In this document: in pieces, positions 1 through 64,000 of the stretch
Position numbering within the stretch: position 1 is the stretch's first letter
Layout: the number at the start of each line of letters is the position of its first letter
NCBI GenBank assembly: GCA_000092065.1
Contig: CP000591.1
DNA length: 64,000 bases
Source: Ostreococcus lucimarinus
Lineage: Eukaryota
Strand: one strand, 5' to 3'
Made by a program: the position numbers and the translations under genes
The notes under the pieces: generated by a model
Database searches by the model: none
Seen by the model: the letters and a program-made list of their open reading frames with translations, nothing else
What the model was told of the DNA's origin: nothing

Positions 1-303
1 CCGGCGCGCCGCGCCGCGATCGCGCGCGCACGTTCGCGTCGATCGCGACGCACCTTATTCGTCGCGTCGTTGAGCGCGGGCATGACGCGTCGTGTTTTGG
101 CGATTTCGTGGAAGTGACGTTTTGCTTCCCCGTTGTTCCCCCGCGCGCGAGGCGCGAGACGTCGAGACGTCGAGACGTCTCGCCGAGCGATGCGCGCGGG
201 CGCGAGCGGCGACGCGCGGGCGATGCGATGGATTACAACAGTGATGTACACGTACGGCGATGTACAGTCGATGCGCGGTATTGATGCGCGATACAGGTTC
301 GAA

Positions 304-1185
304 TCAGTCGGCGGTCGGCCCTTCCCAAAAGCCGTCGACCATCCACTCGCTCGCGTCGTCGGCGAAGAAATCATCCCGCTCGCGATCCGCCGCCTCGCGC
401 TCGTCCCACATTCGCTCGTAATCTTCCAAGCGGGTGTCGTCCTCGGACGCGCTGTCGAGGAGCATGTTTTGAATGCTGATGGGCAAGCTCTCGACGTAGT
501 CGTACGAGTGGATGCGATATATAAGTTCTGGGAATTCGTCGACGACGGCGCGCGCGTCGCAATTCGGTTCCAAACTCGCCAGTTTTGCCACCGCGCGCTC
601 AATGTGGGCGTGAATGTCATCCACCAGTAATAATTGCGGATGACGCTCGATCAATCCGGTGACATCGCGACACATATCGCTCGAGCACAAAACGTCTTGC
701 AACTCGAGCACGCGTTTACTCGCGGCGACGAATTCAATTTTCAAAACCCCTGGGTCGCGTTCGAACACCGCGCACACGTCGATGTCCGGCAGAAGTCTTC
801 GCAGGCGATCGCCCGCGATCGCGATCTGCGCTGGATCGCGCATTTCACGGTGCGTTTCGCCGACGTCGACGAGCGCGCGCACGACGCGATCTCTCGCGCC
901 CGCGTACTCGCGCCAAAACGTCACCAGTTCCACCGCCCACGGTTCGGTGTAGCCGAGGTTGTCCACGTCGACCGCCGCATCGAGCGCGTTTTGAGCCTTG
1001 GCTTCGTCGCGGCGACGCGCGGACGCGCGGCACGCGCTGGGACGACGGACCGAGCGCGCCGAGTGCCTCGGCTGCGCGTTCAAAAGCGCGCCGGAAGACG
1101 CGCGCGCGCGGCGCGCTGAGTGAATCGAAGCGGGCGCGGGGGTGCGGACGCGCGCGCGCACGCCAGCGGCGATGACGCGAGGCAT
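304..1185 (-). CDS. hypothetical protein (possible transit-peptide N-terminus, acidic C-terminus)
   Basis: ATG-initiated 293-aa ORF with balanced, non-repetitive composition through most of its length. The overlapping + ORFs (133..630, 634..1119) are Arg-rich and antisense-like. No family recognised. Confidence 0.35.
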   Translation of the reverse strand: MPRVIAAGVRARVRTPAPASIHSARRARASSGALLNAQPRHSARSVRRPSACRASARRRDEAKAQNALDAAVDVDNLGYTEPWAVELVTFWREYAGARDRVVRALVDVGETHREMRDPAQIAIAGDRLRRLLPDIDVCAVFERDPGVLKIEFVAASKRVLELQDVLCSSDMCRDVTGLIERHPQLLLVDDIHAHIERAVAKLASLEPNCDARAVVDEFPELIYRIHSYDYVESLPISIQNMLLDSASEDDTRLEDYERMWDEREAADRERDDFFADDASEWMVDGFWEGPTAD

Positions 1186-1366
1186 GGCGCCGACGCTCGC
1201 GCGGTCACCGCGCGCGGCGGTGTGACGAGGCGCGTCGCGGCGCGCGCGGGACGCGGCGGTTCGCGGCGGTTGGCGGTCGTTCGTATTATTCTATTCTCAA
1301 TCTCGAACGGTGGGCGTTCGCGCGCTATGGTTCGACGTCGATGTAATCGCGGGTCGTCGACGCCGT

Positions 1367-4243
1367 TCACTTGTGTTTGAGTTTGGAGACGAAATCGTCG
1401 ACGCTGAATTCTTCGGCGTATTGCGCCTCGTCCCACATTTCTTCGAGTCCGTTGACGATGTTGGAGAGACCGCCAGAAGCGGCGCCCGCGGCGGCGGCGG
1501 CCGCGCCCTTGGCGACGGGTGCACCGTCTTTGCCGAGTTTGACACCCTTCTCCGCGGTGAAGAGCTCGAGCATTTGACCGGTGTCCATGGCGCTCATGGA
1601 CGCGTTGTCGGCGTTCACCACGGCGTTGGCGACGTCGAGCTTGAAGCGCTGCAGAGACATGATTTTCTCTTCGAGCGTGCCGCGAGTGAGGATGCGGTAG
1701 ACGTTCACGGTCTTGCGTTGACCGAGTCGGTGTGCGCGATCCATGGCTTGCAAATCCTTCTGCGGGTTCCAGTCGTGCTCGAGGAAGACGACGGTGTCGG
1801 CGGATGTCAAGTTTAATCCCAAACCGCCGACGTGCGTCGTGAGCAAGAGCACGTCGATTGACGGGTCTGCGTTAAACTTGCGCACAACATCGAATCGCTG
1901 CGATGGTGGAATACTCCCATCGAGTCGTAACCAGCTTACGTCGCGCATTTGCGTCGTGAAAAGTTCGTTTTCTACCAAGTCGAGCAAGCTCTTGAGCTGG
2001 GAAAACACCAAGACGCGATGACCGGCGCCCGACGCCGGATTCGGCTTCCCCTCGTCCCCGTTGGACTTTTCTTCTTCTAAGTCTACTCCAATGCCACAAT
2101 CAATCAATATTTGCTTCAACGCATCGAATTTCGGCGAGCGCATCTCAGGATTGAACTTTTTGCTCGCGCCGTCAGACACGACGAGTTTCGGATGCGAGCA
2201 CAGCTTGCGCAAGTATTGCAGCGTCGTGAAGACGTGTTGCGCCGCGCCTTCGGCGCCTCCACCGCCTTCAATCGCGCTCACGGCTTGATCCTTTGCTTCG
2301 CTTGATTCGAACGCATCGTACATCTTGCGCTGCGCGTCCGTGAGTTCGACGTAGACGTCTTGAATAATCTTGGGCGGCAAATCCTTGAGCACTTCGTCCT
2401 TTGTGCGGCGCATGACGAAGGGCATGACTTGCTTGTGCAGTGCACCCGTGGCGAGCGCGCCTTGCTCGCTCAGTCCACCGCCTTTCTTCGCAGCCGCCGA
2501 TCTCGCCGCGGCGATGCCGTAAGTCTTCTTGAACTCGCGCTCGGTGCCTAAAAATCCAGGCATGAGAAAGTCGAACAAACTCCAAAGTTCCACGACGTCG
2601 TTTTGAATCGGCGTGCCGGAGAGCAACAATCGGTGCTCCGCGCGCACGCTCTTCACCGCTTGCGTCACGCGACTTTTTGGGTTGCGGATGGCGTGACCTT
2701 CGTCCAAGACGCAGTAACACCAGTCGAATTTGTCCAACGAATCGAAATCGGCGCGAACAGATTCATACGACATGATGACGACGTCGTACTTGCCAAAGTC
2801 CTTCTGTAACGCGCGACGGTCGGGTGGACTGCCGTGGTACTCAAGCGGGCGCAACACATCCGGTTCGACGTAAAGCCCGATCTCGTACGCCCAGTGACTG
2901 ACGAGGGTGCTCGGGCAGATCACCAAGTGCGGGAGTGTTTTCAATCCAGCTTCCTTGCGCTCCACCGTCGTCGCGGCGAGAATGCACGTCGATTGAAGCG
3001 TCTTTCCAAGACCCATGTCGTCCGCGAGCGCACCGTGCAACTTGAAGCGACGCAAGAACGCGAGCCAATTCACACCATCTTGCTGATACGGGCGCAGCGT
3101 GCGCGCACACTTGAACGGGAGTTTGAAGTCTTCAATCTTGCTGTTGTCCAAGAGCGCCTCGAGGAATTCGCCATCCTTCTTTGAGCGTTCTTTTTGCTTG
3201 GTCGTCAGATCGTTCGGCGGTTCTTTACCGACAGCGAGCGGAAGCAACGGTACCAGCTTTGCGAACGCACGGGTGGCGTTTCCACGAATTTTCAGATCCG
3301 GATCACTCATTCGACCCATCAGAGGAACGAGAAGTAAGACGCAATACGGCGCGAGCACGGCGCCGAGTGTGTCGACAAGTTCGCTCGCGAGGCCGACGGC
3401 ACCAGCACGCTTCGCCGTCTGCGAGGCCGCCTCTCCTTCTTCTAACTTCGGCACGATGAAGTCTAACAACGACGAAATGATTCGCTCGGGATGCTTCGAA
3501 GCGATGCTCGCTATGGTCTTTGCCGCAGTTTTCCGCACCGCGACGTCGGTGTACAACGCTGCGGCGAACGCCGTCTTGGTCGTTTCGATAACTTTCTCCT
3601 CCAAAGCTTCGTGCACCACGGGGCCTAAAATCTTGAACAACTGCAACGCATCGACGAGTGACTGCAGCGTTGCGGTGGGAGCATTTTCAGGCGGGGCTTG
3701 CGTGATCGGCTTCATCATGAGCGCGTCCAACGCGCCAAGTTGGTTGAAAACGTCCGCTCCGAAGAGCGAAGCCGCCGAACGAATCACCGCCTCGCCACCG
3801 CGTCTCGCGATTGTCGCGTCACTGATAACTTCTTCATCGACGATGCCCGCGACGGACTTCTTCTTCTTCCCATCATCTTCCTCTTCTTCTACTTCTTCCG
3901 TCAATCCAGCTTTGGGCGTCTCGGCTTCGTCGCCGCAAATCATCGACGTGATGTTCTTGAGAAGCTTATCGTTAGGCGACGGCGAGCGCGAAGTGCACAG
4001 CTTCATCATAGCCGCCACCGAAGCCGCGGCATGTGCTTGCAAATCTGCATCGCGTTCGCGACGCACAGACGACATCAACGGTTGAATGAATGGATTCAGT
4101 TTCGGAGGCAACGCGCCGAAACCGACAGCGGCACCCGCGGCGGCGGCGAGCACGGCGCCGTGAAGCTTCGCTTCGGTATCTCGCAAACGTTGCGCGGATG
4201 CATGAAGAGAACCTCGCGCCGTTTCCACGGCAGCTATCTCGGA
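1367..4243 (-). CDS. MOT1: TATA-binding-protein-associated factor Mot1/BTAF1, exon 2 (SNF2 ATPase/helicase C-terminal half)
   Basis: SNF2-family motifs are visible: LDEGHAIRNPKS (DEGH box), LLLSGTPIQNDVVELWSLFDFLMPGFLG, and the helicase-C motif GGLGLNLTSADTVVFLEHDWNPQKDLQAMDRAHRLGQ. Exon boundary: a pyrimidine-rich acceptor ctctttccatcgcAG ends at 4244 and the exon begins in phase 0 at 4243. Confidence 0.85.
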   Translation of the reverse strand, partial: SEIAAVETARGSLHASAQRLRDTEAKLHGAVLAAAAGAAVGFGALPPKLNPFIQPLMSSVRRERDADLQAHAAASVAAMMKLCTSRSPSPNDKLLKNITSMICGDEAETPKAGLTEEVEEEEDDGKKKKSVAGIVDEEVISDATIARRGGEAVIRSAASLFGADVFNQLGALDALMMKPITQAPPENAPTATLQSLVDALQLFKILGPVVHEALEEKVIETTKTAFAAALYTDVAVRKTAAKTIASIASKHPERIISSLLDFIVPKLEEGEAASQTAKRAGAVGLASELVDTLGAVLAPYCVLLLVPLMGRMSDPDLKIRGNATRAFAKLVPLLPLAVGKEPPNDLTTKQKERSKKDGEFLEALLDNSKIEDFKLPFKCARTLRPYQQDGVNWLAFLRRFKLHGALADDMGLGKTLQSTCILAATTVERKEAGLKTLPHLVICPSTLVSHWAYEIGLYVEPDVLRPLEYHGSPPDRRALQKDFGKYDVVIMSYESVRADFDSLDKFDWCYCVLDEGHAIRNPKSRVTQAVKSVRAEHRLLLSGTPIQNDVVELWSLFDFLMPGFLGTEREFKKTYGIAAARSAAAKKGGGLSEQGALATGALHKQVMPFVMRRTKDEVLKDLPPKIIQDVYVELTDAQRKMYDAFESSEAKDQAVSAIEGGGGAEGAAQHVFTTLQYLRKLCSHPKLVVSDGASKKFNPEMRSPKFDALKQILIDCGIGVDLEEEKSNGDEGKPNPASGAGHRVLVFSQLKSLLDLVENELFTTQMRDVSWLRLDGSIPPSQRFDVVRKFNADPSIDVLLLTTHVGGLGLNLTSADTVVFLEHDWNPQKDLQAMDRAHRLGQRKTVNVYRILTRGTLEEKIMSLQRFKLDVANAVVNADNASMSAMDTGQMLELFTAEKGVKLGKDGAPVAKGAAAAAAGAASGGLSNIVNGLEEMWDEAQYAEEFSVDDFVSKLKHK

Positions 4244-4550
4244 CTGCGATGGAAAGAGTCGATCGTGGTTGGTCAGTCTCGTACGAGTTCGGTGGCGCAA
4301 TGGGGGATGTTCGAGGACTTATACTTCTCTTCGGGCAATGCTAGCTCTGAGGAAACCTGTGAGCCTCGTTTTTATGTAGGAGCTGGACACGACGCAAGCG
4401 TTCGTCCGATGCCCGTGATACTAAACCCATGTGGTGAAACCGCATGAAATACCACGCGCAGAGTGCGCGCGGCGCCGATCGTACGTGTAGACGTCGCCGC
4501 CGCCGCGCGCGAACTCCGAAGCGAGAAAAAATCGAACACGTGAAACGTAC
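4244..4550 (-). other. spliceosomal intron (307 nt) of the Mot1 gene
   Basis: On the minus strand: donor CAG|GTACGT at 4550, acceptor ...tttccatcgcAG|TCC at 4244. The intron is phase 0 at both ends. The reading frame otherwise runs into a stop at 4341 and the junction lacks coding character. Its G+C looks lower than the flanking exons. Confidence 0.65.
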
Positions 4551-6983
4551 CTGTGGCACAGCCGCCGAGAGCGTCGCAGCCGAATCCGCACCAAAACCAT
4601 CTGCCTCGGGACTAGGAACTTCACCCGTGACGACGACGCCATTCGTCGCCGCCACACGCAAAAATGCCATCGATTCGCTTTTCACGTACTTGACCATTTG
4701 CGCCACCTCGCCGTACGGTGTCGGCGACGGTGCGCTGGGATATGCCGGATTCGTATTTGCTAAAATTGCCCCCAGTTGCGCACCAGGCGCTTGCAACGTC
4801 GGACGTTGCGGACCAGGCGGAACCACTCGAAGCCAAGAGGTGAGCAAGTGCGCGCCGGCGAGACGCGCGGTGGCGAGCTCGCCCGTGAGCATGCCCACGA
4901 TGTGCTGCTCCATACGAGCGACCGAACTCGAGCGTTCGTGCGCGCCGAACGCCGCGGCTAGACGCGCGAGGCACTCGAGTCCACGCATACGACCAGCGGT
5001 GGTGGCCGGCCAATCTTTCGCGACGGCGCGAATCTCACCCTTAACGCTCGGCGGCGTGGAGACGAAAATTAATTTGCCCTCGCCACGAGCGTTCGCCACC
5101 GTTGTCGCGAGTTCGCACCACTTCGCGCCGTGTACCGTGAACGTAGCCTCGATGATGGCGATCGGGACCGTGCGCAAAAGCGCCACCCACGCCTCGCTCG
5201 CCGCATCGGCGCTCGCCGCGTCGACGTCGAGCAGCGCGCCTTGAAATGCGTGACGCATCGCCGGCGCGCACGCCTCTTGCACCCACAACTGCGTCGACGC
5301 GTTCGGCTCGACGGCTAACAGTCGAGCAAGCGTCTGCCACACGGCCAGTCGTACGGCTGGGATCGGGTGCGCGGCGAACGGCCAAAGACGTGGGACGACT
5401 TCAGCGAGCGCGGCGGTGGACTTTGCGCGCGTCGATTCCAACGCGTACAGTTCGGCGATGAGCTTCATCACCGGTACCGCACTCGGTGACAAGTCGTCGA
5501 GCTCGTTGAGGAGCCCCCACAACGACGAAAGTAATTCGTTGAATTGCGGATGACTCGGCAAGTGCTCGACGGCAGGTAATAAGGATTCCGCCGCGGCGCC
5601 TCGCACGTCGTCGTCGGCGTCCACGAGCGCCTTGGTCGCCGCGGGTAGCGCTGCGGGCAAAAGCTCGACTGCCAACTCTGACTTTGCGGCGAGAATATAC
5701 TTCAACCCGAGCAACGCGGAGTGCCGCACTTCCCACTCGGGGCGCGACAGTAGTGTGAGCGTGCACGACACCACGGCGTCGACGGCTTGCGGCGACAACG
5801 GCAAAAGCGCCGCGCCGAGCGCCTGCGCGGACGTCTCACGGACGGGCGCCACCGCGCCGTCGCCCGCGAAATCACCGAAACGGTCAAGCGCTAGTATGCA
5901 CAGTAAGCGCACGCACATGTCCTCGAGCCAAGCGGCGTTGGACTCGCGAGCGATCTCCACCGTTCCCGGTTCTGGTTTCACTCCGGGCGGCGGCGCCCAA
6001 ATAGCCGCGCTCGCCGCCTGATGACGTAGCACCTCACGCAACGCCGCGGCGGCGCCGTGACGCTCTTCCCACCCCTCCGAAAACATCATGTACGCCAACG
6101 TCTCGCAGGTGCGCGCGAGCGGCCATCCGCCCGCGGCGACTTCCGCCTGTTCCTCGTCGTCCTCCTCCGCTTCCGCCTTCTCCTGTTCCAAACGCGCCGC
6201 TTCCTCGTCCTGCTTCGACCGCTTCGCGTCCAGCGGATTCGCGCCTTCGCGCAACATCCGTTTCGCCTTACGCTTCAACTTGTTCAGCTCTCGCGCGCTC
6301 AAATGACTGTAATCGACGTCGCCGGTCAACCCGTCCACCGCCTCCGCCGCGCTATCGCCAACCGCAACCTTCTCCTGCACGGTCACCTTCCCATCGTCCA
6401 GCAAATCCTCATCCTTCACCAAATCACTCATCTTCATGTTCTCGTCCATCATCGCTCCCGCCTCGGGGCCGAGCTCCATGCCTAACCTTCGCTTCAACGA
6501 CGCCTTGGCTTGCGCCAACCGTTCCGCCTTCGTCCCCGGTCCGTTTTCCAGCCGCCACCCGATCCCGCTCGAACTCAACAGTATCCCCGCCTTTTCCAGC
6601 ACGCGCTCGACGTCGAACTTCGCGAACGTGAGATCGAGCGCGTCCGAGCCCGCGTTCGCGTCCCGTCCCGTCTTCGCCTCGCTCGCGTCCCGTCCCGCGT
6701 CTCGTTCCGCCCCATCGCTCTCCATCGCGATCAGCGCGTCCACGCTCGGGTGTCGCAACCGCGACGCGATTTCACTCATCGTCGCGCTCGCCGCGACGCG
6801 GGTCTCCCATTTTTTGCTCCGCAGGTGCGCGCGAACGCGACGGAGGAGATTGGGCAACTGCGTCGAGTGCGACGCGGCGAGTTCGCCAATCTGACGCGCG
6901 GCCTCGCGCCTCGCGGCGGCGGTGGAGCCGGTGTCGAGGAGTTTGATCAGGCGGTCCAGGCGCGAGCCGCCGGATTCCGCCAT
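4551..6983 (-). CDS. MOT1: Mot1/BTAF1 exon 1 (N-terminal HEAT-repeat half)
   Basis: ATG at 6983. The HEAT/ARM-like helical repeat region fits the N-terminal TBP-binding region of BTAF1 (e.g. LDRLIKLLDTGSTAAARREAARQIGEL...). With exon 2 the protein is ~1,770 aa, in the expected BTAF1/Mot1 range. Confidence 0.8.
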
Positions 6984-7121
6984 GGCGCGCGGTGACGGCG
7001 GCGCGATCTGACGCGAGAATGCGTCGACGCCGCGAGGAGGCGTCGACTTCGGCGCGACGCGTCAGCGAATCGAATGCGTCGGGTTCGTTACAGTTCGAGT
7101 CGAAGATTTGAGATTGAAGCG

Positions 7122-8237
7122 CTAATCCACGTCGTTCGCCGCGCCGCCGGGCGCGGCGCCGGCGCCCGGGAAGCCGCCCGGGAAGCCGCCCGGGAAGCCG
7201 CCGGGCGCGCCGCCCGGCATCGCGCCGCCCATCGAAGCCATCAATTTTTGCAACACCGGTCCGACTTCGGGGTCGCTCATGTACTGCATCGCCGCCATCG
7301 GGTTCTTCATCATCGTTTGAAGCGCTTGCATGACCTTGGGGTTCTGCATCGCGGCGATGAGATCGGGGTCGCTCATCAGCTTTTGCGCCATCTCGGGCGA
7401 AACGCCGGGCGGCAAGTCGCCGGCGCCGCCCGGGAATCCGGCGCCCGGTTGGCCGAACCCAGGCCCGCCGGCGTCTTTCGCCGCGGCTTCTTTGCGCGCC
7501 GCCTCCGCGGCGGCTCGGCGTTTTTCGAGCTCTTCTCTTTCCTTGGCCTCCTTCGCGGCGCGCGCCTTGCCCTCGCGCACGTGAAGCTCGTGCACGACGC
7601 TCAAGACTTTTTTATGCATCTCCCCGTACGTCTCGTCGAAGTCCTGAGACAATCCCGCGCTCAGATCCGCGTTGGCCTCGTTCCAGTGTCCCAAGTACCT
7701 GTGCGCCGCGCCTCGAACCTTCAACGCCTTGGCCGAATCCGGATTCAACTTCAACGCCGCCGTCCCGTCTCGAATCGCCGACAGCGGCTTTCGCAACTTG
7801 ATGAAACATTCCGCCCGTTTCGCGTACGTCAGCGCCGACGGCGCGATCATCAGCGCCTCCGTGTACCTCTCGATCGCCTCCTCCCACGCCTCGCGCGCGA
7901 ACGCCTCGCTCGCCAGTCGCTTCGCCTCGCTCGCCTTCGCCTCCTCCGCCTCCCCGAGCGTCTCCGGCGCCGTCTCCGCCCCCATCGCGATCGCGCTCAG
8001 ATCATCGCTCTCGGCCGCCATCGCCTCGTCGTCCTCGATCTCGATCGCGTCCGTCCCCGTCCCCGTCGTCGTCGTCGTCCGCGGCGCCGGAATCGTCGCC
8101 CCCAAATCCTCCTCGAGCCATCGTCGGAAGAATTCGAGCGCCGGCGCGTCCAGGATCGCGCTGTCTTCCTTCGCCGCGCGCACGAGGTGTCGCAGCGCCT
8201 CCAGCGTCGCCGTCGTCGGCGCGCGTTCGCGCGTCAT
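7122..8237 (-). CDS. HIP: Hsc70-interacting protein (Hip/ST13-like): TPR repeats + charged region + GGxP repeats + STI1/DP domain
   Basis: The N-terminus LEALRHLVRAAKEDSAILDAPALEFFRRWLEE resembles the Hip dimerisation region. TPR motifs (AEEAKASEAKRLASEAFAREAWEEAIERYTEALMIAPSALTYAKRAECFIKL...), GGFPGGFPGGFPG repeats and a C-terminal STI1-like segment (MSDPDLIAAMQNPKVMQALQTMMKNP...DPEVGPVLQKLM) are present. I trimmed the 903-aa ORF to the ATG at 8237; the upstream Arg-rich extension does not look coding. Confidence 0.8.
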   Translation of the reverse strand: MTRERAPTTATLEALRHLVRAAKEDSAILDAPALEFFRRWLEEDLGATIPAPRTTTTTGTGTDAIEIEDDEAMAAESDDLSAIAMGAETAPETLGEAEEAKASEAKRLASEAFAREAWEEAIERYTEALMIAPSALTYAKRAECFIKLRKPLSAIRDGTAALKLNPDSAKALKVRGAAHRYLGHWNEANADLSAGLSQDFDETYGEMHKKVLSVVHELHVREGKARAAKEAKEREELEKRRAAAEAARKEAAAKDAGGPGFGQPGAGFPGGAGDLPPGVSPEMAQKLMSDPDLIAAMQNPKVMQALQTMMKNPMAAMQYMSDPEVGPVLQKLMASMGGAMPGGAPGGFPGGFPGGFPGAGAAPGGAANDVD

Positions 8238-8561
8238 CGCGCCCGGTCGTCGCGTCGTCGAGTGCCGCCGATGAATGAATCTTCGCGAACGACGATTCGA
8301 TCGACGCGCCCGTAAGTTTGCCGACATCACCCATCGCGGCCGCGCGGCGTCGCGCGCGCGCCGACGGGAATCGCTCGACGTCGAGCAACTCTCGAATTCG
8401 CGATTTTTTTTAACTCGCGCGCGATCGCGTCGAATCTTCGTCGCGACCGGTCGCCGCGTCGTCGCCCCCCCCGAGGTGGTTACGCCGCGCGTCCTTCGCG
8501 CGCGGCACTCGGCGACGCGTCGTCGACGGCGCGCGTCGCGCGCGACGTCGCGACCTCGCGG

Positions 8562-9890
8562 ATGCGTCGCGCGACGCTCGATCGCGCGCGTCGCGCGCTC
8601 GCGTCGCGCGCGCCGATGGAAACGGCGCTCGAGGATGCGAAATCGATGATCGAGTACGCGCGCGCGCGATGGCGCGTCGGCGCGCGAGGCGACGCGCGGG
8701 GGGTGCTGGAACACGCGAGCGTGGCGCTGAGGCGACGAGGCGAGGAACCGGCGACGTCGAGCGCGATCGCGCGCGCGCGCACGGCGTGGGCGCACCTGGC
8801 GCGGGAGCGAGGCGAGCGCGGGACGGCGCGAGACGCGGCGCGAGACGCGCGAGACGCGGCGCGCGAGAGCGGAGCGCCGGAGGACGGCGCTTCGGCGGAC
8901 GCGATGTGGACGCTCCTGGAGGCGCGGGAGGAAGCGAAGGAGGCGACGTGGGCGGACGTGGTCGAGGGCGCGCGGCGCGGCGCGGGAGGGGGAGCGGGAG
9001 GGCGGTGCGCGGCGGCGGGCGCGGAGACGCTGGCGGCGCTGACGCGAAGACGCGCGAGGGACGCGTTGGAGGCGGCGGAGACGTGCGAGATCGCGCTCAG
9101 GGGGATGTCGTCGGAGGAGTTGCGAGAGGCGAAGGACGCACCGCACGGGTGGGCGATCGCGAGCGCGATGAAGGCGCTGGGACACGTCGAGAGGTTGACG
9201 CCGAGCGGGTCGAGCGAACGCGCGTTGGAACTGTACGAACGCGCCGCCGAGTACGCCAAGGACGTGGCGCTGAGCGAGCACCCGGGGGCGATGGCGTCGA
9301 GGATGATCGCTGAGGATTTGCAAGCGGATTGCGCGTTGGCGCGCGCGCAGGCGTACGCGGCGCTCGGGGACGTGGAGAACGCCGAGACGTTCGCCGCGCG
9401 AGCGGTGAGCGCCGCGGAGGCGTTGGGCGACGAAAAGCATCCGCGCGTCGGAGCGGCGATCGCGGTGAGCGGGGACGTGTACGTGGCCAAAGCGCTCAGA
9501 TCGATGTCGAACGATGAGAAGACGTCTTTGGGCGACGGCGCGGGCGTGATGTTTGCCGAGGGGTTGTACAAGAGCGCCATAAAATTGATGCATTACCCGC
9601 ACGTCGTCGAGGATGGGAAAATCGTCCTCGATTACGAGGCGAGGCACTTGTGCGCGCTGTTGCACGCGCGCTACTCGAGCATTTTGCGCGCGTCTGGCGG
9701 TCAGCGCGAGCGTGAAGCCAACGCGTGGCTCGAAAGCGCAAAGATTTTGTGGCCAGATGAGCGCGGCGACGATGAAGGCGTCGACGGCGTCGACATCGTG
9801 ACCAAGGCGGCGACGAAGCTCGGCGTGAAGCACGGACCGTCGGTGTTGATCGATTTACAGCAAATGGCGCCTCTCACCATGGGCGCGTGA
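8562..9890 (+). CDS. hypothetical Ala-rich helical (TPR-like) protein
   Basis: ATG at 8562 (alternative ATG at 8616). The 442-aa ORF has coding-like composition in its C-terminal two-thirds (ALELYERAAEYAKDVALSEHPGAM..., HLCALLHARYSSILRASGG). No family recognised. Confidence 0.4.
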   Translation: MRRATLDRARRALASRAPMETALEDAKSMIEYARARWRVGARGDARGVLEHASVALRRRGEEPATSSAIARARTAWAHLARERGERGTARDAARDARDAARESGAPEDGASADAMWTLLEAREEAKEATWADVVEGARRGAGGGAGGRCAAAGAETLAALTRRRARDALEAAETCEIALRGMSSEELREAKDAPHGWAIASAMKALGHVERLTPSGSSERALELYERAAEYAKDVALSEHPGAMASRMIAEDLQADCALARAQAYAALGDVENAETFAARAVSAAEALGDEKHPRVGAAIAVSGDVYVAKALRSMSNDEKTSLGDGAGVMFAEGLYKSAIKLMHYPHVVEDGKIVLDYEARHLCALLHARYSSILRASGGQREREANAWLESAKILWPDERGDDEGVDGVDIVTKAATKLGVKHGPSVLIDLQQMAPLTMGA

Positions 9891-9982
9891 GCGTTGGTGC
9901 GTGCGCCGTGTACTTTTACTCCTTCCTACGCTACGGTTTCGCGCACGCCTTTAGTTTAGACGATTCGTTAGACGAAGAAACA

Positions 9983-11092
9983 TCACGTTTTTCGCTCACT
10001 CGCCGCCTCCTCCGTCTCGACGTGCAACGAGTGATGTCGCCGCTCTGCCTTCGTGAACCCGAGCTCGCGATAGTTCACGCGCGCTTCCGCACTCGTCGTA
10101 CCCACCGGCGAGTTTGCGGTTTTCGACGAAGGACCGCTGAGGATGGCGGTTAGATCGCCTCCAGCCTCCGCCGCGCGCATCGCGGCTTCGAGTTTGGCTT
10201 CGAAATCGAGCGCACTCGTCGACGGCGTCGGTTTCGCCGCGGGTTCGTACTTTTCCGGTGACTTGACTTCTAATTTCGGCTTGAACTCGCGCTTCGGCAC
10301 CGCGCGATCGAGCGGTTGCTTCTCGATCGGCGTCGACGCGCCGCGCGTTTCCTTGAGCGCGGCGGATAACATGCGCTCAAACGCATCGTCCTCGGCGGCG
10401 CTCGCCGGCGGCGACGCCTCCACCGCGGGACTGTTCACGGGACTGTTCACGAACTCCACAGGCGCGTCGACGTCCATCGCGACGTCGTCTCGTGCGCTCA
10501 AATCGTCCTCAACCTTCGCCTCGCCGTCGCCTTCCGAATTCGCCTCCGCGTCGTCGTCGCCTCCGCTCGCCTTTGGCGGCGAATTCGCCAAACCGCCCTT
10601 GGCCGCGAGCATCCGCCCGACGTCCACTCCCGCCGCCTCCGCCGCCATCGCGCGCCGCAGCTGCGCCTCGAATAACGCGTTTCTATCCTCTTCGTAAATC
10701 ACGCCGTCGATCGCCCCACCGTCGTCGTCGTCGTCGTCGTTCGCCCGCGTCGCCGTCACCGTCGGCACCGTCGTCCGCGCGCGTCCCGCGTCCTGACTCT
10801 TCACCACCGCCGCCGCCTTCACCGGCGCTCTCGCGACGCGCGCGTCGTCGTCCTTCGCGCGTCGACCGCGCGTCGGCGCGAACACCGCCGCCGTCGGGCT
10901 CGCGTCGAACGGAAACGTTTCGTCTTCCACCGGGGGAACGACTTTTCCCGTCGCGCTCGACGCCGCGCGGAGCCACGACGCACGCGAGACGCATATCGGC
11001 GAGACGTTGGACAGGTCGAACAGCGCGAGAAGTCTGCTCGCGTCGGCGGCGCGCGCGGGCGTCGAGGCGTCGGTCGTTCGCTCGCGCGCCAT
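9983..11092 (-). CDS. hypothetical low-complexity (Ala/Asp/Pro-rich) protein
   Basis: The first ATG in the ORF is at 11092; the track start at 11173 is TTG. Acidic/Ala-rich and disordered-looking; the C-terminus NYRELGFTKAERRHHSLHVETEEA is more complex. No family recognised. Confidence 0.25.
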   Translation of the reverse strand: MARERTTDASTPARAADASRLLALFDLSNVSPICVSRASWLRAASSATGKVVPPVEDETFPFDASPTAAVFAPTRGRRAKDDDARVARAPVKAAAVVKSQDAGRARTTVPTVTATRANDDDDDDGGAIDGVIYEEDRNALFEAQLRRAMAAEAAGVDVGRMLAAKGGLANSPPKASGGDDDAEANSEGDGEAKVEDDLSARDDVAMDVDAPVEFVNSPVNSPAVEASPPASAAEDDAFERMLSAALKETRGASTPIEKQPLDRAVPKREFKPKLEVKSPEKYEPAAKPTPSTSALDFEAKLEAAMRAAEAGGDLTAILSGPSSKTANSPVGTTSAEARVNYRELGFTKAERRHHSLHVETEEAASERKT

Positions 11093-11263
11093 GGCGAGCG
11101 CGAGCGGCGAAGTGTCGCTCGCGAGCGGGACGCGAAGCGTCTCGGCGCGCGGGACTAATGGGCGGGGTAGCAATACAAAGAGGCGAATCGAGCCTCGCTA
11201 AAACACACAAATACGCAAACGCAACGCGGTGACGGTCGACGCGTCGATCGATCGGCGCGTCGA

Positions 11264-11746
11264 TCAGTCGTCCTTGGAGTACAGACGCTCGAGCGACGCG
11301 TTGATGAAATACCGCTCAGCCTTTTGCACGTCCAATCGACTGCCGTCCTTGCGATATCGCCCGCGCACGAGATTATACATCGTCGTCACGCGATTGACGA
11401 TGAACCATCCGTTGGCGCTCTCGTCGCCGTCCGCGTTCGTGGGCACTTCGATCGTCTCGCCGCACGCGATGTTCTTCGGCAGCTTGTGCAGTCCTAAATC
11501 CACCGGAGGGGGGGTGGCGACGCGCACGTTGTACGGCACGAGCTTTGGGCTCGATTCGCGCGCGCCCTGAGATTTGACGTCGTCGTTGGCGTCGCGTTCC
11601 GCGCCGTCATCGCTCGATGCGCGCGCTCCGACGGCGATCTTTGCGCGATGACGTGGAGGGAGGTGTCGATTTTTGAGTCTTTCGGCGACGCTCGCGCGCG
11701 ATGCGGGCGCGGATGGCGCGCGCGCGCATCGCGATGCGATTGACAT
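11264..11746 (-). CDS. hypothetical protein (possible organellar presequence + small beta-rich domain)
   Basis: The first ATG is at 11746 (the track start is GTG). The C-terminal ~100 aa (KLVPYNVRVATPPPVDLGLHKLPKNIACGETIEVPTNADGDESANGWFIVNRVTTMYNLVRGRYRKDGSRL) look like a real folded domain that I cannot name. Confidence 0.3.
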   Translation of the reverse strand: MSIASRCARAPSAPASRASVAERLKNRHLPPRHRAKIAVGARASSDDGAERDANDDVKSQGARESSPKLVPYNVRVATPPPVDLGLHKLPKNIACGETIEVPTNADGDESANGWFIVNRVTTMYNLVRGRYRKDGSRLDVQKAERYFINASLERLYSKDD

Positions 11747-11905
11747 GGTGTTCGCGCGTCGAGTGCGCGCGCGTGGCGGGGTGCGCTCGGTCACCGCGCG
11801 CTGCGATGTGACGCGGCGTTTCGGAGGGCGCGTTCGACGGGCTATCCTCGCGAAGCGAATAGAATTTCTATGAAAGTACACGCGTCAGGACGCGACGACG
11901 CTAGA

Positions 11906-13954
11906 CTAATCGGTAAACTGCGTTTTAGCCGCGACGTCGAGCTCGGCTAACGCGCGAAGGGCGGAACCGAGGGTCATGCCGTTCGAAGCGGCGCGGGATT
12001 TGTCGTCGCCGCCGACGGATTTATCGAGCTCGGCGCTCTGGTTCACGATGGAATCCGTAGAATCTTCCAACGCGGCGTCAAGGGGCAGCGGTCCGTCGAG
12101 ACTTCGTCGACGGAGCGTGCACGGGTTTTCGAGCAAGCTCAGCAGGTCCGCAGGGGTGTGTTCGACGTACGTCGCCGTCGCCGTCGCGTCGGCGTCGTCG
12201 ATGGCAAACGGGAACTCGTCTTGGTTGTCGATGGACTCGTCCGCGGCGTGCGGCGTCAAAGGCGACCCTGGTGCGGCGTCATCGCTCGCGCCGCTCATGC
12301 GTCGCGCGAAGTTGGAGACGCCACCGGGCGAGTGCGGGTATACGCCGATGACGTCGCGAATCGACGTGCCGAGGCTTGAGCTCGGCGACCAAGAGGAACG
12401 TGGAACGCTCCGAGGGTGCGCAAACGCCGCGCCTCCCGGGCTCGGAATTGGAGATTCAGGACACACGAAACCACCCCAAGGCGAAGGCGAACCGTGCGGC
12501 GCGGGGCCCGAGCGGCCGTCTTTCGGCGCTCGGACTCGCGGCGAGCACGCGATGGGCGCCGCCGTCGTGGGCGAGAAACCGATCGTCGTCATCGGCGAAG
12601 CCGGCGCTGGCGGTGGCGGTGGTTGCGCCACCGCGATCGAGGGGCTCGGCGCCCCGATGTCGTTCGCTCCTGGCGGTTTGGCGACGAAATCGTCTTTGTC
12701 GATGGATGTGCCGACGTCGATTTTCAAACACGACGCCATCGTCGAGCGTCTCGGCGGCGGACGCGGAGGTTCCACCAACGGCGACTCGATCGCGCTTTGC
12801 AGCGCATGTTTCGCGCCGACAGGCGCGGCGTTGAATCCGTATATCGGTGCCGGCCCGTTATTCGGCGCAGAACTCGGAGCGTTGTCGAATCGTTGATAAT
12901 TCGGGCTCGTGTAATCCGCCAACGGCACGACGGATGGGCTCACGGGAGGTTTCGCTTGTTGCTGAAGCGACCCCGACGATAACGACGCCGTCATTCCACC
13001 GCGAATCGGTGGCCGCGCGTTCGGCGACGGCGATGGCGAGGCTTCGTCGAAGAGTATCCCGCGCGACATCGGACTCGAATCCTCCTCGCGACGCGCGCGT
13101 TGAAGCGACTCGGGTGCGTCTGATTTCCCAGTCGGCGATGGCGAGAGCGACATTTCGCCGCCCGCGAGCGCGACGACGTCGGGACCGACGCTCGCGTCCA
13201 GGCGTTCGCACGGCGTCGGCGCCGTTTCGACGACGGCGACGCACTCGTCCTCCAACGCGCTCATCGCTACTTGGTCTAAAAAGTACACGCACGCGCTCAG
13301 TTTCCCGATGGACGTCGGCACGTCCGTGAACGCGTACGTGCGGTACCCCTCCGCTTTCCCCGGGTGCGCGCTCGCGATCGTCCCTCCGCGATCGACGTTC
13401 TTGATCTCAAAACTAAACCCGCCTCCTCCGCCGCCGTCTCGCGCGCCTCGTCGACGCATCGCTCGCAAGCGCGCGCCGTGCGCGGGAAGCGTCCGCAACA
13501 TCGCCACCACCGTGCGCACCATGATCACCGCTCGCTTATACACCACCGCCGTGTCCAAATCCTTGTTAAAATGATTGTTCCCACCGACTCGTTCTCCATC
13601 CGCGCCCGCGTGAAACGCCCATCGCTCGACGAGCGCGCGTTCGCCGCTCGTCGACGCGTCCCCCCCCCGTTCGAAATACACATCCACCGTCACCGCGCCC
13701 TCGACGAACGCGTCCACAGAATCGCCCTCCAGTTCTTTCACCGCGCGCGTCCCGCCGTCGCGCGCCGCTTCGTCGCGTTCCATCGCCCTCGTCGTCTCGC
13801 GTCGTCTCGCGCACGCGCAGTTGAACCACCTGTTCGCCTTCATCCCCCCATCCCTCGCGTCGCGCGGCGTCGCCGCGCGCGCGCGCGCGTCCAGCACGAC
13901 GTCCGCGCACTTCATCACCCACTCGCGCGCGATCTGTCGCGTGCGATCGCCCAT
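11906..13954 (-). CDS. ATG13: autophagy-related protein 13 (ATG13)-like, HORMA domain N-terminus + long disordered Ser/Pro-rich tail
   Basis: ATG at 13954. The N-terminal ~230 aa match the ATG13 HORMA pattern (QIAREWVMKCADVVLDARA..., ALVERWAFH..., DTAVVYKRAVIMVRTVVAMLRTLPAHGARL as in the yeast VYKKSIILLRSLYATVRLLPAYKL). A long low-complexity tail follows, as in ATG13. Confidence 0.5.
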   Translation of the reverse strand: MGDRTRQIAREWVMKCADVVLDARARAATPRDARDGGMKANRWFNCACARRRETTRAMERDEAARDGGTRAVKELEGDSVDAFVEGAVTVDVYFERGGDASTSGERALVERWAFHAGADGERVGGNNHFNKDLDTAVVYKRAVIMVRTVVAMLRTLPAHGARLRAMRRRGARDGGGGGGFSFEIKNVDRGGTIASAHPGKAEGYRTYAFTDVPTSIGKLSACVYFLDQVAMSALEDECVAVVETAPTPCERLDASVGPDVVALAGGEMSLSPSPTGKSDAPESLQRARREEDSSPMSRGILFDEASPSPSPNARPPIRGGMTASLSSGSLQQQAKPPVSPSVVPLADYTSPNYQRFDNAPSSAPNNGPAPIYGFNAAPVGAKHALQSAIESPLVEPPRPPPRRSTMASCLKIDVGTSIDKDDFVAKPPGANDIGAPSPSIAVAQPPPPPAPASPMTTIGFSPTTAAPIACSPRVRAPKDGRSGPAPHGSPSPWGGFVCPESPIPSPGGAAFAHPRSVPRSSWSPSSSLGTSIRDVIGVYPHSPGGVSNFARRMSGASDDAAPGSPLTPHAADESIDNQDEFPFAIDDADATATATYVEHTPADLLSLLENPCTLRRRSLDGPLPLDAALEDSTDSIVNQSAELDKSVGGDDKSRAASNGMTLGSALRALAELDVAAKTQFTD

Positions 13955-14353
13955 GACGGTCGCGCGGCGCGTCGTCGCCGCGCGCGCGAATCTCGAGCTG
14001 TCGCGATGTGAGCGCGCGCCGCGCCTTCACGCTCGCGCGCGCGCGCGTCGCGCGCCGCGCGCGGCGCGCGCGCGATCGTCGTCGGTCGGTGTCGCGGTCG
14101 CGCGCGTCGTTCGCCGCGCGCTCGCGCGTGCGGCGCGCCGTCCGTCGTCGCGCGATTCAAACGCGCCGTGTTTCAGCGCTTCAATACGGACGCGGTTCAT
14201 TATATATAGTATGACACTGTATGCACACACGCGACCGACCGCACGCGCGCGAGGGTCGCGCCGCGCGCGCGATTCCGCGCCGCAGCGCGCGCGCCGACGC
14301 GCGGGGGCTCGACATCGGCGCCGAAACGCGTCGCGGTTCCGACGCTCGCCTCG
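13955..14353. promoter_or_regulatory. extremely CpG-dense (CGCG)n-like divergent intergenic region between ATG13 (-) and TatC (+)
   Basis: Nearly 400 bp of almost pure alternating CG/GCGC runs (e.g. 14030..14110 gcgcgcgcgcgcgtcgcgcgccgcgcgcggcgcgcgcgcgatcg). No ORF with coding character. It sits between two divergently oriented gene starts. Confidence 0.3.
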
Positions 14354-15544
14354 ATGTCCGTGCGCGCGGCGCCGCGACGCGCCGCGACGCGCGCGACGAC
14401 GCGAAAGATGCGCGCGGGGACGCGCGCGCGACGTCACGCGATGCGATCGCGCGAACGGGCGACGCGCGAGAAGCGCTGGACGCGGACGCGCGCGACGATG
14501 GACGACGCGGACGCGTCGCGCGCGAAAGAGGACGAGGACGTGTGGCCGGACGCGGATTTCGCGACGGGCGAGGGCGACGCGAGGACGTCGGGCGAGGGCG
14601 CGAGCGCGAGCGAGACGTTCAAGACGTCGCTCACGGATGATCCGGCGTTCGCGATGGCGCTGCGCGCGGAGGAAGACGAGAGCGTGGAGATGGTGCCGCT
14701 GGCGAGCGCGGCGGTGACGACGGTGAAGGAGAAACGGACGTTCGTGGAGGCGCCGCCGGAGGACGTGCAGCGGGAACAGGTTCGGAGTTTTCTGTACCCG
14801 GGAGAGGATGAGCTCCCGGACGACGTGTCGATGACGATATGGGAACACTTGGAGGAGCTTCGAGAGCGCGCGCTGATCTCCGCCGCGGCGGTGGGGGCGT
14901 TGATTTTGGTGTGTTTCTGCTTCGCGAAGGATTTGACGATTTTCTTGGAGGAACCCGTCAAGTCGCAGGGCGTGCGGTTTTTACAGCTCGGTCCCGGGGA
15001 GTACTTCTTCACCACGGTCAAGGTGGCGGGGTACACTGGATTGCTCGCGGGCGCGCCCGTGGTGCTTTACGAGGCGATCGCGTACGTGTTGCCGGGGTTG
15101 ACGCTGAACGAACGCAAGACGCTCGGCCCCATCGTAATCGGGTCCTCGGTGCTGTTTTACGGCGGCATCGCGTTCGCCTACTACGTGCTCGTCCCCGCGG
15201 CTTTGAAGTTCTTCGTCGGCTACGCCGACGGCGCCGTGGAGTCGCTGTGGTCGATCGACCAGTACTTTGAGTTCGTCCTCGTGTTGCTCTTCTCCACGGG
15301 TTTGTCCTTCCAAGTCCCCGTGATTCAGCTCTTGCTCGGACAATCCGGGATCGTGTCTTCCAAGCAAATGCTCAGCGTTTGGAAGTACGTCGTCGTCGGT
15401 TCCGTCGTCGCCGCCGCGGTGTTGACGCCGTCGACGGATCCGTTCACGCAAATGCTCCTCGCGGTGCCGCTGATGAGCCTGTACCTCGGCGGCGCCGCGC
15501 TCGTCGGCGTCTTCGAAAAAGACCGCGAGGGCGAGACCGCGTAA
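14354..15544 (+). CDS. TATC: Sec-independent protein translocase TatC (chloroplast-type, with long N-terminal extension/transit peptide)
   Basis: The six-TM TatC core is unmistakable: [28 protein letters not shown]..., [32 protein letters not shown]..., [43 protein letters not shown] at 14354; the true start within the basic N-terminal extension is uncertain. Confidence 0.85.
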
Positions 15545-15630
15545 GCATAGCACGCACAACATTTAGCGCACCATTCATCAACGCTCCAAAGCATCGCTTC
15601 GCTTCAACAACGAACGATAATAATACAACA

Positions 15631-15697
15631 AACGAGCTACGTCGACTAAGCGGACGCGTCCAAAGAACGAGCTGCGTCGACTAAGCGGACGCGTCCA
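15631..15697. repeat. 32-bp direct repeat x2 (aacgagctRcgtcgactaagcggacgcgtcca), period 35 bp
   Basis: Copies at 15631..15662 and 15666..15697 differ at one position. They lie in the convergent 3' region between TatC and Rpp30, and the second copy overlaps the last codons and stop of the minus-strand Rpp30 gene. Confidence 0.6.
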
Positions 15698-16628
15698 TGC
15701 GTTCGACGACGCTGTCCGTCGCCGCGGCGTCTCTCCGACGTTTACACATCGCCAACATCGCGTGCACGTTCGTCGTCATCGCCGCCCTCGCCGCCTTTTC
15801 CGTCATCCCGAAAAATGTCGCCAAGTTCACCACGTCGTACATCGATCGCAACTCGATCGCGCGCTCCGCGCCGCTCGACAAGATGAACAGTTCGCGTCCG
15901 CCGCGCGTCGCCCGCGCGAGCGCGCTCGCGTTCGCGAAGAACCACATCCTCGAGTTCGAATCCCTCAGCGCCTCCCCGTAGCACAGCTCAAACGATATCC
16001 GATTCCCCGTCGCCGCCCTCACCGCGCTCGCCGTAAACTTGTACCTCAACCGCCGCCCCGCGCCGACGCTCACCACGTCCGCGTGTTTATTCGCGCACGC
16101 GCTCGCGAACGCCCGCTCGCTCGTCGGTTCCAGCGCCAGCACGTCAAACTTCTCCAGATCCTCTCCCAGCGCGAGCATCGCGCGCCGCAGCTCTCCCGGC
16201 TCCCCGAACGCGATCGTGCACCGCGCCAGCGTCCCCGCGCCGTCCCGTCCCTCGCTTTCCCTCACCGCGCGCGTCCGCGCCTCGAGCGCCGCGCGCGCCG
16301 TCGCGCGCTGTCGCTTTGCGTCGTCGCTCCCGTCCACGCGCGCGTCGATCGCGCACGTCCGGTACCCTGCGCGCGTCGTCGCTCGCGTCAGTCGCTTTTT
16401 CGCCCATCCATCCGCGCCTCCCCATCGCGCGTTCGCGTCGCGTGCGCGACGCACCGAGCGCGCGCGCGCGGTCGAGCGCGCGCGCCGTCGTCGCCGCGAT
16501 CGTCGCCGCGTCTCCCGCCGGCGCGCGCACCCGCGCGTCGCACGGCGCGCGCATGCGCGCGTCGCGCGATGCCGAGGGCACGCGTCGCGCCGCCGCCGCC
16601 GCACACGACGACGCGCGCGACTCGACAT
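15681..16628 (-). CDS. RPP30: RNase P/MRP protein subunit Rpp30 (Rpp1-like, PHP/TIM-barrel fold)
   Basis: Collinear with human RPP30: FDVLALEPTSERAFASACANKHADVVSV, ISFELCYGEALRDSNSRMWFFANASALARATRGGRELFILSSGAERAIELRSMYDVVNLATFFGMTEKAARAAMTTN (compare LYDVVAVFPKTEKLFHIAC...LAFELVYSPAIKD...VIISSAAERPLEIRGPYDVANLGLLFGLSE). ATG at 16628, but the Arg-rich first ~65 aa may not be coding. Confidence 0.65.
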   Translation of the reverse strand: MSSRARRRVRRRRRDACPRHRATRACARRATRGCARRRETRRRSRRRRRARSTARARSVRRARDANARWGGADGWAKKRLTRATTRAGYRTCAIDARVDGSDDAKRQRATARAALEARTRAVRESEGRDGAGTLARCTIAFGEPGELRRAMLALGEDLEKFDVLALEPTSERAFASACANKHADVVSVGAGRRLRYKFTASAVRAATGNRISFELCYGEALRDSNSRMWFFANASALARATRGGRELFILSSGAERAIELRSMYDVVNLATFFGMTEKAARAAMTTNVHAMLAMCKRRRDAAATDSVVERMDASA

Positions 16629-18261
16629 GCCGCTCGCGCTCGCGCGCGGCGCGCCCGCGCTCGGCGCGACGCGCGTCGCGCTCGAGCGACGCGAACGCGC
16701 GCGACGCGGCGGCGCGACGCGACGCGACGCGACGCCGCGCGCGATGGGGGCGATGGGCGCGACGCGCGCGGGCGATCGCGCGATGACGCGCTCGAGCGCG
16801 ACGCGCGGGTCGGGCGACGATTACGACCTCGACGCGGGCATCGCGGGCGCGACGCCGGGCGATGGATGGACGCCGACGTCGTACGACGGACGCGGGAGCA
16901 CGGGGGACGTGTACCAAGGGCCGGCGCGGCTGGCGGAGGGATTGCGAAGACACACCGTGCTGGTGTACGTCGCGGACGAGACCGGGATGATCAATCGCGT
17001 CGCGGGGGTGTTCGCGCGACGAGGGTACAACATCGAATCGCTCGCGGTGGGGCTGAACATCGACAAGGCGATTTTTACGATCTCGGTGATTTGCAGCGAC
17101 GGCGACGTGGGGAAGCTGATCAAGCAGGTGAATAAATTGGCCAAGGTGCGAAAGGTGGAGAACGTCACGGATAAGGAGTGCGTGGAACGAGGGTTGATGC
17201 TGCTGAAGGTGAAGTGCGAGCCCGAACAGCGGTCGCAGGTGCTGGAGATTAATCGGATTTTCCGAGCGAGCGTGGTGGACGTGGCGGAGCGGTCGCTGAC
17301 GATGTCGGTGGTGGGGGATCCCGGGAAGAATCGAGCGTTTCAGAGCGCGCTGATGAAGTTCGGGGTGATTCAAGTCGCGCGAACGGGGAAGTTGGCGCTG
17401 AAGAGAGAGCCCGTGTACAGCGAGGCTCGGTCTCGTCGAGTGAAACTCATGGAGGCGATGCGAAAGGCGAAGGACGCGGTGAGCGGATTAAACATCAAGG
17501 AGAAGAGCGCCAAGTACGAGAGCATCTTGGCGTCACGAATCGTTCGCGCGGTCGCGGGGATGGAACACGACGATGACGGCGACTTGCACGTCGGCGACGT
17601 GTACACGTCGCTCGAGAACGACGAAATCGGAGTGTGGGACGTCCCCGTGCTCAGCTCTTCCTTCTCGGGACTGGGGCACGGTAGCGACAAAGTCGACATC
17701 GACAAGATGGACGAAAACGCCAAGTACACGCCGCACACTATCTCTATTTTGGTCGATAACCGCCCGGGCGTGTTGGATTCCATCACCGGCGTGTTCGCTC
17801 GTCGCGGGTACAACATTCAGTCCCTCGGCGTCGGCCCGGAAAGAACTTTCGACATCTCTCGCATTTCCACCGTCGTTCCGGGCAGTACCGAAGACATCGC
17901 GATGCTGCTCAAGCAAATCTTAAAGGTGCCTTACGTCATCTCCGCCGAAGATATCACGATGACGCCGTTCACGGAGCGCGAACTCATGCTCATCAAGGTC
18001 GTCAGCTCTCGCGCGCAACGAGCAGAAATTATCGATTTGTGCGGCATGTTCCGAGCCAAGGTGTGCGACATCTCCGAAGACACCGTCACCATCGAAGTCA
18101 GCGGGCGCCAGCGTAAGATTAACGCCATTCAAGCGCTTCTCGAGCCGTACGGGATTCTGGAAGTTGCGCGCAGCGGTCGCGTCGCGCTCCCGCGCGATTC
18201 GGGCGTCGATTCCAAGCTCATGATGGCGATCGAGTCCGAAAGCGATCTCGACAAGTGGTAA
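16627..18261 (+). CDS. ilvH: acetolactate synthase small (regulatory) subunit, plant-type with duplicated ACT domains (chloroplast-targeted)
   Basis: Two ACT-domain repeats match the plant ALS small subunit almost residue for residue: RHTVLVYVADETGMINRVAGVFARRGYNIESLAVGLNIDKAIFTISV and HTISILVDNRPGVLDSITGVFARRGYNIQSLGVGPERT. ATG at 16627; the N-terminal ~90 aa are a transit-peptide-like extension, so the true start may be an internal Met. Confidence 0.85.
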   Translation: MPLALARGAPALGATRVALERRERARRGGATRRDATPRAMGAMGATRAGDRAMTRSSATRGSGDDYDLDAGIAGATPGDGWTPTSYDGRGSTGDVYQGPARLAEGLRRHTVLVYVADETGMINRVAGVFARRGYNIESLAVGLNIDKAIFTISVICSDGDVGKLIKQVNKLAKVRKVENVTDKECVERGLMLLKVKCEPEQRSQVLEINRIFRASVVDVAERSLTMSVVGDPGKNRAFQSALMKFGVIQVARTGKLALKREPVYSEARSRRVKLMEAMRKAKDAVSGLNIKEKSAKYESILASRIVRAVAGMEHDDDGDLHVGDVYTSLENDEIGVWDVPVLSSSFSGLGHGSDKVDIDKMDENAKYTPHTISILVDNRPGVLDSITGVFARRGYNIQSLGVGPERTFDISRISTVVPGSTEDIAMLLKQILKVPYVISAEDITMTPFTERELMLIKVVSSRAQRAEIIDLCGMFRAKVCDISEDTVTIEVSGRQRKINAIQALLEPYGILEVARSGRVALPRDSGVDSKLMMAIESESDLDKW

Positions 18262-18297
18262 CGCGAAATTTATCAATCGAATACAACAACACAGATC

Positions 18298-19227
18298 CTA
18301 CGCCTCGCCGAGCGCCCCAGGAAACAGGCGTAAAAAGTTATCGCCTCTAATATTCGCGAGGAGCGCGGGATCGTCGTCGCCTATTTGCCGCTCGAGCACT
18401 CGAACCGCGTCGGCGTAGCCTCCCTCCTCGGCGGTGACGAAAGGGTAGTCCGACCCCCAGATCAATCGATGTGGACCGAACACCTTGACGAGCTCGCGCA
18501 ATTGCGTCGCGGTCGAGTCGCCTCCGTCGCTCGTTTCTATGCGCACGCGGAAATGCGCCGAAACCTTCACGCTCACTTGTGGGAAGTCTCGCCCGAGCGC
18601 CTGTAACAACTCAAAGTTCGGATCATCCACGCCCTTGGTGAATCCGAAGTGATCGATCAGCACCGGCACCGTCGGTTCCGCTTTGAGAAGAGCGCGAATT
18701 TCGTCCACGTGCAAATCAAGTCCGTTGAAGCACATGAAACCCACCACCGCGGGCGGCGTTCGCGCCGCGCACGCGCGCATCATTTTTCTCCCTATTTCGC
18801 CATCCATACCCTTGCCATTCGGCCATAGCCCTGGATTGAATCGGACGCCGCGAAAACGTCCCGCGAGGAGCTTCTCCAACGCCTCGACGCCGGCGTCTCC
18901 CGCGCTCGGGTTCGCCAGACACATCCCCACGAAGCGATTGGCGTGCGTCTCCAACGCACGCTCTACGTACGTGTGATCGAACCCTAGGTTTATCGGTTGC
19001 ACGATCATCGCCGCGCGCACGCCGTTGGCGTCCATCGCGGCGATGAGCTCATTCGCCGCCCCGGGAACTGGAGGCGCTTTGCCGTCTTCGTACGCGAAAT
19101 CCTCCGCGCTCGGCCACACGTGCACGTGCGCGTCGATTATGGACGCGCGCATCGCGATGCGCCGGCTCGAAACGCGCGTTGAGACGGTGACGCTCGGTCG
19201 AACTCGCCTCGCCGCGGCCGCGAGCAT
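18298..19227 (-). CDS. metal-dependent amidohydrolase (Amidohydro_2/TIM-barrel hydrolase family)
   Basis: IIDAHVHVWPS near the N-terminus is the metal-binding HxH motif. Also NRFVGMCLANP, IDHFGF and IWGSDYPF are typical of the amidohydrolase-2 family. First ATG at 19227 (the track start is GTG). Confidence 0.6.
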   Translation of the reverse strand: MLAAAARRVRPSVTVSTRVSSRRIAMRASIIDAHVHVWPSAEDFAYEDGKAPPVPGAANELIAAMDANGVRAAMIVQPINLGFDHTYVERALETHANRFVGMCLANPSAGDAGVEALEKLLAGRFRGVRFNPGLWPNGKGMDGEIGRKMMRACAARTPPAVVGFMCFNGLDLHVDEIRALLKAEPTVPVLIDHFGFTKGVDDPNFELLQALGRDFPQVSVKVSAHFRVRIETSDGGDSTATQLRELVKVFGPHRLIWGSDYPFVTAEEGGYADAVRVLERQIGDDDPALLANIRGDNFLRLFPGALGEA

Positions 19228-19293
19228 GGTTATGCGGCTGCGCAGCTGCGGCGTCGAGAGGAACGCACTTCTCACGAGAGCGGTGAAACAGTT

Positions 19294-20403
19294 TTAAGCC
19301 TCTTCGATGAGCGCTAACACTTCCAGCGCGGTGCCTCGACACAGCGTCACGCCCGCGCCGCCGTGACCGTAGGCGTGGATGAGCGTCGCGTCCGCCGGGT
19401 CTCGTTCGCATCGAACTACGGTTCGCGAGGGGCGCAGACCGACGTTTGTGCCGATGACTTTCGTTTCATCGAGCTCAGGCCACAGCCGTTTACACTTCGC
19501 GATGATATCTCGCTCATCTGCGTCGTCTGGCTCGAGTGAATCGTTGTCGACTTGCGCCGTTCCGCCGAGAACCGTGCAGTCGGCTCGCGGGATCAAATAC
19601 GCGAGAGCGTTGGGATCGTCGTCGAATAATCCGTAGCCGCAATCTTGCTTCAGGTACACGACTTGTCCTCGCACCGGCTTGACGAGATCGTCGTTCACCA
19701 GGCGCCTCGCGCCGAGACCCGTGCAATTGACCACGAACGCTCGCTCGCTATTCGACGCGAACGCTCTCGCCTCCCGCACGTCTGCGAGCGTCCGCGTCTC
19801 AAATTTCACCCCCAGCGCTTCGCATCGCGTCCTGAGCCAAGGCAAGAATTTAGGCATCGCGATCACGGGCACGTCGAACTCGTATCCACCCGCGTATTTC
19901 TCGTCGTGCTCTCCCCGTTCGAGCGCGCGGTAGTGCTCCACCGCGTTCGCCCATCCCGCCGCCGGCGCCGGCGCCTTTAAAAATTCTCGACATCGTCGCA
20001 TCTCCACCCCGCACGCCCCGTCCTCGCGCGCGAGCTCGCGATACCACTCGTACGATTTAATCGCCCACGCGTCGCTCAGCGCCGCGGGTTCCGTGCGCAC
20101 GATGAACGGGAACCAAAACGCCGCCGCGACGCTCGACGTCGTCCGCTCGAACGACGCCGCGACGACGCGCACGTCCATCCCGCGCTCCGCCAGCGTCAGC
20201 GCGACCGTCAGTCCGATGACGCCGCCGCCGACGACGACCGCGGACGCGTCGCCGTCCGTCGCGTCGGCCCTCGCGCCGGCGCGCGCGCGCGCGCGACGCG
20301 CGACGGTTCTGGTCGCGCCGCGCCTCGCGACGTCCGCCGTCGCGCGCCGCGGCGCGCGCGCGTCGCGGCGCGACGACGCGCGAGGCGCGCCGCGCGCGCG
20401 CAT
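19294..20403 (-). CDS. DAO: FAD-dependent D-amino-acid oxidase family protein (DAO)
   Basis: N-terminal dinucleotide-binding motif VVVGGGVIGLTVALTLAERG and C-terminal HAYGHGGAGVTLCRGTALEV (the DAAO signature region). Trimmed to the ATG at 20403 because the longer ORF overlaps the divergent gene at 20657. Confidence 0.7.
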   Translation of the reverse strand: MRARGAPRASSRRDARAPRRATADVARRGATRTVARRARARAGARADATDGDASAVVVGGGVIGLTVALTLAERGMDVRVVAASFERTTSSVAAAFWFPFIVRTEPAALSDAWAIKSYEWYRELAREDGACGVEMRRCREFLKAPAPAAGWANAVEHYRALERGEHDEKYAGGYEFDVPVIAMPKFLPWLRTRCEALGVKFETRTLADVREARAFASNSERAFVVNCTGLGARRLVNDDLVKPVRGQVVYLKQDCGYGLFDDDPNALAYLIPRADCTVLGGTAQVDNDSLEPDDADERDIIAKCKRLWPELDETKVIGTNVGLRPSRTVVRCERDPADATLIHAYGHGGAGVTLCRGTALEVLALIEEA

Positions 20404-20656
20404 GTCGCTCGACGCGCGCCGCGCGACGCGCGACGCGCGCGACGCCGCGCGGTGATTTGTACGGCGTCGATCCAACGGCCGACGGCGGTCGACGACGCCG
20501 CACACGACGACGCGACGCACGGTCGAGCCGAGGCGACGCGCGCGCGAAGGACGCGCCGAGGACGCGCCCGTCGCGCGCGAACGCCGCGAATCGACGCGCG
20601 CGCGAGGGAGATCGACGACGCGAGGGCGTTGAATTTGAAGGATTGGATTCGTCGAG

Positions 20657-22330
20657 ATGAATTCTGAATTCACGCCGGAAAACACGCGCTCGAACGCGCT
20701 GTTCGCGTCGGACGCGGCGCTGGACGCGGTGTCGACGCCGGGCGGCGACGCGCCGCGCGATGGGTTCGAATTCGAGGCGCTGAAAGACCCGAGGATCGAT
20801 TGGGGGGCGATCGCGCGGTGCGACTCGAGAGACGCGCGGCGACGACGCGATATCGACGCGCTGGAGAGCGTGCTCGAGGCGTGCGTGCGAGCGGACGTGG
20901 ACAGCGTGACGAATCAAGACATGTGCGAACCGAAACGGGGGCGGGAGCTGACGAAATTGCTGCAGATGTTGGTGGAATATTTGTTGCACGTGCAGGAGGC
21001 GCTGAGCGAGGGCAAGGCGAAGGCGGAGCGAGACGCGGAGGGGTGGAAGGATCGGGCGAGGACGGAGCGAGATGAGGCGAGAAAATCCGCGAGGGAGTTA
21101 AGGCTGGCGATGGAGGCGCACGAGGCGGAGTTGATCGCGGTTGCGGCGGAATACGCGAAGAAGAGGAATAATCCGGATAACGCCGAGCTCGAGGACGCGC
21201 GCAGGCGAGGGGAGTCGATGGCGGCTGAACGCGCGGCGAAAGACTTGGAAAAGCGATTGCGCGAACAAAGAGAGCTTTTCGATAGTGCCGTCGATCGCAT
21301 GCGCGCGGCGCACGCGGAGGCGCAGGCGGAGGCCGCGCGCGAGTTGTCGGCTCGAAAGGCGGAGCTCGCGTCGGCGCGCGCGCAGTACGTGGCGTCATCG
21401 ACGGAGTCCACGAAGGAGGCGAATAGGATGGTCGCTGACGCACAAGCGCTCATTCGTGAGGCACGCGAGAAGGCGGAGTTGGAAAAGTCCAACGTCGCGC
21501 GCGTGCGCTCCGAGCTCAACGCTGCGGTGGAGGCGACTCAAAGGCACAAGCGTTCGTTGGTCGACGTCAAGTCGGAGCTCACGCGACTCAAGGAAGATTT
21601 CAAATTCGAACACGAGTCGAACGCCGAGTTACGAAAAGCACTAGAGCGCCGCGACGAAGAGCGCAAGTTGATGCGCGAACAAATTGAGCGTCTCCACGGC
21701 AAGCAGAAATCGTCGATGACGGAGGAAATGGCCGAGTTGACGAACATGCGAGAACTGGCAAAGAACAACTACGCCGAAATCGAACGCCTGAAGCGCGAAA
21801 ACGAAGTGCTTCGCGAGGATAAGAATGCACAATCCACTTGGGTCGCGGAGGAAAAGAAGCGTTGGGTGTCGGCGAATGAGCAAATCTTACAAGCCGAGTT
21901 GACAGAGAAGGACAACGCCATCGCTCAGTTGCGCGAAGAGATTTCGCAATTGAGAAACGACATCGCCACGGAGCGTTCGCGCAAGATGATCACGATTAAA
22001 CCAATCATCGCAGAGTACGAGGCTCGAGCGCAAGCTGCGCCGCCCGTGGCCCCCAAACCCGCGGTGAAGGCAGCGAAAGCGCGCAAGACGCTCGAGCCCC
22101 CGCCGAGCGACGTCCAAGACATGGATGGGGCGCTCCACGCCGCCATGCTTGATCTCGACGTCGACTTGGACGCGGTCGCCGAGGCTGGTTTGGACGACGC
22201 CACGTTCCAGGAAGCTATGGCGAAGTTCGAAGCGGTTCAAATGCAAGACGTACCGAAGGAGTTGCGCGCAAAGTATGCGTTGTCGCGCGCTAAGATTCAA
22301 AAGGAACTCGACGGCGTCGCGGTTCGTTGA
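20657..22330 (+). CDS. hypothetical long coiled-coil protein
   Basis: ATG at 20657. 557 aa with a short N-terminal globular-looking region (IDWGAIARCDSRDARRRRDIDALESVLEACVRADVDSVT...LTKLLQMLVEYLLHVQ), then ~400 aa of heptad-like E/K/R/A/L-rich sequence. Function not recognisable. Confidence 0.45.
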   Translation: MNSEFTPENTRSNALFASDAALDAVSTPGGDAPRDGFEFEALKDPRIDWGAIARCDSRDARRRRDIDALESVLEACVRADVDSVTNQDMCEPKRGRELTKLLQMLVEYLLHVQEALSEGKAKAERDAEGWKDRARTERDEARKSARELRLAMEAHEAELIAVAAEYAKKRNNPDNAELEDARRRGESMAAERAAKDLEKRLREQRELFDSAVDRMRAAHAEAQAEAARELSARKAELASARAQYVASSTESTKEANRMVADAQALIREAREKAELEKSNVARVRSELNAAVEATQRHKRSLVDVKSELTRLKEDFKFEHESNAELRKALERRDEERKLMREQIERLHGKQKSSMTEEMAELTNMRELAKNNYAEIERLKRENEVLREDKNAQSTWVAEEKKRWVSANEQILQAELTEKDNAIAQLREEISQLRNDIATERSRKMITIKPIIAEYEARAQAAPPVAPKPAVKAAKARKTLEPPPSDVQDMDGALHAAMLDLDVDLDAVAEAGLDDATFQEAMAKFEAVQMQDVPKELRAKYALSRAKIQKELDGVAVR

Positions 22331-22361
22331 AATATGTATTAAAGTCTCATATCAATCTCGT

Positions 22362-24080
22362 CTAAAGCTCGCAAAATTCACCCGTCTCCTCGGCAATCGA
22401 CTGCTCCGTGCGACGGACGATTTCAATCAAATCTTCTCCGCCGATCGCGCCGTAACGGAGGCAGTGCGTCTCGACCATGACGTTCGTCGCGTCGACGACT
22501 TCGCGCGAATCCTTACCGAACGTTCGCCGCGCGTTGTTCGCCAACATTGTGCTCTGTTTGCACGCCGCGAATCCACCGGCATCCACCGCGCTCAAATCCT
22601 CTATGATCGTCTTAACGAGCGCGTGCTTCATCTCGCCCGCTCCTGTGACCGAAAGCGCGAGCGAAAGAGATTCGTACATCGAGTAGCACGACATGCGCGC
22701 CATGGCGAGCTGCGCGCGACTGAGATTGAGCGCCGCGAGGCGACTCTCGTACCACCCTCGAAGCTCGATCAACGGGTTCACGTTCGGCACCGTCTTGCCC
22801 TTCGTTTTCTTCATCTCCGCCAACTCTTCCTTGAAATCCTTGAGCACGGGCTTGAGCTTGCGCTTGAGCTCGTTGACCGCGCACGTAATCGGCCCGGCGC
22901 CCTCATCGTTTTCTTCCGCCTCGTCGGCTTTCTTTTCCTCGCTCACGTCGCCCGTGGATTCGAAAGCGCATCGCGCGCAGTTGCACATGTACCCGCGTCG
23001 ACTGGCGAACGCGTCGCGGTCTTTCTTCGGCATGAGCGTGTCGTAGTACTTCATCGTAATCTCCGCCCCCGCCGGGAGATTTTGCGAGGCGAAGACGAGC
23101 ATGATTTGCCCGACGTTGATGCGATGGCAATTCGGCGCGCACGAGTGGTTGATGAAGCTCGGCAGCGGCCAGACGCCGCACAGACGGCGCCCAGAGATGG
23201 CGCAGTTGGCGACGACTTTCGGGATGAACGCCAGTTCTTCCGGGCTCTCGGGCGCGGGTGCGTTTTCCTTATTCGCCGCGCTGATGTGCTTGCGAAACAC
23301 GCTCATCTCCGGCGCGTCTTTTTGTTCATCCTCGCTCGACGCCGGCAGAGCCTTGAGAATCGCCCAATCGGCCGGGTGCGCGCGCGCAGCCTCGTAAAGA
23401 CCGCGGACGAGGTTTTGTTCCACCGTCTTGCCGAACGACGCCGAGCTCAGCGGGCTCTGCACCATGAGCAAATCTCCCGCCGCGACGGCGCTCGTCGTCA
23501 CCAAGCCGCGACGACCGTCGGAGAGCTTGGACACTCGAACCACACCGATGTAATCCGCACAACGGCGGAAACTCGCACCCATGCGGTTCAAATACAACGC
23601 TCCGAGATCGTACGCCCCCGTGAACGCTTGCGCCGTGAGCATATCGCATTCGAGCTTGACTTTTTCCAGCGTCGCCCGAACCGCCGCGTCCTCCGGCGCG
23701 TCGGCGAGACGCGATCCCTCATCTGCCGTCTTCGCCGCATCCACGTATCGCGCCATCCCGTTCAACGCCATGCTCTTCTTATAAATCGCCTTCAGTTCCA
23801 TCGCCTTATCCCCCTTCGAGCACTCCAACGCCTTCGTCGCGCACTCCAACGCCTTCTCGAACACTCGCGCTCGCAAGTAGCACTCCGCCTTGTTCGCGTA
23901 CGCGCTCGCGTCCGACCCATTCAACTTCAGCGCCGCGTCATACGCCGCGATCGCGCCGAGATAATCCCCCTTCGCAAACTTTTCGTTTCCTTCCACTCGA
24001 ATCGCGTCCGCTTCGTCCACTTTCTGCGCCTTCTTCGACTTCGGCAGCGCCGCGCCCATGCCGCCCAGTCCGAACGGCAT
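22362..24080 (-). CDS. TPR + SET-domain protein (SMYD-like lysine methyltransferase)
   Basis: An N-terminal TPR block (EGNEKFAKGDYLGAIAAYDAALKLNGSDASAYANKAECYLRARVFEKALECATKAL) is followed by a SET core with FINHSCAPNCHRINVGQIMLVFASQNLPAGAEITMKYY and a post-SET Cys cluster CNCARC. Trimmed to the ATG at 24080; the upstream 366 codons are Ser/Ala/Arg-rich junk. Confidence 0.7.
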   Translation of the reverse strand: MPFGLGGMGAALPKSKKAQKVDEADAIRVEGNEKFAKGDYLGAIAAYDAALKLNGSDASAYANKAECYLRARVFEKALECATKALECSKGDKAMELKAIYKKSMALNGMARYVDAAKTADEGSRLADAPEDAAVRATLEKVKLECDMLTAQAFTGAYDLGALYLNRMGASFRRCADYIGVVRVSKLSDGRRGLVTTSAVAAGDLLMVQSPLSSASFGKTVEQNLVRGLYEAARAHPADWAILKALPASSEDEQKDAPEMSVFRKHISAANKENAPAPESPEELAFIPKVVANCAISGRRLCGVWPLPSFINHSCAPNCHRINVGQIMLVFASQNLPAGAEITMKYYDTLMPKKDRDAFASRRGYMCNCARCAFESTGDVSEEKKADEAEENDEGAGPITCAVNELKRKLKPVLKDFKEELAEMKKTKGKTVPNVNPLIELRGWYESRLAALNLSRAQLAMARMSCYSMYESLSLALSVTGAGEMKHALVKTIIEDLSAVDAGGFAACKQSTMLANNARRTFGKDSREVVDATNVMVETHCLRYGAIGGEDLIEIVRRTEQSIAEETGEFCEL

Positions 24081-24486
24081 CGCTCTCGCGCGCGCGCGTC
24101 GACGCCCTCGCCTCGAGTCTCGCTCGCGTCTGCGTCGCGCGTTCGATCGCGCGTCAGTCATCGCGCCGCTTCGTCGCGCGCACCGTTCGCCGTTCCGCGT
24201 CGCGTCGCCGTCGCCGTCGCCGTCGCGCGCGATATCTCGCGCGCTGTATTCGTTATCCACAACGTCGCGCGCGTTCGAGCCTCGCGCGTCGCGCGTCGCG
24301 CGCCTCGCGCGTCGCTCGCGCGCGCACCCGCTCGATGATTCGCTCGCGCTCGCGCTCGACCTCGCGTTCGCGCTCGTCGCGCGCCGCGCGTCGTCGTCGT
24401 GTGCCGTCGCGCGCGTCGTCGACTGTCGCGAAAGATCGTCTCGATTCGTATGGGTAAACAGTGAGACACCCAGCACACGTCCGCAC

Positions 24487-25224
24487 ATGTCCGCGCCCGT
24501 CGACGTCGCGCGCGCCGCCGCCGCGCGCGTTCGCGCGGACGCGTCCAGCACCTCGCGCGCGGGCTCCGGCGTCGTCGTGCGCCACCGCGGCGTCGCGTGC
24601 GTGCTCACCGCCGCGCACGTCGCGTCGTTCGCGGGCGCGAAGAATGCGCTTCGCGTCGAGCTCGCGAGCGGCGCCGCGCGGCGCGGGCGCGTCGTCGGCG
24701 TGCACGACGCGCTCGACCTCGCCGTCGTGTACCTCGACGGCGACCTCGACGGCGCGGCGACGATGGAGCCGGGCGAGGCGCGCGTCGGCGACGAGGCGCG
24801 CGCGCTGGGGACGGCGCAGCGGTACGCGGCGGCGACGGCGGCGTGCGCGGACGCGATCCGAGGACGACGCGAGACCGGACGCGTGTTGAAGATACACCGC
24901 GATGACCGCGGTGACGACACGCACGCGATGCACGACGCGCGCGTGCTGGCGGGACAGTCGGGCGGGGCGCTCGTGCGCGAGACGGATGGGAAACTGTTGG
25001 GCGTGCACAGTTTCGGCGACGCGTTTTGGGGCGGGAGCAGGGACGTGTGCGTGCTGGTGAACGCGGCGACGCTGGACGCGATCGAGATCGCGCGCGATGG
25101 CGTCGATCCCGAGGTGTACGCGACGGCGCGGGTGAACGCGATGATTTTTCGTTCGAGCGACGAGGCGCTGAAGCGCATGGCGCCCGAGTTGTCGGCGAAG
25201 CAGCGCGCGTCGTGGATCTTTTGA
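24487..25224 (+). CDS. trypsin-like (S1/Trypsin_2) serine peptidase
   Basis: His motif VLTAAHV and Ser motif GQSGGALV (a variant of GDSGG) in the right order and spacing, with a candidate Asp in HDALDLAVV. ATG at 24487. Confidence 0.55.
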   Translation: MSAPVDVARAAAARVRADASSTSRAGSGVVVRHRGVACVLTAAHVASFAGAKNALRVELASGAARRGRVVGVHDALDLAVVYLDGDLDGAATMEPGEARVGDEARALGTAQRYAAATAACADAIRGRRETGRVLKIHRDDRGDDTHAMHDARVLAGQSGGALVRETDGKLLGVHSFGDAFWGGSRDVCVLVNAATLDAIEIARDGVDPEVYATARVNAMIFRSSDEALKRMAPELSAKQRASWIF

Positions 25225-25310
25225 TCGGTCGCGTCGATCGGTGATGTAATACTAGTGATTGTTGTTTGTTGATTGCGCTAAACGATGCGGCGAGGTGCCG
25301 CGCTAGGAGG

Positions 25311-26471
25311 TCACGCGTCTTCGTCTCGCGCGCCGTACGCGGGACGCACGGCGTAATTTTCTAGATACGCGACGTCGGCCAAATATAACCCGTGCGCGGG
25401 CGCCATTTGCGGCGCGCGCGCGACGTCTTTCGCTTCGAGAAGCTCCTGAACGTCTTTCACGGTGAGGTCGTTCGCGCCGACGGCTTTGAGCGCGCCGGCG
25501 AGGAGACGGACTTGATGGTAAAGAAAACTGGGCGCGGCGACGGCGATGGAAATCTTTTGCTTCGTACCGCGCGCCTCCGCGGCGGGCCACTCCGTGAGCT
25601 CTTCCTTGACGTCGATGGACGTCAGCGTGCGCACGGGCGAGCTCGCTTGACACCCGTTCGCGCGAAAAGAACTGAAATCGTGCGTGCCCGTCAGCGCCGC
25701 CGCCGCGTCTCGCATCGCGTCCACGTTTAAACGCCCGTCGCACGTCTGATATCGACGCACCGACTTCACCTTATCCCCGCGCTCGCTATTATTCACCGCG
25801 CGCACGTACCACGCGCGCTCGGCGTCGAACAAGCTCCCCCCGTCGTCGCGTTCGCCGACCAATATATCGTATCTATACCGCCTCGCCACCGCGTCGTGCC
25901 GCGCGTGAAATTTTGGATTCATCTCATCCACCCTGACGCACTCCGTCACCCGCACCGCCGCGCCGAGCTTTCTCAAGTGATAATTCACCCCTCTTCGCAC
26001 GCTCGCGCCGTCGTGCGGTTCGACCGTCGTCCCATCCTTCGTCGTTCTCGCGAAGTCGAAGTGCGCCGAGTTTCGCAGCGCGTGCACGCCGACGTCCGTC
26101 CTCGAGCTACCGACGCACTCGATCGCTCCGCGCGCGCCCGTGAAAGCCGTGAGCGCTTCATCCAGCGCGCCTTGCACCGTCGCCGCGACGCCGCACTGCC
26201 TCTGGAAGCCGCGGAAGCGCGCGCCGTCGTACTCCAAAAAGGCGAGGTAGCGCGGGACAGCGGCGGCGATTCGCTTCGACGCCACCATCTCCGCGCTCTG
26301 CGCGCTCACGGGACGCTTGCGAGACGCGTCGGGGTCGTTCGAGCGGCTCGGGCGTCGACGAGCGACGGTTGCGCTCTCGGGCATCGAGGTGTGAAGCGCG
26401 AGTCGACGCGCGGGACAAATGCGGGACGCGACGGACGAGGGACTTTGACATCTGTGTATCGTGAATGTCAT
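25311..26471 (-). CDS. truA: tRNA pseudouridine synthase A (TruA/Pus1 family)
   Basis: LAFLEYDGARFRGFQRQ and the catalytic-Asp region GSSRTDVGVHALRNSAHFD (TruA RTDxGVHA motif). Trimmed to the ATG at 26471 to avoid overlapping the upstream gene. Confidence 0.7.
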   Translation of the reverse strand: MTFTIHRCQSPSSVASRICPARRLALHTSMPESATVARRRPSRSNDPDASRKRPVSAQSAEMVASKRIAAAVPRYLAFLEYDGARFRGFQRQCGVAATVQGALDEALTAFTGARGAIECVGSSRTDVGVHALRNSAHFDFARTTKDGTTVEPHDGASVRRGVNYHLRKLGAAVRVTECVRVDEMNPKFHARHDAVARRYRYDILVGERDDGGSLFDAERAWYVRAVNNSERGDKVKSVRRYQTCDGRLNVDAMRDAAAALTGTHDFSSFRANGCQASSPVRTLTSIDVKEELTEWPAAEARGTKQKISIAVAAPSFLYHQVRLLAGALKAVGANDLTVKDVQELLEAKDVARAPQMAPAHGLYLADVAYLENYAVRPAYGARDEDA

Positions 26472-26499
26472 CGAAAACGCGATGTTTCGCGCGTGTTTA

Positions 26500-27963
26500 C
26501 TATTCGTACGCGCTGTCGGATGCACCGCACACGGCGACGCGGACGACGGCGGAATGTTCGCCGTTACTTATGGCGTCGAATTCGTCGCAAATGCGACGGC
26601 GTTCGTCTTCGCTCAATCTCGAACGCAAACCCACGGAGAGCATGTCTAGCTCCGGAGCGTCTGGCGTGAAAGGGAACGTGTTGAATAAGTCAACGAGCTT
26701 GTTGAGCTCGAGCATGGTGGCGACGCTGTCGTTACTTCGAAGTCCCGCTCCGGCTTGAACGACGGCGCCGCGCACGCGAACGGCGACGTCCGCCATGACG
26801 ATGGAGACGCACTTGTGCGCATCTAGGCTCAGATCATCCGAAAGACCGACTAAAAATGGTCCAACAGGAGTGTTAAATGCGCTCGTCGCGCCCGCTTGGC
26901 CGCGCATGGCGTCCGTGACGGCGAAATCAGCGGCGGCTCGAAAGATGGCGACTCGCGCGCTCTCCGGTCCGACCGACTTTACCGCGCACCCTCGCTCGCC
27001 CGCCGCCGCGCACGCGGCGCGAAAATCGGCGATATCATCCGCACTGAATCCCGCGCCGCTGACTCGCTTCGCCGCGAGCGTTGCTCCTTGCGCTTTCGCG
27101 ACTTGAATCAGCGCCTCCTTGCGTCCCGGCGGCACGTACTGCGGCGACGGCGGCGTCCACCACGCCGGCAACGCCTTCGCCGCGCCGCTCGTTTTCTTCT
27201 CGTTTCCCCGCGCCTTCGTCGCGGATCCCGGCTTTACGTTCGCGTCTTCGGGAACGTCGTCCAAAGCCCCCTCTAAACGTTTGCGTTCGTCCCGAAACCG
27301 ATCCGCCGTCGCCGGCACCCAAACCTGCCGCCCGCCGAGACTGCGGTCGCCGACCCACCGCCCCGGTCCCGTCGCCCCCGGCGGCGGCGCCCGACGACCC
27401 ACGCCCTTGAACGCGCTCCCGATCGCTCGAAGCGGGTTCTCGCGATTGATGACCTTGAGCGCGATCCACGCGCACGCGAACAGCGTCCCCCACGCCGCCG
27501 CCGCCCGCCCGTACGCCGACGCCGGGTTCGGTCGCTGCGGCCTGTACACCGTCGCGTACGTCCCGGGCGCGCCGACGCGCGCCGGAACGTCCGCGCGCGG
27601 CCTGAACGCGCCCGCGTCGCGCGGCAGCAGCGCGTCGACGGCTTTTTGCGACGCCTTTTTCACTTTTCGCTGCACTTTTCGGATAAATCGTTGCGCGTCG
27701 CTCCGTCGCTCCGGACGCGCGCGCGCGGCGTCGAGCGCGCGCGTCGCCGGCGCGACGTGCTTTTCGACGTAATCGTCCATCTCGCGCTCGTAATCGCGCG
27801 CGCTGGACGATCGTTTCTTGGCTTCTTTCTCGCGAAGGCGATTCTTGGGGCCGGCGCGCGGGACGACGTCGACGCGACCGGGACGGGCGCGGCGTCGCGC
27901 GAGCGTCGCGCGCGCGCTCGCGACGCGCGCGCCGAAGCGTGGATTCGTCGCGCGAAGCGACAT
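26500..27963 (-). CDS. hypothetical protein
   Basis: ATG at 27963. The 487-aa ORF has a complex C-terminal third (VTDAMRGQAGATSAFNTPVGPFLVGLSDDLSLDAHKCVSIVMADVAVRVRG...LELNKLVDLFNTFPFTPDAPELDMLSVGL). No family recognised. Confidence 0.35.
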   Translation of the reverse strand: MSLRATNPRFGARVASARATLARRRARPGRVDVVPRAGPKNRLREKEAKKRSSSARDYEREMDDYVEKHVAPATRALDAARARPERRSDAQRFIRKVQRKVKKASQKAVDALLPRDAGAFRPRADVPARVGAPGTYATVYRPQRPNPASAYGRAAAAWGTLFACAWIALKVINRENPLRAIGSAFKGVGRRAPPPGATGPGRWVGDRSLGGRQVWVPATADRFRDERKRLEGALDDVPEDANVKPGSATKARGNEKKTSGAAKALPAWWTPPSPQYVPPGRKEALIQVAKAQGATLAAKRVSGAGFSADDIADFRAACAAAGERGCAVKSVGPESARVAIFRAAADFAVTDAMRGQAGATSAFNTPVGPFLVGLSDDLSLDAHKCVSIVMADVAVRVRGAVVQAGAGLRSNDSVATMLELNKLVDLFNTFPFTPDAPELDMLSVGLRSRLSEDERRRICDEFDAISNGEHSAVVRVAVCGASDSAYE

Positions 27964-28051
27964 CTCGGTCGCTCGCGCGAGACGCGCGCGATGCAGTGAA
28001 GGGCGCGCGAGTCGGTTTCGTCTTTGATGCTACAAGCCGCGGCGCGCGCGC

Positions 28052-28732
28052 TTAAATTTCCAATTTGGACGTCGTGCGCTCGAACGAGGCGTCGCTCAGC
28101 GGCGTTCCACCGTCGCCCGCGCTCGAAAACGCCGCTATCGGCGACACCGTCGCGCCGTCGAACCTCCCGCCGCCGTCAAACTTCCCCGGCGTCTCGTCCA
28201 CGCTTTGGTCGAGCAGCCAATCGCTCCCGTTCAACGACGCCTCCAATTTCGCCTCCATCGCCGCGATGTCGCTCATGACGCCCATCGACGCCACCTCATT
28301 CTTAATCATTATCTCCACATCGCTCACCCCGAGATCGGCGGCGATGTTCTCCGTCTTGACCGTCAATTCCATCGCTCGAACGCGCGTCTCCGCGTCGTCG
28401 TCGCCGAGCGCCGCGCGCTTCGCCCTCGCCAGGACGCCTCGCAGCCCGCGCTCTGGGGACGGCGTCCCCAGTTCGCGCATGTACGGCTGCTTCAGCAACG
28501 CCGCGACCGTGTCCAGGTCTCCCTTTCGAGTCTCGGGTCGCCGCGCGCGTCGTCCGAGGAGAAACGCGCCGACGAGCGACGCGCCGACGAGGATGAATTG
28601 CGTCGCGCTGATGTCGTCGATTTCGTCGCGGATTTCTTTCGTTTTCTCGCGCACGCGCGCGCGGGCGTCGTCGGCGACGCTTCGCGCGGGTTTCTTTCGC
28701 GTCGGCGCGCGCGCGCGGTCGAAGACGCCCAT
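28052..28732 (-). CDS. hypothetical single-pass membrane protein
   Basis: ATG at 28732. One hydrophobic segment FILVGASLVGAFLLG; the rest is balanced charged/polar sequence. The overlapping + ORFs look antisense. Confidence 0.3.
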   Translation of the reverse strand: MGVFDRARAPTRKKPARSVADDARARVREKTKEIRDEIDDISATQFILVGASLVGAFLLGRRARRPETRKGDLDTVAALLKQPYMRELGTPSPERGLRGVLARAKRAALGDDDAETRVRAMELTVKTENIAADLGVSDVEIMIKNEVASMGVMSDIAAMEAKLEASLNGSDWLLDQSVDETPGKFDGGGRFDGATVSPIAAFSSAGDGGTPLSDASFERTTSKLEI

Positions 28733-28792
28733 CGCCGCGCGATCTCAGCGTCGGCGAATGACGACGACGATTGGCTGGTCGGTCGAGACTTT

Positions 28793-30241
28793 TTACGACG
28801 CCGCCGAGCGAACGCGACGCGGAAACGGGACGAAGGACTCGTGATCGGACTTGTCCTTGCCGGGCAGCGGCGGCGACGAGGGAATCCCAAAGTCGCGAGA
28901 TCGAAACGCGCGGAATTCGCGCTTGATGGCGGCGTACGGTTTGTTCTCCATCGCCCGACGCGCGCGGGGCGGGAGACGGGATAAAACGTCGGCGTCGAAG
29001 GAGGCGCACAGCTCTCGCGCGCACAGGGCGGAGGACGCCGCGCCGGAGGCGCGACACTTTTTGCCGTAGCCGTGGAGGAAACCGATGGCGCCGAGAAGGC
29101 GCTCGACGCGGCCGGATGCGATGTCGACGGCGCCGACGGCGTCGTTGAACTCAAACGTCGATCGCGACGGCGCGACGTACGTCACGCACGTCGGCGACGC
29201 GACGCGATCGCCGTCGACGACGGCGCGATAGGACGAGAGATCGTCGCTCGGTGCGTCGACGGCGACGCATCGTGGTTCGACCCGGTCGTCGGATTGTGAG
29301 TCGTCCAATCGCGCTCGTTTGACGATCGCGCGTTTCAACGCGAGAGCGACGACGCGTTTCGTCTCTTCGGCGCGCTCTTCGCGAACGTTTGGAATGGACA
29401 CGCAGATCGACCGTGGCTTGATCGCTTCGCGCGCGACGAGGCGCATGAGCGTGCCCTGTAAACCATGCATCTGCCAGCGACACATTTTATCCGAACAGCT
29501 CAAACAAAACGATGGCGCGCCTCTGCCCGGCTTCCATCGCACGGCGCCGACTTCTTGCGTCGGGCGATCGCGTTCGGGATCCGCGCCGCCGCCGCCACCG
29601 CCGCCACCGTTCATGTCCGTCAATATTTTCGCACCCGTCACCCCCGCACCTCCGCCCGCACCCCCCGTCGTCTTCGCTCGCTTCACCGTCGCCGTCGAAG
29701 CCTCCGCGCCGCCGTCGCTCCGCCTCGCCTCGCTCGGCAACTCGAACACGCTCGCGTCGCCGCACGGCGACTGACTGCAATACGCGTGCACCTCCACCCC
29801 CGCGCGCATTCGCACCCGATTCCCAGCGCCTAATATCTCATCCCACGCCGTCTCTTCGTCGCACCCAGCGCCGCGTTCGCGCGTCACCTCGAACACGCTC
29901 GCTCGTCCGTCCCTCGCCTCGGCGTACTCGCGCTGCAACCACCGCGTCAACGCGCGTCTCGCCAACACCTCCGCGTGACAGTCCCCGATCGCGCCCCCGT
30001 CGCGCGCGCGGTTCGCCATCGGCACGCACTTCGTCCCCGTCGCGAACGCCGCGACGTAGCACGTCCCTCGCGCGCTCGCCGCGTCGTTTCGCTCGACGAT
30101 GCAAAAAGCGCACAGCGTCGTGTACGCATCCTTCGACGTTTTCTCGCGTCCGCGCGCGTCGTACGTCGCCAGCGCGCACGCGCGCACGACTGCGGCGACG
30201 CGTTCGACGTCGTCGACGTCGTCGACGGCGTGCGCGCGCAT
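28793..30241 (-). CDS. ADAT1: tRNA-specific adenosine deaminase (ADAT1-like, A_deamin domain)
   Basis: Deaminase zinc-ligand motifs in order: DCHAEVLARRALTRWL (HAE), SPCGDAS (PCG), and CSDKMCRWQMHGLQGTLM (the conserved SDK...W..LG.QG motif of ADAR/ADAT1). ATG at 30241. Confidence 0.65.
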   Translation of the reverse strand: MRAHAVDDVDDVERVAAVVRACALATYDARGREKTSKDAYTTLCAFCIVERNDAASARGTCYVAAFATGTKCVPMANRARDGGAIGDCHAEVLARRALTRWLQREYAEARDGRASVFEVTRERGAGCDEETAWDEILGAGNRVRMRAGVEVHAYCSQSPCGDASVFELPSEARRSDGGAEASTATVKRAKTTGGAGGGAGVTGAKILTDMNGGGGGGGGADPERDRPTQEVGAVRWKPGRGAPSFCLSCSDKMCRWQMHGLQGTLMRLVAREAIKPRSICVSIPNVREERAEETKRVVALALKRAIVKRARLDDSQSDDRVEPRCVAVDAPSDDLSSYRAVVDGDRVASPTCVTYVAPSRSTFEFNDAVGAVDIASGRVERLLGAIGFLHGYGKKCRASGAASSALCARELCASFDADVLSRLPPRARRAMENKPYAAIKREFRAFRSRDFGIPSSPPLPGKDKSDHESFVPFPRRVRSAAS

Positions 30242-30294
30242 GCGCGCGCGCGAGACTGCCGATTCGCGCGCGCGTCTCGTCGCGCGCGTCGCCG

Positions 30295-30328
<34 letters not shown>

Positions 30329-30523
30329 AGTCGAGCGCGTTCGAGCGCCCTCACTGTTCGCGTATACGCCATGTGTCCGAACATCGCGCGCGCTTTTCGC
30401 GTTTCGCGCCGCGCGCGTCGTATTGCGCGACGACGCGTCCCATCGATCGCGACGCGCGATCGCTAAGCGCGATCGCGACGCGCGCGACCGACCGACCGAC
30501 CGCCGTTACATGCGCCAACACCA

Positions 30524-30529
30524 TAAATG
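30524..30529 (+). promoter_or_regulatory. TATA-like ATAAAT element ~85 bp upstream of the giant-gene ATG, preceded by a (CCGA)4 microsatellite
   Basis: caccATAAATgaggttgcgc is one of the very few A/T hexamers in a GC-saturated divergent intergenic region (30242..30609). Confidence 0.2.
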
Positions 30530-30609
30530 AGGTTGCGCATCGCATCTTTCGCCAGATCGCGACGCGCGTCGCCCGCGACGCCGCGAACGAGGACGGCGAA
30601 CGACCGGCG

Positions 30610-33600
30610 ATGACGCGCGTCGAGCGCGTCGCGCTGCTCGGACGCGCGCGCGACGTCGAGGACGGCACGCTCGGCGCGGGAGGCGCGTTCTTCGGGACGA
30701 ACACCGCGCGCGACGGCGACGGCGACGACGACGGCGCGCGAGAGCGCGCGCGCGAGCGCGGCGGCGCGCGGCGAGGACGGGGGACGATCGCGGTGGGAGC
30801 GATGTGCGTCGCGATCGGGGTCGCGATCGGATCGGTGACGACGTCGACGCGGGAGGGAGGACGGACGACGGGCGACGTCGCGAGCGTCGGCGCGAACGCG
30901 CCGAGCGGAGCGACGAGTCGCGCGGCGCGGGGCGCGGAAGAGGCGAATTTGGGCGACGCGACGTCGTTGGCGATCGCGAGCGTTCCCGCGGATTCGTGGA
31001 TGTCGTTCTCGACGGGGAAAGTGCGAAAGCGAAAGTATCCGGATTCGTTTTATTACGTCGTCGCGCCGGAGGCGGACGAGGAGGTCGGGTATTTGGGCGC
31101 GCCGAGCGACTGGCCGACCGGGGATCGGGTGACGGTGGATCTGCACACCGGGTGCTCGCCGATCGACGCTCTGCCGTTCCAGCGTCCCGGGTTTGATTTC
31201 GACACCGTTCAGGCCCGCTTTGTGAGCAAGAAGCTCAGCATGGAGTTCATGTTTGAGGACTCGCAGCCGATGACCAAAGTCGGGTGCGGACATTTCCGGG
31301 CCACGGTAGAGCTCTCGAAAGGATGGGAGTTTGGGTTCTATCTTCATGCGAATGGCGACGACAGCGACGAGAACACGATGCTCGACATCGGGTGCGAAAC
31401 CGCGGTGCCGGGCGCCAACAACACCAAGTGTCCGGATTTCGCTTCACCGGCGATGCTCGCGACTTCGGAGTGCACGGACAAATTCGTGTGTAATCATGGT
31501 CTGTACACGTTCTGGAATCGAAGATACGATGGCGAACAAACGTCGTTCCTGTGGGGGGCTTGCGGAAGCGAGTGTCCGCACCAGGACTGCGGCCACATGT
31601 ACTGCGCGGCGAACGAGCGCGTGCAGAACCAAGCGTGCGCGTCGTGTCCGCCTGGGACGACGAACGATGCGGGCGATAAGAACGTCGGCGCCGATACGCA
31701 GTGTGATCCGGTCATCTGCGGAGCGCACATGCGCGTGCAAGATCACAACTGCGTGCAGTGCGTCGCCGGTAAGGAGAACGAAGCCGGCGACGACGCCTCA
31801 CAAAGTAACACCGAGTGCGACGCCGTCATTTGCGAGCCGAATCATCACGTGGCGGGCAATGTGTGCACGGCGTGTCCCGCCGGTCACGCGCACGCCGGCG
31901 GCGACGTGCAGCACGGCCCTGATACGTCGTGCGACGAAGTGCTTTGCCACACGAACGAGCGCGTTCTCGGCCACCAGTGCGTGGCGTGTCCTCCGGGCTC
32001 GACGAACGCCGCCGGCGACGGCGCGGCGAGCGGCGATACGCAGTGCGACCACACTATTTGTCCGGCGAACATGCACGTCGTTGGTCACGTGTGCACGCCG
32101 TGTCCACCGGGTATGAACCACCCAGGTGGCGACGACGCTTTTTTCGGCGACACGTCGTGCAGCGCCATTCTCTGCCAGTCGAATCAGCGCGTGCTGGGTC
32201 ACGCGTGCGTCAGCTGTCCGCCCGGGACGACGAACGATGCGGACGACGACGCCTCGGGTGGCGACACGCAGTGCGATCCGGTCATCTGCGGAGCGCACAT
32301 GCGCGTGCAAGATCACAACTGCGTGCAGTGCGTCGCCGGTAAGGAGAACGAAGCCGGCGACGACGCCTCACAAAGTAACACCGAGTGCGACGCCGTCATT
32401 TGCGAGCCGAATCATCACGTGGCGGGCAATGTGTGCACGGCGTGTCCCGCCGGTCACGCGCACGCCGGCGGCGACGTGCAGCACGGCCCTGATACGTCGT
32501 GCGACGAAGTGCTTTGCCACACGAACGAGCGCGTTCTCGGCCACCAGTGCGTGGCGTGTCCTCCGGGCTCGACGAACGCCGCCGGCGACGGCGCGGCGAG
32601 CGGCGATACGCAGTGCGACCACACTATTTGTCCGGCGAACACGCACGTCGTTGGTCACGTGTGCACGCCGTGTCCACCGGGTATGAACCACCCAGGTGGC
32701 GACGACGCTTTTTTCGGCGACACGTCGTGCAGCGCCATTCTCTGCCAGTCGAATCAGCGCGTGCTGGGTCACGCGTGCGTCAGCTGTCCGCCCGGGACGA
32801 CGAACGATGCGGACGACGACGCCTCGGGTGGCGACACGCAGTGTGATCCGGTCATCTGCGGAGCGCACATGCGCGTGCAAGATCACAACTGCGTGCAGTG
32901 CGTCGCCGGTAAGGAGAACGAAGCCGGTGACGACGCCTCACAAAGTAACACCGAGTGCGACGCCGTCATTTGCGAGCCGAATCATCACGTGGCGGGCAAT
33001 GTGTGCACGGCGTGTCCCGCCGGTCACGCGCACGCCGGCGGCGACGTGCAGCACGGCCCTGATACGTCGTGCGACGAAGTGCTTTGCCACACGAACGAGC
33101 GCGTTCTCGGCCACCAGTGCGTGGCGTGTCCTCCGGGCTCGACGAACGCCGCCGGCGACGGCGCGGCGAGCGGCGATACACAGTGCGACCACACTATTTG
33201 TCCGGCGAACACGCACGTCGTTGGTCACGTGTGCACGCCGTGCGCGCCGGGTCGTGACCACCCAGGTGGCGACGATGCGACTCTCGGCGACACGTCGTGC
33301 AGTGCCATCATGTGCGGGCCCAACCAGCACGTCGTGAGCCACGCTTGCACGGTGTGTCCAGCAGGAATGGTTAACGATGCGAACGACGACGCTTCGGGTG
33401 GCGACACGCATTGCGATCCGATACTGTGTCCATCGAATCAACGCGTGCAGGGTCATACGTGTGTGCAATGTGCGCCCGGGAAGACCAACGCACCCAATGA
33501 TGATGCCTCTAGGGGCGACACTGAGTGCGATATTACGTACTGCGCCGCAAATCAGCGCGTACAGGGCCATCAATGTGTCGCGTGTGCGCCCGGCACGACG

Positions 33601-36600
33601 AACGATGCCGGCGATGACGCCTCGCAAGTCGACACGCAGTGCGCTCCGATCATTTGTGGCGCACACATGCGAGTTCAAAGTCACGCGTGCGTACAGTGCG
33701 TCCCGGGTCGCGAGAACCTGGCGGGTGACGACGCCTCCGGCCAAGATACACCCTGCGATGAAATCGTGTGCGAAGAGAACCACAAGGTCGTGAGCCACCA
33801 GTGCGTGGCGTGCCCCGCGGGGAAGATACACACGGCTGGCGATGTTGCTTCGGGGCCAGACACGTCTTGCGACGCGGTGACGTGTAGCACGAACGAGCGC
33901 GTTCAAGGCCACCAGTGCGTGGCGTGTCCGGCCGGCACGACAAACGACGGCGGCGACGACGCGTCGGGTGGCGACACGCAGTGCGATCCGGTCATTTGTC
34001 CAGCACAAACGCACGTACAAAACCACGTGTGTGAGGTGTGTCCTCCCGGTCATGCGCACCCAGGTGGTGACGACGCGTCTCAAGGCGACACGCAGTGCGA
34101 CGCAGTGATGTGTGGGGCAAATTATCACGTGCAAGATCATCATTGCGTGCCATGTCCAACGGGTAAAGACAATCAAGCGAACGACAATGCCGCGGGCGCA
34201 GATACAGAGTGCGACATCATCTATTGTGCTGCCAATCAACGCGTACAAAACAACGTCTGTACCGCGTGTCCGCCCGGCACAATTAATGCAGGCGGTGATA
34301 ACGCGTTTGACCATGATACCACTTGCGATACCGTTTATTGCGGCGTGAATCAACACGTCTTTGAAAATGAATGCGTCCCTTGTCCGGCAGGGATGGTAAA
34401 CCCGTCGGGAGACGACGCCACCGGGCCCCGCACGTTTTGCGAGCCAATCATCTGCGGCGCGCACATGCACGTACAGAATCATCAGTGCGTGCAATGTGCT
34501 CCAGGTGATGAAAATTTGGCTGGCGATAGTGCCGCGCAACACGATACCACCTGCGACGAGGTCACTTGTTCTGCGAACGAGCACGTGGTGAGCCACCAAT
34601 GCACGGCGTGTCCCGCCGGTCACGCGCACGCTGGCGGCGACGTGCAGCACGGCCCTGATACGTCGTGCGACGAAGTGCTTTGCCACACGAACGAGCGCGT
34701 TCAAGGCCACCAGTGCGTGGCGTGTCCTCCGGGCTCGACGAACGCCGCCGGCGACGGCGCGGCAAGCGGCGATACGCAGTGCGACCACACTATTTGTCCG
34801 GCGAACACGCACGTCGTCGGTCACGTGTGCACGCCGTGCGCGCCAGGCTACGAACGACTTGCCGGCGACGACGCCACCGGTGGTGATACGCAATGCAGTG
34901 CTGTCTTGTGCGGCGCAAACATGCACGTGCAGAATAATTTGTGCGCGGCGTGCCCCGCTGGCACGACGAACGCCGCCGGCGACGACGCCTCGCGAGGAAA
35001 CTCGGAATGCGATCACACTATCTGCGAAGCGCACATGCGAGTGCAGAGTCATCAGTGCGTCGCGTGCATGGATGGCAAGGAAAATCTGGCGGGAGACGAT
35101 GCCGCTGGGGGGGACACACAATGCGATGAAGTCATCTGCGCTGCCGATCATCATGTATTAAACCATCAGTGTGTATCGTGCCCTTACGGTCACGCGCACG
35201 CCGGCGGCGACGTGCAGCACGGCCCTGATACGTCGTGCGACGAAGTGCTTTGCCACACGAACGAGCGCGTTCTCGGCCACCAGTGCGTGGCGTGTCCTCC
35301 GGGCTCAACGAACGCCGCCGGCGACGGCGCGGCGAGCGGCGATACGCAGTGCGACCACACTATTTGTCCGGCGAACACGCACGTCGTTGGTCACGTGTGC
35401 ACGCCGTGCGCGCCGGGTCGTGAACACCCAGCCGGCGACGACGCCACCGGTGGTGATACGCAATGCAGCGCCGTGATGTGCGGATCCAACATGCACGTCC
35501 AAAACCACGTGTGCACGGCGTGCCCGGCCGGGACGACGAACGCCGCCGGCGACGACGCTTCCGGAGCGAATACGCAGTGCGACCCAATCTTGTGTGGCGC
35601 GAACCAACACGTCTTGAATCATCAGTGCATGCAGTGCCCGCCCGGCACGCTCAATGACGCCAGCGATAGCGCTGCCGGTGGTAATACGCAGTGCGACGCC
35701 GTGCAGTGCGGCTGCAACCAACGCGTGCAGGGCCATCAATGTGTCACGTGTGCGCCCGGGACGACGAACGACGCCGGCGATGACGCCTCACAAGGCGATA
35801 CGCAGTGCGATCCGACCATCTGCGGCGCGCACATGCGAGTGCAAGATCACGCGTGCGTAGCGTGTGTGGACGGTCGAGAGAACCTGGCGGGTGACGACGC
35901 CTCACAAGGCAACACGCAGTGCGACGAAATCGTGTGCGAAGAGAACCACAAGGTCGTGAGCCACCAGTGCGTGGCGTGCCCCGCGGGGAAGATACACACG
36001 GCTGGCGATATTGCTTCGGGCCCAGACACGTCTTGCGACGCGGTGACGTGTAGCACGAACGAGCGCGTTCAAGGCCACCAGTGCGTGGCGTGTCCGGCTG
36101 GCACGACAAACGACGGCGGCGACGACGCGTCGGGTGGCGACACGCAGTGCGATATTACCCGGTGCACGGCGCACATGCACGTACAAAACCATGTGTGCGT
36201 GCAGTGCCCGGCCGGTAAAGAGAACGTCGCGGGTGATGACGCCTCTGGAGGTAACACGGAATGCGACGTCGTGCGATGCGGTGCCAACCAGCACGTCGTC
36301 GACCACGTGTGCACGGCGTGTCCGGCCGGGACGACGAACGATGAAGGCGACGACGCTTCGGGAGCGAACACGCAGTGCGATCCCGTCATCTGTGAATTGC
36401 ACATGCGAGTGCAGAATCATCAGTGCGTCGCGTGTGCGCCTGGCAAGGAGAATCTGGCGGGCGACGACGCCTCGCAAGGTAACACCGAGTGCGACGCCGT
36501 CATTTGTTCTGCGAACGAGCACGTGGTGAGCCACCAATGCACGGCGTGTCCCGCCGGTCACGCGCACGCCGGCGGCGACGTGCAGCACGGCCCTGATACG

Positions 36601-39600
36601 TCGTGCGACGAAGTGCTTTGCCACACGAACGAGCGCGTTCTCGGCCACCAGTGCGTGGCGTGTCCTCCGGGCTCAACGAACGCCGCCGGCGACGGCGCGG
36701 CGAGCGGCGATACGCAGTGCGACCACACTATTTGCCCTGCGAACACGCACGTCGTCGGTCACGCGTGCACGCCGTGTCCGCCAGGTCATGAACACCCGGC
36801 CGGCGACGACGCCACCGGTGGTGATACGCAATGCAGCGCCGTGTCGTGTGGGCCCAACATGCACGTCCAAAACCACGCGTGCACGGCGTGCCCGGCCGGG
36901 ACGACGAACGCCGCCGGCGACGACGCTTCTGGAGCGAATACGCAGTGCGATGCGACAATTTGCGCACACAACAAGCATGTTGTCAACCACGAGTGTGTTC
37001 CGTGTCCAGATGGCCATGAACACCCAGGCGTCGCTGATGCTTCTGGCTCCGATACTTCGTGTGATGTCACGCTGTGTGGCGCGAACCAACACGTCGTGAA
37101 TCATCAGTGCATGCAGTGCCCCCCCGGCACGCTCAATGACGCCAGCGATAGCGCTGCCGGTGGTAATACGCAGTGCGACACCGTGCAGTGCGGCGTCAAC
37201 CAACGCGTGCAGGGCCATCAATGTGTCACGTGTGCGCCCGGGACGACGAACGACGCCGGCGATGACGCCTCACAAGGCGATACGCAGTGCGATCCGACCA
37301 TCTGCGGCGCGCACATGCGAGTGCAAGATCACGCGTGCGTAGCGTGTGTGGACGGTCGAGAGAACCTGGCGGGTGACGACGCCTCACAAGGCAACACGCA
37401 GTGCGACGAAATCGTGTGCGAAGAGAACCACAAGGTCGTGAGCCACCAGTGCGTGGCGTGCCCCGCGGGGAAGATACACACGGCTGGCGATATTGCTTCG
37501 GGCCCAGACACGTCTTGCGACGCGGTGACGTGTAGCACGAACGAGCGCGTTCAAGGCCACCAGTGCGTGGCGTGTCCGGCTGGCACGACAAACGACGGCG
37601 GCGACGACGCGTCGGGTGGCGACACGCAGTGCGATATTACCCGGTGCACGGCGCACATGCACGTACAAAACCATGTGTGCGTGCAGTGCCCGGCCGGTAA
37701 AGAGAACGTCGCGGGTGATGACGCCTCTGGAGGTAACACGGAATGCGACGTCGTGCGATGCGGTGCCAACCAGCACGTCGTCGACCACGTGTGCACGGCG
37801 TGTCCGGCCGGGACGACGAACGATGAAGGCGACGACGCTTCGGGAGCGAACACGCAGTGCGATCCCGTCATCTGTGAATTGCACATGCGAGTGCAGAATC
37901 ATCAGTGCGTCGCGTGTGCGCCTGGCAAGGAGAACGAAGCCGGCGACGACGCCTCGCAAGGTAACACCGAGTGCGACGCCGTCATTTGTTCTGCGAACGA
38001 GCACGTGGTGAGCCACCAATGCACGGCGTGTCCCGCCGGTCACGCGCACGCCGGCGGCGACGTGCAGCACGGCCCTGATACGTCGTGCGACGAAGTGCTT
38101 TGCCACACGAACGAGCGCGTTCTCGGCCACCAGTGCGTGGCGTGTCCTCCGGGCTCAACGAACGCCGCCGGTGACGGCGCGGCGAGCGGCGATACGCAGT
38201 GCGACCACACTATTTGCCCTGCGAACACGCACGTCGTCGGTCACGCGTGCACGCCGTGTCCGCCAGGTCATGAACACCCGGCCGGCGACGACGCCACCGG
38301 TGGTGATACGCAATGCAGCGCCGTGATGTGCGGATCCAACATGCACGTCCAAAACCACGTGTGCACGGCGTGCCCGGCCGGGACGACGAACGCCGCCGGC
38401 GACGACGCTTCTGGAGCGAATACGCAGTGTGATGTCACGCTGTGCGGCGCGAACCAACACGTCGTGAATCATCAGTGCATGCAGTGCCCGCCCGGCACGC
38501 TCAATGACGCCAGCGATAGCGCTGCCGGTGGTAATACGCAGTGCGACGCCGTGCAGTGCGGCTGCAACCAACGCGTGCAGGGCCATCAATGTGTCACGTG
38601 TGCGCCCGGGACGACGAACGACGCCGGCGATGACGCCTCACAAGGCGATACGCAGTGCGATCCGACCATCTGCGGCGCGCACATGCGAGTGCAAGATCAC
38701 GCGTGCGTAGCGTGTGTGGACGGTCGAGAGAACCTGGCGGGTGACGACGCCTCACAAGGCAACACGCAGTGCGACGAAATCGTGTGCGAAGAGAACCACA
38801 AGGTCGTGAGCCACCAGTGCGTGGCGTGCCCCGCGGGGAAGATACACACGGCTGGCGATATTGCTTCGGGCCCAGACACGTCTTGCGACGCGGTGACGTG
38901 TAGCACGAACGAGCGCGTTCAAGGCCACCAGTGCGTGGCGTGTCCGGCTGGCACGACAAACGACGGCGGCGACGACGCGTCGGGTGGCGACACGCAGTGC
39001 GATATTACCCGGTGCACGGCGCACATGCACGTACAAAACCATGTGTGCGTGCAGTGCCCGGCCGGTAAAGAGAACGTCGCGGGTGATGACGCCTCTGGAG
39101 GTAACACGGAATGCGACGTCGTGCGATGCGGTGCCAACCAGCACGTCGTCGACCACGTGTGCACGGCGTGTCCGGCCGGGACGACGAACGATGAAGGCGA
39201 CGACGCTTCGGGAGCGAACACGCAGTGCGATCCCGTCATCTGTGAATTGCACATGCGAGTGCAGAATCATCAGTGCGTCGCGTGTGCGCCTGGCAAGGAG
39301 AACGAAGCCGGCGACGACGCCTCGCAAGGTAACACCGAGTGCGACGCCGTCATTTGTTCTGCGAACGAGCACGTGGTGAGCCACCAATGCACGGCGTGTC
39401 CCGCCGGTCACGCGCACGCTGGCGGCGACGTGCAGCACGGCCCTGATACGTCGTGCGACGAAGTGCTGTGCCACACGAACGAGCGCGTTCTCGGCCACCA
39501 GTGCGTGGCGTGTCCTCCGGGCTCAACGAACGCCGCCGGCGACGGCGCGGCGAGCGGCGATACGCAGTGCGACCACACCATTTGCCCTGCGAACACGCAC

Positions 39601-40278
39601 GTCGTCGGTCACGCGTGCACGCCGTGTCCGCCAGGTCATGAACACCCGGCCGGCGACGACGCCACCGGTGGTGATACGCAATGCAGCGCCGTGTCGTGCG
39701 GGCCCAACATGCACGTCCAAAACCACGTGTGCACGGCGTGCCCGGCCGGGACGTGGAACGATGAAGGCGATGACGCTTCCGGTGCGAACACGCAGTGCGA
39801 TCCGGTCATCTGTGAAGTGCACATGCGAGTGCACGATCACGCGTGCGTTGCGTGTGCGCCTGGCAAGGAGAACGAAGCCGGCGACGACGCCTCGCAAGGT
39901 AACACCGAGTGCGACGCCGTCATTTGCGAGCCGAATCATCACGTGGCGGGCAATGTGTGCACGGCGTGTCCCGCCGGTCACGCGCACGCCGGCGGCGACG
40001 TGCAGCACGGCCCTGATACGTCGTGCGACGAAGTGCTTTGCCACACGAACGAGCGCGTTCAAGACCACCAGTGCGTGGCGTGTCCTCCGGGCTCGACGAA
40101 CGCCGCCGGCGACGGCGTGGCAAGCGGCAATACGCAGTGCGACAGCACTATTTGCGGGGCGAACAGGTACGTATCAAACCATGTGTGCGTGCTTTGCCCT
40201 TACCAACACTATCGCGCCGCCGGCGACGACGCCACCGGTCCCGACACGGCATGTATACGATATTACGGTCTCGGATAG
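30610..40278 (+). CDS. giant cysteine/histidine-rich tandem-repeat surface protein (predicted type-II membrane protein; ~75 ephrin-receptor-like/GCC2_GCC3-like 38-aa repeats)
   Basis: A single uninterrupted 3,222-codon frame from the ATG at 30610. After ~55 aa a hydrophobic signal-anchor GTIAVGAMCVAIGVAIGSV is followed by a unique ~290-aa domain (YYVVAPEADEEVGYLGAPSDWPTGDRVTVDLHTGCSPIDALPFQRPGFDFD...). From ~31590 come ~75 back-to-back 38-aa repeats of the form C-D-x3-C-x2-N-x-R-V-x-x-H-x-C-V-x-C-P-x-G-x-x-N-x-x-G-D-D-A-S-x-x-D-T-x. The ORF-track extension back to 29512 overlaps ADAT1 on the other strand and is Arg/Ser/Pro junk. Confidence 0.75.
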   Translation: MTRVERVALLGRARDVEDGTLGAGGAFFGTNTARDGDGDDDGARERARERGGARRGRGTIAVGAMCVAIGVAIGSVTTSTREGGRTTGDVASVGANAPSGATSRAARGAEEANLGDATSLAIASVPADSWMSFSTGKVRKRKYPDSFYYVVAPEADEEVGYLGAPSDWPTGDRVTVDLHTGCSPIDALPFQRPGFDFDTVQARFVSKKLSMEFMFEDSQPMTKVGCGHFRATVELSKGWEFGFYLHANGDDSDENTMLDIGCETAVPGANNTKCPDFASPAMLATSECTDKFVCNHGLYTFWNRRYDGEQTSFLWGACGSECPHQDCGHMYCAANERVQNQACASCPPGTTNDAGDKNVGADTQCDPVICGAHMRVQDHNCVQCVAGKENEAGDDASQSNTECDAVICEPNHHVAGNVCTACPAGHAHAGGDVQHGPDTSCDEVLCHTNERVLGHQCVACPPGSTNAAGDGAASGDTQCDHTICPANMHVVGHVCTPCPPGMNHPGGDDAFFGDTSCSAILCQSNQRVLGHACVSCPPGTTNDADDDASGGDTQCDPVICGAHMRVQDHNCVQCVAGKENEAGDDASQSNTECDAVICEPNHHVAGNVCTACPAGHAHAGGDVQHGPDTSCDEVLCHTNERVLGHQCVACPPGSTNAAGDGAASGDTQCDHTICPANTHVVGHVCTPCPPGMNHPGGDDAFFGDTSCSAILCQSNQRVLGHACVSCPPGTTNDADDDASGGDTQCDPVICGAHMRVQDHNCVQCVAGKENEAGDDASQSNTECDAVICEPNHHVAGNVCTACPAGHAHAGGDVQHGPDTSCDEVLCHTNERVLGHQCVACPPGSTNAAGDGAASGDTQCDHTICPANTHVVGHVCTPCAPGRDHPGGDDATLGDTSCSAIMCGPNQHVVSHACTVCPAGMVNDANDDASGGDTHCDPILCPSNQRVQGHTCVQCAPGKTNAPNDDASRGDTECDITYCAANQRVQGHQCVACAPGTTNDAGDDASQVDTQCAPIICGAHMRVQSHACVQCVPGRENLAGDDASGQDTPCDEIVCEENHKVVSHQCVACPAGKIHTAGDVASGPDTSCDAVTCSTNERVQGHQCVACPAGTTNDGGDDASGGDTQCDPVICPAQTHVQNHVCEVCPPGHAHPGGDDASQGDTQCDAVMCGANYHVQDHHCVPCPTGKDNQANDNAAGADTECDIIYCAANQRVQNNVCTACPPGTINAGGDNAFDHDTTCDTVYCGVNQHVFENECVPCPAGMVNPSGDDATGPRTFCEPIICGAHMHVQNHQCVQCAPGDENLAGDSAAQHDTTCDEVTCSANEHVVSHQCTACPAGHAHAGGDVQHGPDTSCDEVLCHTNERVQGHQCVACPPGSTNAAGDGAASGDTQCDHTICPANTHVVGHVCTPCAPGYERLAGDDATGGDTQCSAVLCGANMHVQNNLCAACPAGTTNAAGDDASRGNSECDHTICEAHMRVQSHQCVACMDGKENLAGDDAAGGDTQCDEVICAADHHVLNHQCVSCPYGHAHAGGDVQHGPDTSCDEVLCHTNERVLGHQCVACPPGSTNAAGDGAASGDTQCDHTICPANTHVVGHVCTPCAPGREHPAGDDATGGDTQCSAVMCGSNMHVQNHVCTACPAGTTNAAGDDASGANTQCDPILCGANQHVLNHQCMQCPPGTLNDASDSAAGGNTQCDAVQCGCNQRVQGHQCVTCAPGTTNDAGDDASQGDTQCDPTICGAHMRVQDHACVACVDGRENLAGDDASQGNTQCDEIVCEENHKVVSHQCVACPAGKIHTAGDIASGPDTSCDAVTCSTNERVQGHQCVACPAGTTNDGGDDASGGDTQCDITRCTAHMHVQNHVCVQCPAGKENVAGDDASGGNTECDVVRCGANQHVVDHVCTACPAGTTNDEGDDASGANTQCDPVICELHMRVQNHQCVACAPGKENLAGDDASQGNTECDAVICSANEHVVSHQCTACPAGHAHAGGDVQHGPDTSCDEVLCHTNERVLGHQCVACPPGSTNAAGDGAASGDTQCDHTICPANTHVVGHACTPCPPGHEHPAGDDATGGDTQCSAVSCGPNMHVQNHACTACPAGTTNAAGDDASGANTQCDATICAHNKHVVNHECVPCPDGHEHPGVADASGSDTSCDVTLCGANQHVVNHQCMQCPPGTLNDASDSAAGGNTQCDTVQCGVNQRVQGHQCVTCAPGTTNDAGDDASQGDTQCDPTICGAHMRVQDHACVACVDGRENLAGDDASQGNTQCDEIVCEENHKVVSHQCVACPAGKIHTAGDIASGPDTSCDAVTCSTNERVQGHQCVACPAGTTNDGGDDASGGDTQCDITRCTAHMHVQNHVCVQCPAGKENVAGDDASGGNTECDVVRCGANQHVVDHVCTACPAGTTNDEGDDASGANTQCDPVICELHMRVQNHQCVACAPGKENEAGDDASQGNTECDAVICSANEHVVSHQCTACPAGHAHAGGDVQHGPDTSCDEVLCHTNERVLGHQCVACPPGSTNAAGDGAASGDTQCDHTICPANTHVVGHACTPCPPGHEHPAGDDATGGDTQCSAVMCGSNMHVQNHVCTACPAGTTNAAGDDASGANTQCDVTLCGANQHVVNHQCMQCPPGTLNDASDSAAGGNTQCDAVQCGCNQRVQGHQCVTCAPGTTNDAGDDASQGDTQCDPTICGAHMRVQDHACVACVDGRENLAGDDASQGNTQCDEIVCEENHKVVSHQCVACPAGKIHTAGDIASGPDTSCDAVTCSTNERVQGHQCVACPAGTTNDGGDDASGGDTQCDITRCTAHMHVQNHVCVQCPAGKENVAGDDASGGNTECDVVRCGANQHVVDHVCTACPAGTTNDEGDDASGANTQCDPVICELHMRVQNHQCVACAPGKENEAGDDASQGNTECDAVICSANEHVVSHQCTACPAGHAHAGGDVQHGPDTSCDEVLCHTNERVLGHQCVACPPGSTNAAGDGAASGDTQCDHTICPANTHVVGHACTPCPPGHEHPAGDDATGGDTQCSAVSCGPNMHVQNHVCTACPAGTWNDEGDDASGANTQCDPVICEVHMRVHDHACVACAPGKENEAGDDASQGNTECDAVICEPNHHVAGNVCTACPAGHAHAGGDVQHGPDTSCDEVLCHTNERVQDHQCVACPPGSTNAAGDGVASGNTQCDSTICGANRYVSNHVCVLCPYQHYRAAGDDATGPDTACIRYYGLG
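31700..33240 (+). repeat. higher-order repeat A: 570-bp unit (5 x 114 bp), ~2.7 near-identical copies
   Basis: The protein block CDPVICGAHMRVQDHNCVQCVAGKENEAGDDASQSNTECDAVICEPNHHVAGNVCTACPAGHAHAGGDVQHGPDTSCDEVLCHTNERVLGHQCVACPPGSTNAAGDGAASGDTQCDHTICPAN.HVVGHVCTPC... begins at 31702, 32272 and 32842 with essentially identical DNA. The antisense ORFs at 31798..32316 and 32368..32886 are letter-identical apart from one residue. Confidence 0.85.
35190..39600 (+). repeat. higher-order repeat B: 1368/1482-bp units (12 or 13 x 114 bp), ~3 near-identical copies
   Basis: The reverse-strand ORFs at 35902..36648, 37384..38130 and 38752..39498 translate almost identically (1-2 differences in 248 aa), spaced 1482 and 1368 bp apart. 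The forward protein repeats a ~460-aa block (CDPILCGANQHV.NHQCMQCPPGTLNDASDSAAGGNTQCD...CTACPAGTTNAAGDDASGANTQCD) three times. Confidence 0.85.
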
Positions 40279-40314
40279 ATGTTTAATTTTTAATAATACG
40301 TCCTAATAATCGAC

Positions 40315-40372
<58 letters not shown>

Positions 40373-40407
40373 GGCGCGCATCAAAACGCGACGCTCGAGT
40401 CGACGCG

Positions 40408-40911
40408 ATGCGCGCGTCCGCGCGCGTCGCGAGCGCGCGCGCGGTCGTGAAGCGCGAGCGCGACGCGCGATCGACGCGCGCGCGCGCGTTCGTGCCGCCC
40501 ATCGTCCCGAATCCGCGCCAGGGCGACGACGACGCGAATGCTGACGCGGCACCGACGCTGCCGAACATCGAACGCGCGCTGGCGCCGCACGGATGGGCGA
40601 TCGGCGCCGAGCGAGGGTACGACGACACGCCGCACGCGTTCAAGATATTCAAAGTGCGCGATGGGCATCACACGCTGGAACAGCTGCAAGAGGCGCTGTA
40701 CGTGAGCGACGAACGAGGGTGTCGGATACGACGCGAGACGCAGTCGTTGTTTTACATGTGCTGCGATGGCGTGCGGTGTCGGTTGAACGAGGGGAAGAAA
40801 GAGATCGTGGTGGAGATGCCGTGTGATTTGGACAGCGTGGGAGCGTACGTGGCGAAGGCCAAGGTGATTGAGGACATCATTAAGAGTTCTCAAAAGAAGA
40901 GGGCTTCGTGA
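40408..40911 (+). CDS. hypothetical small protein (possible Cys/His zinc-finger-like)
   Basis: ATG at 40408. 167 aa with a Cys/His cluster ERGCRIRRETQSLFYMCCDGVRCRLNEGKKEIVVEMPCDLDS. No family recognised. Confidence 0.3.
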   Translation: MRASARVASARAVVKRERDARSTRARAFVPPIVPNPRQGDDDANADAAPTLPNIERALAPHGWAIGAERGYDDTPHAFKIFKVRDGHHTLEQLQEALYVSDERGCRIRRETQSLFYMCCDGVRCRLNEGKKEIVVEMPCDLDSVGAYVAKAKVIEDIIKSSQKKRAS

Positions 40912-41036
40912 GCGGGCGGCGAGGTTGTAAAACATTCAACATTTTTCTAAAATATGCGTGGTGGCTAATCGATCGTTCGTTCTTTCGTTCTTTCGTTCGT
41001 TTTCTCGTTCGTCCGTCCGTTTTTGTTACTAGGTGA

Positions 41037-44000
41037 TCAACGACTCGCGCTTCCTCGGCTAGAACGCCGCGGCGTTCGGCGGGGCGTCGGGGTTGGCACG
41101 ACGACGGGCGCTTTGCTCGCGCTTCGCGTGAGACGAACGGCCTCGTCGGCGAGCGATTGCGCGTTCTCATCGTTCCAATCGTCGTCCATGCTCAATCTGG
41201 GCGGATCGTATTGCGACGCGGGTTCTTGCGAAGCGTGAACCTCGTCCCATGGCATCTCGTCCACCAAAGACTCGGCGTTTTCGGGCACGCCCGTGAGTGC
41301 TCTCGCGCGCGACTTCAACGACGCGATGATCGAGCGCGATCGATCGTCTCGCGAGCCACAAAATCGCTCCAAATCGCGCGACGCAACCGAAATGCGATGG
41401 ATGCCTGGCGTTTGCGCCGCTAACGTCACCGAAACATTTTCGATCGGCACGCGCGCGACGTAGACGCCGTTGTCCGCGTCGTAATGTTGGAACTCCAAAT
41501 TTCGCAAAACGAGCGGCGGTCCACACTCGTGCCGCGCTTCGGTGAATAACTTCGTGGATGGCATCCAATCATCCGCCTTGACAAAGCTGTCATCGTCGTA
41601 TCCAGTAATCTCTACCGCCAAAAGGTGCGGACGCGCCGCGTTCGGAGTCGTCGAATCGAGGACGGATGAATCAAAGCAAAATATCCATTGCGACAGTCGA
41701 CCGCGTTGTGTCGATCGTGGAGGCCCGCAGTGTAAAGTACACGCCACGGCGTCGAATTCTTTGCGCACTAGACCCGATCGCGACAAGTCAGCCAAATCCA
41801 CGGCTGCGCGCACGCTCAAGCAGCGCCATTCATGCTCGCTGTGCTCGAGTTTTTGCGCGGCAATATCTTCCTGCGGGATCGGGGTCCAACGCGTGTAGCG
41901 CGTGGTGGATAAACTTAACTCGCCCTCGATAAACGCGTTCGCGCGTGGTTTGATTGCCGTCACCGCAAACGACTGTCCTGGCTGCGCCGCATCGACGAGT
42001 GCTTCGTCCGCGTCCCAAATCGTAAGAATCGCACTCGTCGATCCGCGGGTGATCGGCCCTCGATATGATTCGTGCTTTGACGACGGCATGAAGCCGACAA
42101 CGTTCAGACGAAGAACCGCGCTCGTACGACGATCGTATAGATTCTTCTCTTGAAGCGCCTCGCGAATCGCTCGCTCTTGATCGACTTCGCTGCCCCAACC
42201 TCCGATGCGATTGTGCATTGCGTCTTGCAACTCGTGCAAGACGCTGTCACGAGCGCGCTGCCATTCAGCATGCGCTCGACGCTCAGCGATTTCGCAACGC
42301 AATACGTTCTTGTCTGCATCCCTACGTTCTTGATGCATCATGGGATACGCGTGTCGGACATGAATCAACATACGCGGCACGACGCCGCCGTCGGGCACCA
42401 CTGAACGCAGGGGTATCGTGAGATTGTACGTGACGCGTCCCAAAGCCGCATCCCACGGCGCGAGCCGCGCGCCGTTCACGTGCAGGCATACGTACGCCAT
42501 CTCTGCATCGTCCGACAGTGGTGACACCGCATCCGTGACACCTCGTAGCTCGGCACCGACAACAAATATTTTGTACCCGACGCGCAAGCGTCCTTCGCGC
42601 ACCGCTCGCGTAAGCTTCGCGTCCAGCCGCGCGCGAACGCTATACCATCCATCCGAAATTTCGATTTCTGACATCGTAGGTACATTACCGATACCGGAAG
42701 CGGTCGTCATCGATCGAATCGCGCTCACGACGTACACTGCCGGCGCGCCTGGGTTTTCATCCTTTTCTAAAATCCTCCTCACGTGCGGTCGCTCCGCGCG
42801 GTTAATTTCGCGTTCATACTTGTACAACATGCGCTGCAGCACGGCGGATTCGCTCAAGACGCCGAAAGCATACTTTTCTGGAAACGCTCGCGCCATGCAT
42901 GCTTGTGTCCACACGATCCACTTGTACGCATTCGCCACCCACTCGTTCGTCAGAGACGCGTCGCTCGCGCCGGCTTTAATCATCAACTCGCGCATCTCTC
43001 GCCAACCAACCAGGCCGCGTTCGACGCTTGGCAAGCGCAATGACTTCGCGGTATCGGCGTTGAGCGTCGCGACGCACGTGTCGACGAACGCTGGGCGAAC
43101 TTGAAACGGGAGCAAATTATTGAAGAATGTGCAGAGCGGCGCTCTCATGCCCATGCGAACGCGCGCGGCGAATAAGTCGTGCACGGCAACACCCACGGAC
43201 GCACCAGTGCCATCGTGGCGCGATCTCTTCGCTTGTCGCGGTGCACTCGCCGCCGTTCGCGCGCCGAGTATTGACATCGGCGGCGTGAAAGCCGTCGTGC
43301 TCTTCATCGGCGGCGTGAACCCGGGCGCCTTCGATGGCGCCTTGCGAACCGCCGGGAGCGACTTCGGCGTCTTGAACGACGGCTGCGGGAACGCCGCACG
43401 CACTGGCGTGTTTTCATTCCCGACTTCCGCGAGAAAAGCGCGCGACTTCTTCAACGCCGCCTCGCTCAGCTCTAAAGTCGCGCCCGCGGCGGTCTGGAAC
43501 ACCAAACCTCCGCCGCCGCTCGCCGCGGGCGGCGTTGCGGCGGCGGCGCTCGGTCGCTCTCGACCAGACGACGACGGGTCGTTTTCATCAACGTCCGCAA
43601 ACATCGCGCGCGCGCGTCGTTTTACGTCTTCAGACACCGCGATGCTCGCACCACCGCCGGTTTGAAAGACCAAGCCCTTGGGCGCCGCCGACGTAAACAC
43701 GCCCCCGCTCTCCGCTCTCGTCGTCGCCGGCGTCTCGATCGCGGCTCGAAACGTGAACGCGTCTTCGTACGCCTCGTCGTCGTCATCAAATCTAGGTTGC
43801 TCGTCGGTTCGAATCGCGCCGTTCGCGCGCGCGATGACGCTCTTCCCACTCGCCGTCGTGAGCGTCACCGAATCCGGCGCCGGCGCGTCTAAATTCGCGT
43901 ACGGCGTCGCCGATCCCGCCATGTGTCGTTGCATGATCACGAACGGGCTCTGCGCCATCGCCGTCGCTCGCGCGCTCGGTCCCGGCGCCGACGCCGGCGC

Positions 44001-44693
44001 CCGTCGCCGACTCACCGGCGTCACCGCGTCCGCGTCGTCGTCCTCGTCTCTCAAATACATGAACCCCTTCCCTCTCGCGCGCCGCGCCGCCGCCGCCGTC
44101 TCCGGCGTCGTCCGCTGCGTCTTCGGCCACGCCGGCGTGTGCGCGAACGGGTTCCCGCACCTCGCGAGCGCGCCCACGCTCACTCCCGGCGACGGCGCCG
44201 GCATCGCCCCGAGCCCACTGATCGACGGACTCTCCCTCGCGCCTCGCGCTTCGTCCGCGTCGTCCGCGTCGTCCGCGTCGTCCGCCGTCCTCACCGCCTC
44301 GTCGTCCCGCACCTCCGTCTCCGGCACCACTCGCCCCGACCGTTCCATCGAGTCTTTCGCGCCCCTTCTCGCGTCGCCGTCGCCCTTTTCGCGCGTCTTT
44401 TCCGCCTCGGCGTCTCGCGCGCGTTCGAACGCGTCGACAGCTCCCGCGCCGTTTGAATCTCTCCTCGAGTTCGTCGTCGCCGTCGTCGCCGCTCGCGCCC
44501 GCGCGACGTACGCCGCGCACGCGGGCTCATCGCCGTCGTCGAGCGCGCCGAGCGCGTCGCACAGCGGCGTCGCGCGCGTCGCGCGCGTCGCCGCATCGTC
44601 GTTCGGTCGCGCGTCGTTCGGTCGCGGCGCGCGCTCGACGTCCCAGCGCGCTTCGCTCGCGCGCGCGCGGCGCCGCGCGACGAGGCTCGGCAT
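41037..44693 (-). CDS. BRCA2: BRCA2-like DNA repair protein (BRC repeats + C-terminal DNA-binding/OB region)
   Basis: Several BRC-repeat-like units of the F.TASGK.V..S..AL..A..LF type: LTTASGKSVIARANGAIRT; GGVFTSAAPKGLVFQTGGGASIAVSEDVKRRARAMFADV; GGGLVFQTAAGATLELSEAALKKSRAFLAEV. The C-terminal ~600 aa fit the BRCA2 helical/OB-fold region (WVANAYKWIVWTQACMARAFPEKY...LQRMLYKYEREINRAERPHVRRILEKDENPGAPAVYVVSAI...). ATG at 44693; the N-terminal third is low-complexity. Confidence 0.6.
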   Translation of the reverse strand: MPSLVARRRARASEARWDVERAPRPNDARPNDDAATRATRATPLCDALGALDDGDEPACAAYVARARAATTATTNSRRDSNGAGAVDAFERARDAEAEKTREKGDGDARRGAKDSMERSGRVVPETEVRDDEAVRTADDADDADDADEARGARESPSISGLGAMPAPSPGVSVGALARCGNPFAHTPAWPKTQRTTPETAAAARRARGKGFMYLRDEDDDADAVTPVSRRRAPASAPGPSARATAMAQSPFVIMQRHMAGSATPYANLDAPAPDSVTLTTASGKSVIARANGAIRTDEQPRFDDDDEAYEDAFTFRAAIETPATTRAESGGVFTSAAPKGLVFQTGGGASIAVSEDVKRRARAMFADVDENDPSSSGRERPSAAAATPPAASGGGGLVFQTAAGATLELSEAALKKSRAFLAEVGNENTPVRAAFPQPSFKTPKSLPAVRKAPSKAPGFTPPMKSTTAFTPPMSILGARTAASAPRQAKRSRHDGTGASVGVAVHDLFAARVRMGMRAPLCTFFNNLLPFQVRPAFVDTCVATLNADTAKSLRLPSVERGLVGWREMRELMIKAGASDASLTNEWVANAYKWIVWTQACMARAFPEKYAFGVLSESAVLQRMLYKYEREINRAERPHVRRILEKDENPGAPAVYVVSAIRSMTTASGIGNVPTMSEIEISDGWYSVRARLDAKLTRAVREGRLRVGYKIFVVGAELRGVTDAVSPLSDDAEMAYVCLHVNGARLAPWDAALGRVTYNLTIPLRSVVPDGGVVPRMLIHVRHAYPMMHQERRDADKNVLRCEIAERRAHAEWQRARDSVLHELQDAMHNRIGGWGSEVDQERAIREALQEKNLYDRRTSAVLRLNVVGFMPSSKHESYRGPITRGSTSAILTIWDADEALVDAAQPGQSFAVTAIKPRANAFIEGELSLSTTRYTRWTPIPQEDIAAQKLEHSEHEWRCLSVRAAVDLADLSRSGLVRKEFDAVACTLHCGPPRSTQRGRLSQWIFCFDSSVLDSTTPNAARPHLLAVEITGYDDDSFVKADDWMPSTKLFTEARHECGPPLVLRNLEFQHYDADNGVYVARVPIENVSVTLAAQTPGIHRISVASRDLERFCGSRDDRSRSIIASLKSRARALTGVPENAESLVDEMPWDEVHASQEPASQYDPPRLSMDDDWNDENAQSLADEAVRLTRSASKAPVVVPTPTPRRTPRRSSRGSASR

Positions 44694-44775
44694 CGCGCGT
44701 CGGCGGCCGCGCGCGCGCGCGGCGCGAGGCGCGCGCGACGGTGTGCGGCGTCACAGCGCGGTGCGCGCGGATTCG

Positions 44776-45684
44776 ATGCGCGCGACGCTCGCGCGAAGCC
44801 TCGTCGCGCGCGCGGCGCGCCGCGCGCCCGGACGCGCGCGGTCGCGACGCGCGATGTCGCGCGCGCGATCCGCGAGCGACGCGGGCGCGGAGGCGCTCGC
44901 GGAGGCGCTCGCGAGGCACGAATCGCGCGCGGCGCGATTGTCGTTCGCGGAGGAAGCGCGCGTGATTCTCGACACCAACGGCTGCGGCGCGCTGTCGACG
45001 CTGGGAAACCAACGCGCGGGCGTCTTGGCGGGGTTCCCGTGCGGGAGCGTCGCGGCGTACGCGAGCGATGAGGACGGGCTGCCGATCTTCGCGCTGAGCG
45101 CGCTGTCGCAGCACGCGCGAGACGCGAGGGAAAACGGAAAGGCGACGCTCACGGTGACGCGCGCGGAGTTCGAGGACGTGAGCGACGGGAGAGTGTCGAT
45201 GAGTGGAATCCTGACCGAGGTCGACGCGGGCGAGGCGACGGCGCGGGCGCGAGCGCGGTACCTGGCGCGGCACCCGGGGGCGTTTTGGGTCGATTTCGGC
45301 GACTTCGCGTGGTACAAGATGACCGAGGTCGTGGCGATTCGCATCGTCGGAGGGTTCGCGCGCGCGGGGAGCGTGACGGTGGAAGAGTACGCGAATGCGC
45401 GACCGGATCCGGTGGCGGCGTTTTCGGCGCCGGTGTGCGGACACATGAACGCCGACCACGGGGACTCGCTTCGCGACGTGGTGAAGCACTACGTCGGCGT
45501 GGACGTGGATTCGGTCGAGATGCGCTCGATCGACGCGCTCGGGATGAACTGTCGCGTCGTCAAGGATGGCGAAAAGTACGCGTGTCGCCTACCGTTCGAA
45601 AGCGCGGCGACTGGGCGCAAAGAAGTGAAGGATCAAATCGTATTGATGACGCGAAACGCCGCGGCGGCGGCGAACGCGCAGTAA
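44776..45684 (+). CDS. FMN-binding split-barrel (pyridoxamine-5'-phosphate-oxidase-like) + DUF2470 protein, i.e. the glutamyl-tRNA-reductase-binding-protein (GluTRBP)/HugZ-like family, with transit peptide
   Basis: ATG at 44776. Basic Ser/Ala/Arg-rich presequence, then ARVILDTNGCGALSTLGNQRAGVLAGFPCGSVAAYASDEDGLPIFALSALSQHARDARENGKATLTV (split-barrel-like), then the DUF2470-type motif VCGHMNADHGDSLRDVVKHYVGVDVD. The ORF-track extension to 43678 is antisense to BRCA2 and not coding. Confidence 0.5.
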   Translation: MRATLARSLVARAARRAPGRARSRRAMSRARSASDAGAEALAEALARHESRAARLSFAEEARVILDTNGCGALSTLGNQRAGVLAGFPCGSVAAYASDEDGLPIFALSALSQHARDARENGKATLTVTRAEFEDVSDGRVSMSGILTEVDAGEATARARARYLARHPGAFWVDFGDFAWYKMTEVVAIRIVGGFARAGSVTVEEYANARPDPVAAFSAPVCGHMNADHGDSLRDVVKHYVGVDVDSVEMRSIDALGMNCRVVKDGEKYACRLPFESAATGRKEVKDQIVLMTRNAAAAANAQ

Positions 45685-45881
45685 AATCGACGTCCTCCGG
45701 CGGCGACGTCGAGCCTCGCGATCGACATCGACGCTCCATCACCGAAGCGACGCGCGTCACCACCTAATCTTTATGTTTATCGCGACACCGCGACGATTCG
45801 TTTCCATCCGCGCGCGCCTTCGCGCGTTCGCCCCGCGTCGCGTCGCCTCACACCGCGCCCTCCGCCGCGCCCTCGCGGTGC

Positions 45882-46148
45882 ATGCCCGTGTCGTTCGTGT
45901 ATCAAAAGTCGTCTCGATCCAAACCTCGCGCGGGCGCCGACGTCTGCGAGATCAAGTGCAAGAAGCTCAGCTGCGCGATACAAAAGTGCATCTCCAGACT
46001 GCCCGCCACGCGGTCGCGCACGAGCGCGTCCACGGTGAACTTTGACGCGTGCGCGCCGGCGATCGAGCGCTACGACGCGTGCTGCGCCGCGGCGAGGGCG
46101 GCGGAGGCGCGAGGACGCGATGACGACGACGCGAAGCGTCGCGAGTGA
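45882..46148 (+). CDS. small twin-Cx9C (CHCH-like) protein
   Basis: True ATG at 45882. The 88-aa ORF contains C-x9-C twice (CKKLSCAIQKC and CAPAIERYDAC), the hallmark of CHCH-domain mitochondrial intermembrane-space proteins. It overlaps the next gene's first ATG by 29 nt in another frame, so one of the two boundaries is wrong. Confidence 0.35.
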   Translation: MPVSFVYQKSSRSKPRAGADVCEIKCKKLSCAIQKCISRLPATRSRTSASTVNFDACAPAIERYDACCAAARAAEARGRDDDDAKRRE

Positions 46149-46887
46149 AGCCCGGAGGCTGGGTTCGAGTCGGACGCGCGCGGCGCGGCGGCGAAGCGTC
46201 GCGAACGCGCGATGCGCGACGCGAGGTTCGAGCGGGCGGCGCGCGGTGCGGTCGCGATGGAAGGCGACGCGCGCGGCGGGCGACGCGAGCGACGAAGACG
46301 ACTCGGGAAGGTTTATCAACGACGACGCGTTTTCGGCGCTCGGCGGGTTGAAGAAGACGAAGGATCCGTTCGCGGCGAACGCGGCGCGGGAAAGACCGGC
46401 GGCGAGCAAGGCGCGCGGTGTCGGTGGATTCTCGAAAGCGGGCGCGGAGACGGCGAGTTTGCCGACGACGCGCGACGCGGATGTGATTTTGAAGCGTTTC
46501 GACGAGACGCAGCGGCGCGAGGGAGCGGAGGCGGCGACGACGGCGTGTGAGCGACCCGCGATGGAACGAGCGACGAGAGCGCTCGCGTCGCGCGCGTCGC
46601 GCGTTATGCTGGGCATATGCGCCGCGAGCGCGGAGGAGGGATTGGCGGCGCTCAAGACGTGGACGGCGGAGTTGGGACTGCCGAAGGGAAAATTACACGG
46701 CATGGATAAGGATGGTATCCCAGTGGATCCGCCGAAAGGGGCGGTGTTCATCAAGTACAACTCACTTTCGGGAGATGCGTACATTTCTGGCTACGGTGGG
46801 ACTTTTCGTGGGGTTTTGTTCACCCCCGAGCTCGACGACGGGGCGTTTCGCCAATACGGATATTTACCGCTCGACGTGTTGCTCTGA
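46120..46887 (+). CDS. conserved hypothetical protein (DUF-type, cyanobacterial/plastid-lineage look)
   Basis: The first ATG of the frame is at 46120 (the track start is TTG). Basic presequence, then a well-formed C-terminal domain ALKTWTAELGLPKGKLHGMDKDGIPVDPPKGAVFIKYNSLSGDAYISGYGGTFRGVLFTPELDDGAFRQYGYLPLDVL. The antisense ORF at 45777..46784 is Ala/Arg-rich junk. Confidence 0.45.
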   Translation: MTTTRSVASEARRLGSSRTRAARRRSVANARCATRGSSGRRAVRSRWKATRAAGDASDEDDSGRFINDDAFSALGGLKKTKDPFAANAARERPAASKARGVGGFSKAGAETASLPTTRDADVILKRFDETQRREGAEAATTACERPAMERATRALASRASRVMLGICAASAEEGLAALKTWTAELGLPKGKLHGMDKDGIPVDPPKGAVFIKYNSLSGDAYISGYGGTFRGVLFTPELDDGAFRQYGYLPLDVLL

Positions 46888-46950
46888 TCTTGTAGATCTT
46901 GTAGACAAATCTCTAGTACGGCTAAGCTAAATCGCAGTCACGATAGATTG

Positions 46951-48726
46951 TTACCAGAATGTTTCGCGGTAATCCTTGAGGAACTTGCCGAACACAGGCG
47001 GCCACGCTTGCGGCGGTTCGCTGAAACCTTCAAACACCGGCGCGAGAACGCGCGCCGCGGCGTCTTCCTCATCGATGGGCGTCTGGAAACCCTTCTCTTT
47101 CGCCAATCTCGCCGCTTTTTCCAGTGGATTCTCGTCGTTAATCCAACCGGTATCGATTGAGTTCATATAGATGCCATCTTCCGCGAAGTCTTTCCCCGAC
47201 GTCGCGCTCATCATGTTCAACGCCGCCTTCGCCATGTTGGTGTGCGAGTGCGTACTCAGTTTCGCCCGAGCGAATTGGCCTTCCATAGCGGAAACATTGA
47301 TGATAAACGCCGCGGCGTACTCGACCCCAGCCTCTTTATCGACAGCGACGGTCTTGGCCATCAATGGACGAAGCTTGCCGTTCAGCACGAAAGGTGCGGC
47401 GGCGTTCACCGCGAGCACTTCGAGCAACTCTGGAGTCTCAATTTCGCCAAGCTTCATCGTCCACGAGTTTTTCGTCCTTAAATCCACCTGCTGCCCGTTG
47501 ACATCGAGCGCGCCTTCAGGGAAGTGTTCGTTGGACTCATCGGCGTCGGAAGCGATCAGTTGGAGCTGCGACATTGCGGCTGAGGGCGCCATCCATCCAG
47601 CTTCTTTAAACTTATCGCCCTGTCGCCAATCGCTCAGCGCCGTGGGCGACGGCGCCTCGGCGTCGGCGCTCGGTAAAAAGTCGCACCGAGCGTTCGCGCC
47701 AGCGAGCGAGCGAGTAAACCCCGAGCGCGCTTCGGCTTGGAGAAGGTGCTTGTAATACGCTGGAGGTCGCCGCACGGTCTGACACGCGTTGTTCACGAGG
47801 ACGTCCAATCGAGGCAGCGTCGCGAGCAAATGCGCGCAGAGCTTTTCCAAAGCGGGCAAGTCGCGCAAATCCATGGCGAGTATCTGCAGTCGACCGATCC
47901 ATTGTCCCGCGTCATCTTCTCCTTCGAAGCGCTTCAGCGCGTCCACGGGAAAACGCGTCGTCGCGATCACGTTCGCGCCCGCGCGAAGAAGTTTCAACGC
48001 GATGCGATACCCAATCTTCACGCGCGCGCCCGTCACCACGCAAAACTTCCCTCGCATGTCCGCCGTCTGCGACCGCTTTTCCCAATTCAACTCGGCACAC
48101 TCCGGACACAACGCTGCGTAAAAGTGATGCATCTTTCGAAATCGCGACTTGCACACGTAGCACGACCGCAATAAATTGAACTCCTCCGCCTCGCCGTTTT
48201 CGCTCGCCGCGATCGACGTCGCCGAAGCGCTCGCGACGCCGTCGGGAATCATCCTCTCCCCCACCCCATCCCCGTTCGCCTCTTGCAACGCGCTCAATCG
48301 TTTCAACCTTTCGTTCCGCAGCGTCGTTTGATCCATCTTCGCTCGATCCGCCGCGCGTTCCGCCATCTTTTTCCTATTCCGCTCGCGTTTCGGCAGCTTC
48401 GCCGCGACGTACTCCGCGCGAGACATCCCGTGGAACATTTTCCCGTGCATTCGCTCCAACAGCGGCAGCAGCGCTCTGCGCAGCGCTTTATGTTTCGGGT
48501 GCTCCAGCACCGCGTTCGCGCGCGCGCGCGCGTCGTCGTCGTCGCCGTCGCCGCCGTCGCGCGCGCTCGGTGCGCTTTTCGTCCCGCTCGCGCCGCCGCC
48601 GACATCGCCGCCGCACGCCGCGATCACGCGCAGCGCGCGCGCGAGATCGTCGCTCGTGAACCCCCGCCACGCGTCGAGCGCGTCGCCGTCGAGCGCGCGC
48701 GCGTCGTCGTCGAGCGTCGTCGTCAT
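46951..48726 (-). CDS. short-chain dehydrogenase/reductase (SDR)-family oxidoreductase with N-terminal Cys-cluster extension
   Basis: Rossmann start KFCVVTGARVKIGYRIALKLLRAGANVIATTR and LDVLVNNACQ (NNAG-like), preceded by a zinc-finger-like CYVCKSRF...CPEC segment. ATG at 48726. Confidence 0.6.
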   Translation of the reverse strand: MTTTLDDDARALDGDALDAWRGFTSDDLARALRVIAACGGDVGGGASGTKSAPSARDGGDGDDDDARARANAVLEHPKHKALRRALLPLLERMHGKMFHGMSRAEYVAAKLPKRERNRKKMAERAADRAKMDQTTLRNERLKRLSALQEANGDGVGERMIPDGVASASATSIAASENGEAEEFNLLRSCYVCKSRFRKMHHFYAALCPECAELNWEKRSQTADMRGKFCVVTGARVKIGYRIALKLLRAGANVIATTRFPVDALKRFEGEDDAGQWIGRLQILAMDLRDLPALEKLCAHLLATLPRLDVLVNNACQTVRRPPAYYKHLLQAEARSGFTRSLAGANARCDFLPSADAEAPSPTALSDWRQGDKFKEAGWMAPSAAMSQLQLIASDADESNEHFPEGALDVNGQQVDLRTKNSWTMKLGEIETPELLEVLAVNAAAPFVLNGKLRPLMAKTVAVDKEAGVEYAAAFIINVSAMEGQFARAKLSTHSHTNMAKAALNMMSATSGKDFAEDGIYMNSIDTGWINDENPLEKAARLAKEKGFQTPIDEEDAAARVLAPVFEGFSEPPQAWPPVFGKFLKDYRETFW

Positions 48727-48786
48727 TCGTCCGCGCGACCGCGAGTGCGGCTCGCCGATGGGGCGCCGCGCGTGACGACGCGCGCG

Positions 48787-49818
48787 ATGTCGTACGCGAA
48801 ATCGACGCGCCCGACGCGGTTCTTAAGGGTGTGCCCGCTTCGCGCGCGCGACGAGGCGCGCGCGCTCGCCGAAGGCGCGGCGCGCGAGGCGGTGGAAGTC
48901 GACGCGCGGGACATCGACGCGAAACGCGCGGTGACGTTCGAGTTCGCGCGCGTGGAAGACGCGACGGCGGCGCTCGAGCGCCTGCGCGGAGGACGCACGC
49001 GCGCGTCTGTGTTCGGCGCGGGCGTCGCGGACGGCGAGACGGCGCTCGCGTGTGGGTACAGCGCGCGGGCGAGCGACTCGCGAGCGCCGGAGCGCGAGCG
49101 AACGAAGGCGTCGCGACGGTCGTCTGTCGAGGGACTGACGCTGATCGAGAATTTCGTCACGGTGGACGAGGAAAGAGCGTTGGCGACGCTCGCGGCGACG
49201 TCGGGGGACGAGACGCGGTTGGCGCGGCGCCGGGTGAAACATTTTGGGTACGCGTTCGATTACGGCACGCGAGACGCGAACTTGAAGGTTGTCGACGAGA
49301 TTCCTGAGCTGGCGATGGAAGTGTTGCGGAGGCTTCCGCGCGAGACGCCTGGGTATGAAGGCGCGATGCGGTGCGACCAGGTGACGGTGAATGAGTATCC
49401 TCGAGGCGTCGGCTTGGCTCCGCACGTGGACACGCACTCGGCGTTTGGCGACACAATTTTATCGCTCTCTTTGCTCGGGGGGACGGTGATGGAATTTAGG
49501 ACGAGCGGGGAAGCGCATCGGGCGATTTATCTTCCGCCTCGGTCATTGCTAGTCATGCATGGTGAATCGCGGTACCGATGGCAGCATTATATACCGCATC
49601 GGAAGTTTGACACTCTCGAGGGCGAAGCCGCGCCGACGCCTCGAGACGATGTGCGGCTCTCGTACACTTTTCGCGAGCGGAGAAGTGGACCATGCGAGTG
49701 CGCATTCCCGTTGCAGTGCGATTCGAGGGATGGCGCGCAGTCAAAGTGTAGCAAACGTAAGACGGGTAAGACCCAGGCGTTCGCAGAGCTCGTGGGAGAG
49801 TCGGGAGATAGCTTTTAG
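48787..49818 (+). CDS. ALKBH8: ALKBH8-like protein: RRM-like domain + AlkB-type 2OG-Fe(II) oxygenase (no methyltransferase domain, as in the plant split arrangement)
   Basis: VTFEFARVEDATAALERLRG (RRM-like). Then KHFGYAFDYGTRD, the NEYPRGVGLAPHVDTHSAFGDTILSLSLLG region (H-x-D Fe ligands) and RYRWQHYIPHRK (distal His/Arg of 2OG oxygenases). ATG at 48787. Confidence 0.7.
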   Translation: MSYAKSTRPTRFLRVCPLRARDEARALAEGAAREAVEVDARDIDAKRAVTFEFARVEDATAALERLRGGRTRASVFGAGVADGETALACGYSARASDSRAPERERTKASRRSSVEGLTLIENFVTVDEERALATLAATSGDETRLARRRVKHFGYAFDYGTRDANLKVVDEIPELAMEVLRRLPRETPGYEGAMRCDQVTVNEYPRGVGLAPHVDTHSAFGDTILSLSLLGGTVMEFRTSGEAHRAIYLPPRSLLVMHGESRYRWQHYIPHRKFDTLEGEAAPTPRDDVRLSYTFRERRSGPCECAFPLQCDSRDGAQSKCSKRKTGKTQAFAELVGESGDSF

Positions 49819-49840
49819 TTTTGTGTAGTTTACAGATGTC

Positions 49841-51970
49841 CTAGTTGAAATCTCGCGCGAGACTAAAGTGAAAACGCGCATTTCCTTGATCATTTTTCGC
49901 GTAATCGAAGCGAATTGGTAACCCGCCGGTCTCGAACATACCTGCAACGCCATAACTGTATCCGCTTCCAGGCTTGCCGCGCGTGCCCGCGGGATCGCCG
50001 AGCACCGAACCGCCGCTGTGCAAATCGCTTCCGTAATCGAAAAACGCCGCGCCGGTAATCGTGGGGGTGACCGGCACGCGCATCTCGGCGCTACCGACGA
50101 CGTACTTGCGCCCCGTACCGATGGCACCGTCGTTATATCCACGAACGCTCGACGTCCCACCGATAGCGAAGGCTTCGTAAGGAGGCAAATCGCCGACGAC
50201 AGATCCGCCTTTGGAACTCAAAACGAGCTGCACCGGCCCGGGCAGGCTACCCACCGACAGCAAGTTGAAGGATCGCTTGGCTTTGGCAACCATGCGTGTG
50301 TAGTTGAGCCACTGCGGCTGTACAGGGAGCGCCTGCTCGGCGCTTAACATGAGCTGCGCCGCGTTTGGTCCGCCGTAAGTGAAACGCATTTGCGCCGCCA
50401 ACGCGGTGTCGCATTTCGTACCGCTAAACGTCACCGGGGCACCGTAAGCGTCGAAAAGAGAGTGATTCCCGTCGTTATCTAACACCCCGGTTCGTTTGAA
50501 ATCCACGGAAAACATCCCATTCCATCCATTCAGCAGCGGTCGCGAGTGTTCGACCGACGTCTGAAGCCTTTGTAACGACATTTCGCTCAAGCCCGGGGAC
50601 GTGATGTCGGGTTGGTCGCCGTCGACGTTTGTCGAGTTGACACCGTGTGTAGATCGCATACTACTGCTCTCACTACGCACTGACATCGCTCTGGACGTGC
50701 GCGTCGGTCCGAACCCTACCCAAGGGTCTTGGTACTGCAAATTCACTTGTGGACGCACGACGGTGAGACCTCGACCTCCTTTTCGCGGCGTCGCCTCGAC
50801 GCCGAGGTTGAGCATCTTGCCTTGACCGAACAAGTTCGTGTGAAAGGCGCTAAAATGCCCGGCGATGCCACTAAATATGCCCTCAGATAAGCCCCTGGCG
50901 GACATGCCGCCCCCGCACGTGACACCCTTCATCGACTTTTCTTTAAGCGACACCAACAGCGTGCGCTTGCCGAGCGGTCCAGGTTTCGGTAACATGTTGA
51001 TTTGTGGCTCGCCGAATCGCGGATTTTGCGCGCGAAATCGGTCGATGGTCTCGCGCACGCGCATACCATTCAAAACTTTGGTAGTCTTGATGTTTTCAAA
51101 GTACGGCATGACGCTGTCAACCTTACTCAACACCTTGTTTTCCTTCCCCGTCTTGGCGTCGATGGACGGATCGATCTCCACCTTGACGTCATTGATGTCC
51201 ACATCGACGAAACCGAGACGCAAAACCCCATCGCTCGGTTCTTCCAGCAAAGAAATCCCTTCGATCGAGTCGATTCCTCGCTTACTTTCCGCGTAAGCCT
51301 TGAAGTACTCCACCGCGCCAGAGACGTGATTCGAGTTAATCGGCTTCCCCATCATCGGCCGAAACGTCTCCTCCACCACCTTTGCCGGCACCGCCTCCAA
51401 ACCTTGCAACTCGACTCCGCGCAATATTTCGAACGGCACGACCTCAAATGTCACGCGCATTCCATCTCGAGTGTCCTTCGCGAGCGCACGAACGCTCTTA
51501 AAGATCCCCAACTCGCTCTTAATCACGTGGCTCTCCCCGGCGACTTCGCGCGCGCGATAGGAATAATTCGGCTTGAGCGTCATGACCTCCCGTATCGCCG
51601 CCTCTTGCGCGGGCGTCGCCCCGACGATATCAAATGCACATATTAACAGCGCTTTATCCACGTCAAACGTCGTCACGTCGACGCCGTGTTCGCTCTTCGC
51701 GCTCGAGCGCGGCGCCGGCGCCGCGGCGCCGTTCGCGTCCGCCGAGTCTTTACGCCCACGCGCGATTTCTGCAATCTTACGCCCCGGTGCGACGTTCGAG
51801 CGACGCGTAGTGGTGTTCTCCGTCGTCGCGCGCGACGACGCGCTCGCGAGGGCGCCTCGAGAGCGCGCGACGACGCGACGAAGCGTCGATCGCATCGCAT
51901 CCAGGCTGGGCGTCCGCGCGTTCGCGCGCGGTCCGCGCGGCGCTTCGGCGCTTCGGCGGGCGTCGGACAT
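49841..51970 (-). CDS. chloroplast outer-envelope Omp85-family beta-barrel protein (Toc75/OEP80-like) with POTRA domains
   Basis: C-terminal bacterial-surface-antigen (D15) barrel ending GLPIRFDYAKNDQGNARFHFSLARDF (the Omp85 terminal motif). POTRA-like N-terminal region. The basic hydroxylated presequence is consistent with plastid targeting. Start set at the ATG at 51970 (alternatives at 52105 and 51895). Confidence 0.7.
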   Translation of the reverse strand: MSDARRSAEAPRGPRANARTPSLDAMRSTLRRVVARSRGALASASSRATTENTTTRRSNVAPGRKIAEIARGRKDSADANGAAAPAPRSSAKSEHGVDVTTFDVDKALLICAFDIVGATPAQEAAIREVMTLKPNYSYRAREVAGESHVIKSELGIFKSVRALAKDTRDGMRVTFEVVPFEILRGVELQGLEAVPAKVVEETFRPMMGKPINSNHVSGAVEYFKAYAESKRGIDSIEGISLLEEPSDGVLRLGFVDVDINDVKVEIDPSIDAKTGKENKVLSKVDSVMPYFENIKTTKVLNGMRVRETIDRFRAQNPRFGEPQINMLPKPGPLGKRTLLVSLKEKSMKGVTCGGGMSARGLSEGIFSGIAGHFSAFHTNLFGQGKMLNLGVEATPRKGGRGLTVVRPQVNLQYQDPWVGFGPTRTSRAMSVRSESSSMRSTHGVNSTNVDGDQPDITSPGLSEMSLQRLQTSVEHSRPLLNGWNGMFSVDFKRTGVLDNDGNHSLFDAYGAPVTFSGTKCDTALAAQMRFTYGGPNAAQLMLSAEQALPVQPQWLNYTRMVAKAKRSFNLLSVGSLPGPVQLVLSSKGGSVVGDLPPYEAFAIGGTSSVRGYNDGAIGTGRKYVVGSAEMRVPVTPTITGAAFFDYGSDLHSGGSVLGDPAGTRGKPGSGYSYGVAGMFETGGLPIRFDYAKNDQGNARFHFSLARDFN

Positions 51971-52346
51971 GGTCGTCGACGATCCCGCTCGCAAAGTGCG
52001 TCGTTCGGTGCGCGAGCGGCCGCGCGCGAGTCGCGCGCCGAGTTTTGGCGGTTGGGCGCGCGCATCTTGCGCGCCTGGGCGCGCGCGGCGGTTGAGTCGC
52101 GGCAATGACTTCGATTCAGAATAGACGTATTTTACAGGTTCTCGAAAACTAAAGCTTAAAGAGGCGCTCAGTCAGCTGCACCACCGCGCGCGCGCGCGAT
52201 GGAACTTGAATGTGGCTCGAATGACTCGGTTGTATTGGTCGAGATTCGAGAGAGGCACCGACGTCCGTCGGTCGCCAGACTAGGAGAAATCAACGTGAAG
52301 TCGCGCTTGCGCGCGATAATAACAGGGCTTAATTGTCGCCGACTGC

Positions 52347-53680
52347 TTAGTCTTCGTCGACATTGCGCAAATCGAACATACGCTCGAGTGCGTGCATATT
52401 GACGAGGGTCAAAGCGACGGCGGTGGGGTCGGAGCCATCCGAGCGAAGCGCCGCCATCGGGCCGTGCAAAATCTTGTTGATGATGCCCCGGGAGAGTTCC
52501 TCGACGGCCTTCTTTTGCTTGTTCGTCAACCCATCGCCGAGCTTGGTCATAGCCTTATCCAATTCCGCGCTACGGATATTTTCAGCCTTTTGACGCAAGC
52601 GCTTGATCGTCGGGACGGTTTCCAAGCTATCTCTCCACGCCTCGAAGTTGCGTTGCTCCTCTAATAAAAGCGCTTCAGCCTCGAGACCCGCGGCTTCGCG
52701 CTTCGCCTTGTTGATCTCAGCGAGTTCCTTCAGGTCGTCAACGTTGTAAACCAGCGTGTTGGGGTCTTCGCAGCAGTTAGCGTCCACGTTACGCGGCACG
52801 GCAATGTCCACCAAGCGACGCTTGCCGCCGACGGCGTCGCCGCACACCGACATCTTGGCCAAGTCGTCCTTGCAAATGATCGGATCGACCGCGCTGGAGG
52901 CTGTGAAAATCACGTCATGCTCGCCCGCGAGCGTCAGGAACTGATCCATGAGTTCGATACGCATATTAACCTCCGGGAACTCTTCTGCGAGCGCCTCGGC
53001 GCGCGGCTTGGTACGGTTCACGATGGTCATCTCCGTGCAGCGCTTGGACGCCAAGTGCTTGACCAAGAGCTTGGACATCGTCCCCGCACCGACGATGAGC
53101 ACCCTGACGCCTTCGAACGATTGCGAAGGAAGCTTCATCTGCACCAGCTCAGCCGCGGCGGAAGACACAGACACGGCGCCAGAGGCGATGGAAGTCTCGC
53201 TGCGCACGCGCTTCCCGGCGGTGATGGCCGCCTTGAACAACCCAGTCAAGTGGCGACCAAACGCCTTTTCACTTTCACCCATCGCGAATACGCTCTTCAC
53301 CTGCGCCAAGATTTGTCCTTCACCCATCACAACCGAATCCAACCCACCCGAAACCTTCAACAAATGTCCCGTGGACTCGCGATCCTTGAGCACAAACAAG
53401 TGCTCGCGAAGCGACTCCACATCCACGCCCGAGTGCTTCACCATCCACTCCTCGACCTCCTTCAACCCACGCTCGTAGCTCAGCGCCACGACGTAAATCT
53501 CCATGCGATTACACGTCGACAGGATCCCAGCCTCCTCGATGTGTGGATACGCGCAAAGCTCCGCCACCGCATCGTTCCAAGCCTCCGGCGGCACCGCCAT
53601 CTTTTCCCGAATCTCCACCGGGCAGTTGTGAATGCTCAATCCCACCGTCACGATGGACGACTTGCGTTCGCTCTCGTACG
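52347..53680 (-). CDS. HEMA: glutamyl-tRNA reductase (HemA), exon 2 (mature enzyme)
   Basis: SSIVTVGLSIHNCPVEIREKMAVPPEAWNDAVAELC and the diagnostic catalytic motif STCNRMEIYVVA. NADPH-binding domain LIVGAGTMSKLLVKHLASKRCTEMTIVNRT. Collinear with plant GluTR. The track start at 53705 is TTG with an in-frame stop two codons upstream, so an exon boundary must lie here. Confidence 0.85.
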
Positions 53681-53935
53681 CTGCGTTCGACAAAATCACC
53701 ACCAACCGTCAGTCTCGCGTTCCTTTTCACATTTCGCGCGCGCTTCCTCGCCGTGCATCGCGTCTCACGATCTCCAAACGCCCTCGGCCTCGCTCGGTCG
53801 CCCGCGCGTCGGGCAAATCACTGGATAAGCCCGTCGCCGTATCTTCCCCGATCGCGTCTCCGCGCGCGTCCACCGCCGCGCGTCGAGTTTGAGCGCTTCT
53901 ACGAGACGAACGAAACGAACGAAAACTACACGTAC
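53681..53935 (-). other. spliceosomal intron (255 nt) of HemA between transit-peptide exon and mature-protein exon
   Basis: Minus-strand donor AATC|GTACGT at 53935 and acceptor gtcgaacgcAG|CG at 53681. The phase-1 join yields ...ALAALGGN-P-YESERKSSIV, which aligns with the plant ...LKTSAADR-YTKERSSIV junction. Confidence 0.55.
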
Positions 53936-54185
53936 GATTTCCTCCGAGCGCGGCGAGCGCCTCGAGCGCCTTGCTCGAATCCACCACCGCGTCGCTCACC
54001 CCCGCCGGACGCAGCGTCACCGCATCGCGTGTCGGGCGTTGCACCTGCATCGGCTTCGTTTGGTCTCCCTGCGGCGTCTCGCTGTCCACGACCGCGCGCA
54101 ACGCGTGACGAAAGTTTTTCTTCGTCGGTTTTCGCGTCGCGCGGGCGCCGACGGCGATCGCGCGCGGTGCGAGCGCGGCGGACAT
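53936..54185 (-). CDS. HEMA: HemA exon 1 (chloroplast transit peptide + N-terminal residues)
   Basis: True ATG at 54185. MSAALAPRAIAVGARATRKPTKK... is a hydroxylated/basic, acid-poor presequence, and SKALEALAALGGN aligns with the conserved pre-catalytic segment of plant GluTR. Confidence 0.6.
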
Positions 54186-54661
54186 GGCGACGGTGGCGAT
54201 GCGATGCGTCGGTCGCGGGATTCGCTCTGCGACGGCGTCACGCGCGCGCGATGCCGATCGGCGCTCGGTCGCGGGCGCTCGGTGCGAGGCGAACGGACGT
54301 GCGCCGGCGTCGGCGCGAACTGTCGCGGGTCGCGCCGGCGTCGCGCGGGGACGTGTGCGGATGCGCGCAAGCCAGGGTTGGCGCCCGCGTCGTTCCCGTC
54401 GGACTAGCTGGATTCATCGCGCATTCGGACATTCGGAACGTGTTTTAGGTGTATTTATGTCTGTATGTAATTATGTACATCTTCGTGATTTTGGTCGTAA
54501 TCAAACGTGTGCGGGTGCTTTGTGGAATGTCTCTGAAAATATCCTGCGGCGATCGGCGAGATCTCATCTCGAGATCTCGGCTCGCTCGAGCCCGCGAGGG
54601 CGTCGACGACGCGGCGCGGCTTCGATGTTCGATGCGGTGCGGTCACAAAACTGAATGCGGA

Positions 54662-56734
54662 TTAAAACTGAATATTGGCGATCTCGCTCGCGGTGGAAGA
54701 GACGTCCACGGGACCTGGGAGTAAGACGAGGAAGGCGACGGCGATGAGCGCGAAGGCGAGCGTGGCGCGGCCGTCGTCCACCTCGGTGACGTCGTCCTTG
54801 GGCGCGAATTCAGGCGTGCGTTGCGTGAGGACGATGTAAATGGCCCACGGTAACGCTAATGAACTGGCTATGATGCCGAAACTGAGCCCGATGTACGTAC
54901 CGAGGGAGGTGGCACCCAAGACGCGACGGCCGAACGCCGTTTGCGTCATGCGACCGCCGTCGATGGAACCGACGGGGAGCAAGTTTAGGGCTTGCGTCGT
55001 CAGCGCGCACCAGCCTGCGATGAAGTACGGATGCACCATCACACCCTTGGCGCCTGCGTGTAAGAAGAGTTGCGAGATGCCGCCGAGTAAGAGACTAGAG
55101 TTGAACAACGCGTTGGGAATGGGAATCAAATCCGGGCTGTCGCCGCCCATGGAGAGCGTCAAGCCGTACACGAACAAGTTCAGGGCAACCATACCTCCCG
55201 CAACGGGACCCGCAGCGGCGACGTCGAAGAGATCAGCGCGAGTTTCCGGCGTGCTCTTGATTTGCGTCAGCGTCCCGAACGTGCCGAGCTGGGAGTTCGG
55301 GATGAGAAAGGGAATGCCGATTTTAATCTTGCGCATGAAAGCCGCGATTTGATGTCCGACTTCGTGACCGACGCTCGCCGCCATGACGCCGATCGTCACG
55401 GGAAGCGCCGATTCGACGTACGCGACGGAGTCAAAGTTCTCCAACCCGGGTGGTAGAGCACCCTCGGGCAGTTCGACGTCGCCGGCTTGTTGCAACCAAG
55501 ACATCGTCTCCGGCGGGAGCTTGGACACCTCTGCCACCAAGCCGAGCTGCACGGCGGACCCGACGGTGAGACCCATGAGCGCCAATGCGAGAAGATACTG
55601 CCATCCCGCCGTGCCCGGACTCGGGCCCGCGCGATCGCTCGGGACGATGAGAAAACTCACGCGCGGACCGTACTTCGAGTCGATGGCGACGTCTCCGCTC
55701 GGACCATCCTCTCCCGGCGGTTCTTCAAGCATGAACGCCGTGTACTCGCCGTTGAACATGCGTTCAAGATCGGCTTGCACGGTTTCCCACACCTTGGCGC
55801 GCTCGGTGCGCAAGTTACCTTTGAATAATACCCCAGCTCCGTTCATCTCCGCCCCCAAGTTCTCCACGGCGGTGACGTAAAATGTTTGCATGCCAAAAAT
55901 TTCCTTCTTGATCCGCTCCACATCCTTCGGCGCGATCGCCGCCTCCTCGGGAGACTCCAAGATGTTCACTAACTTACTGAACGACGCCTGGAGCTCGGGG
56001 TCTTCATCCGCTTTCTTCCCCGACGCCTTATTCTTGCTCGCCCTGGCGCTCAAGTCGTTCAGAACCTTTTCCAACTCCTCGCCTTTGTCTTTCCCCAATC
56101 CCTGCCTCTGCGTCTCCGCATTCTTCAGCGCCTCCAGCGCTTGCGGGCTTATCGACGTGCCACTCACTCCCTCGTCCGAGCTCCCATCGTCCACCGAAGA
56201 CGCCGCGTCCTCGTCCGTGGACGGCTGTCGCAGCGTCGCTCGAAACGCCGCCTCTTCCTCCTCCTTCGCCTTCGCCTCCGCCTCGCTGTCGATCCCGAGC
56301 AACGCGTCCAAATCGCTCAGCGTCGTCTTCATGTCCACCGGCTCCAAATCCGACGACCCACTCACGTTCGGCGTCCAATCACCGCTCGCGTTCGCGTTCG
56401 CGTTCGCGTTCGCGTCTTCGGGTTTCCCCGTCGCCGCGCCGTCGTCGTCCCCGTCCGGCTTTTCGTCCTCCTCCCGCGCCTCGCCCTCGTCCCGGCTGAA
56501 GAACTTTTTCAAAAACCGCGCGCGCGTCGCGTCGCCGCGCCTTCGCGCGCCGCCGTCGCGCCGCGCCGCCGTCGCCATCGCCGACGTGGTCGATCGAGCG
56601 TCGTCATCTCTCTCGCGCGCCCTCGCGAGTCCATCGATCGCGCGTCGCGGTCGCGCCGCGCGCGTCGCGCACCGTCGCGTCGTCGCGCGACCGCGCGGCG
56701 CGGCGAGCGCGCGCATCGGCGCGCGCGCGGTCGT
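54662..56734 (-). CDS. EGY: chloroplast site-2 protease, peptidase M50 family (EGY1-like) with acidic N-terminal region
   Basis: HEVGHQIAAFMRKIKIGIPFLIPNSQLGTFGTLTQIKS contains the M50 HExxH zinc motif inside a TM helix. Multi-TM C-terminal half with the downstream LDGG motif (GSIDGGRM). Start set at the ATG at 56734 (MAMTTARAP..., transit-peptide-like), because the ORF upstream is Ser/Ala-rich antisense-type sequence. Confidence 0.7.
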   Translation of the reverse strand, partial: TTARAPMRALAAPRGRATTRRCATRAARPRRAIDGLARARERDDDARSTTSAMATAARRDGGARRRGDATRARFLKKFFSRDEGEAREEDEKPDGDDDGAATGKPEDANANANANASGDWTPNVSGSSDLEPVDMKTTLSDLDALLGIDSEAEAKAKEEEEAAFRATLRQPSTDEDAASSVDDGSSDEGVSGTSISPQALEALKNAETQRQGLGKDKGEELEKVLNDLSARASKNKASGKKADEDPELQASFSKLVNILESPEEAAIAPKDVERIKKEIFGMQTFYVTAVENLGAEMNGAGVLFKGNLRTERAKVWETVQADLERMFNGEYTAFMLEEPPGEDGPSGDVAIDSKYGPRVSFLIVPSDRAGPSPGTAGWQYLLALALMGLTVGSAVQLGLVAEVSKLPPETMSWLQQAGDVELPEGALPPGLENFDSVAYVESALPVTIGVMAASVGHEVGHQIAAFMRKIKIGIPFLIPNSQLGTFGTLTQIKSTPETRADLFDVAAAGPVAGGMVALNLFVYGLTLSMGGDSPDLIPIPNALFNSSLLLGGISQLFLHAGAKGVMVHPYFIAGWCALTTQALNLLPVGSIDGGRMTQTAFGRRVLGATSLGTYIGLSFGIIASSLALPWAIYIVLTQRTPEFAPKDDVTEVDDGRATLAFALIAVAFLVLLPGPVDVSSTASEIANIQF

Positions 56735-56753
56735 CATCGCCATTCCGCGTCGC

Positions 56754-56788
56754 CGTCTGACGATGCTGCGGTGCGCGCGCGCGCCGAC

Positions 56789-56825
<37 letters not shown>

Positions 56826-57614
56826 GGCGCGCGCGCGCGCGTCCGCCGCGCGTCGACGCGCGCGCGCGCGCTCGACGACGACGACGCGCGACGCGATTCG
56901 AGATTCGCGAGCGAGGACGAGCGCCGACGCGCCGTCGAGCGGCTCGCGCCGCCGAAGCGCGACGGCGATCGCGCCAAGCCGCGCCTGCGCGAGCTCGGAA
57001 AGAAGCGCGCGATGGGATTTACGAGCGGCGCGGCGTCGAGCGGGGAGGCGCGAGAGGCGGCGCGAAGGGCGAGGCTGGAGAGGCGAGACGCGCGAGCGAC
57101 GCGCGAGTCGAGAGAAATCATGTCGGCGATGCGCGACGCGCTGGACGCGTGGGAGAGCGAGATCGATGGGATGACGGATTTCGCGCGCGCGAGCGTCTTG
57201 GAACAGGCGTCGACGGCGACGGAGATGTTCGAGAGGCTTCGAGACGAAGGGTTCGGCGCGGTCGAGAGCGCCTTCGCGGTGATGAGCTGGATGGACGACG
57301 CGATCGAGGACGCCGCGGCGCGCGCGGACGAGGACGCGGCGACGTCGACGTCGACGTCGAAGGAACGGGTCGAGGACGCGTCGAAGGCGTCGAAGTCGAA
57401 AACGGCGCCGGACGGCGTCGTCGGCGCGCTCTCCGACGCGCTGAGACAATGGTTCGCGATAGACATCACAGAGTTGGAGGATGGTCGCAAATCGATCGTC
57501 GTCAACGCGAGCGCGGAGTTTTTAGCGGTTTTCATTCTGCTTCTCGTCGCGTCGGCGCACTTTGGCGGTGAGTTAGTGAGCGACTTCTTGGCGCCCGACC
57601 CGCTGCTGCGGTGA
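56754..57614 (+). CDS. hypothetical acidic protein with C-terminal hydrophobic tail-anchor
   Basis: ATG at 56754 (alternative at 57012). Coding-like composition (MSAMRDALDAWESEIDGMTDFARASVLEQASTATEMFERLRDEGFGAVESAFAVMSWMDDAIED...) ending in AEFLAVFILLLVASAHFGGELV, a tail-anchor-type TM. It overlaps in antisense the non-coding-looking extension of the S2P ORF. Confidence 0.35.
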
Positions 57615-57795
57615 GCTCGGAACGAGTTCGGGAACGAGTCGCGGACGATGAATGAGTTGGGAATAGCGTGCGTTTAGAATCGCGCGAGTTTAGCATCGAC
57701 GATAGCAGCGGTCGACCCGACGCGGTTGTAACGCACGACGACGACGACGACGACGCGCCCGCGGCGCCAGCAGCGCCGCACATCGCGACGTCGAG

Positions 57796-59079
57796 ATGTC
57801 TCGTCGCGCGGTCGACGCCGCGCGCGACGACCGAGTCGTGTCGTGCGATGACGACGTCGACTCGCGTTCGCTCGCGTCCGATCCGTCGCGCGCGTCCACG
57901 TCGCACGCGGCGACGACGGATTTCGCCGTGCTCTTGCACCCGACCGCGCACTTCATCCTCGTCGCCGCGGCCACTATTGGCTCGCTCGCGCTGTACGGCG
58001 TCTTGCAAGAGCGCGTGATGACGATTCCGTACGCGCGCGAGCGCGGTGAGAGCGTGGCGCTGGGCCGTGGCGATGGCGGCGACGGCGGCGCGTTGGCTCG
58101 GGCGTTGCGAGGGGCGTTCACGCGCCGCGGCGAGACGAGCGCGGCCGAGGACGCGCCATCGAAGGAGGACGTATTCACGTGCAGCATGTTTCTAGTTTTC
58201 ATGAATCGCTGGGTCGCGCTCGCGTCCTCGGGGGCGTTGGCGATGGTGACGGGATGGGGCGGAGGCGCGACGCGCGGCGGCGCCAAGGATTACGCCGCGG
58301 TGTCCTTTAGTAATCTCGTCGCCACGGTGTGTCAGTACGAGGTGCTGAAGTACTTGACGTACAGCGTGAGCACGCTCGCTAAGACGATGAAGGTGGTGCC
58401 GGTGATGATTTGGGGACAGTTTTTAGGAGAGAAGAAATTTACGTCGCGAGAATACTTTGACGCGGCGGTGATGACGTTCGGATGTTTCGTCTTCGTCGCC
58501 AATCGTGGTTGGCGCAGCGCGGTGCAGAAGCGATACGAGGGTGAGTACGACGAATCGTCCTTGGAATGGGCCGCCAACGCCGGTTTTCTGATATTGGCTG
58601 TGTACTTTGTCTTCGACGGCTTCACGTCGACGTTTCAACAAAAGATGTACCGCCGAGATGGCGTCACGGTTACGGCACAAGTATTCTTCACGTCATTTTT
58701 CACAACCGTATTCGGGTTCGCTTGGCTCGTCATCACCGACCAGCTTTCGCCCTCGATTCGGTTCGTGCACGACCACCCAGCGATCGTTGGCGACATTTTA
58801 TTATTGAGCTGCGCGTCCACCGTCGCGCAATTCAGCATCGCGTACACCATCAAGAGCTACTCCGCCGTCATCTTAGCCTCCATCATGACGTTCCGCCAAT
58901 TCCTCAGCGTCCTCATCAGCTGCTACGTGTTCAGTTCGCCGCTCAACGTCGTGCAGTGGCTCGGCATCTTGCTCATACTCGCCCCCTTGACGTTCAAGCA
59001 CGTCGCCTTCGCGAATTGGGCCGAATCCGCGCACCCGTCGTCGTCCAAATCCGACGACGATCGCTTGAACGCCCTGTAA
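57796..59079 (+). CDS. nucleotide-sugar/PAPS transporter, SLC35B (UAA) family
   Basis: ATG at 57796. ~10 predicted TM helices. LALYGVLQERVM near TM1, KYLTYSVSTLAKTMKVVPVMIWG and FRQFLSVLISCYVF are characteristic of UAA/SLC35B transporters. Confidence 0.65.
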   Translation: MSRRAVDAARDDRVVSCDDDVDSRSLASDPSRASTSHAATTDFAVLLHPTAHFILVAAATIGSLALYGVLQERVMTIPYARERGESVALGRGDGGDGGALARALRGAFTRRGETSAAEDAPSKEDVFTCSMFLVFMNRWVALASSGALAMVTGWGGGATRGGAKDYAAVSFSNLVATVCQYEVLKYLTYSVSTLAKTMKVVPVMIWGQFLGEKKFTSREYFDAAVMTFGCFVFVANRGWRSAVQKRYEGEYDESSLEWAANAGFLILAVYFVFDGFTSTFQQKMYRRDGVTVTAQVFFTSFFTTVFGFAWLVITDQLSPSIRFVHDHPAIVGDILLLSCASTVAQFSIAYTIKSYSAVILASIMTFRQFLSVLISCYVFSSPLNVVQWLGILLILAPLTFKHVAFANWAESAHPSSSKSDDDRLNAL

Positions 59080-59280
59080 TCCACGCTCTCTCGCGCCCGC
59101 GTTCGCCTCGAATCGCGCGCGCGCCGTCGCCATCGCTCTCATCCGTCGTCGTCCGGCGTCGTCGTTCGAGATTCGTCGTTCGAGTCGCGTCCCTCGGCGC
59201 GGCGTCTTTGAATCCCCGTTCGAGCTGTCGGTGCGACATCGATCGTCATCATCGGACGCGTCGCGTCGCGCGCGGCGCGC

Positions 59281-61881
59281 ATGTCCATAGCTGCGTGGTC
59301 CACCGCGCGCGACGCCGCGACCGCGTTCGCCGCGCGCGACGCCCTCGTCCCGATCGACGACGCCGCGCGCGCCGCGTTCGCCGAACTGCGGTCGCAGCGC
59401 TGCGAAGACTTGCTCGAGCGCGCGTTTCTCCGCGCGTTCGAGCGCGCGCTGCGCGACGACGCGCTCCCGCGATGGCGCGAAGCGTGCGCGATGCCGTCGT
59501 CGATCGACGCGGGCGCGCTGGAGCGGACGAACGCGGAGGAGAGGGACGAAGAGGAGGAGGAGACGCGCGCGCGCGCCGAGGGGTGGACGCGAGCGGAGGC
59601 GGCGCCGGCGACGACGGCGTTCGCGGAGTGGATCGAAAGAGGGCGCGAACGCGCGCGAGCGTTCAGCGCGGGCGTGCGGGGGGTGAGTGAGGACGATGAC
59701 GCGGTGCGGACGTTCGAACGGGCGTTCGATGCGATGGTGGGAGGAACGTGCGCGGCGCGGGGACCGCCGCGGTTGTCGGCGATTTTGAGCGCGTGGTACA
59801 GAGCGAGAGCGCGGGAGTTTGATCACGCCGTGCGTAAGAGGTGGGGGGAGACGAGCGATGATGACGAGAACGATAGGATGGAGACGAGCGTACTCGAGCG
59901 GCAGAGCTCGATCGGGGCGGATATAGCGAGTTGTGGCGAGGTCATGGGGAGGGCGTGGGCGGCGGAGACGAGCGCGATGGGCGAAACGTTGGCGCGATGT
60001 CACGCGTCGTTGGGACGAGTGGCGGAAAATGCGGCGGCTCGGGCGTTAGGAGAGTGTGTGAAGCGACATGTCATTCGTCGCTGTCGCGGTGCGTTCGATG
60101 CGCCGAAGCTGTGGCCGACGTTACGATGGGTTCGAGCGGTGCCGCTCGAGTTTTTCAAGACGGCACTGCGATTAAAGCGCGTCGACGGCGCGGCAATCGA
60201 GTCTTGGCGCGGGCGATTAGAATACACCGTGCACGAACACCTCGGCGCGCTGCGCATTCACGAGCTGTTCGACATTATTGTCGACTATCCTGACTCTTTG
60301 CCCGCGATTACGGATTTGCGCACGTGTTTACAAAACACGACGCTACACGCGGCGCTCGTGGACTCGTTCGTCGACGCGATGCGGTCACGTTTACTCCACG
60401 CCGGCGCTTCGACGGTAGACATCGTGCAGCAGTACATCGGTACGATCAAAACTCTGCTCGAGCTTGACCCTTCGGGCGTCGTCCTCGAACTCGTGAGCGG
60501 GCCCGTGAAGGAATACTTGCGCGAGCGCAAAGATACCATTCGCTGTGTTGTGACGATGCTCACTGATGACGGCGGTGAAGACGGCGGCGAAGGCGGCGAA
60601 GGCGCACTTTACGTTGAGCTCGGTCGTCTCGCACGAGGAGAAAGCATAGAAATCGCCGAGTCGAGCGTGCCAGCGCCGAATCCAAACGCCACTGTGAGCG
60701 GAACAGACAACTTGGACCGAATGGACAGCATCACGGCTGAGATGGTCGCCATCGCCGCCGGAGCGAACGATGACGATCTAGCCGACGGTGTGCAGTCAAC
60801 ACAGCAAGTTCTGTCGGGCTGGGACGCATGGGAGCCCGAGCCCGTGGAGACGGAGGCCGCGGCGAGTCGCGGACGTCGACGCAAAGCGGGAGACATCATC
60901 GGTCTTCTGGTCGGCATTTACGGCTCAAAGGAACTCTTCATCAACGAGTATCGTACCATGCTCGCGGAAAAACTATTGAGCAAGTCGAATTACGATACTG
61001 AGCGTGAAATGCACGCGTTGGAGTTGTTGAAGCTTCGATTCGGTGAGACGAGCTTGCACAACTGCGAAGTCATGCTCAAAGATTTCGCCGACAGTAAGCG
61101 CGCCAACGCCAACATCAAGACGCGTCCGACGACGGGTACTCCGTCCGCGAAGGACAGACGCACGAGTGATATTTTGATACAGACGCCCGTTGAGGCGACG
61201 ATCGTGTCATCGTTGTTCTGGCCCGCGTTCTCGACCGATTTGACCGATTTCAAACTCCCCACAGAGATTCAAGAACACATGGATGCGTACGCGAGACGAT
61301 ATCATCAAATCAAGGCGCCGCGTAAAATGGAATGGAAGGCTTCTCTTGGTACGGTGGTCATGGACGTCACGCACAACGATCGAACGTTCGAGGCGAGCGT
61401 GAATCCCCTGCAGGCGGCGATTTTGCATTACTTCCAACGAGAGAAAGTTTGGCGAGCGAATGATTTAGCGAACGCCTTGGGCGTGAGCGTGGACGCTCTG
61501 CGCAAACGTATAGTCATTTGGATGAACAACGGCGTGCTCGTCGAGCGAAAGGAAGGGCATGTCATATCATACGCGCTCGCGGAACCTTCGGATGAAGTCG
61601 ACGCCATGGATGGCGTACACGACGACGATGAGCACGTCAGCGGCGTCGCGACGGCGGAGGAAACCGCCGCGGCGGGAATGATGGTGTACGAGCAATACAT
61701 CATGGGTATGCTGACCAATTTCCCGAGCCTACCGCTCGATCGCATCCATAATATGCTGAAAATGTTCGTCGTCGAACCTGTGTACGATAAAACCGTGGCA
61801 GAGCTCGAGGGTTTCTTGTTAGAACTCGTCGCGCAGGATAAACTCGCGATGGATGGTTCGGCGTTCGCGAAGAAAAAGTAA
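59281..61881 (+). CDS. APC2: anaphase-promoting complex subunit 2 (APC2), cullin-homology + C-terminal APC2 winged-helix domain
   Basis: ATG at 59281. Cullin-homology core (LLVGIYGSKELFINEYRTMLAEKLLSKSNYDTEREMHALELLKLRFGETSLHNCEVMLKD) and the C-terminal ANAPC2-type winged helix (LANALGVSVDALRKRIVIWMNNGVLVERKEGHVISYAL). Confidence 0.7.
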   Translation: MSIAAWSTARDAATAFAARDALVPIDDAARAAFAELRSQRCEDLLERAFLRAFERALRDDALPRWREACAMPSSIDAGALERTNAEERDEEEEETRARAEGWTRAEAAPATTAFAEWIERGRERARAFSAGVRGVSEDDDAVRTFERAFDAMVGGTCAARGPPRLSAILSAWYRARAREFDHAVRKRWGETSDDDENDRMETSVLERQSSIGADIASCGEVMGRAWAAETSAMGETLARCHASLGRVAENAAARALGECVKRHVIRRCRGAFDAPKLWPTLRWVRAVPLEFFKTALRLKRVDGAAIESWRGRLEYTVHEHLGALRIHELFDIIVDYPDSLPAITDLRTCLQNTTLHAALVDSFVDAMRSRLLHAGASTVDIVQQYIGTIKTLLELDPSGVVLELVSGPVKEYLRERKDTIRCVVTMLTDDGGEDGGEGGEGALYVELGRLARGESIEIAESSVPAPNPNATVSGTDNLDRMDSITAEMVAIAAGANDDDLADGVQSTQQVLSGWDAWEPEPVETEAAASRGRRRKAGDIIGLLVGIYGSKELFINEYRTMLAEKLLSKSNYDTEREMHALELLKLRFGETSLHNCEVMLKDFADSKRANANIKTRPTTGTPSAKDRRTSDILIQTPVEATIVSSLFWPAFSTDLTDFKLPTEIQEHMDAYARRYHQIKAPRKMEWKASLGTVVMDVTHNDRTFEASVNPLQAAILHYFQREKVWRANDLANALGVSVDALRKRIVIWMNNGVLVERKEGHVISYALAEPSDEVDAMDGVHDDDEHVSGVATAEETAAAGMMVYEQYIMGMLTNFPSLPLDRIHNMLKMFVVEPVYDKTVAELEGFLLELVAQDKLAMDGSAFAKKK

Positions 61882-62027
61882 ATAGTGATCACGACGGATC
61901 CGCGTTATAGATAATACAACAGATTAGCAACATATACGATGCGTCGCAGCGGGCGGGCGTGTGTGCGTGGTCGTTTCATGATTTTCTTGTTTGTTGCTTC
62001 TCGAGGCTCGCTCTTCGGCTTGCTCGC

Positions 62028-62831
62028 CTACTTGTCGTCCAACACCGGGAAACCCTTCATCTCCTTTATTTGCCTCAACTGGTCTTCGTTCAAGTTCTCT
62101 TTGATTTGACGCCCGATTTGCGTCTGTTCGAGCGCTAAATCCAAGCTCCATTCGCTCGGCGACGGCTTTTCGTTTTGACTCGGCGGCAAGCGGCTCAGCA
62201 TGACCTCGTAAAGCATCTTCCCATCCATGATGATCGGAAAGAAGTGCGGCTGTCCATCGCTCTTTGTCTGCGTCTCCTTAAAGTACACCAAGCACGGAAA
62301 TCCCGGCCACCAGAACTCCCAATTCGTGATGGTGTCGTACGCCCAGCGATTCTCCCCGCCGCCCTGCAGTTTATTATCGCCGCTCGACGCCACGTCCGTC
62401 GCCAGCGCCGCCGAGTCATCCGCCCCCGGTTCGATGAACACCACCTCCAGATCCGTTCGCGTGAACCGAAATCGCACGCGCGACGCCTGAAACGCGAGAA
62501 ATCCGCCCAGGACCCCGTGCACCAAGAACTGCGTCCAGAGGTGCAGCGCCGGTCCCGTGAGCAGCGCGACGCCGAGCAGCACGCCGCCGACGCGATAGTC
62601 CCCCGGCACGACCACGACGTCGTCATCGAGCGACGACGCGCGCGTCGCGACGCTCGCGCGCGCGCGCGCCGCCGTCCTCGGTCGGATCGATTCGATTTCG
62701 ATCGTTCGCCGAACGCCAACCGTCGCGCGTTTGAGCGCCAACGCGTCGCGCGCGCGCGCGCCGCGCCCCGTTCGACGCGCGCACGCGTTCAAGGGCGCGC
62801 TCGCGCGCGCGAGTGCGGACGCGCAGCGCAT
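62028..62831 (-). CDS. conserved hypothetical protein (DUF3119-like, cyanobacterial/plastid lineage) with transit-peptide-like N-terminus
   Basis: True ATG at 62831. Basic presequence, then two hydrophobic helices (VGGVLLGVALLTGPALHLW, FLVHGVLGGFLAF) and a conserved-looking C-terminal domain (WAYDTITNWEFWWPGFPCLVYFKETQTKSDGQPHFFPIIMDGKMLYEVM). The family name comes from pattern memory only. Confidence 0.45.
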   Translation of the reverse strand: MRCASALARASAPLNACARRTGRGARARDALALKRATVGVRRTIEIESIRPRTAARARASVATRASSLDDDVVVVPGDYRVGGVLLGVALLTGPALHLWTQFLVHGVLGGFLAFQASRVRFRFTRTDLEVVFIEPGADDSAALATDVASSGDNKLQGGGENRWAYDTITNWEFWWPGFPCLVYFKETQTKSDGQPHFFPIIMDGKMLYEVMLSRLPPSQNEKPSPSEWSLDLALEQTQIGRQIKENLNEDQLRQIKEMKGFPVLDDK

Positions 62832-62909
62832 GGTTCGCTCGCGGACGCGCGATGCGCGGCGAGATGTGCGGCGCGGTCGGTCGGTCGCCGTCAGTCCGCG
62901 ACGCGCGAC

Positions 62910-64000
62910 ATGGCGTCGCGCGGCGCGGCGATGGCGCGCGCGGCGCTCGGCGTCGTCGACGCGAACGCGAACGCGCGCGCGCGCGCGCGGGACGACGGCG
63001 CGGGCGATCGAGCGGCGAAGAGGGCGGCGGGACGGGACGACGGCGGCGCGGGGTGTTTGAATTCAAACTCGAGCGCGACGAAACGACGGCGGAGCGACGC
63101 GGGAAGGCGCGCGGACGACGCGCGGGACGCGAGGGAGGAGGACAAACGTAGCGCGCGAGCGTCCGGGGCGAACGAGGTCGCGCGGGCGACGACGGGGGAG
63201 GCGGTGGCGGCGAATGAACGACAGAGGCTGCCGAAAAAGTTTGAAACGCTGCGAGCGACGAGCGAGGCGGCGTTGGTCGTCGCGCGATTCATGCGCGCGC
63301 GAGGGCAGAGGGCGACCGCGGATGCGATGTGTGCGAATATTGAGCGATCGACGGGGCGGCGGTGCTCGTTGGAGACGTTGCGGATGGTGGCGGCGTGCGC
63401 GCCGGCGGGGACGATTACGTTTCGAGCGAAGACGAGTCGGGCGGATGATTTGAAGAACATTCACGTGGATGTGGATTTAGGCATCGAGGAGGGATCGAGT
63501 GGGAACGATAAGGCTGGGATGGTCGCCATGCGGGCGAAAATGGCGGCGATACGGGCGAAGATGGTTATGATTGTGGCGAACACGCACGAAGGCGACGCGT
63601 ACGACGCCTCGGCGGCGCCGCCAGAGTCGTGGCGCGAGGATTTCGATCTCGAAAGCGTCCCTCTGCCCGAACCGGTGAAAATCGCGTTCATGGAAGATTC
63701 ATCGAGAGACGGTCCGCGACTGTTATCGTCCACGAGCGCGCCGTTGCTCGGCGAAGCGTCGACCTCGGCGCTCGGTCGCGGCGGCGTGAGCGAAGGAGAG
63801 CTCACGCGCGCCATGTCAGATTTGGGTCCGGACGGTAAAGGCATCTCCGCGCGCGCCGTTCAAGCCGTGCTTGAGCGACAAGCCATCGTCGAGGCGTTCA
63901 ATGATCCCAGCGCCGTGGCTGATCGCGAGCGGCGTCGTCTGCACGGTCGACTTCCGCACGTCTTCGACGCCGTGCGCACCGCCTTCGCCGCGCGCAAGCG
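62910..64000 (+). CDS. CDT1: CDT1-like DNA replication licensing factor (5' partial; runs off the window end)
   Basis: First ATG at 62910 after the divergent gene; the frame is open to position 64000. RLPKKFETLRATSEAALVVARFMRARGQRATADAMCANIER parallels the human CDT1 LPEKYELLAEFFRALD... winged-helix region, and ESWREDFDLESVPLPEPVKIAF parallels human [21 protein letters not shown]. Confidence 0.5.
   Translation, partial: MASRGAAMARAALGVVDANANARARARDDGAGDRAAKRAAGRDDGGAGCLNSNSSATKRRRSDAGRRADDARDAREEDKRSARASGANEVARATTGEAVAANERQRLPKKFETLRATSEAALVVARFMRARGQRATADAMCANIERSTGRRCSLETLRMVAACAPAGTITFRAKTSRADDLKNIHVDVDLGIEEGSSGNDKAGMVAMRAKMAAIRAKMVMIVANTHEGDAYDASAAPPESWREDFDLESVPLPEPVKIAFMEDSSRDGPRLLSSTSAPLLGEASTSALGRGGVSEGELTRAMSDLGPDGKGISARAVQAVLERQAIVEAFNDPSAVADRERRRLHGRLPHVFDAVRTAFAARK

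Follow-up and report, generated by a model that had tools for sequence, protein, structure and literature searches.

Small disulfide-stapled beta-hairpins with a C-x2-C-P-x-G-T-x-N core are common to the curated families PF07699 (GCC2_GCC3; SMART Ephrin_rec_like) and PF23091 (ELAPOR1-type) and to the repeat described here from Ostreococcus. The ephrin-receptor-like unit measures about 48 aa and contains six cysteines, whereas the Ostreococcus module is strictly 38 aa long, contains four, and adds an acidic G-D-D-A-S-G-x-D-T loop. A cysteine-rich rod is also found in the Chlamydomonas mastigoneme protein Mst1 (PDB 8wa2, 8tx1), which is secreted, polymerises, combines Ig domains with a hydroxyproline helix and is tethered by PKD2. 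In contrast, the Ostreococcus protein has a membrane anchor, lacks Ig or PPII parts and shows no indication of polymerisation. The starch-binding-type CBM20 domain, known from glucoamylase, CGTase, STBD1 and laforin, resembles in predicted fold the domain that precedes the array; the Ostreococcus domain adds a cysteine-rich C-terminal subdomain and is predicted to be extracellular.

Giant repeat surface proteins, including the RTX/Bap-type adhesins, the VSP and HCMP proteins of Giardia and the immobilisation antigens of ciliates, either string many small extracellular modules into very long arrays or build CxxC-rich coats. Recombination alters the number of their copies, and short-read assemblies collapse the arrays. 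Their folds and anchors differ from those of the Ostreococcus protein, and bacterial extender arrays have a distal ligand-binding region that is absent here. Ostreococcus lacks flagella and is the textbook minimal, wall-less and scale-less eukaryote, used as a model in research on virus-host and trace-metal biology.

Gene model, topology and the membrane-proximal domain

The window, a 64,000-nt stretch of the O. lucimarinus genome (contig CP000591.1), contained an uninterrupted open frame at 29512..40278 (+). The start was placed at 30610, the first in-frame ATG that was consistent with the N-termini of two orthologues (P0002 and P0018). The features of the gene, all on the + strand, are as follows.

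30610..40278 (+): complete intronless CDS, 3,222 aa plus stop; 328.5 kDa, pI 4.59
30610..30780 (+): predicted cytosolic N-terminal tail (aa 1-57) with an acidic dileucine motif and an Arg-rich stretch
30781..30837 (+): predicted single signal-anchor/transmembrane helix (aa 58-76, GTIAVGAMCVAIGVAIGSV); Kyte-Doolittle 2.04
30838..31080 (+): juxtamembrane linker of low complexity and poor conservation (aa 77-157)
31081..31587 (+): conserved domain next to the membrane (aa 158-326), predicted beta-sandwich of CBM20-like fold with 8 conserved Cys
31588..40251 (+): array of 76 modules, each exactly 38 aa (114 nt); aa 327-3214
31702..33183 (+): about 2.6 copies of a 5-module (570-nt) unit, forming a higher-order repeat; identity peak at lag 5
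35578..39681 (+): higher-order repeat of a 12-module (1,368-nt) unit, 3 copies; identity peaks at lags 12, 13 and 25
40252..40278 (+): C-terminal tail CIRYYGLG and stop, without a distal globular domain, TM helix or GPI-type hydrophobic end

The upstream extension of the frame (29512-30609) was rejected as coding sequence; it overlaps a divergently transcribed A_deamin gene, and the orthologues begin at the Met that is equivalent to 30610. The probability of finding no stop in 3,222 codons of this composition (2e-39), together with a GC content of 0.66/0.53/0.74 at codon positions 1/2/3, excludes a chance frame. The 3,222-aa frame is under purifying selection. Its dN/dS against the orthologue of a sister species was 0.15 in the membrane-proximal domain and 0.19 in modules 1-6, and values of 0.14-0.34 were obtained between recent internal duplicates; dN/dS was thus well below 1 everywhere it was measured, without a hint of diversifying selection. 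Neither the product nor two neighbours were found by exact look-up, the full-length protein was absent from every protein set searched, and a transcript-derived sequence of the gene was not found, all cluster members coming from metagenome assemblies. Literature on Ostreococcus surface or cysteine-rich proteins and on ostta09g00975 yielded no earlier description. A neighbouring 167-aa protein in the window is identical to XP_001420254.1, as expected for O. lucimarinus or a very close strain, and the Mamiellophyceae suggested at the outset are thus the right group.

The helix GTIAVGAMCVAIGVAIGSV was the only window in the whole protein with a Kyte-Doolittle value above 1.6, the maximum of the repeat region being 0.75, and it is immediately preceded by the Arg-rich stretch RERARERGGARRGR, which places positive charge on its N-side. 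The sister-species protein ends in ...DTQCV* in three assemblies, so that both species stop one Cys past the last module. The original prediction, made from the sequence alone, had described an intronless gene of about 3,200 aa with a signal-anchor, type II topology and a C-terminus devoid of TM or GPI signals, and the present gene model agrees with it in each of these features, including the exact start at 30610.

The tail carries the motif E5-R-V-A-L-L10 (aa 5-10; nt 30622-30639), which was kept as ERAALL and ERAPLL in orthologues. Furthermore, [DE]xxxL[LI] occurred in 31 of 40 family tails (those of members having a Met start and an upstream anchor), compared with 0.9 +/- 0.9 in shuffled tails. 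The linker has a higher dN/dS (about 0.46) than the domain that follows it (0.15), and in P0018 it was poorly aligned or absent. The region between anchor and array had been taken for a unique domain of about 290 aa; it consists instead of a linker of about 80 aa and a conserved domain of about 170 aa that has relatives elsewhere. A profile search of a library of 1.84 billion proteins retrieved 82 representatives of this domain (~155-170 aa). A word-indexed homology search with the domain profile retrieved only 9 unnamed proteins. Members of the family share a layout of ExxxLL tail, TM helix, conserved domain with 8 Cys, and variable ectodomain. The only named member is ostta09g00975 of O. tauri, which is annotated as "hypothetical protein". 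Proteins with this domain make up an unnamed family of type II protist proteins.

In the predicted structure, the domain shows a beta-sandwich of the CBM20 starch-binding type. PF00686 was not matched by aa 1-326 in Pfam at E<=1, and phmmer and profile searches of both module and domain against PDB sequences gave chance matches only (E>1). Alignment by hhalign with the starch-binding domain of A. niger paired the expected strands at a probability of 6%; the relation to CBM20 is therefore claimed at the fold level only. The last of the 8 conserved Cys of the domain is at the same time the C1 of module 1, and the conserved ectodomain Cys add up to an even number if the register is moved by a single Cys. 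Each module would be stapled by two disulfides, and the exposed part would contain about 156 in total.

The 38-residue module and its relatives

A regular-expression parse recovered 76 consecutive modules with zero gaps or indels, conforming to the consensus C-x4-C-x10-C-x2-C-P-x-G-x-x-N-x-A-G-D-D-A-S-G-x-D-T-x. Column conservation confirmed the C-x4-C-x10-C-x2-C register that had been read from the sequence at the outset, and the earlier estimates of about 75 modules, roughly 300 Cys and more than 150 His were close to or within the counts obtained (316 Cys, 9.8%; 206 His, 6.4%; 307 Asp). C1, C6, V12, C17 and C20 were invariant across the 76 modules, and G23, D30 and T37 were each present in 75 of them, followed by H15 (68/76), N9 (58/76) and P21 (55/76). 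The array contains 380 Asp and Glu against 76 Lys and Arg and 201 His.

At >=90% nucleotide identity the modules fell into 33 types, and neighbouring modules were only about 58% identical in nucleotides, which explains why Tandem Repeats Finder found just 11 of the 76 copies (period 114, in the region of the 5-module repeat). Similarity is instead organised at a higher order. The 5-module repeat spans modules 2-14 with types in the order BCDEF BCDEF BCD, and comparison of its copies showed 2 substitutions over 570 nt and 3 over 342 nt. The copies of the 12-module repeat correspond to modules 36-47, 49-60 and 61-71, with an extra module 48 between the first and the second. They have diverged by 0.7-1.8% (dN/dS 0.14-0.34), which identifies them as distinct genomic copies and not as duplicated assembly.

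Folding of a segment of three to four repeats had been proposed together with the original prediction. AF2 of modules 20-23 returned a confident ladder of the TNFR/ephrin-receptor type (pLDDT 97.2) in which columns 10-13/16-19 form a beta-hairpin. The predicted succession of small disulfide-stapled beta-hairpin modules corresponds to the TNFR/growth-factor-receptor cysteine-rich fold. Fold-search neighbours, all of them weak, were the cysteine-rich domains of TNFR, ELAPOR1, EphA2 and CaSR and the rod of Mst1. PF23091 (TNFR_ELAPOR1_6th; cut-off 33.2 bits) was the only Pfam model that scored on the array, from which four pieces of 10-11 modules each were searched. It reached 35.1 bits summed over five stretches of modules 1-10, and 15.1, 22.2 and 17.0 bits on the three other pieces, the matches covering profile positions ~10-37 only. 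PF07699 (threshold 23.1 bits) was matched neither by the whole protein nor by any of the four pieces, even at E<=10, and a Chromera homologue (P0064) labelled "ephrin type A/B receptor-like" in UniRef scores only 15.2 bits with this model. Giardia VSP, furin-like, TNFR_c6, TSP type 3 and myxo_disulf_rpt (DUF4215, TIGR02232) were not found in Pfam at E<=10 or NCBIfam at E<=1, and the NCBIfam search of the protein gave no match. The resemblance to ephrin-receptor-like modules without a clean family match, as first proposed, therefore holds, PF23091 being marginal in one piece and PF07699 lacking.

A lineage-specific surface protein had been suspected, but the module is not confined to one lineage. 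Units of 38 aa with 45-60% identity over several modules were found in Chromera and MMETSP protists, in Myxococcota and Bradymonadales, and on two putative viral contigs. The module search listed 200 matches at E<=1e-3 (best 1.7e-98); among these listed matches, all <=730 aa, the maximum of at least 8 modules is a lower bound. Foreign proteins (e.g., P0019, P0021, P0044, P0095 and L022) contained 3-22 modules, with 22 in the bacterial contig L022. In searches with a degenerate DNA pattern, a locus was counted only if it had several matches at intervals of 114 nt (38 aa), a spacing seen in bacterial contigs; translation confirmed the module in L022 alone. Single matches of this pattern in Streptomyces and similar genomes were attributed to chance. 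Giant ORFs bearing the module were located on two IMG/VR contigs (3300020185_000019 and 3300022939_002338), which are putatively viral.

The consensus of 405 foreign modules agreed column by column with that of Ostreococcus in Cys spacing, V12, G23 and the G-D-D-x-x-G-x-D-T loop. On the other hand, the supposedly invariant His of column 15 is not invariant even in the present array, where it accounts for 89% of modules, and the foreign modules have Asn (52%) more often than His (35%) at this position. In other organisms the module is combined with globular RCC1, SUEL-lectin, PAN, DUF285 and FG-GAP domains and occurs in a kringle context, and the proteins are anchored by N-terminal TM helices or MYXO-CTERM. 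Such anchored or secreted proteins, in which the module is paired with globular domains, provide the context expected of a stalk. They have the same Cys spacing and loop motif as the Ostreococcus protein, which differs from them in its 76 modules, its threefold higher His content and its lack of a distal domain. On sequence evidence, the 38-aa module is an uncurated family.

Possible roles of the array

Adhesion, a coat, a variable antigen and a metal matrix had been proposed at the outset. These results favour a role as stalk or coat, and metal binding is a candidate only. The reading preferred here, with a probability of about 0.5, is that the protein forms an acidic, disulfide-stapled surface rod or coat that is trafficked by clathrin adaptors and changes in length by unequal recombination, its function being deduced from its architecture. 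The protein would resemble a type II membrane glycoprotein, with the short Arg-rich tail in the cytosol, one helix as anchor, and about 3,150 residues facing first the ER lumen and later the cell exterior. This portion would start with the CBM20-like beta-sandwich next to the membrane and continue as 76 TNFR/ephrin-receptor-type mini-modules, forming an elongated ladder without a distal head domain. Stalks usually carry a distal domain, and the lack of one counts against the rod reading. If every 40 aa added about 2.6 nm, as in TNFR-type rods, the array would measure 188 nm. A calibration with the Cys-rich domain of Mst1, in which 678 aa with 26 disulfides are 26 nm long (PMC11015965), gives 111 nm. 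The extended array would thus span ~110-190 nm, corresponding to a tenth to a fifth of the cell diameter; its straightness, rise per module and disulfide connectivity are inferred. It would form a strongly acidic brush, and its conserved G-D-D-x-x-G-x-D-T loops probably bind divalent cations. The most likely structural role would be that of a pericellular coat or spacer limiting the approach of viruses, bacteria, grazers and other cells, possibly with an added function as a multivalent cation- or ligand-binding surface. Through its conserved ExxxLL motif the N-terminal tail would bind clathrin adaptor complexes, by which the protein would be sorted and retrieved by endocytosis, and array length would shift through unequal recombination between the 5- and 12-module units, the copies of which have diverged by 0.35-1.8%.

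If true, a coat of up to a fifth of the cell diameter would bear on prasinovirus adsorption, grazing, aggregation, sinking and metal acquisition. Two uncurated families are delimited by the analysis, a putative TNFR-like stalk module of 38 aa in protists, Myxococcota/Bradymonadales and putative giant-virus contigs, and a CBM20-like domain marking a protist family of type II proteins in which a putative adaptor-binding motif is conserved.

By analogy with diatom iron receptors, the array might alternatively act as a metal-capturing surface matrix or endocytic scavenger receptor, in which a His/Asp-rich rod would bind Fe, Zn, Cu, Ni or colloids and ExxxLL would internalise the loaded protein. 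This would be consistent with the His content of the modules (2.64 each in the present array and 2.9 in that of the sister species, compared with 0.79 in 365 foreign modules), as well as with nine HAHAGGDVQHG variants in the array, the strongly acidic character of the protein (pI 4.6), the conserved endocytic-type motif, and the iron-regulated surface proteins of diatoms, which have endocytosis motifs and domain duplications (PMC3491386). However, half of the family has Asn in place of the most conserved His, that of column 15; this His is therefore neither a defining nor an obligatory metal ligand and is more likely a structural turn residue. Known metal-site motifs and families were also unmatched in Pfam and NCBIfam, and a role in metal capture is considered unlikely.

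An adhesin or recognition molecule is rated just as unlikely. The module surface would then be a ligand for cell-cell, gamete or particle attachment, or a virus receptor or decoy, and would vary under diversifying pressure. In favour of this reading, the higher-order repeats are rapidly reshuffled and copy number differs, much as in the repeat adhesins of fungi and bacteria, the module occurs in predatory bacteria (Myxococcota, Bradymonadales) and on the two IMG/VR contigs, and the membrane-proximal domain has the predicted fold of a carbohydrate-binding module. Nevertheless, the low dN/dS throughout does not fit diversifying pressure, a distal binding domain is absent, and the CBM-like domain lies at the membrane end instead of the tip, its relation to CBM20 being without sequence-level support.

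A broader and quite improbable proposal is that the "naked" Ostreococcus wears a brush of His/Asp-rich rods of ~0.1-0.2 µm that would serve as an endocytic capture antenna, taking up trace metals, cationic cargo or virions on 76 equivalent modules and recycling through ExxxLL. The type II family would then represent widespread protist endocytic receptors with interchangeable ectodomains, and the module a stalk element exchanged among protists, predatory bacteria and viruses.

Many proteins reach lysosome- or vacuole-type organelles by means of acidic dileucine motifs. The motif may likewise direct this protein to vacuole- or lysosome-like compartments, so that a location at the plasma membrane is presumptive. 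In this case ExxxLL would act as a tonoplast- or lysosome-type signal, with the acidic, His-rich array serving as a buffer or store of cations in the lumen of a vacuole, endosome or acidocalcisome-like compartment. The conserved motif would agree with such a location, as would the endosome/lysosome protein ELAPOR1, which is among the closest fold and Pfam relatives. However, a cell of 1 µm has small organelles, into which a rod on the order of 100 nm fits poorly, and relatives of the module occur with lectin, PAN, kringle and MYXO-CTERM, a setting typical of the cell exterior. A lumenal protein is rated improbable.

Array length across assemblies

Two long-read assemblies of one sister species contained about 80 and about 96 modules in arrays of 9-11 kb, with flanks that were ~99% identical. 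Short-read contigs of the locus contained only 5-6 modules (~550 aa), and a Tara contig jumped from window position 32078 to 39711 through a shared stretch of 462 nt. Assembly at k=127 merges repeats that are identical over more than 127 bases, which accounts for the short-read collapse. Over-expansion of the array by assembly, or decay of an unexpressed pseudogene, might be suggested by the 5-6 modules of the short-read contigs and by the missing protein-set entries, but it is very improbable and largely refuted already, given that the k=127 assembly explains the collapse, two independent sister-species long-read assemblies hold 9-11 kb arrays, 9.7 kb run without stop or frameshift (P = 2e-39), and internal duplicates differ by 0.35-1.8% with dN/dS <0.35. 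Because the gene is missing from protein sets and is collapsed to ~550 aa, transcriptomic, proteomic and population-genomic work on these models would not see the 328-kDa protein. Many antisense ORFs of 170-740 aa also occur within the array and are regarded as by-products of the GC-rich periodic sequence.

Gene model and array structure

The giant gene lies in a single + strand open frame spanning 29512-40278. The open part upstream of 30610 overlaps a divergently oriented adenosine-deaminase gene (28793..30241, minus), and the three orthologues recovered start at a Met equivalent to 30610 (MTRVERVALL, MSAERAALL, and AERAPLL); therefore, the CDS was assigned to 30610..40278, exactly that of the original prediction. 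The chance of this frame remaining open is P about 2e-39, and its GC content at codon positions 1-3 (0.66/0.53/0.74) follows a coding pattern. The protein contains 316 Cys, 206 His, and 307 Asp. The giant intronless gene with tandem modules first noticed in the sequence was borne out, and its original interpretation was upheld in part.

Features of the giant gene and its protein (window coordinates)
30610..40278, +, giant gene CDS, 3,222 aa
aa 1-57, N-terminal tail; carries E5-R-V-A-L-L10 and, immediately next to the anchor, an Arg-rich stretch
aa 58-76, anchor, the sole hydrophobic helix of the protein
aa 77-157, fast-evolving linker
aa 158-326, conserved membrane-proximal domain
aa 327-3214, nt 31588-40251, +, array of 76 consecutive modules
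nt 31702-33183, +, 5-module higher-order repeat, about 2.6 copies, superimposed on the basic modules
nt 35578-39681, +, 12-module higher-order repeat, 3 copies
after the array, C-terminal tail of 8 residues (CIRYYGLG) and stop

Pattern parsing yielded an unbroken series of 76 modules, every one exactly 38 residues long, with zero indels. Columns C1, C6, V12, C17, and C20 were invariant, G23, D30, and T37 were each present in 75 modules, and His15 in 68. The modules fell into 33 types at 90% nucleotide identity, and adjacent ones were only about 58% identical; the basic modules are therefore old. The repeat architecture is being reshuffled. Copies of the 5-module unit showed 2 differences in 570 nt, and those of the 12-module unit were 0.7-1.8% divergent.

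The true structural register is probably offset by one Cys from that originally proposed, because the "C1" of module 1 belongs to the membrane-proximal domain family as its final conserved Cys, and because both Ostreococcus species end one Cys past the last module. The "C1" Cys is almost without exception in the family alignment, although most of the aligned members lack modules. In the shifted register, the conserved ectodomain Cys would all be even in number. Only three extra Cys, all lineage-specific, lie outside the conserved pattern, namely C294 (nt 31489-31491) and column 8 of modules 37 and 62. The latter two (35713-35715 and 38563-38565) each add a fifth Cys to one module type of the 12-module repeat; of the three copies of this type, only the middle one lacks it and carries Val instead.

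N-x-S/T sequons were absent from the 2,888-aa array (31588-40251), compared with 19.9 ± 4.1 in shuffles and 9.75 ± 2.2 in column-preserving shuffles, none of which (0/2,000) reached zero. In the sister species, about 59 modules contained 10 sequons, and foreign modules averaged 0.21 each; the depletion is therefore specific to O. lucimarinus.

Many long minus-strand ORFs occur inside the array between 31798 and 40068 (e.g., 32938..35154, 738 aa), as do shifted-frame sense ORFs; both kinds recur along with the array, and the simplest explanation is that a periodic, GC-rich coding sequence produces them incidentally. No functional connection with the giant gene is apparent for its neighbors (Dzip-like, SET/TPR, trypsin-like, pseudouridine synthase, A_deamin, BRCA2, CREG/DUF2470, short-chain dehydrogenase, 2OG-Fe(II) oxygenase, and Omp85). 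A neighboring 167-aa protein is identical to O. lucimarinus XP_001420254.1, which establishes the source species. At the 5' end of its gene, Tandem Repeats Finder detected about 37 copies of a (GC)n-like dinucleotide in an imperfect run (40410-40488).

The module and the membrane-proximal domain

The original prediction could name no family for the repeat, and in HMM searches only one Pfam model scored, marginally: PF23091 (ELAPOR1-like TNFR-like) reached 35.1 bits against a cut-off of 33.2 in one piece and was sub-threshold in three others. PF07699 and NCBIfam did not match the array, and PDB sequences did not match the modules even by profile search. Four-module segments, 40 taken from the window and 49 from homologues, were aligned in register, and AlphaFold2 folded this 89-row alignment with one beta-hairpin per module and a pLDDT of 97.2, which paralogous rows may somewhat inflate. 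The ectodomain is very large and Cys-stapled, and its predicted fold is TNFR-like. The giant protein, a putative surface protein, is an extreme form of the TNFR/ephrin-receptor-like cysteine-repeat type, built from two sequence families undescribed in any curated library.

The interpretation of a lineage-specific module with an invariant His was not upheld. Modules 16-26 retrieved 200 matches (best E = 1.7e-98), including a Chromera velia protein annotated "ephrin type A/B receptor-like", transcripts from MMETSP and EukProt, and numerous proteins of Myxococcota MAGs, part of which bear MYXO-CTERM anchors. Partner domains included RCC1 propellers, SUEL lectin, FG-GAP-like, DUF285, PAN, EGF-CA, and reprolysin peptidase. 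The consensus of 405 foreign modules was C-[DT]-[AP]-[TIV]-L-C-x-x-[ND]-[EQ]-[RYH]-V-x-x-[NH]-x-C-x-x-C-P-x-G-T-T-N-x-A-G-D-D-A-S-G-x-D-T, in which the supposedly invariant His was N in 52% and H in 35%. His enrichment is specific to Ostreococcus (2.64 per module in the window, 2.9 in the sister species, and 0.79 elsewhere), and the Ostreococcus arrays are the longest seen in these searches.

A degenerate DNA pattern for A-G-D-D-A-S-G-x-D-T matched several times at each locus, usually at a spacing of 114 nt; most of these loci lie in genomes of the predatory bacteria Myxococcota and Bradymonadales (e.g., L023, L060, L085, and L087 from Bradymonadaceae MAGs, and L054 from a Haliangium MAG), and a few in other or unclassified MAGs. 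One 'uncultured bacterium' MAG contig (L022 4094-6601, CALJDU010000044.1) carries 22 consecutive modules that are 45-60% identical to the algal ones, implying that the module has been transferred between domains of life. The pattern also matched two IMG/VR contigs (97.5 and 133.8 kb, GC 0.47-0.50) with giant secreted ORFs in which RCC1-like propellers alternate with 38-aa modules; on one contig the ORF exceeds 3,903 aa and runs off the locus.

Putative viral loci
L007 316-12026 (IMGVR_UViG_3300020185_000019)
L008 and L009 (IMGVR_UViG_3300022939_002338)

The membrane-proximal domain, thought to be unique, is covered by no Pfam model; a profile built from three orthologous copies found 82 representatives in 1.84 billion proteins (54 at E<=1e-10). 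Members share an N-terminal tail, anchor, and domain of about 155 aa, followed by variable distal parts (B-lectin, DUF285, PAN, Ephrin_rec_like, RCC1, C-type lectin, kringle, or 38-aa modules); two members with modules (P0142 and P0155) have an extra C-terminal domain beyond them. The sole named member, the O. tauri paralogue ostta09g00975 (P0310, XP_003081092.2; 319 aa), consists of an ERAPLL tail, anchor, and CBM20-like domain, and nothing more. It is annotated "hypothetical protein", and no mention of it was found in searchable literature.

Predicted topology and role

The disulfide content of the ectodomain, together with the extracellular context of every relative, suggests that it is exposed outside the cell. 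The positive charge on the N-side of its sole anchor indicates that the protein should be of type II; in domain-family tails, Lys+Arg is twice as frequent N-side of the anchor as after it. The motif [DE]xxxL[LI] occurred in 31 of 40 complete family tails, usually within the first 18 residues, versus 0.9 ± 0.9 in shuffled tails. The tail carries a conserved adaptor-type motif, and its ExxxLL would direct adaptor-dependent sorting and retrieval.

The rod would measure about 188 nm with TNFR-like spacing as an alternative scale, and about 111 nm if scaled on Mst1. The Cys-rich domain of Mst1 has 678 aa and 26 disulfides and is 26 nm long (PMC11015965). The charge count (380 D+E vs. 76 K+R; pI 4.6) suggests a strongly acidic brush, and the conserved Asp loops probably bind cations. 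In other organisms, anchored or secreted proteins combine the module with globular domains, whereas the Ostreococcus protein has no head domain, which favors a role as coat, spacer, or barrier; the rod may also bind ions or ligands multivalently along its length. We assign a probability of about 0.5 to the combination of type II rod, coat, spacer, or barrier role, and ExxxLL sorting, with high confidence in the architecture and modest confidence in the role.

A metal-capture matrix or receptor is a possible but doubtful alternative to the coat, spacer, or barrier. An adhesin, recognition molecule, or virus receptor is similarly doubtful. Still less likely is an internal lumenal protein. The protein is relevant to picoeukaryote cell-surface, virus, and trace-metal biology.

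Integrity of the array and repeat collapse

An assembly artefact or a pseudogene is very improbable and was rejected, because long-read contigs of the sister species carry comparable arrays, the internal duplicates of the window array are non-identical, and dN/dS is low (0.14-0.34 between copies of the 12-module unit; between species, the membrane-proximal domain gave 0.15 and modules 1-6 gave 0.19). The gene is intact, under selection, and encodes a single-anchor protein. Two long-read contigs (L003 and L004; pilon-polished, about 1.17 Mb), whose unique domain shares about 75% DNA identity with that of the window, carry arrays of 10.9 and 9.1 kb, equivalent to about 96 and about 80 modules; these are interrupted by long-read frameshifts only, and one unbroken piece encodes 2,684 aa. 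At the two loci (L003 6916-18851 and L004 1762-11860), which have flanks about 99% identical, the arrays are unequal in length by about 1.8 kb, or about 16 modules; either copy number is polymorphic in nature or the long-read assemblies are in error.

The short-read version of the sister species (L001/P0002) retains six modules only. Similarly, a 108-kb Tara Oceans short-read contig (L002, ena:ERZ907871 k127_991836), with both flanks 99% identical to the window, jumps from 32078 to 39711 through a 462-nt stretch common to early and late modules (L002 11092-11553), leaving a 552-aa "gene" with five modules in place of 76. All 15 members of the giant gene's protein cluster are metagenomic collapses (72-603 aa). 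Zero proteins in a 5.8-billion-sequence collection combined the N-terminal domain at high identity with the array; thus, the full-length gene appears to be absent from public protein sets, a warning on genes lost through repeat collapse. A sister-species fragment from a MAG in the P0002 cluster (P0233, MAK95759.1) is filed as 'hypothetical protein [Euryarchaeota archaeon]', and its source is almost certainly a mis-binned Ostreococcus contig.

Follow-up and report, generated by a model that had tools for sequence, protein, structure and literature searches.

The 64,000-nucleotide stretch of Ostreococcus lucimarinus DNA analyzed here (contig CP000591.1, assembly GCA_000092065.1; hereafter, the window) includes a coding tandem array in which one short cassette recurs nine times, at irregular intervals, with hardly any change. 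The preliminary description of this locus raised the question of whether the cassette serves as a homology tract for gene conversion and unequal recombination, or represents a functionally special module. The comparisons presented below indicate that the cassette is probably (at a probability of approximately 0.8) the shared core of a protein-coding tandem array under concerted evolution, and that it is actively homogenized. This mechanism is a textbook one, and the finding refines the current understanding of this process, without overturning it.

The giant gene and its array

The array occupies most of a giant gene (Table 1), in which the ATG at position 30610 lines up with the start of the sister-species orthologue, and the part of the open reading frame (ORF) upstream of this codon is Arg-rich, out-of-gene sequence. 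The predicted transmembrane anchor is kept at the same position in that orthologue. The juxtamembrane domain has 66 representative homologues, with C-terminal modules that vary among those inspected, and bears a weak resemblance to CBM20/25/26. No Pfam match was obtained for this domain or the N-terminal region. An exact look-up of the full-length product, from either start codon, found no match in the protein collection searched, and no published description of the protein or its array was found in the literature searched. In prokaryote-style gene calls, the giant gene is replaced by antisense ORFs, for which the gene tables include no Pfam match. This surface-protein gene of Ostreococcus (~3,200–3,700 aa) is poorly handled by the resources searched, in which the product is missing, the array is collapsed, and antisense ORFs are called, and surveys of picoalgal surface proteins (virus receptors or strain-level variation, for example) would miss it.

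Table 1. Features of the giant gene, its array, and the nine cassette copies (positions in the window).
Feature	Position	Strand	Basis or remark
Giant gene, 3,222 codons + stop; type II membrane protein	30610..40278	+	Continuous ORF
Predicted transmembrane anchor GTIAVGAMCVAIGVAIGSVT	30781..30840	+	Strongest Kyte-Doolittle window of the protein
Juxtamembrane beta-sandwich domain	31105..31587	+	AF2 model, pLDDT 88.7
Array of 76 in-register 114-bp units (38 aa, 4 Cys each), indel-free	31588..40251	+	Unit parsing, identity matrix
5-unit (570-bp) higher-order repeat, three copies	31702..33411	+	Units 2-6, 7-11, 12-16
12/13-unit higher-order repeat, three copies	35236..39453	+	1368, 1482, 1368 bp
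Second homogenized island, units 20-21	33754..33981	+	Types K, L
Unit 48, unique	36946..37059	+	Closest relative 62% identical
Cassette core, copy 1	31873..32100	+	Context C-D-E
Cassette core, copy 2	32443..32670	+	Context C-D-E
Cassette core, copy 3	33013..33240	+	Context C-D-E'
Cassette core, copy 4	34609..34836	+	Context R'-D-S'; ancestral Gln codon CAA at +37..+39
Cassette core, copy 5	35179..35406	+	Context V-D-S; left identity edge ~-49
Cassette core, copy 6	36547..36774	+	Context R-D-S, 12/13-unit repeat
Cassette core, copy 7	38029..38256	+	Context R-D-S
Cassette core, copy 8	39397..39624	+	Context R-D-S
Cassette core, copy 9 (terminal)	39958..40128	+	Context C-D-e; truncated, identity to ~+104; ancestral Gln codon

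Each unit of the array has the Cys pattern C-x4-C-x10-C-x2-C, and the order of the unit types can be written as A BCDEF BCDEF BCDE GHIJKLMNOPQ RDS TUV DS WXYZKLabc RDS WdXYZKLabc RDS WXYZKLabc RDS Wc CD e. The first two copies of the 5-unit repeat differ at only two of their 570 nucleotides, and the third copy is diverged in its last 1.5 units. One copy of the 12-unit repeat has 13 units, and a spacing of 1482 bp, due to the presence of unit 48. When this unit is removed, the pairs of copies differ at 13–34 of 1368 nucleotides. The differences occur in patches that group the copies in conflicting ways, with B1 standing apart from the other two at 24 sites, B2 at 10, and B3 at three. Unit 74 also matches units 3, 8, and 13, some 8 kb away, at 100% identity.

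The preliminary description stated that the modules between the cassettes diverge, which is the case between the two repeat families, but not within the 12-unit repeat, where the ten intervening units are 97.5–100% identical, as are whole copies within each family. It is misleading to picture conserved units set at intervals in a diversifying array, given that the array is a mosaic of the 5- and 12/13-unit repeats, each homogenized from end to end, and that units 20-21 behave like the cassette. These two units are 97–99% identical to units 39-40, 52-53, and 64-65, while the unique units that surround them reach no more than ~75%. Homogenization is general, as indicated by this second island and by the patchy differences among the 12-unit copies. 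What distinguishes the cassette is that it is the sole piece common to both repeat families and the relic copies.

The cassette copies and their boundaries

The segment CDEVLCHTNERV begins at nucleotides 31930, 32500, 33070, 34666, 35236, 36604, 38086, 39454, and 40024 (n = 9), with spacings of 570, 570, 1596, 570, 1368, 1482, 1368, and 570 bp, that is, 5, 5, 14, 5, 12, 13, 12, and 5 units of 114 bp. All nine of the recurrences described originally, and all their spacings, were reproduced, the earlier positions being 1 nt too low. A search with the 36-mer at the start of the cassette, allowing up to three mismatches, recovered nine matches (eight exact and one with a single mismatch), with a chance expectation of zero in 100 shuffles, and no copy was found in the 64-kb window outside 31930–40059, all of the matches being within the array. 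The near-invariant tract runs from approximately -57 to +171 relative to the CDEVLCHTNERV starts (~228 bp, 76 aa), and encodes CPAGHAHAGGDVQHGPDTS / CDEVLC...GDTQ / CDHTICPAN.HVVGH.CTP, covering parts of three 38-aa units, as had been claimed. Copies 1–8 have 0–8 differences from the consensus per 228 bp, and copy 9 (40024) has only the segment from ~-66 to +104 in common with the cassette. The few variants specific to individual copies are found at +14, +71, +86, +98, and +110. The cassette unit type, D, has the highest copy number (nine), followed by unit types with four or five copies.

The cassette and its flanks contrast sharply in pairs of copies found in different flank contexts. In these pairs, nucleotide divergence in the core is 0.055 and the pooled pS is 0.11, in comparison with 0.26 and 0.54, respectively, in the left flank, and 0.375 and 0.60 in the right flank, so the near-invariance reported initially does extend to synonymous positions. 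The shared tracts are 170–260 bp long, with 1–7 mismatches, and the adjoining flanks are 30–40% diverged. When the pairs that include copy 9 are excluded, the per-pair binomial P for the tract ranges from 1e-15 to 1e-43. For copy 9, the tract is significant only in relation to copy 4 (P 2e-31), with values of P between 0.35 and 7.5e-05 in the other pairs, whose tracts are shortened to 53 bp by three clustered mismatches at +37..+40.

The ends of the tracts are ragged, being located at -33, -49, -66, or -100 on the left, and at +104, +130, +159, or +172 to +187 on the right, which points to several independent events of exchange, given that a single selected module would have fixed edges. The flank types are also reshuffled across the cassette, which is found in the contexts C-D-E, R-D-S, V-D-S, and C-D-e. 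A derived two-base change, which produces a CTC Leu codon in the place of CAA/CAG Gln, is present in seven copies distributed in three flank contexts with a flank dS of ~1, and Gln is retained in copies 4 and 9, as well as in every copy of the sister species.

The diverged flanks are under purifying selection, judging by their dN/dS of ~0.2–0.3, a value that rules out diversifying selection on the modules between the cassettes. The GC content of third codon positions (GC3) increases with the copy number of the unit type (rho 0.60, p 4e-4, with linked unit types counted as independent), from 0.62 in the single-copy units to 0.80 in the cassette core, a pattern that GC-biased conversion would give.

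Other assemblies and the sister species

Three independent contigs of 550–620 kb (L004-L006), which are 99.5–99.8% identical to the window, match the array unit for unit, with 0–2 nucleotide differences per unit, reproducing the unit types, their order, and the positions of the cassettes. Each of these contigs has one extra 12-unit (1368-bp) repeat, for a total of 88 units, in comparison with the 76 of the window, and this extra copy matches the third copy, its neighbor, wherever the repeat copies vary. The difference could be a real polymorphism, or could arise if two identical 1368-bp copies were collapsed when the window was assembled. A crossover anywhere in the 1368-bp repeat could have produced the extra copy, so the cassette is not implicated specifically. 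Short-read metagenome assemblies collapse the array. In one Tara contig of the same species (L001), the array is reduced to five units through the cassette, which is possibly a natural deletion allele, although exactly the same collapse would be expected of a k-mer assembly.

A long-read contig from a sister Ostreococcus-like species (L003) has a homologous gene of ~90–96 units, in which the unit types follow the same order and the 5- and 12-unit repeats are both present. This gene includes at least 10 cassettes, which are nearly alike (seven of 10 within 0–3 differences of their own consensus, and most copies within 0–4). The cassette consensus of this contig differs from that of the window at 43 of 228 nucleotides, with no common base at 32 of these sites, and 10 of the 76 residues are changed. 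These differences are no fewer than those found in other units, and the conservation of units K, L, and a between the species is equal to or above that of the cassette. Overall, between-species nucleotide divergence is 0.197 in the core versus 0.236 in the rest of the repeat, with pN of 0.12 and 0.13, and pS of 0.46 and 0.59, respectively, that is, the core is slightly better conserved. The between-species pS of 0.46 rules out a nucleotide-level functional element in the cassette. The copies within a genome are closer to one another than to those of the other species, both in the cassette and in every one of the 12 unit types that make up the long repeat. The absence of synteny between L003 and the window means that the gene of L003 could be paralogous, instead of strictly orthologous, although this leaves the argument for concerted evolution unaffected. 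A word-indexed search for homologues of units 3-5 recovered only fragments from the same two lineages, with no third species.

Probable concerted evolution, rival explanations, and related systems

The gene product would be a membrane-anchored rod built from 76 modules, each disulfide-bonded and 38 residues long, arranged in two higher-order repeats, one of five units (B-C-D-E-F) and the other of 12/13 units (R-D-S-W-X-Y-Z-K-L-a-b-c), together with one 14-unit copy that is old and diverged, and a remnant at the end of the array. The sequence patterns suggest that misaligned homologous recombination, involving unequal crossing-over and short-tract gene conversion, keeps the repeat copies near-identical, and that the same process shifts the number of repeats in whole-repeat steps. 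The two repeat families are 26–37% diverged everywhere except in a tract of ~170–260 bp centered on unit D, and the confinement of identity to this tract implies that exchange between the families is ongoing, or recent, at this point. Exchange at unit D would yield the nine near-identical copies spaced at 5, 12, 13, and 14 units, and the tract may be both the product of exchange and the best surviving substrate for further exchange. The original suggestion that the cassette provides a homology tract for gene conversion or unequal recombination is well supported by the homogenization of silent sites, by edges that are sharp but ragged, and by flanks recombined across the cassette, and further by the species-specific fixed differences and the apparent difference of one whole higher-order repeat between strains. 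The locus provides a clean, quantifiable case of concerted evolution inside a protein-coding gene, with two nested higher-order repeats whose order is conserved between species. Despite their ancient divergence elsewhere, the repeat families appear to continue exchanging a short tract.

It is very unlikely that the nine copies reflect recent descent only, as fresh duplicates of an expanding array, with no conversion between diverged repeats. In favor of this explanation are the near-identity of whole copies within each family, the extra copy of the other strains, which equals its neighbor at every repeat-variable site, and the certain contribution of recent duplication to the copy number. However, cross-family flanks with a dS of ~1, whose divergence dates back at least to the species split, abut a core with a pS of 0.11, and duplication, which carries the flanks and core together, is unable to produce this contrast. 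In addition, both the 5- and the 12-unit repeats were already present in the sister species, and the derived Leu codon is common to anciently diverged contexts. Hypermutation of the flanks might be invoked to rescue this explanation, but their ordinary dN/dS (0.2–0.3) speaks against it. An origin of the identity and spacing in mis-joined or consensus-averaged repeats is extremely improbable, even though the locus is demonstrably difficult to assemble, as seen in the five-unit collapse of L001 and in the window being one 1368-bp copy short of the three other assemblies. These three contigs nevertheless reproduce the unit types, order, and cassette positions, the same architecture is found in the long-read contig of the sister species, and the frame is open and free of indels across 8.66 kb. 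Consensus averaging would not, moreover, yield sharply bounded identity amid diverged flanks.

The proposal that the cassette has a special function, as a His-based metal site, an epitope for ligand binding, or a hinge resistant to proteases, and is kept invariant by strong purifying selection while the spacers drift, is improbable. It would fit the copy number of the cassette, the highest of any unit type (nine versus four or five), the retention of the HAHAGGDVQHG motif in the sister species, the marginally better conservation of the core in comparison with the remaining repeat, and a somewhat raised His content. The cassette has eight His in 76 aa (10.5%, versus 7.0% in the array), while the stretch of units 26-27 has 10, so the cassette is not the His-richest segment, and AGHAHAGGDVQHG contains three His in its 13 residues, rather than five. 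Synonymous differences are beyond the reach of selection on the protein, but within the genome, they fall from a pS of 0.54–0.60 to 0.11 in the cassette, and the tract edges vary among pairs of copies. Between species, the cassette has changed like the other units (10/76 residues and 43/228 nt), and is no better conserved, which leaves the special-module, metal-site, and hinge proposals with no support. The cassette shares the 38-aa, four-Cys register of its neighbors, with no departure from the repeat fold, and the AF2 model (pLDDT 89–97) predicts the hairpin pattern of the adjoining units. This match in length, Cys register, and predicted fold, with pLDDT >90, argues against a linker or hinge, and nothing in the model or the sequence indicates that the role of the cassette in the protein would differ from that of the adjoining modules. 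Conversion could still be accompanied by selection for an epitope or binding site repeated in identical form, and the core is slightly better conserved between species.

A more speculative reading, which is improbable, is that the homogenized cassette goes beyond a passive outcome of exchange and is maintained as a recombination joint, allowing a surface rod on the 200-nm scale to be lengthened, shortened, or reshuffled quickly. The existence in nature of alleles of 76, 88, and possibly five units would fit this reading, and prasinovirus adsorption or cell-cell interactions might select for variation in length. If so, the smallest free-living eukaryote would have, in the length of this array, a trait that evolves fast and matters ecologically, and whose gene is absent from current protein catalogues.

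Alpha-satellite higher-order repeats and the repeat arrays of spider silk spidroins, mucins, and adhesins are higher-order repeats under concerted evolution. As in these systems, the multi-unit repeats of Ostreococcus are near-identical within a genome and diverged between species, with copy number probably changing in whole-repeat steps, patchy homogenization, and a probable role for unequal crossing-over and gene conversion. The Ostreococcus array differs in being protein-coding, with a strict 114-bp frame that is free of indels over 76–96 units in two species, and in combining, in a single gene, 5- and 12/13-unit periods that are both older than the species split. It also differs in that, in O. 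lucimarinus, only ~228 bp are still homogenized between the two families. The literature on higher-order repeat arrays under concerted evolution includes PMC9779670 and PMC8122249.

The modules, with an AF2 model of ordinary beta-hairpins (pLDDT 93.9), bear a tentative resemblance to the TNF-receptor, ELAPOR1, and ephrin-receptor-like cysteine-rich domains (PF23091, PF07699), which are disulfide-stabilized beta-hairpins of ~40 residues stacked as an elongated rod. The match to PF23091 is marginal (37.0 bits versus a cut-off of 33.2, on seven stretches of units 1-16), and no Pfam match was found in units 17-32. The best Foldseek neighbors in the PDB, OX40, DR6, 4-1BB, Elapor1, and the EphA2 CRD, are weak (E 0.008–0.3, TM ≤0.3), and no PDB sequence was matched by a profile built from five-unit segments. 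The canonical TNFR CRD has six Cys, a pattern that is not seen in the four-Cys, 38-aa units described here, and a run of 76 consecutive units is far beyond any TNFR. The mastigoneme protein Mst1 of Chlamydomonas (PDB 8wa2) is also a green-algal extracellular protein, in this case a surface filament, with long runs of small disulfide-rich modules, and has the highest query TM-score among the top matches (TMq 0.32), although the match is weak (E 0.03). Unlike Mst1, the Ostreococcus protein belongs to an alga with no flagella, and is anchored in the membrane near its N-terminus, and its juxtamembrane domain differs from that of Mst1.

The trypanosome VSG and Neisseria pilE/pilS systems are based on cassettes that generate antigenic variation. 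There, as probably here, gene conversion shifts short tracts among the related coding segments of surface proteins. The Ostreococcus locus is distinct in that there are no silent donors outside the expressed gene in the 64-kb window, all nine of the nine matches being inside the array, and in that conversion would homogenize the copies, instead of diversifying them. The diverged segments are under purifying selection.

Architecture of the giant gene and its array

The nine copies of the cassette lie in one long open reading frame, the first 366 codons of which are an Arg-rich read-through. The start of the gene was placed at the ATG at 30610, which, in an alignment with the homologue of a related lineage, coincides with the start of that gene, and the product therefore has 3,222 residues. 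Each unit of the array follows the pattern C-x4-C-x10-C-x2-C, with no indels in any of the 76 units, and the features of the predicted protein suggest an extended surface rod with a type II membrane anchor.

Features of the giant gene and its upstream neighbor in the window
Feature	Position	Strand	Basis or remark
tRNA adenosine deaminase	28796-30241	-	identical to XP_001420424.1 (O. lucimarinus CCE9901)
Long ORF holding all cassettes	29512-40278	+	ORF scan
Single hydrophobic helix after short N-terminal tail	30781-30840	+	hydrophobicity
Juxtamembrane domain	31105-31587	+	no Pfam family
Array of 76 consecutive 38-residue units	31588-40251	+	unit parsing
Second homogenized island, units 20-21	33754-33981		~245 bp; 97-99% identical to units 39-40, 52-53, 64-65
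Unit 48	36946-37059		highly diverged; nearest relative 62% identical

Clustering of the units through a unit-by-unit identity matrix resulted in the string of types A BCDEF BCDEF BCDE GHIJKLMNOPQ RDS TUV DS WXYZKLabc RDS WdXYZKLabc RDS WXYZKLabc RDS Wc CD e. This includes three copies of a 5-unit (570-bp) higher-order repeat, the first two of which differ at 2 of 570 nt, and three copies of a 12/13-unit (1368/1482-bp) repeat, with pairwise differences of 13–34 per 1368 nt and many intervening units 100% identical between copies. The picture of a conserved cassette set among diverging modules, drawn in the preliminary description, thus holds between the two families, where the flanks have diverged, but not within a family, in which the intervening modules vary no more than the cassette does. 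All that sets the cassette (unit D and half of each neighbor) apart is that it alone is common to both families, the old diverged middle copy, and the terminal remnant, which accounts for the nine copies and their spacings of 5, 12, 13, and 14 units. Unit 48 turns one 12-unit copy, otherwise 98–99% identical, into 13 units.

The nine motif positions and spacings described initially were recovered apart from a 1-nt offset, and a 36-mer from the start of the cassette has nine matches, every one inside the array, versus zero expected. Column-by-column comparison of the copies delimited a conserved tract of 228 bp, from approximately -57 to +171 relative to each motif start, which consists of the last third of one unit, all of the following unit, and the first half of the one after that, in agreement with the cassette peptide proposed at the outset. 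Copies 1–8 differ from the consensus at 0–8 positions, and copy 9 has only about 170 bp of the tract in common with the others.

Homogenization of the cassette within species and its divergence between them

When divergence was pooled over pairs of cassette copies in different flank contexts, a comparison proposed in the preliminary description, nucleotide divergence was 0.055 in the core (pS 0.11, pN 0.036), 0.26 in the left flank (pS 0.54, pN 0.18), and 0.375 in the right flank (pS 0.60, pN 0.31), so that silent sites are far more similar within the cassette than in these flanks. Diversification of the flanks was rejected, given a dN/dS of approximately 0.2–0.3, which indicates old sequences under purifying selection. 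The ends of the shared tracts differ by pair, from -33 to -100 on the left and from +104 to +187 on the right (binomial P of 1e-15 to 1e-43 for the identity tracts in pairs without copy 9), and the flank types are shuffled on either side of the cassette (C-D-E, R-D-S, V-D-S, C-D-e). Seven copies, from three contexts of ancient divergence, have a derived two-base Leu codon in common, while copies 4 and 9 still encode Gln at this position, as the sister species does.

The cassette is not the only conversion-like patch, as the island at units 20–21 behaves in the same way, and the units around it are unique, with at most about 75% identity. GC3 rises with the copy number of the unit type (rho 0.60, over unit types that are not independent), which tentatively suggests GC-biased gene conversion in the homogenized parts; it is unusually low (0.47–0.61) in the single-copy units 22–26 (33982–34551) and 48, compared with 0.80 for the cassette and 0.81 for the N-terminal region.

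The homologous gene of a related Ostreococcus-like alga, found at 6916–18845 of a 1.17-Mb long-read metagenome contig (L003), is 67–68% identical to that of the window over the N-terminal part covered by the alignment (anchor, juxtamembrane domain, and first units). Its array has some 90–96 units, with some frame-shifting indels, as is typical of long-read assemblies, and has the same unit types and order, including the 5-unit and 12-unit repeats, although unit 48 has no counterpart. The cassettes of this lineage, of which there are at least 10, are near-identical to each other (7 of 10 within 0–3 differences of their consensus), and this consensus differs from that of the window at 43 of 228 nt, with no common base at 32 sites.

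This combination of homogeneity within species and ordinary divergence between them is the pattern classically left by concerted evolution, and it speaks against special constraint on the cassette at the protein level as well as a functional element at the nucleotide level. Between species, the core of the cassette has a pS of 0.46 and a pN of 0.12, and the rest of the repeat a pS of 0.59 and a pN of 0.13; in this comparison by unit type, units K, L, and a match or exceed the cassette in conservation. In the sister lineage, all five units B-R-D-S-W are homogenized between the short and long repeats, beyond the 228-bp core alone. The silent-site homogenization, variable tract ends, reshuffled flanks, and sister-lineage comparison thus support gene conversion or recombination through the cassette, as first suggested, and the reading of the cassette as the core still homogenized between two families of higher-order repeats, the whole coding array being under concerted evolution. 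Mechanisms of this kind are well known, and comparable cases are satellite higher-order repeats and silk, mucin, and adhesin genes. What is novel is the particular case, a giant gene for a surface protein of Ostreococcus, with an array strictly in frame and a repeat order kept across species.

An assembly artifact is ruled out as the source of this architecture by three independent JGI contigs (L004–L006; 550–620 kb, 99.5–99.8% identical to the window), in which the array (~220–10252) matches unit for unit, unit 48 included, plus one extra 12-unit repeat (1368 bp), giving 88 units rather than 76, and ten cassettes. The extra repeat agrees with the third copy at every site variable among the repeat copies, and the difference reflects either length polymorphism by repeat steps or the collapse of one copy in the assembly of the window. 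In a short-read contig of the same species (L001, 10001–11659; Tara Oceans, ERR868431), with flanks about 99% identical, units 1–3 are joined via the cassette straight to units 75–76, encoding a protein of 552 aa. This five-unit array is most simply an assembly collapse, but could be a natural deletion allele.

Module fold, annotation, and neighborhood

A five-unit segment including the cassette was modeled by AF2 as a string of beta-hairpin modules (pLDDT 93.9). The closest solved structures, all weak matches, include TNF-receptor-type cysteine-rich domains, Elapor1, the EphA2 CRD, and the Chlamydomonas mastigoneme, and the Pfam family PF23091 (ELAPOR1-like TNFR) is marginally over threshold in units 1–16. 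In length and Cys pattern, the cassette conforms to the standard module, and its high-confidence model shows ordinary modules, which leaves the proposed hinge without support, and nothing points to the putative metal site. The 13-residue motif credited with five His has three, and the cassette, thought to be the richest in His, is surpassed by another segment, despite its 10.5% versus 7.0% in the array.

No Pfam match was found for the domain of ~160–220 aa after the hydrophobic helix, which looks like an uncatalogued family, with 66 representative homologues. Those inspected have an N-terminal membrane anchor, the domain, and then unrelated C-terminal modules (RCC1 repeats, Kringle plus ephrin-receptor-like, Gly-rich, PAN, DUF285). 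Its AF2 model is a beta-sandwich with a weak likeness to CBM20/25/26.

The full-length product, with either start codon, had no exact match in a collection of 15 billion proteins, and over 1–10279 of the JGI contigs, the gene callers give a succession of antisense ORFs (172, 172, 738, 248, 181 aa, and so on), none with a Pfam match, and a 92-aa C-terminal fragment of the giant protein. The gene is, in effect, absent from both the protein catalogue searched and these gene calls.

ORFs in the neighborhood of the giant gene encode BRCA2, APC2, ATG13, a Mot1-like SNF2 ATPase, and a Toc75-like Omp85 protein, which marks the window as eukaryotic. The identity of the tRNA adenosine deaminase to XP_001420424.1 places it on a chromosome of O. 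lucimarinus CCE9901 or of a strain almost identical to it. The gene of the sister lineage is not syntenic, with a 6PF2K gene downstream, where the window has BRCA2, and stops directly after a W-type unit (..TQCV*), while that of the window has a distinct terminal unit and CIRYYGLG*. Elsewhere in the window, a 35-bp direct repeat (15631–15697; 1.9 copies, 96% identity) lies at and just upstream of the start of the minus-strand ORF 15681–16628.
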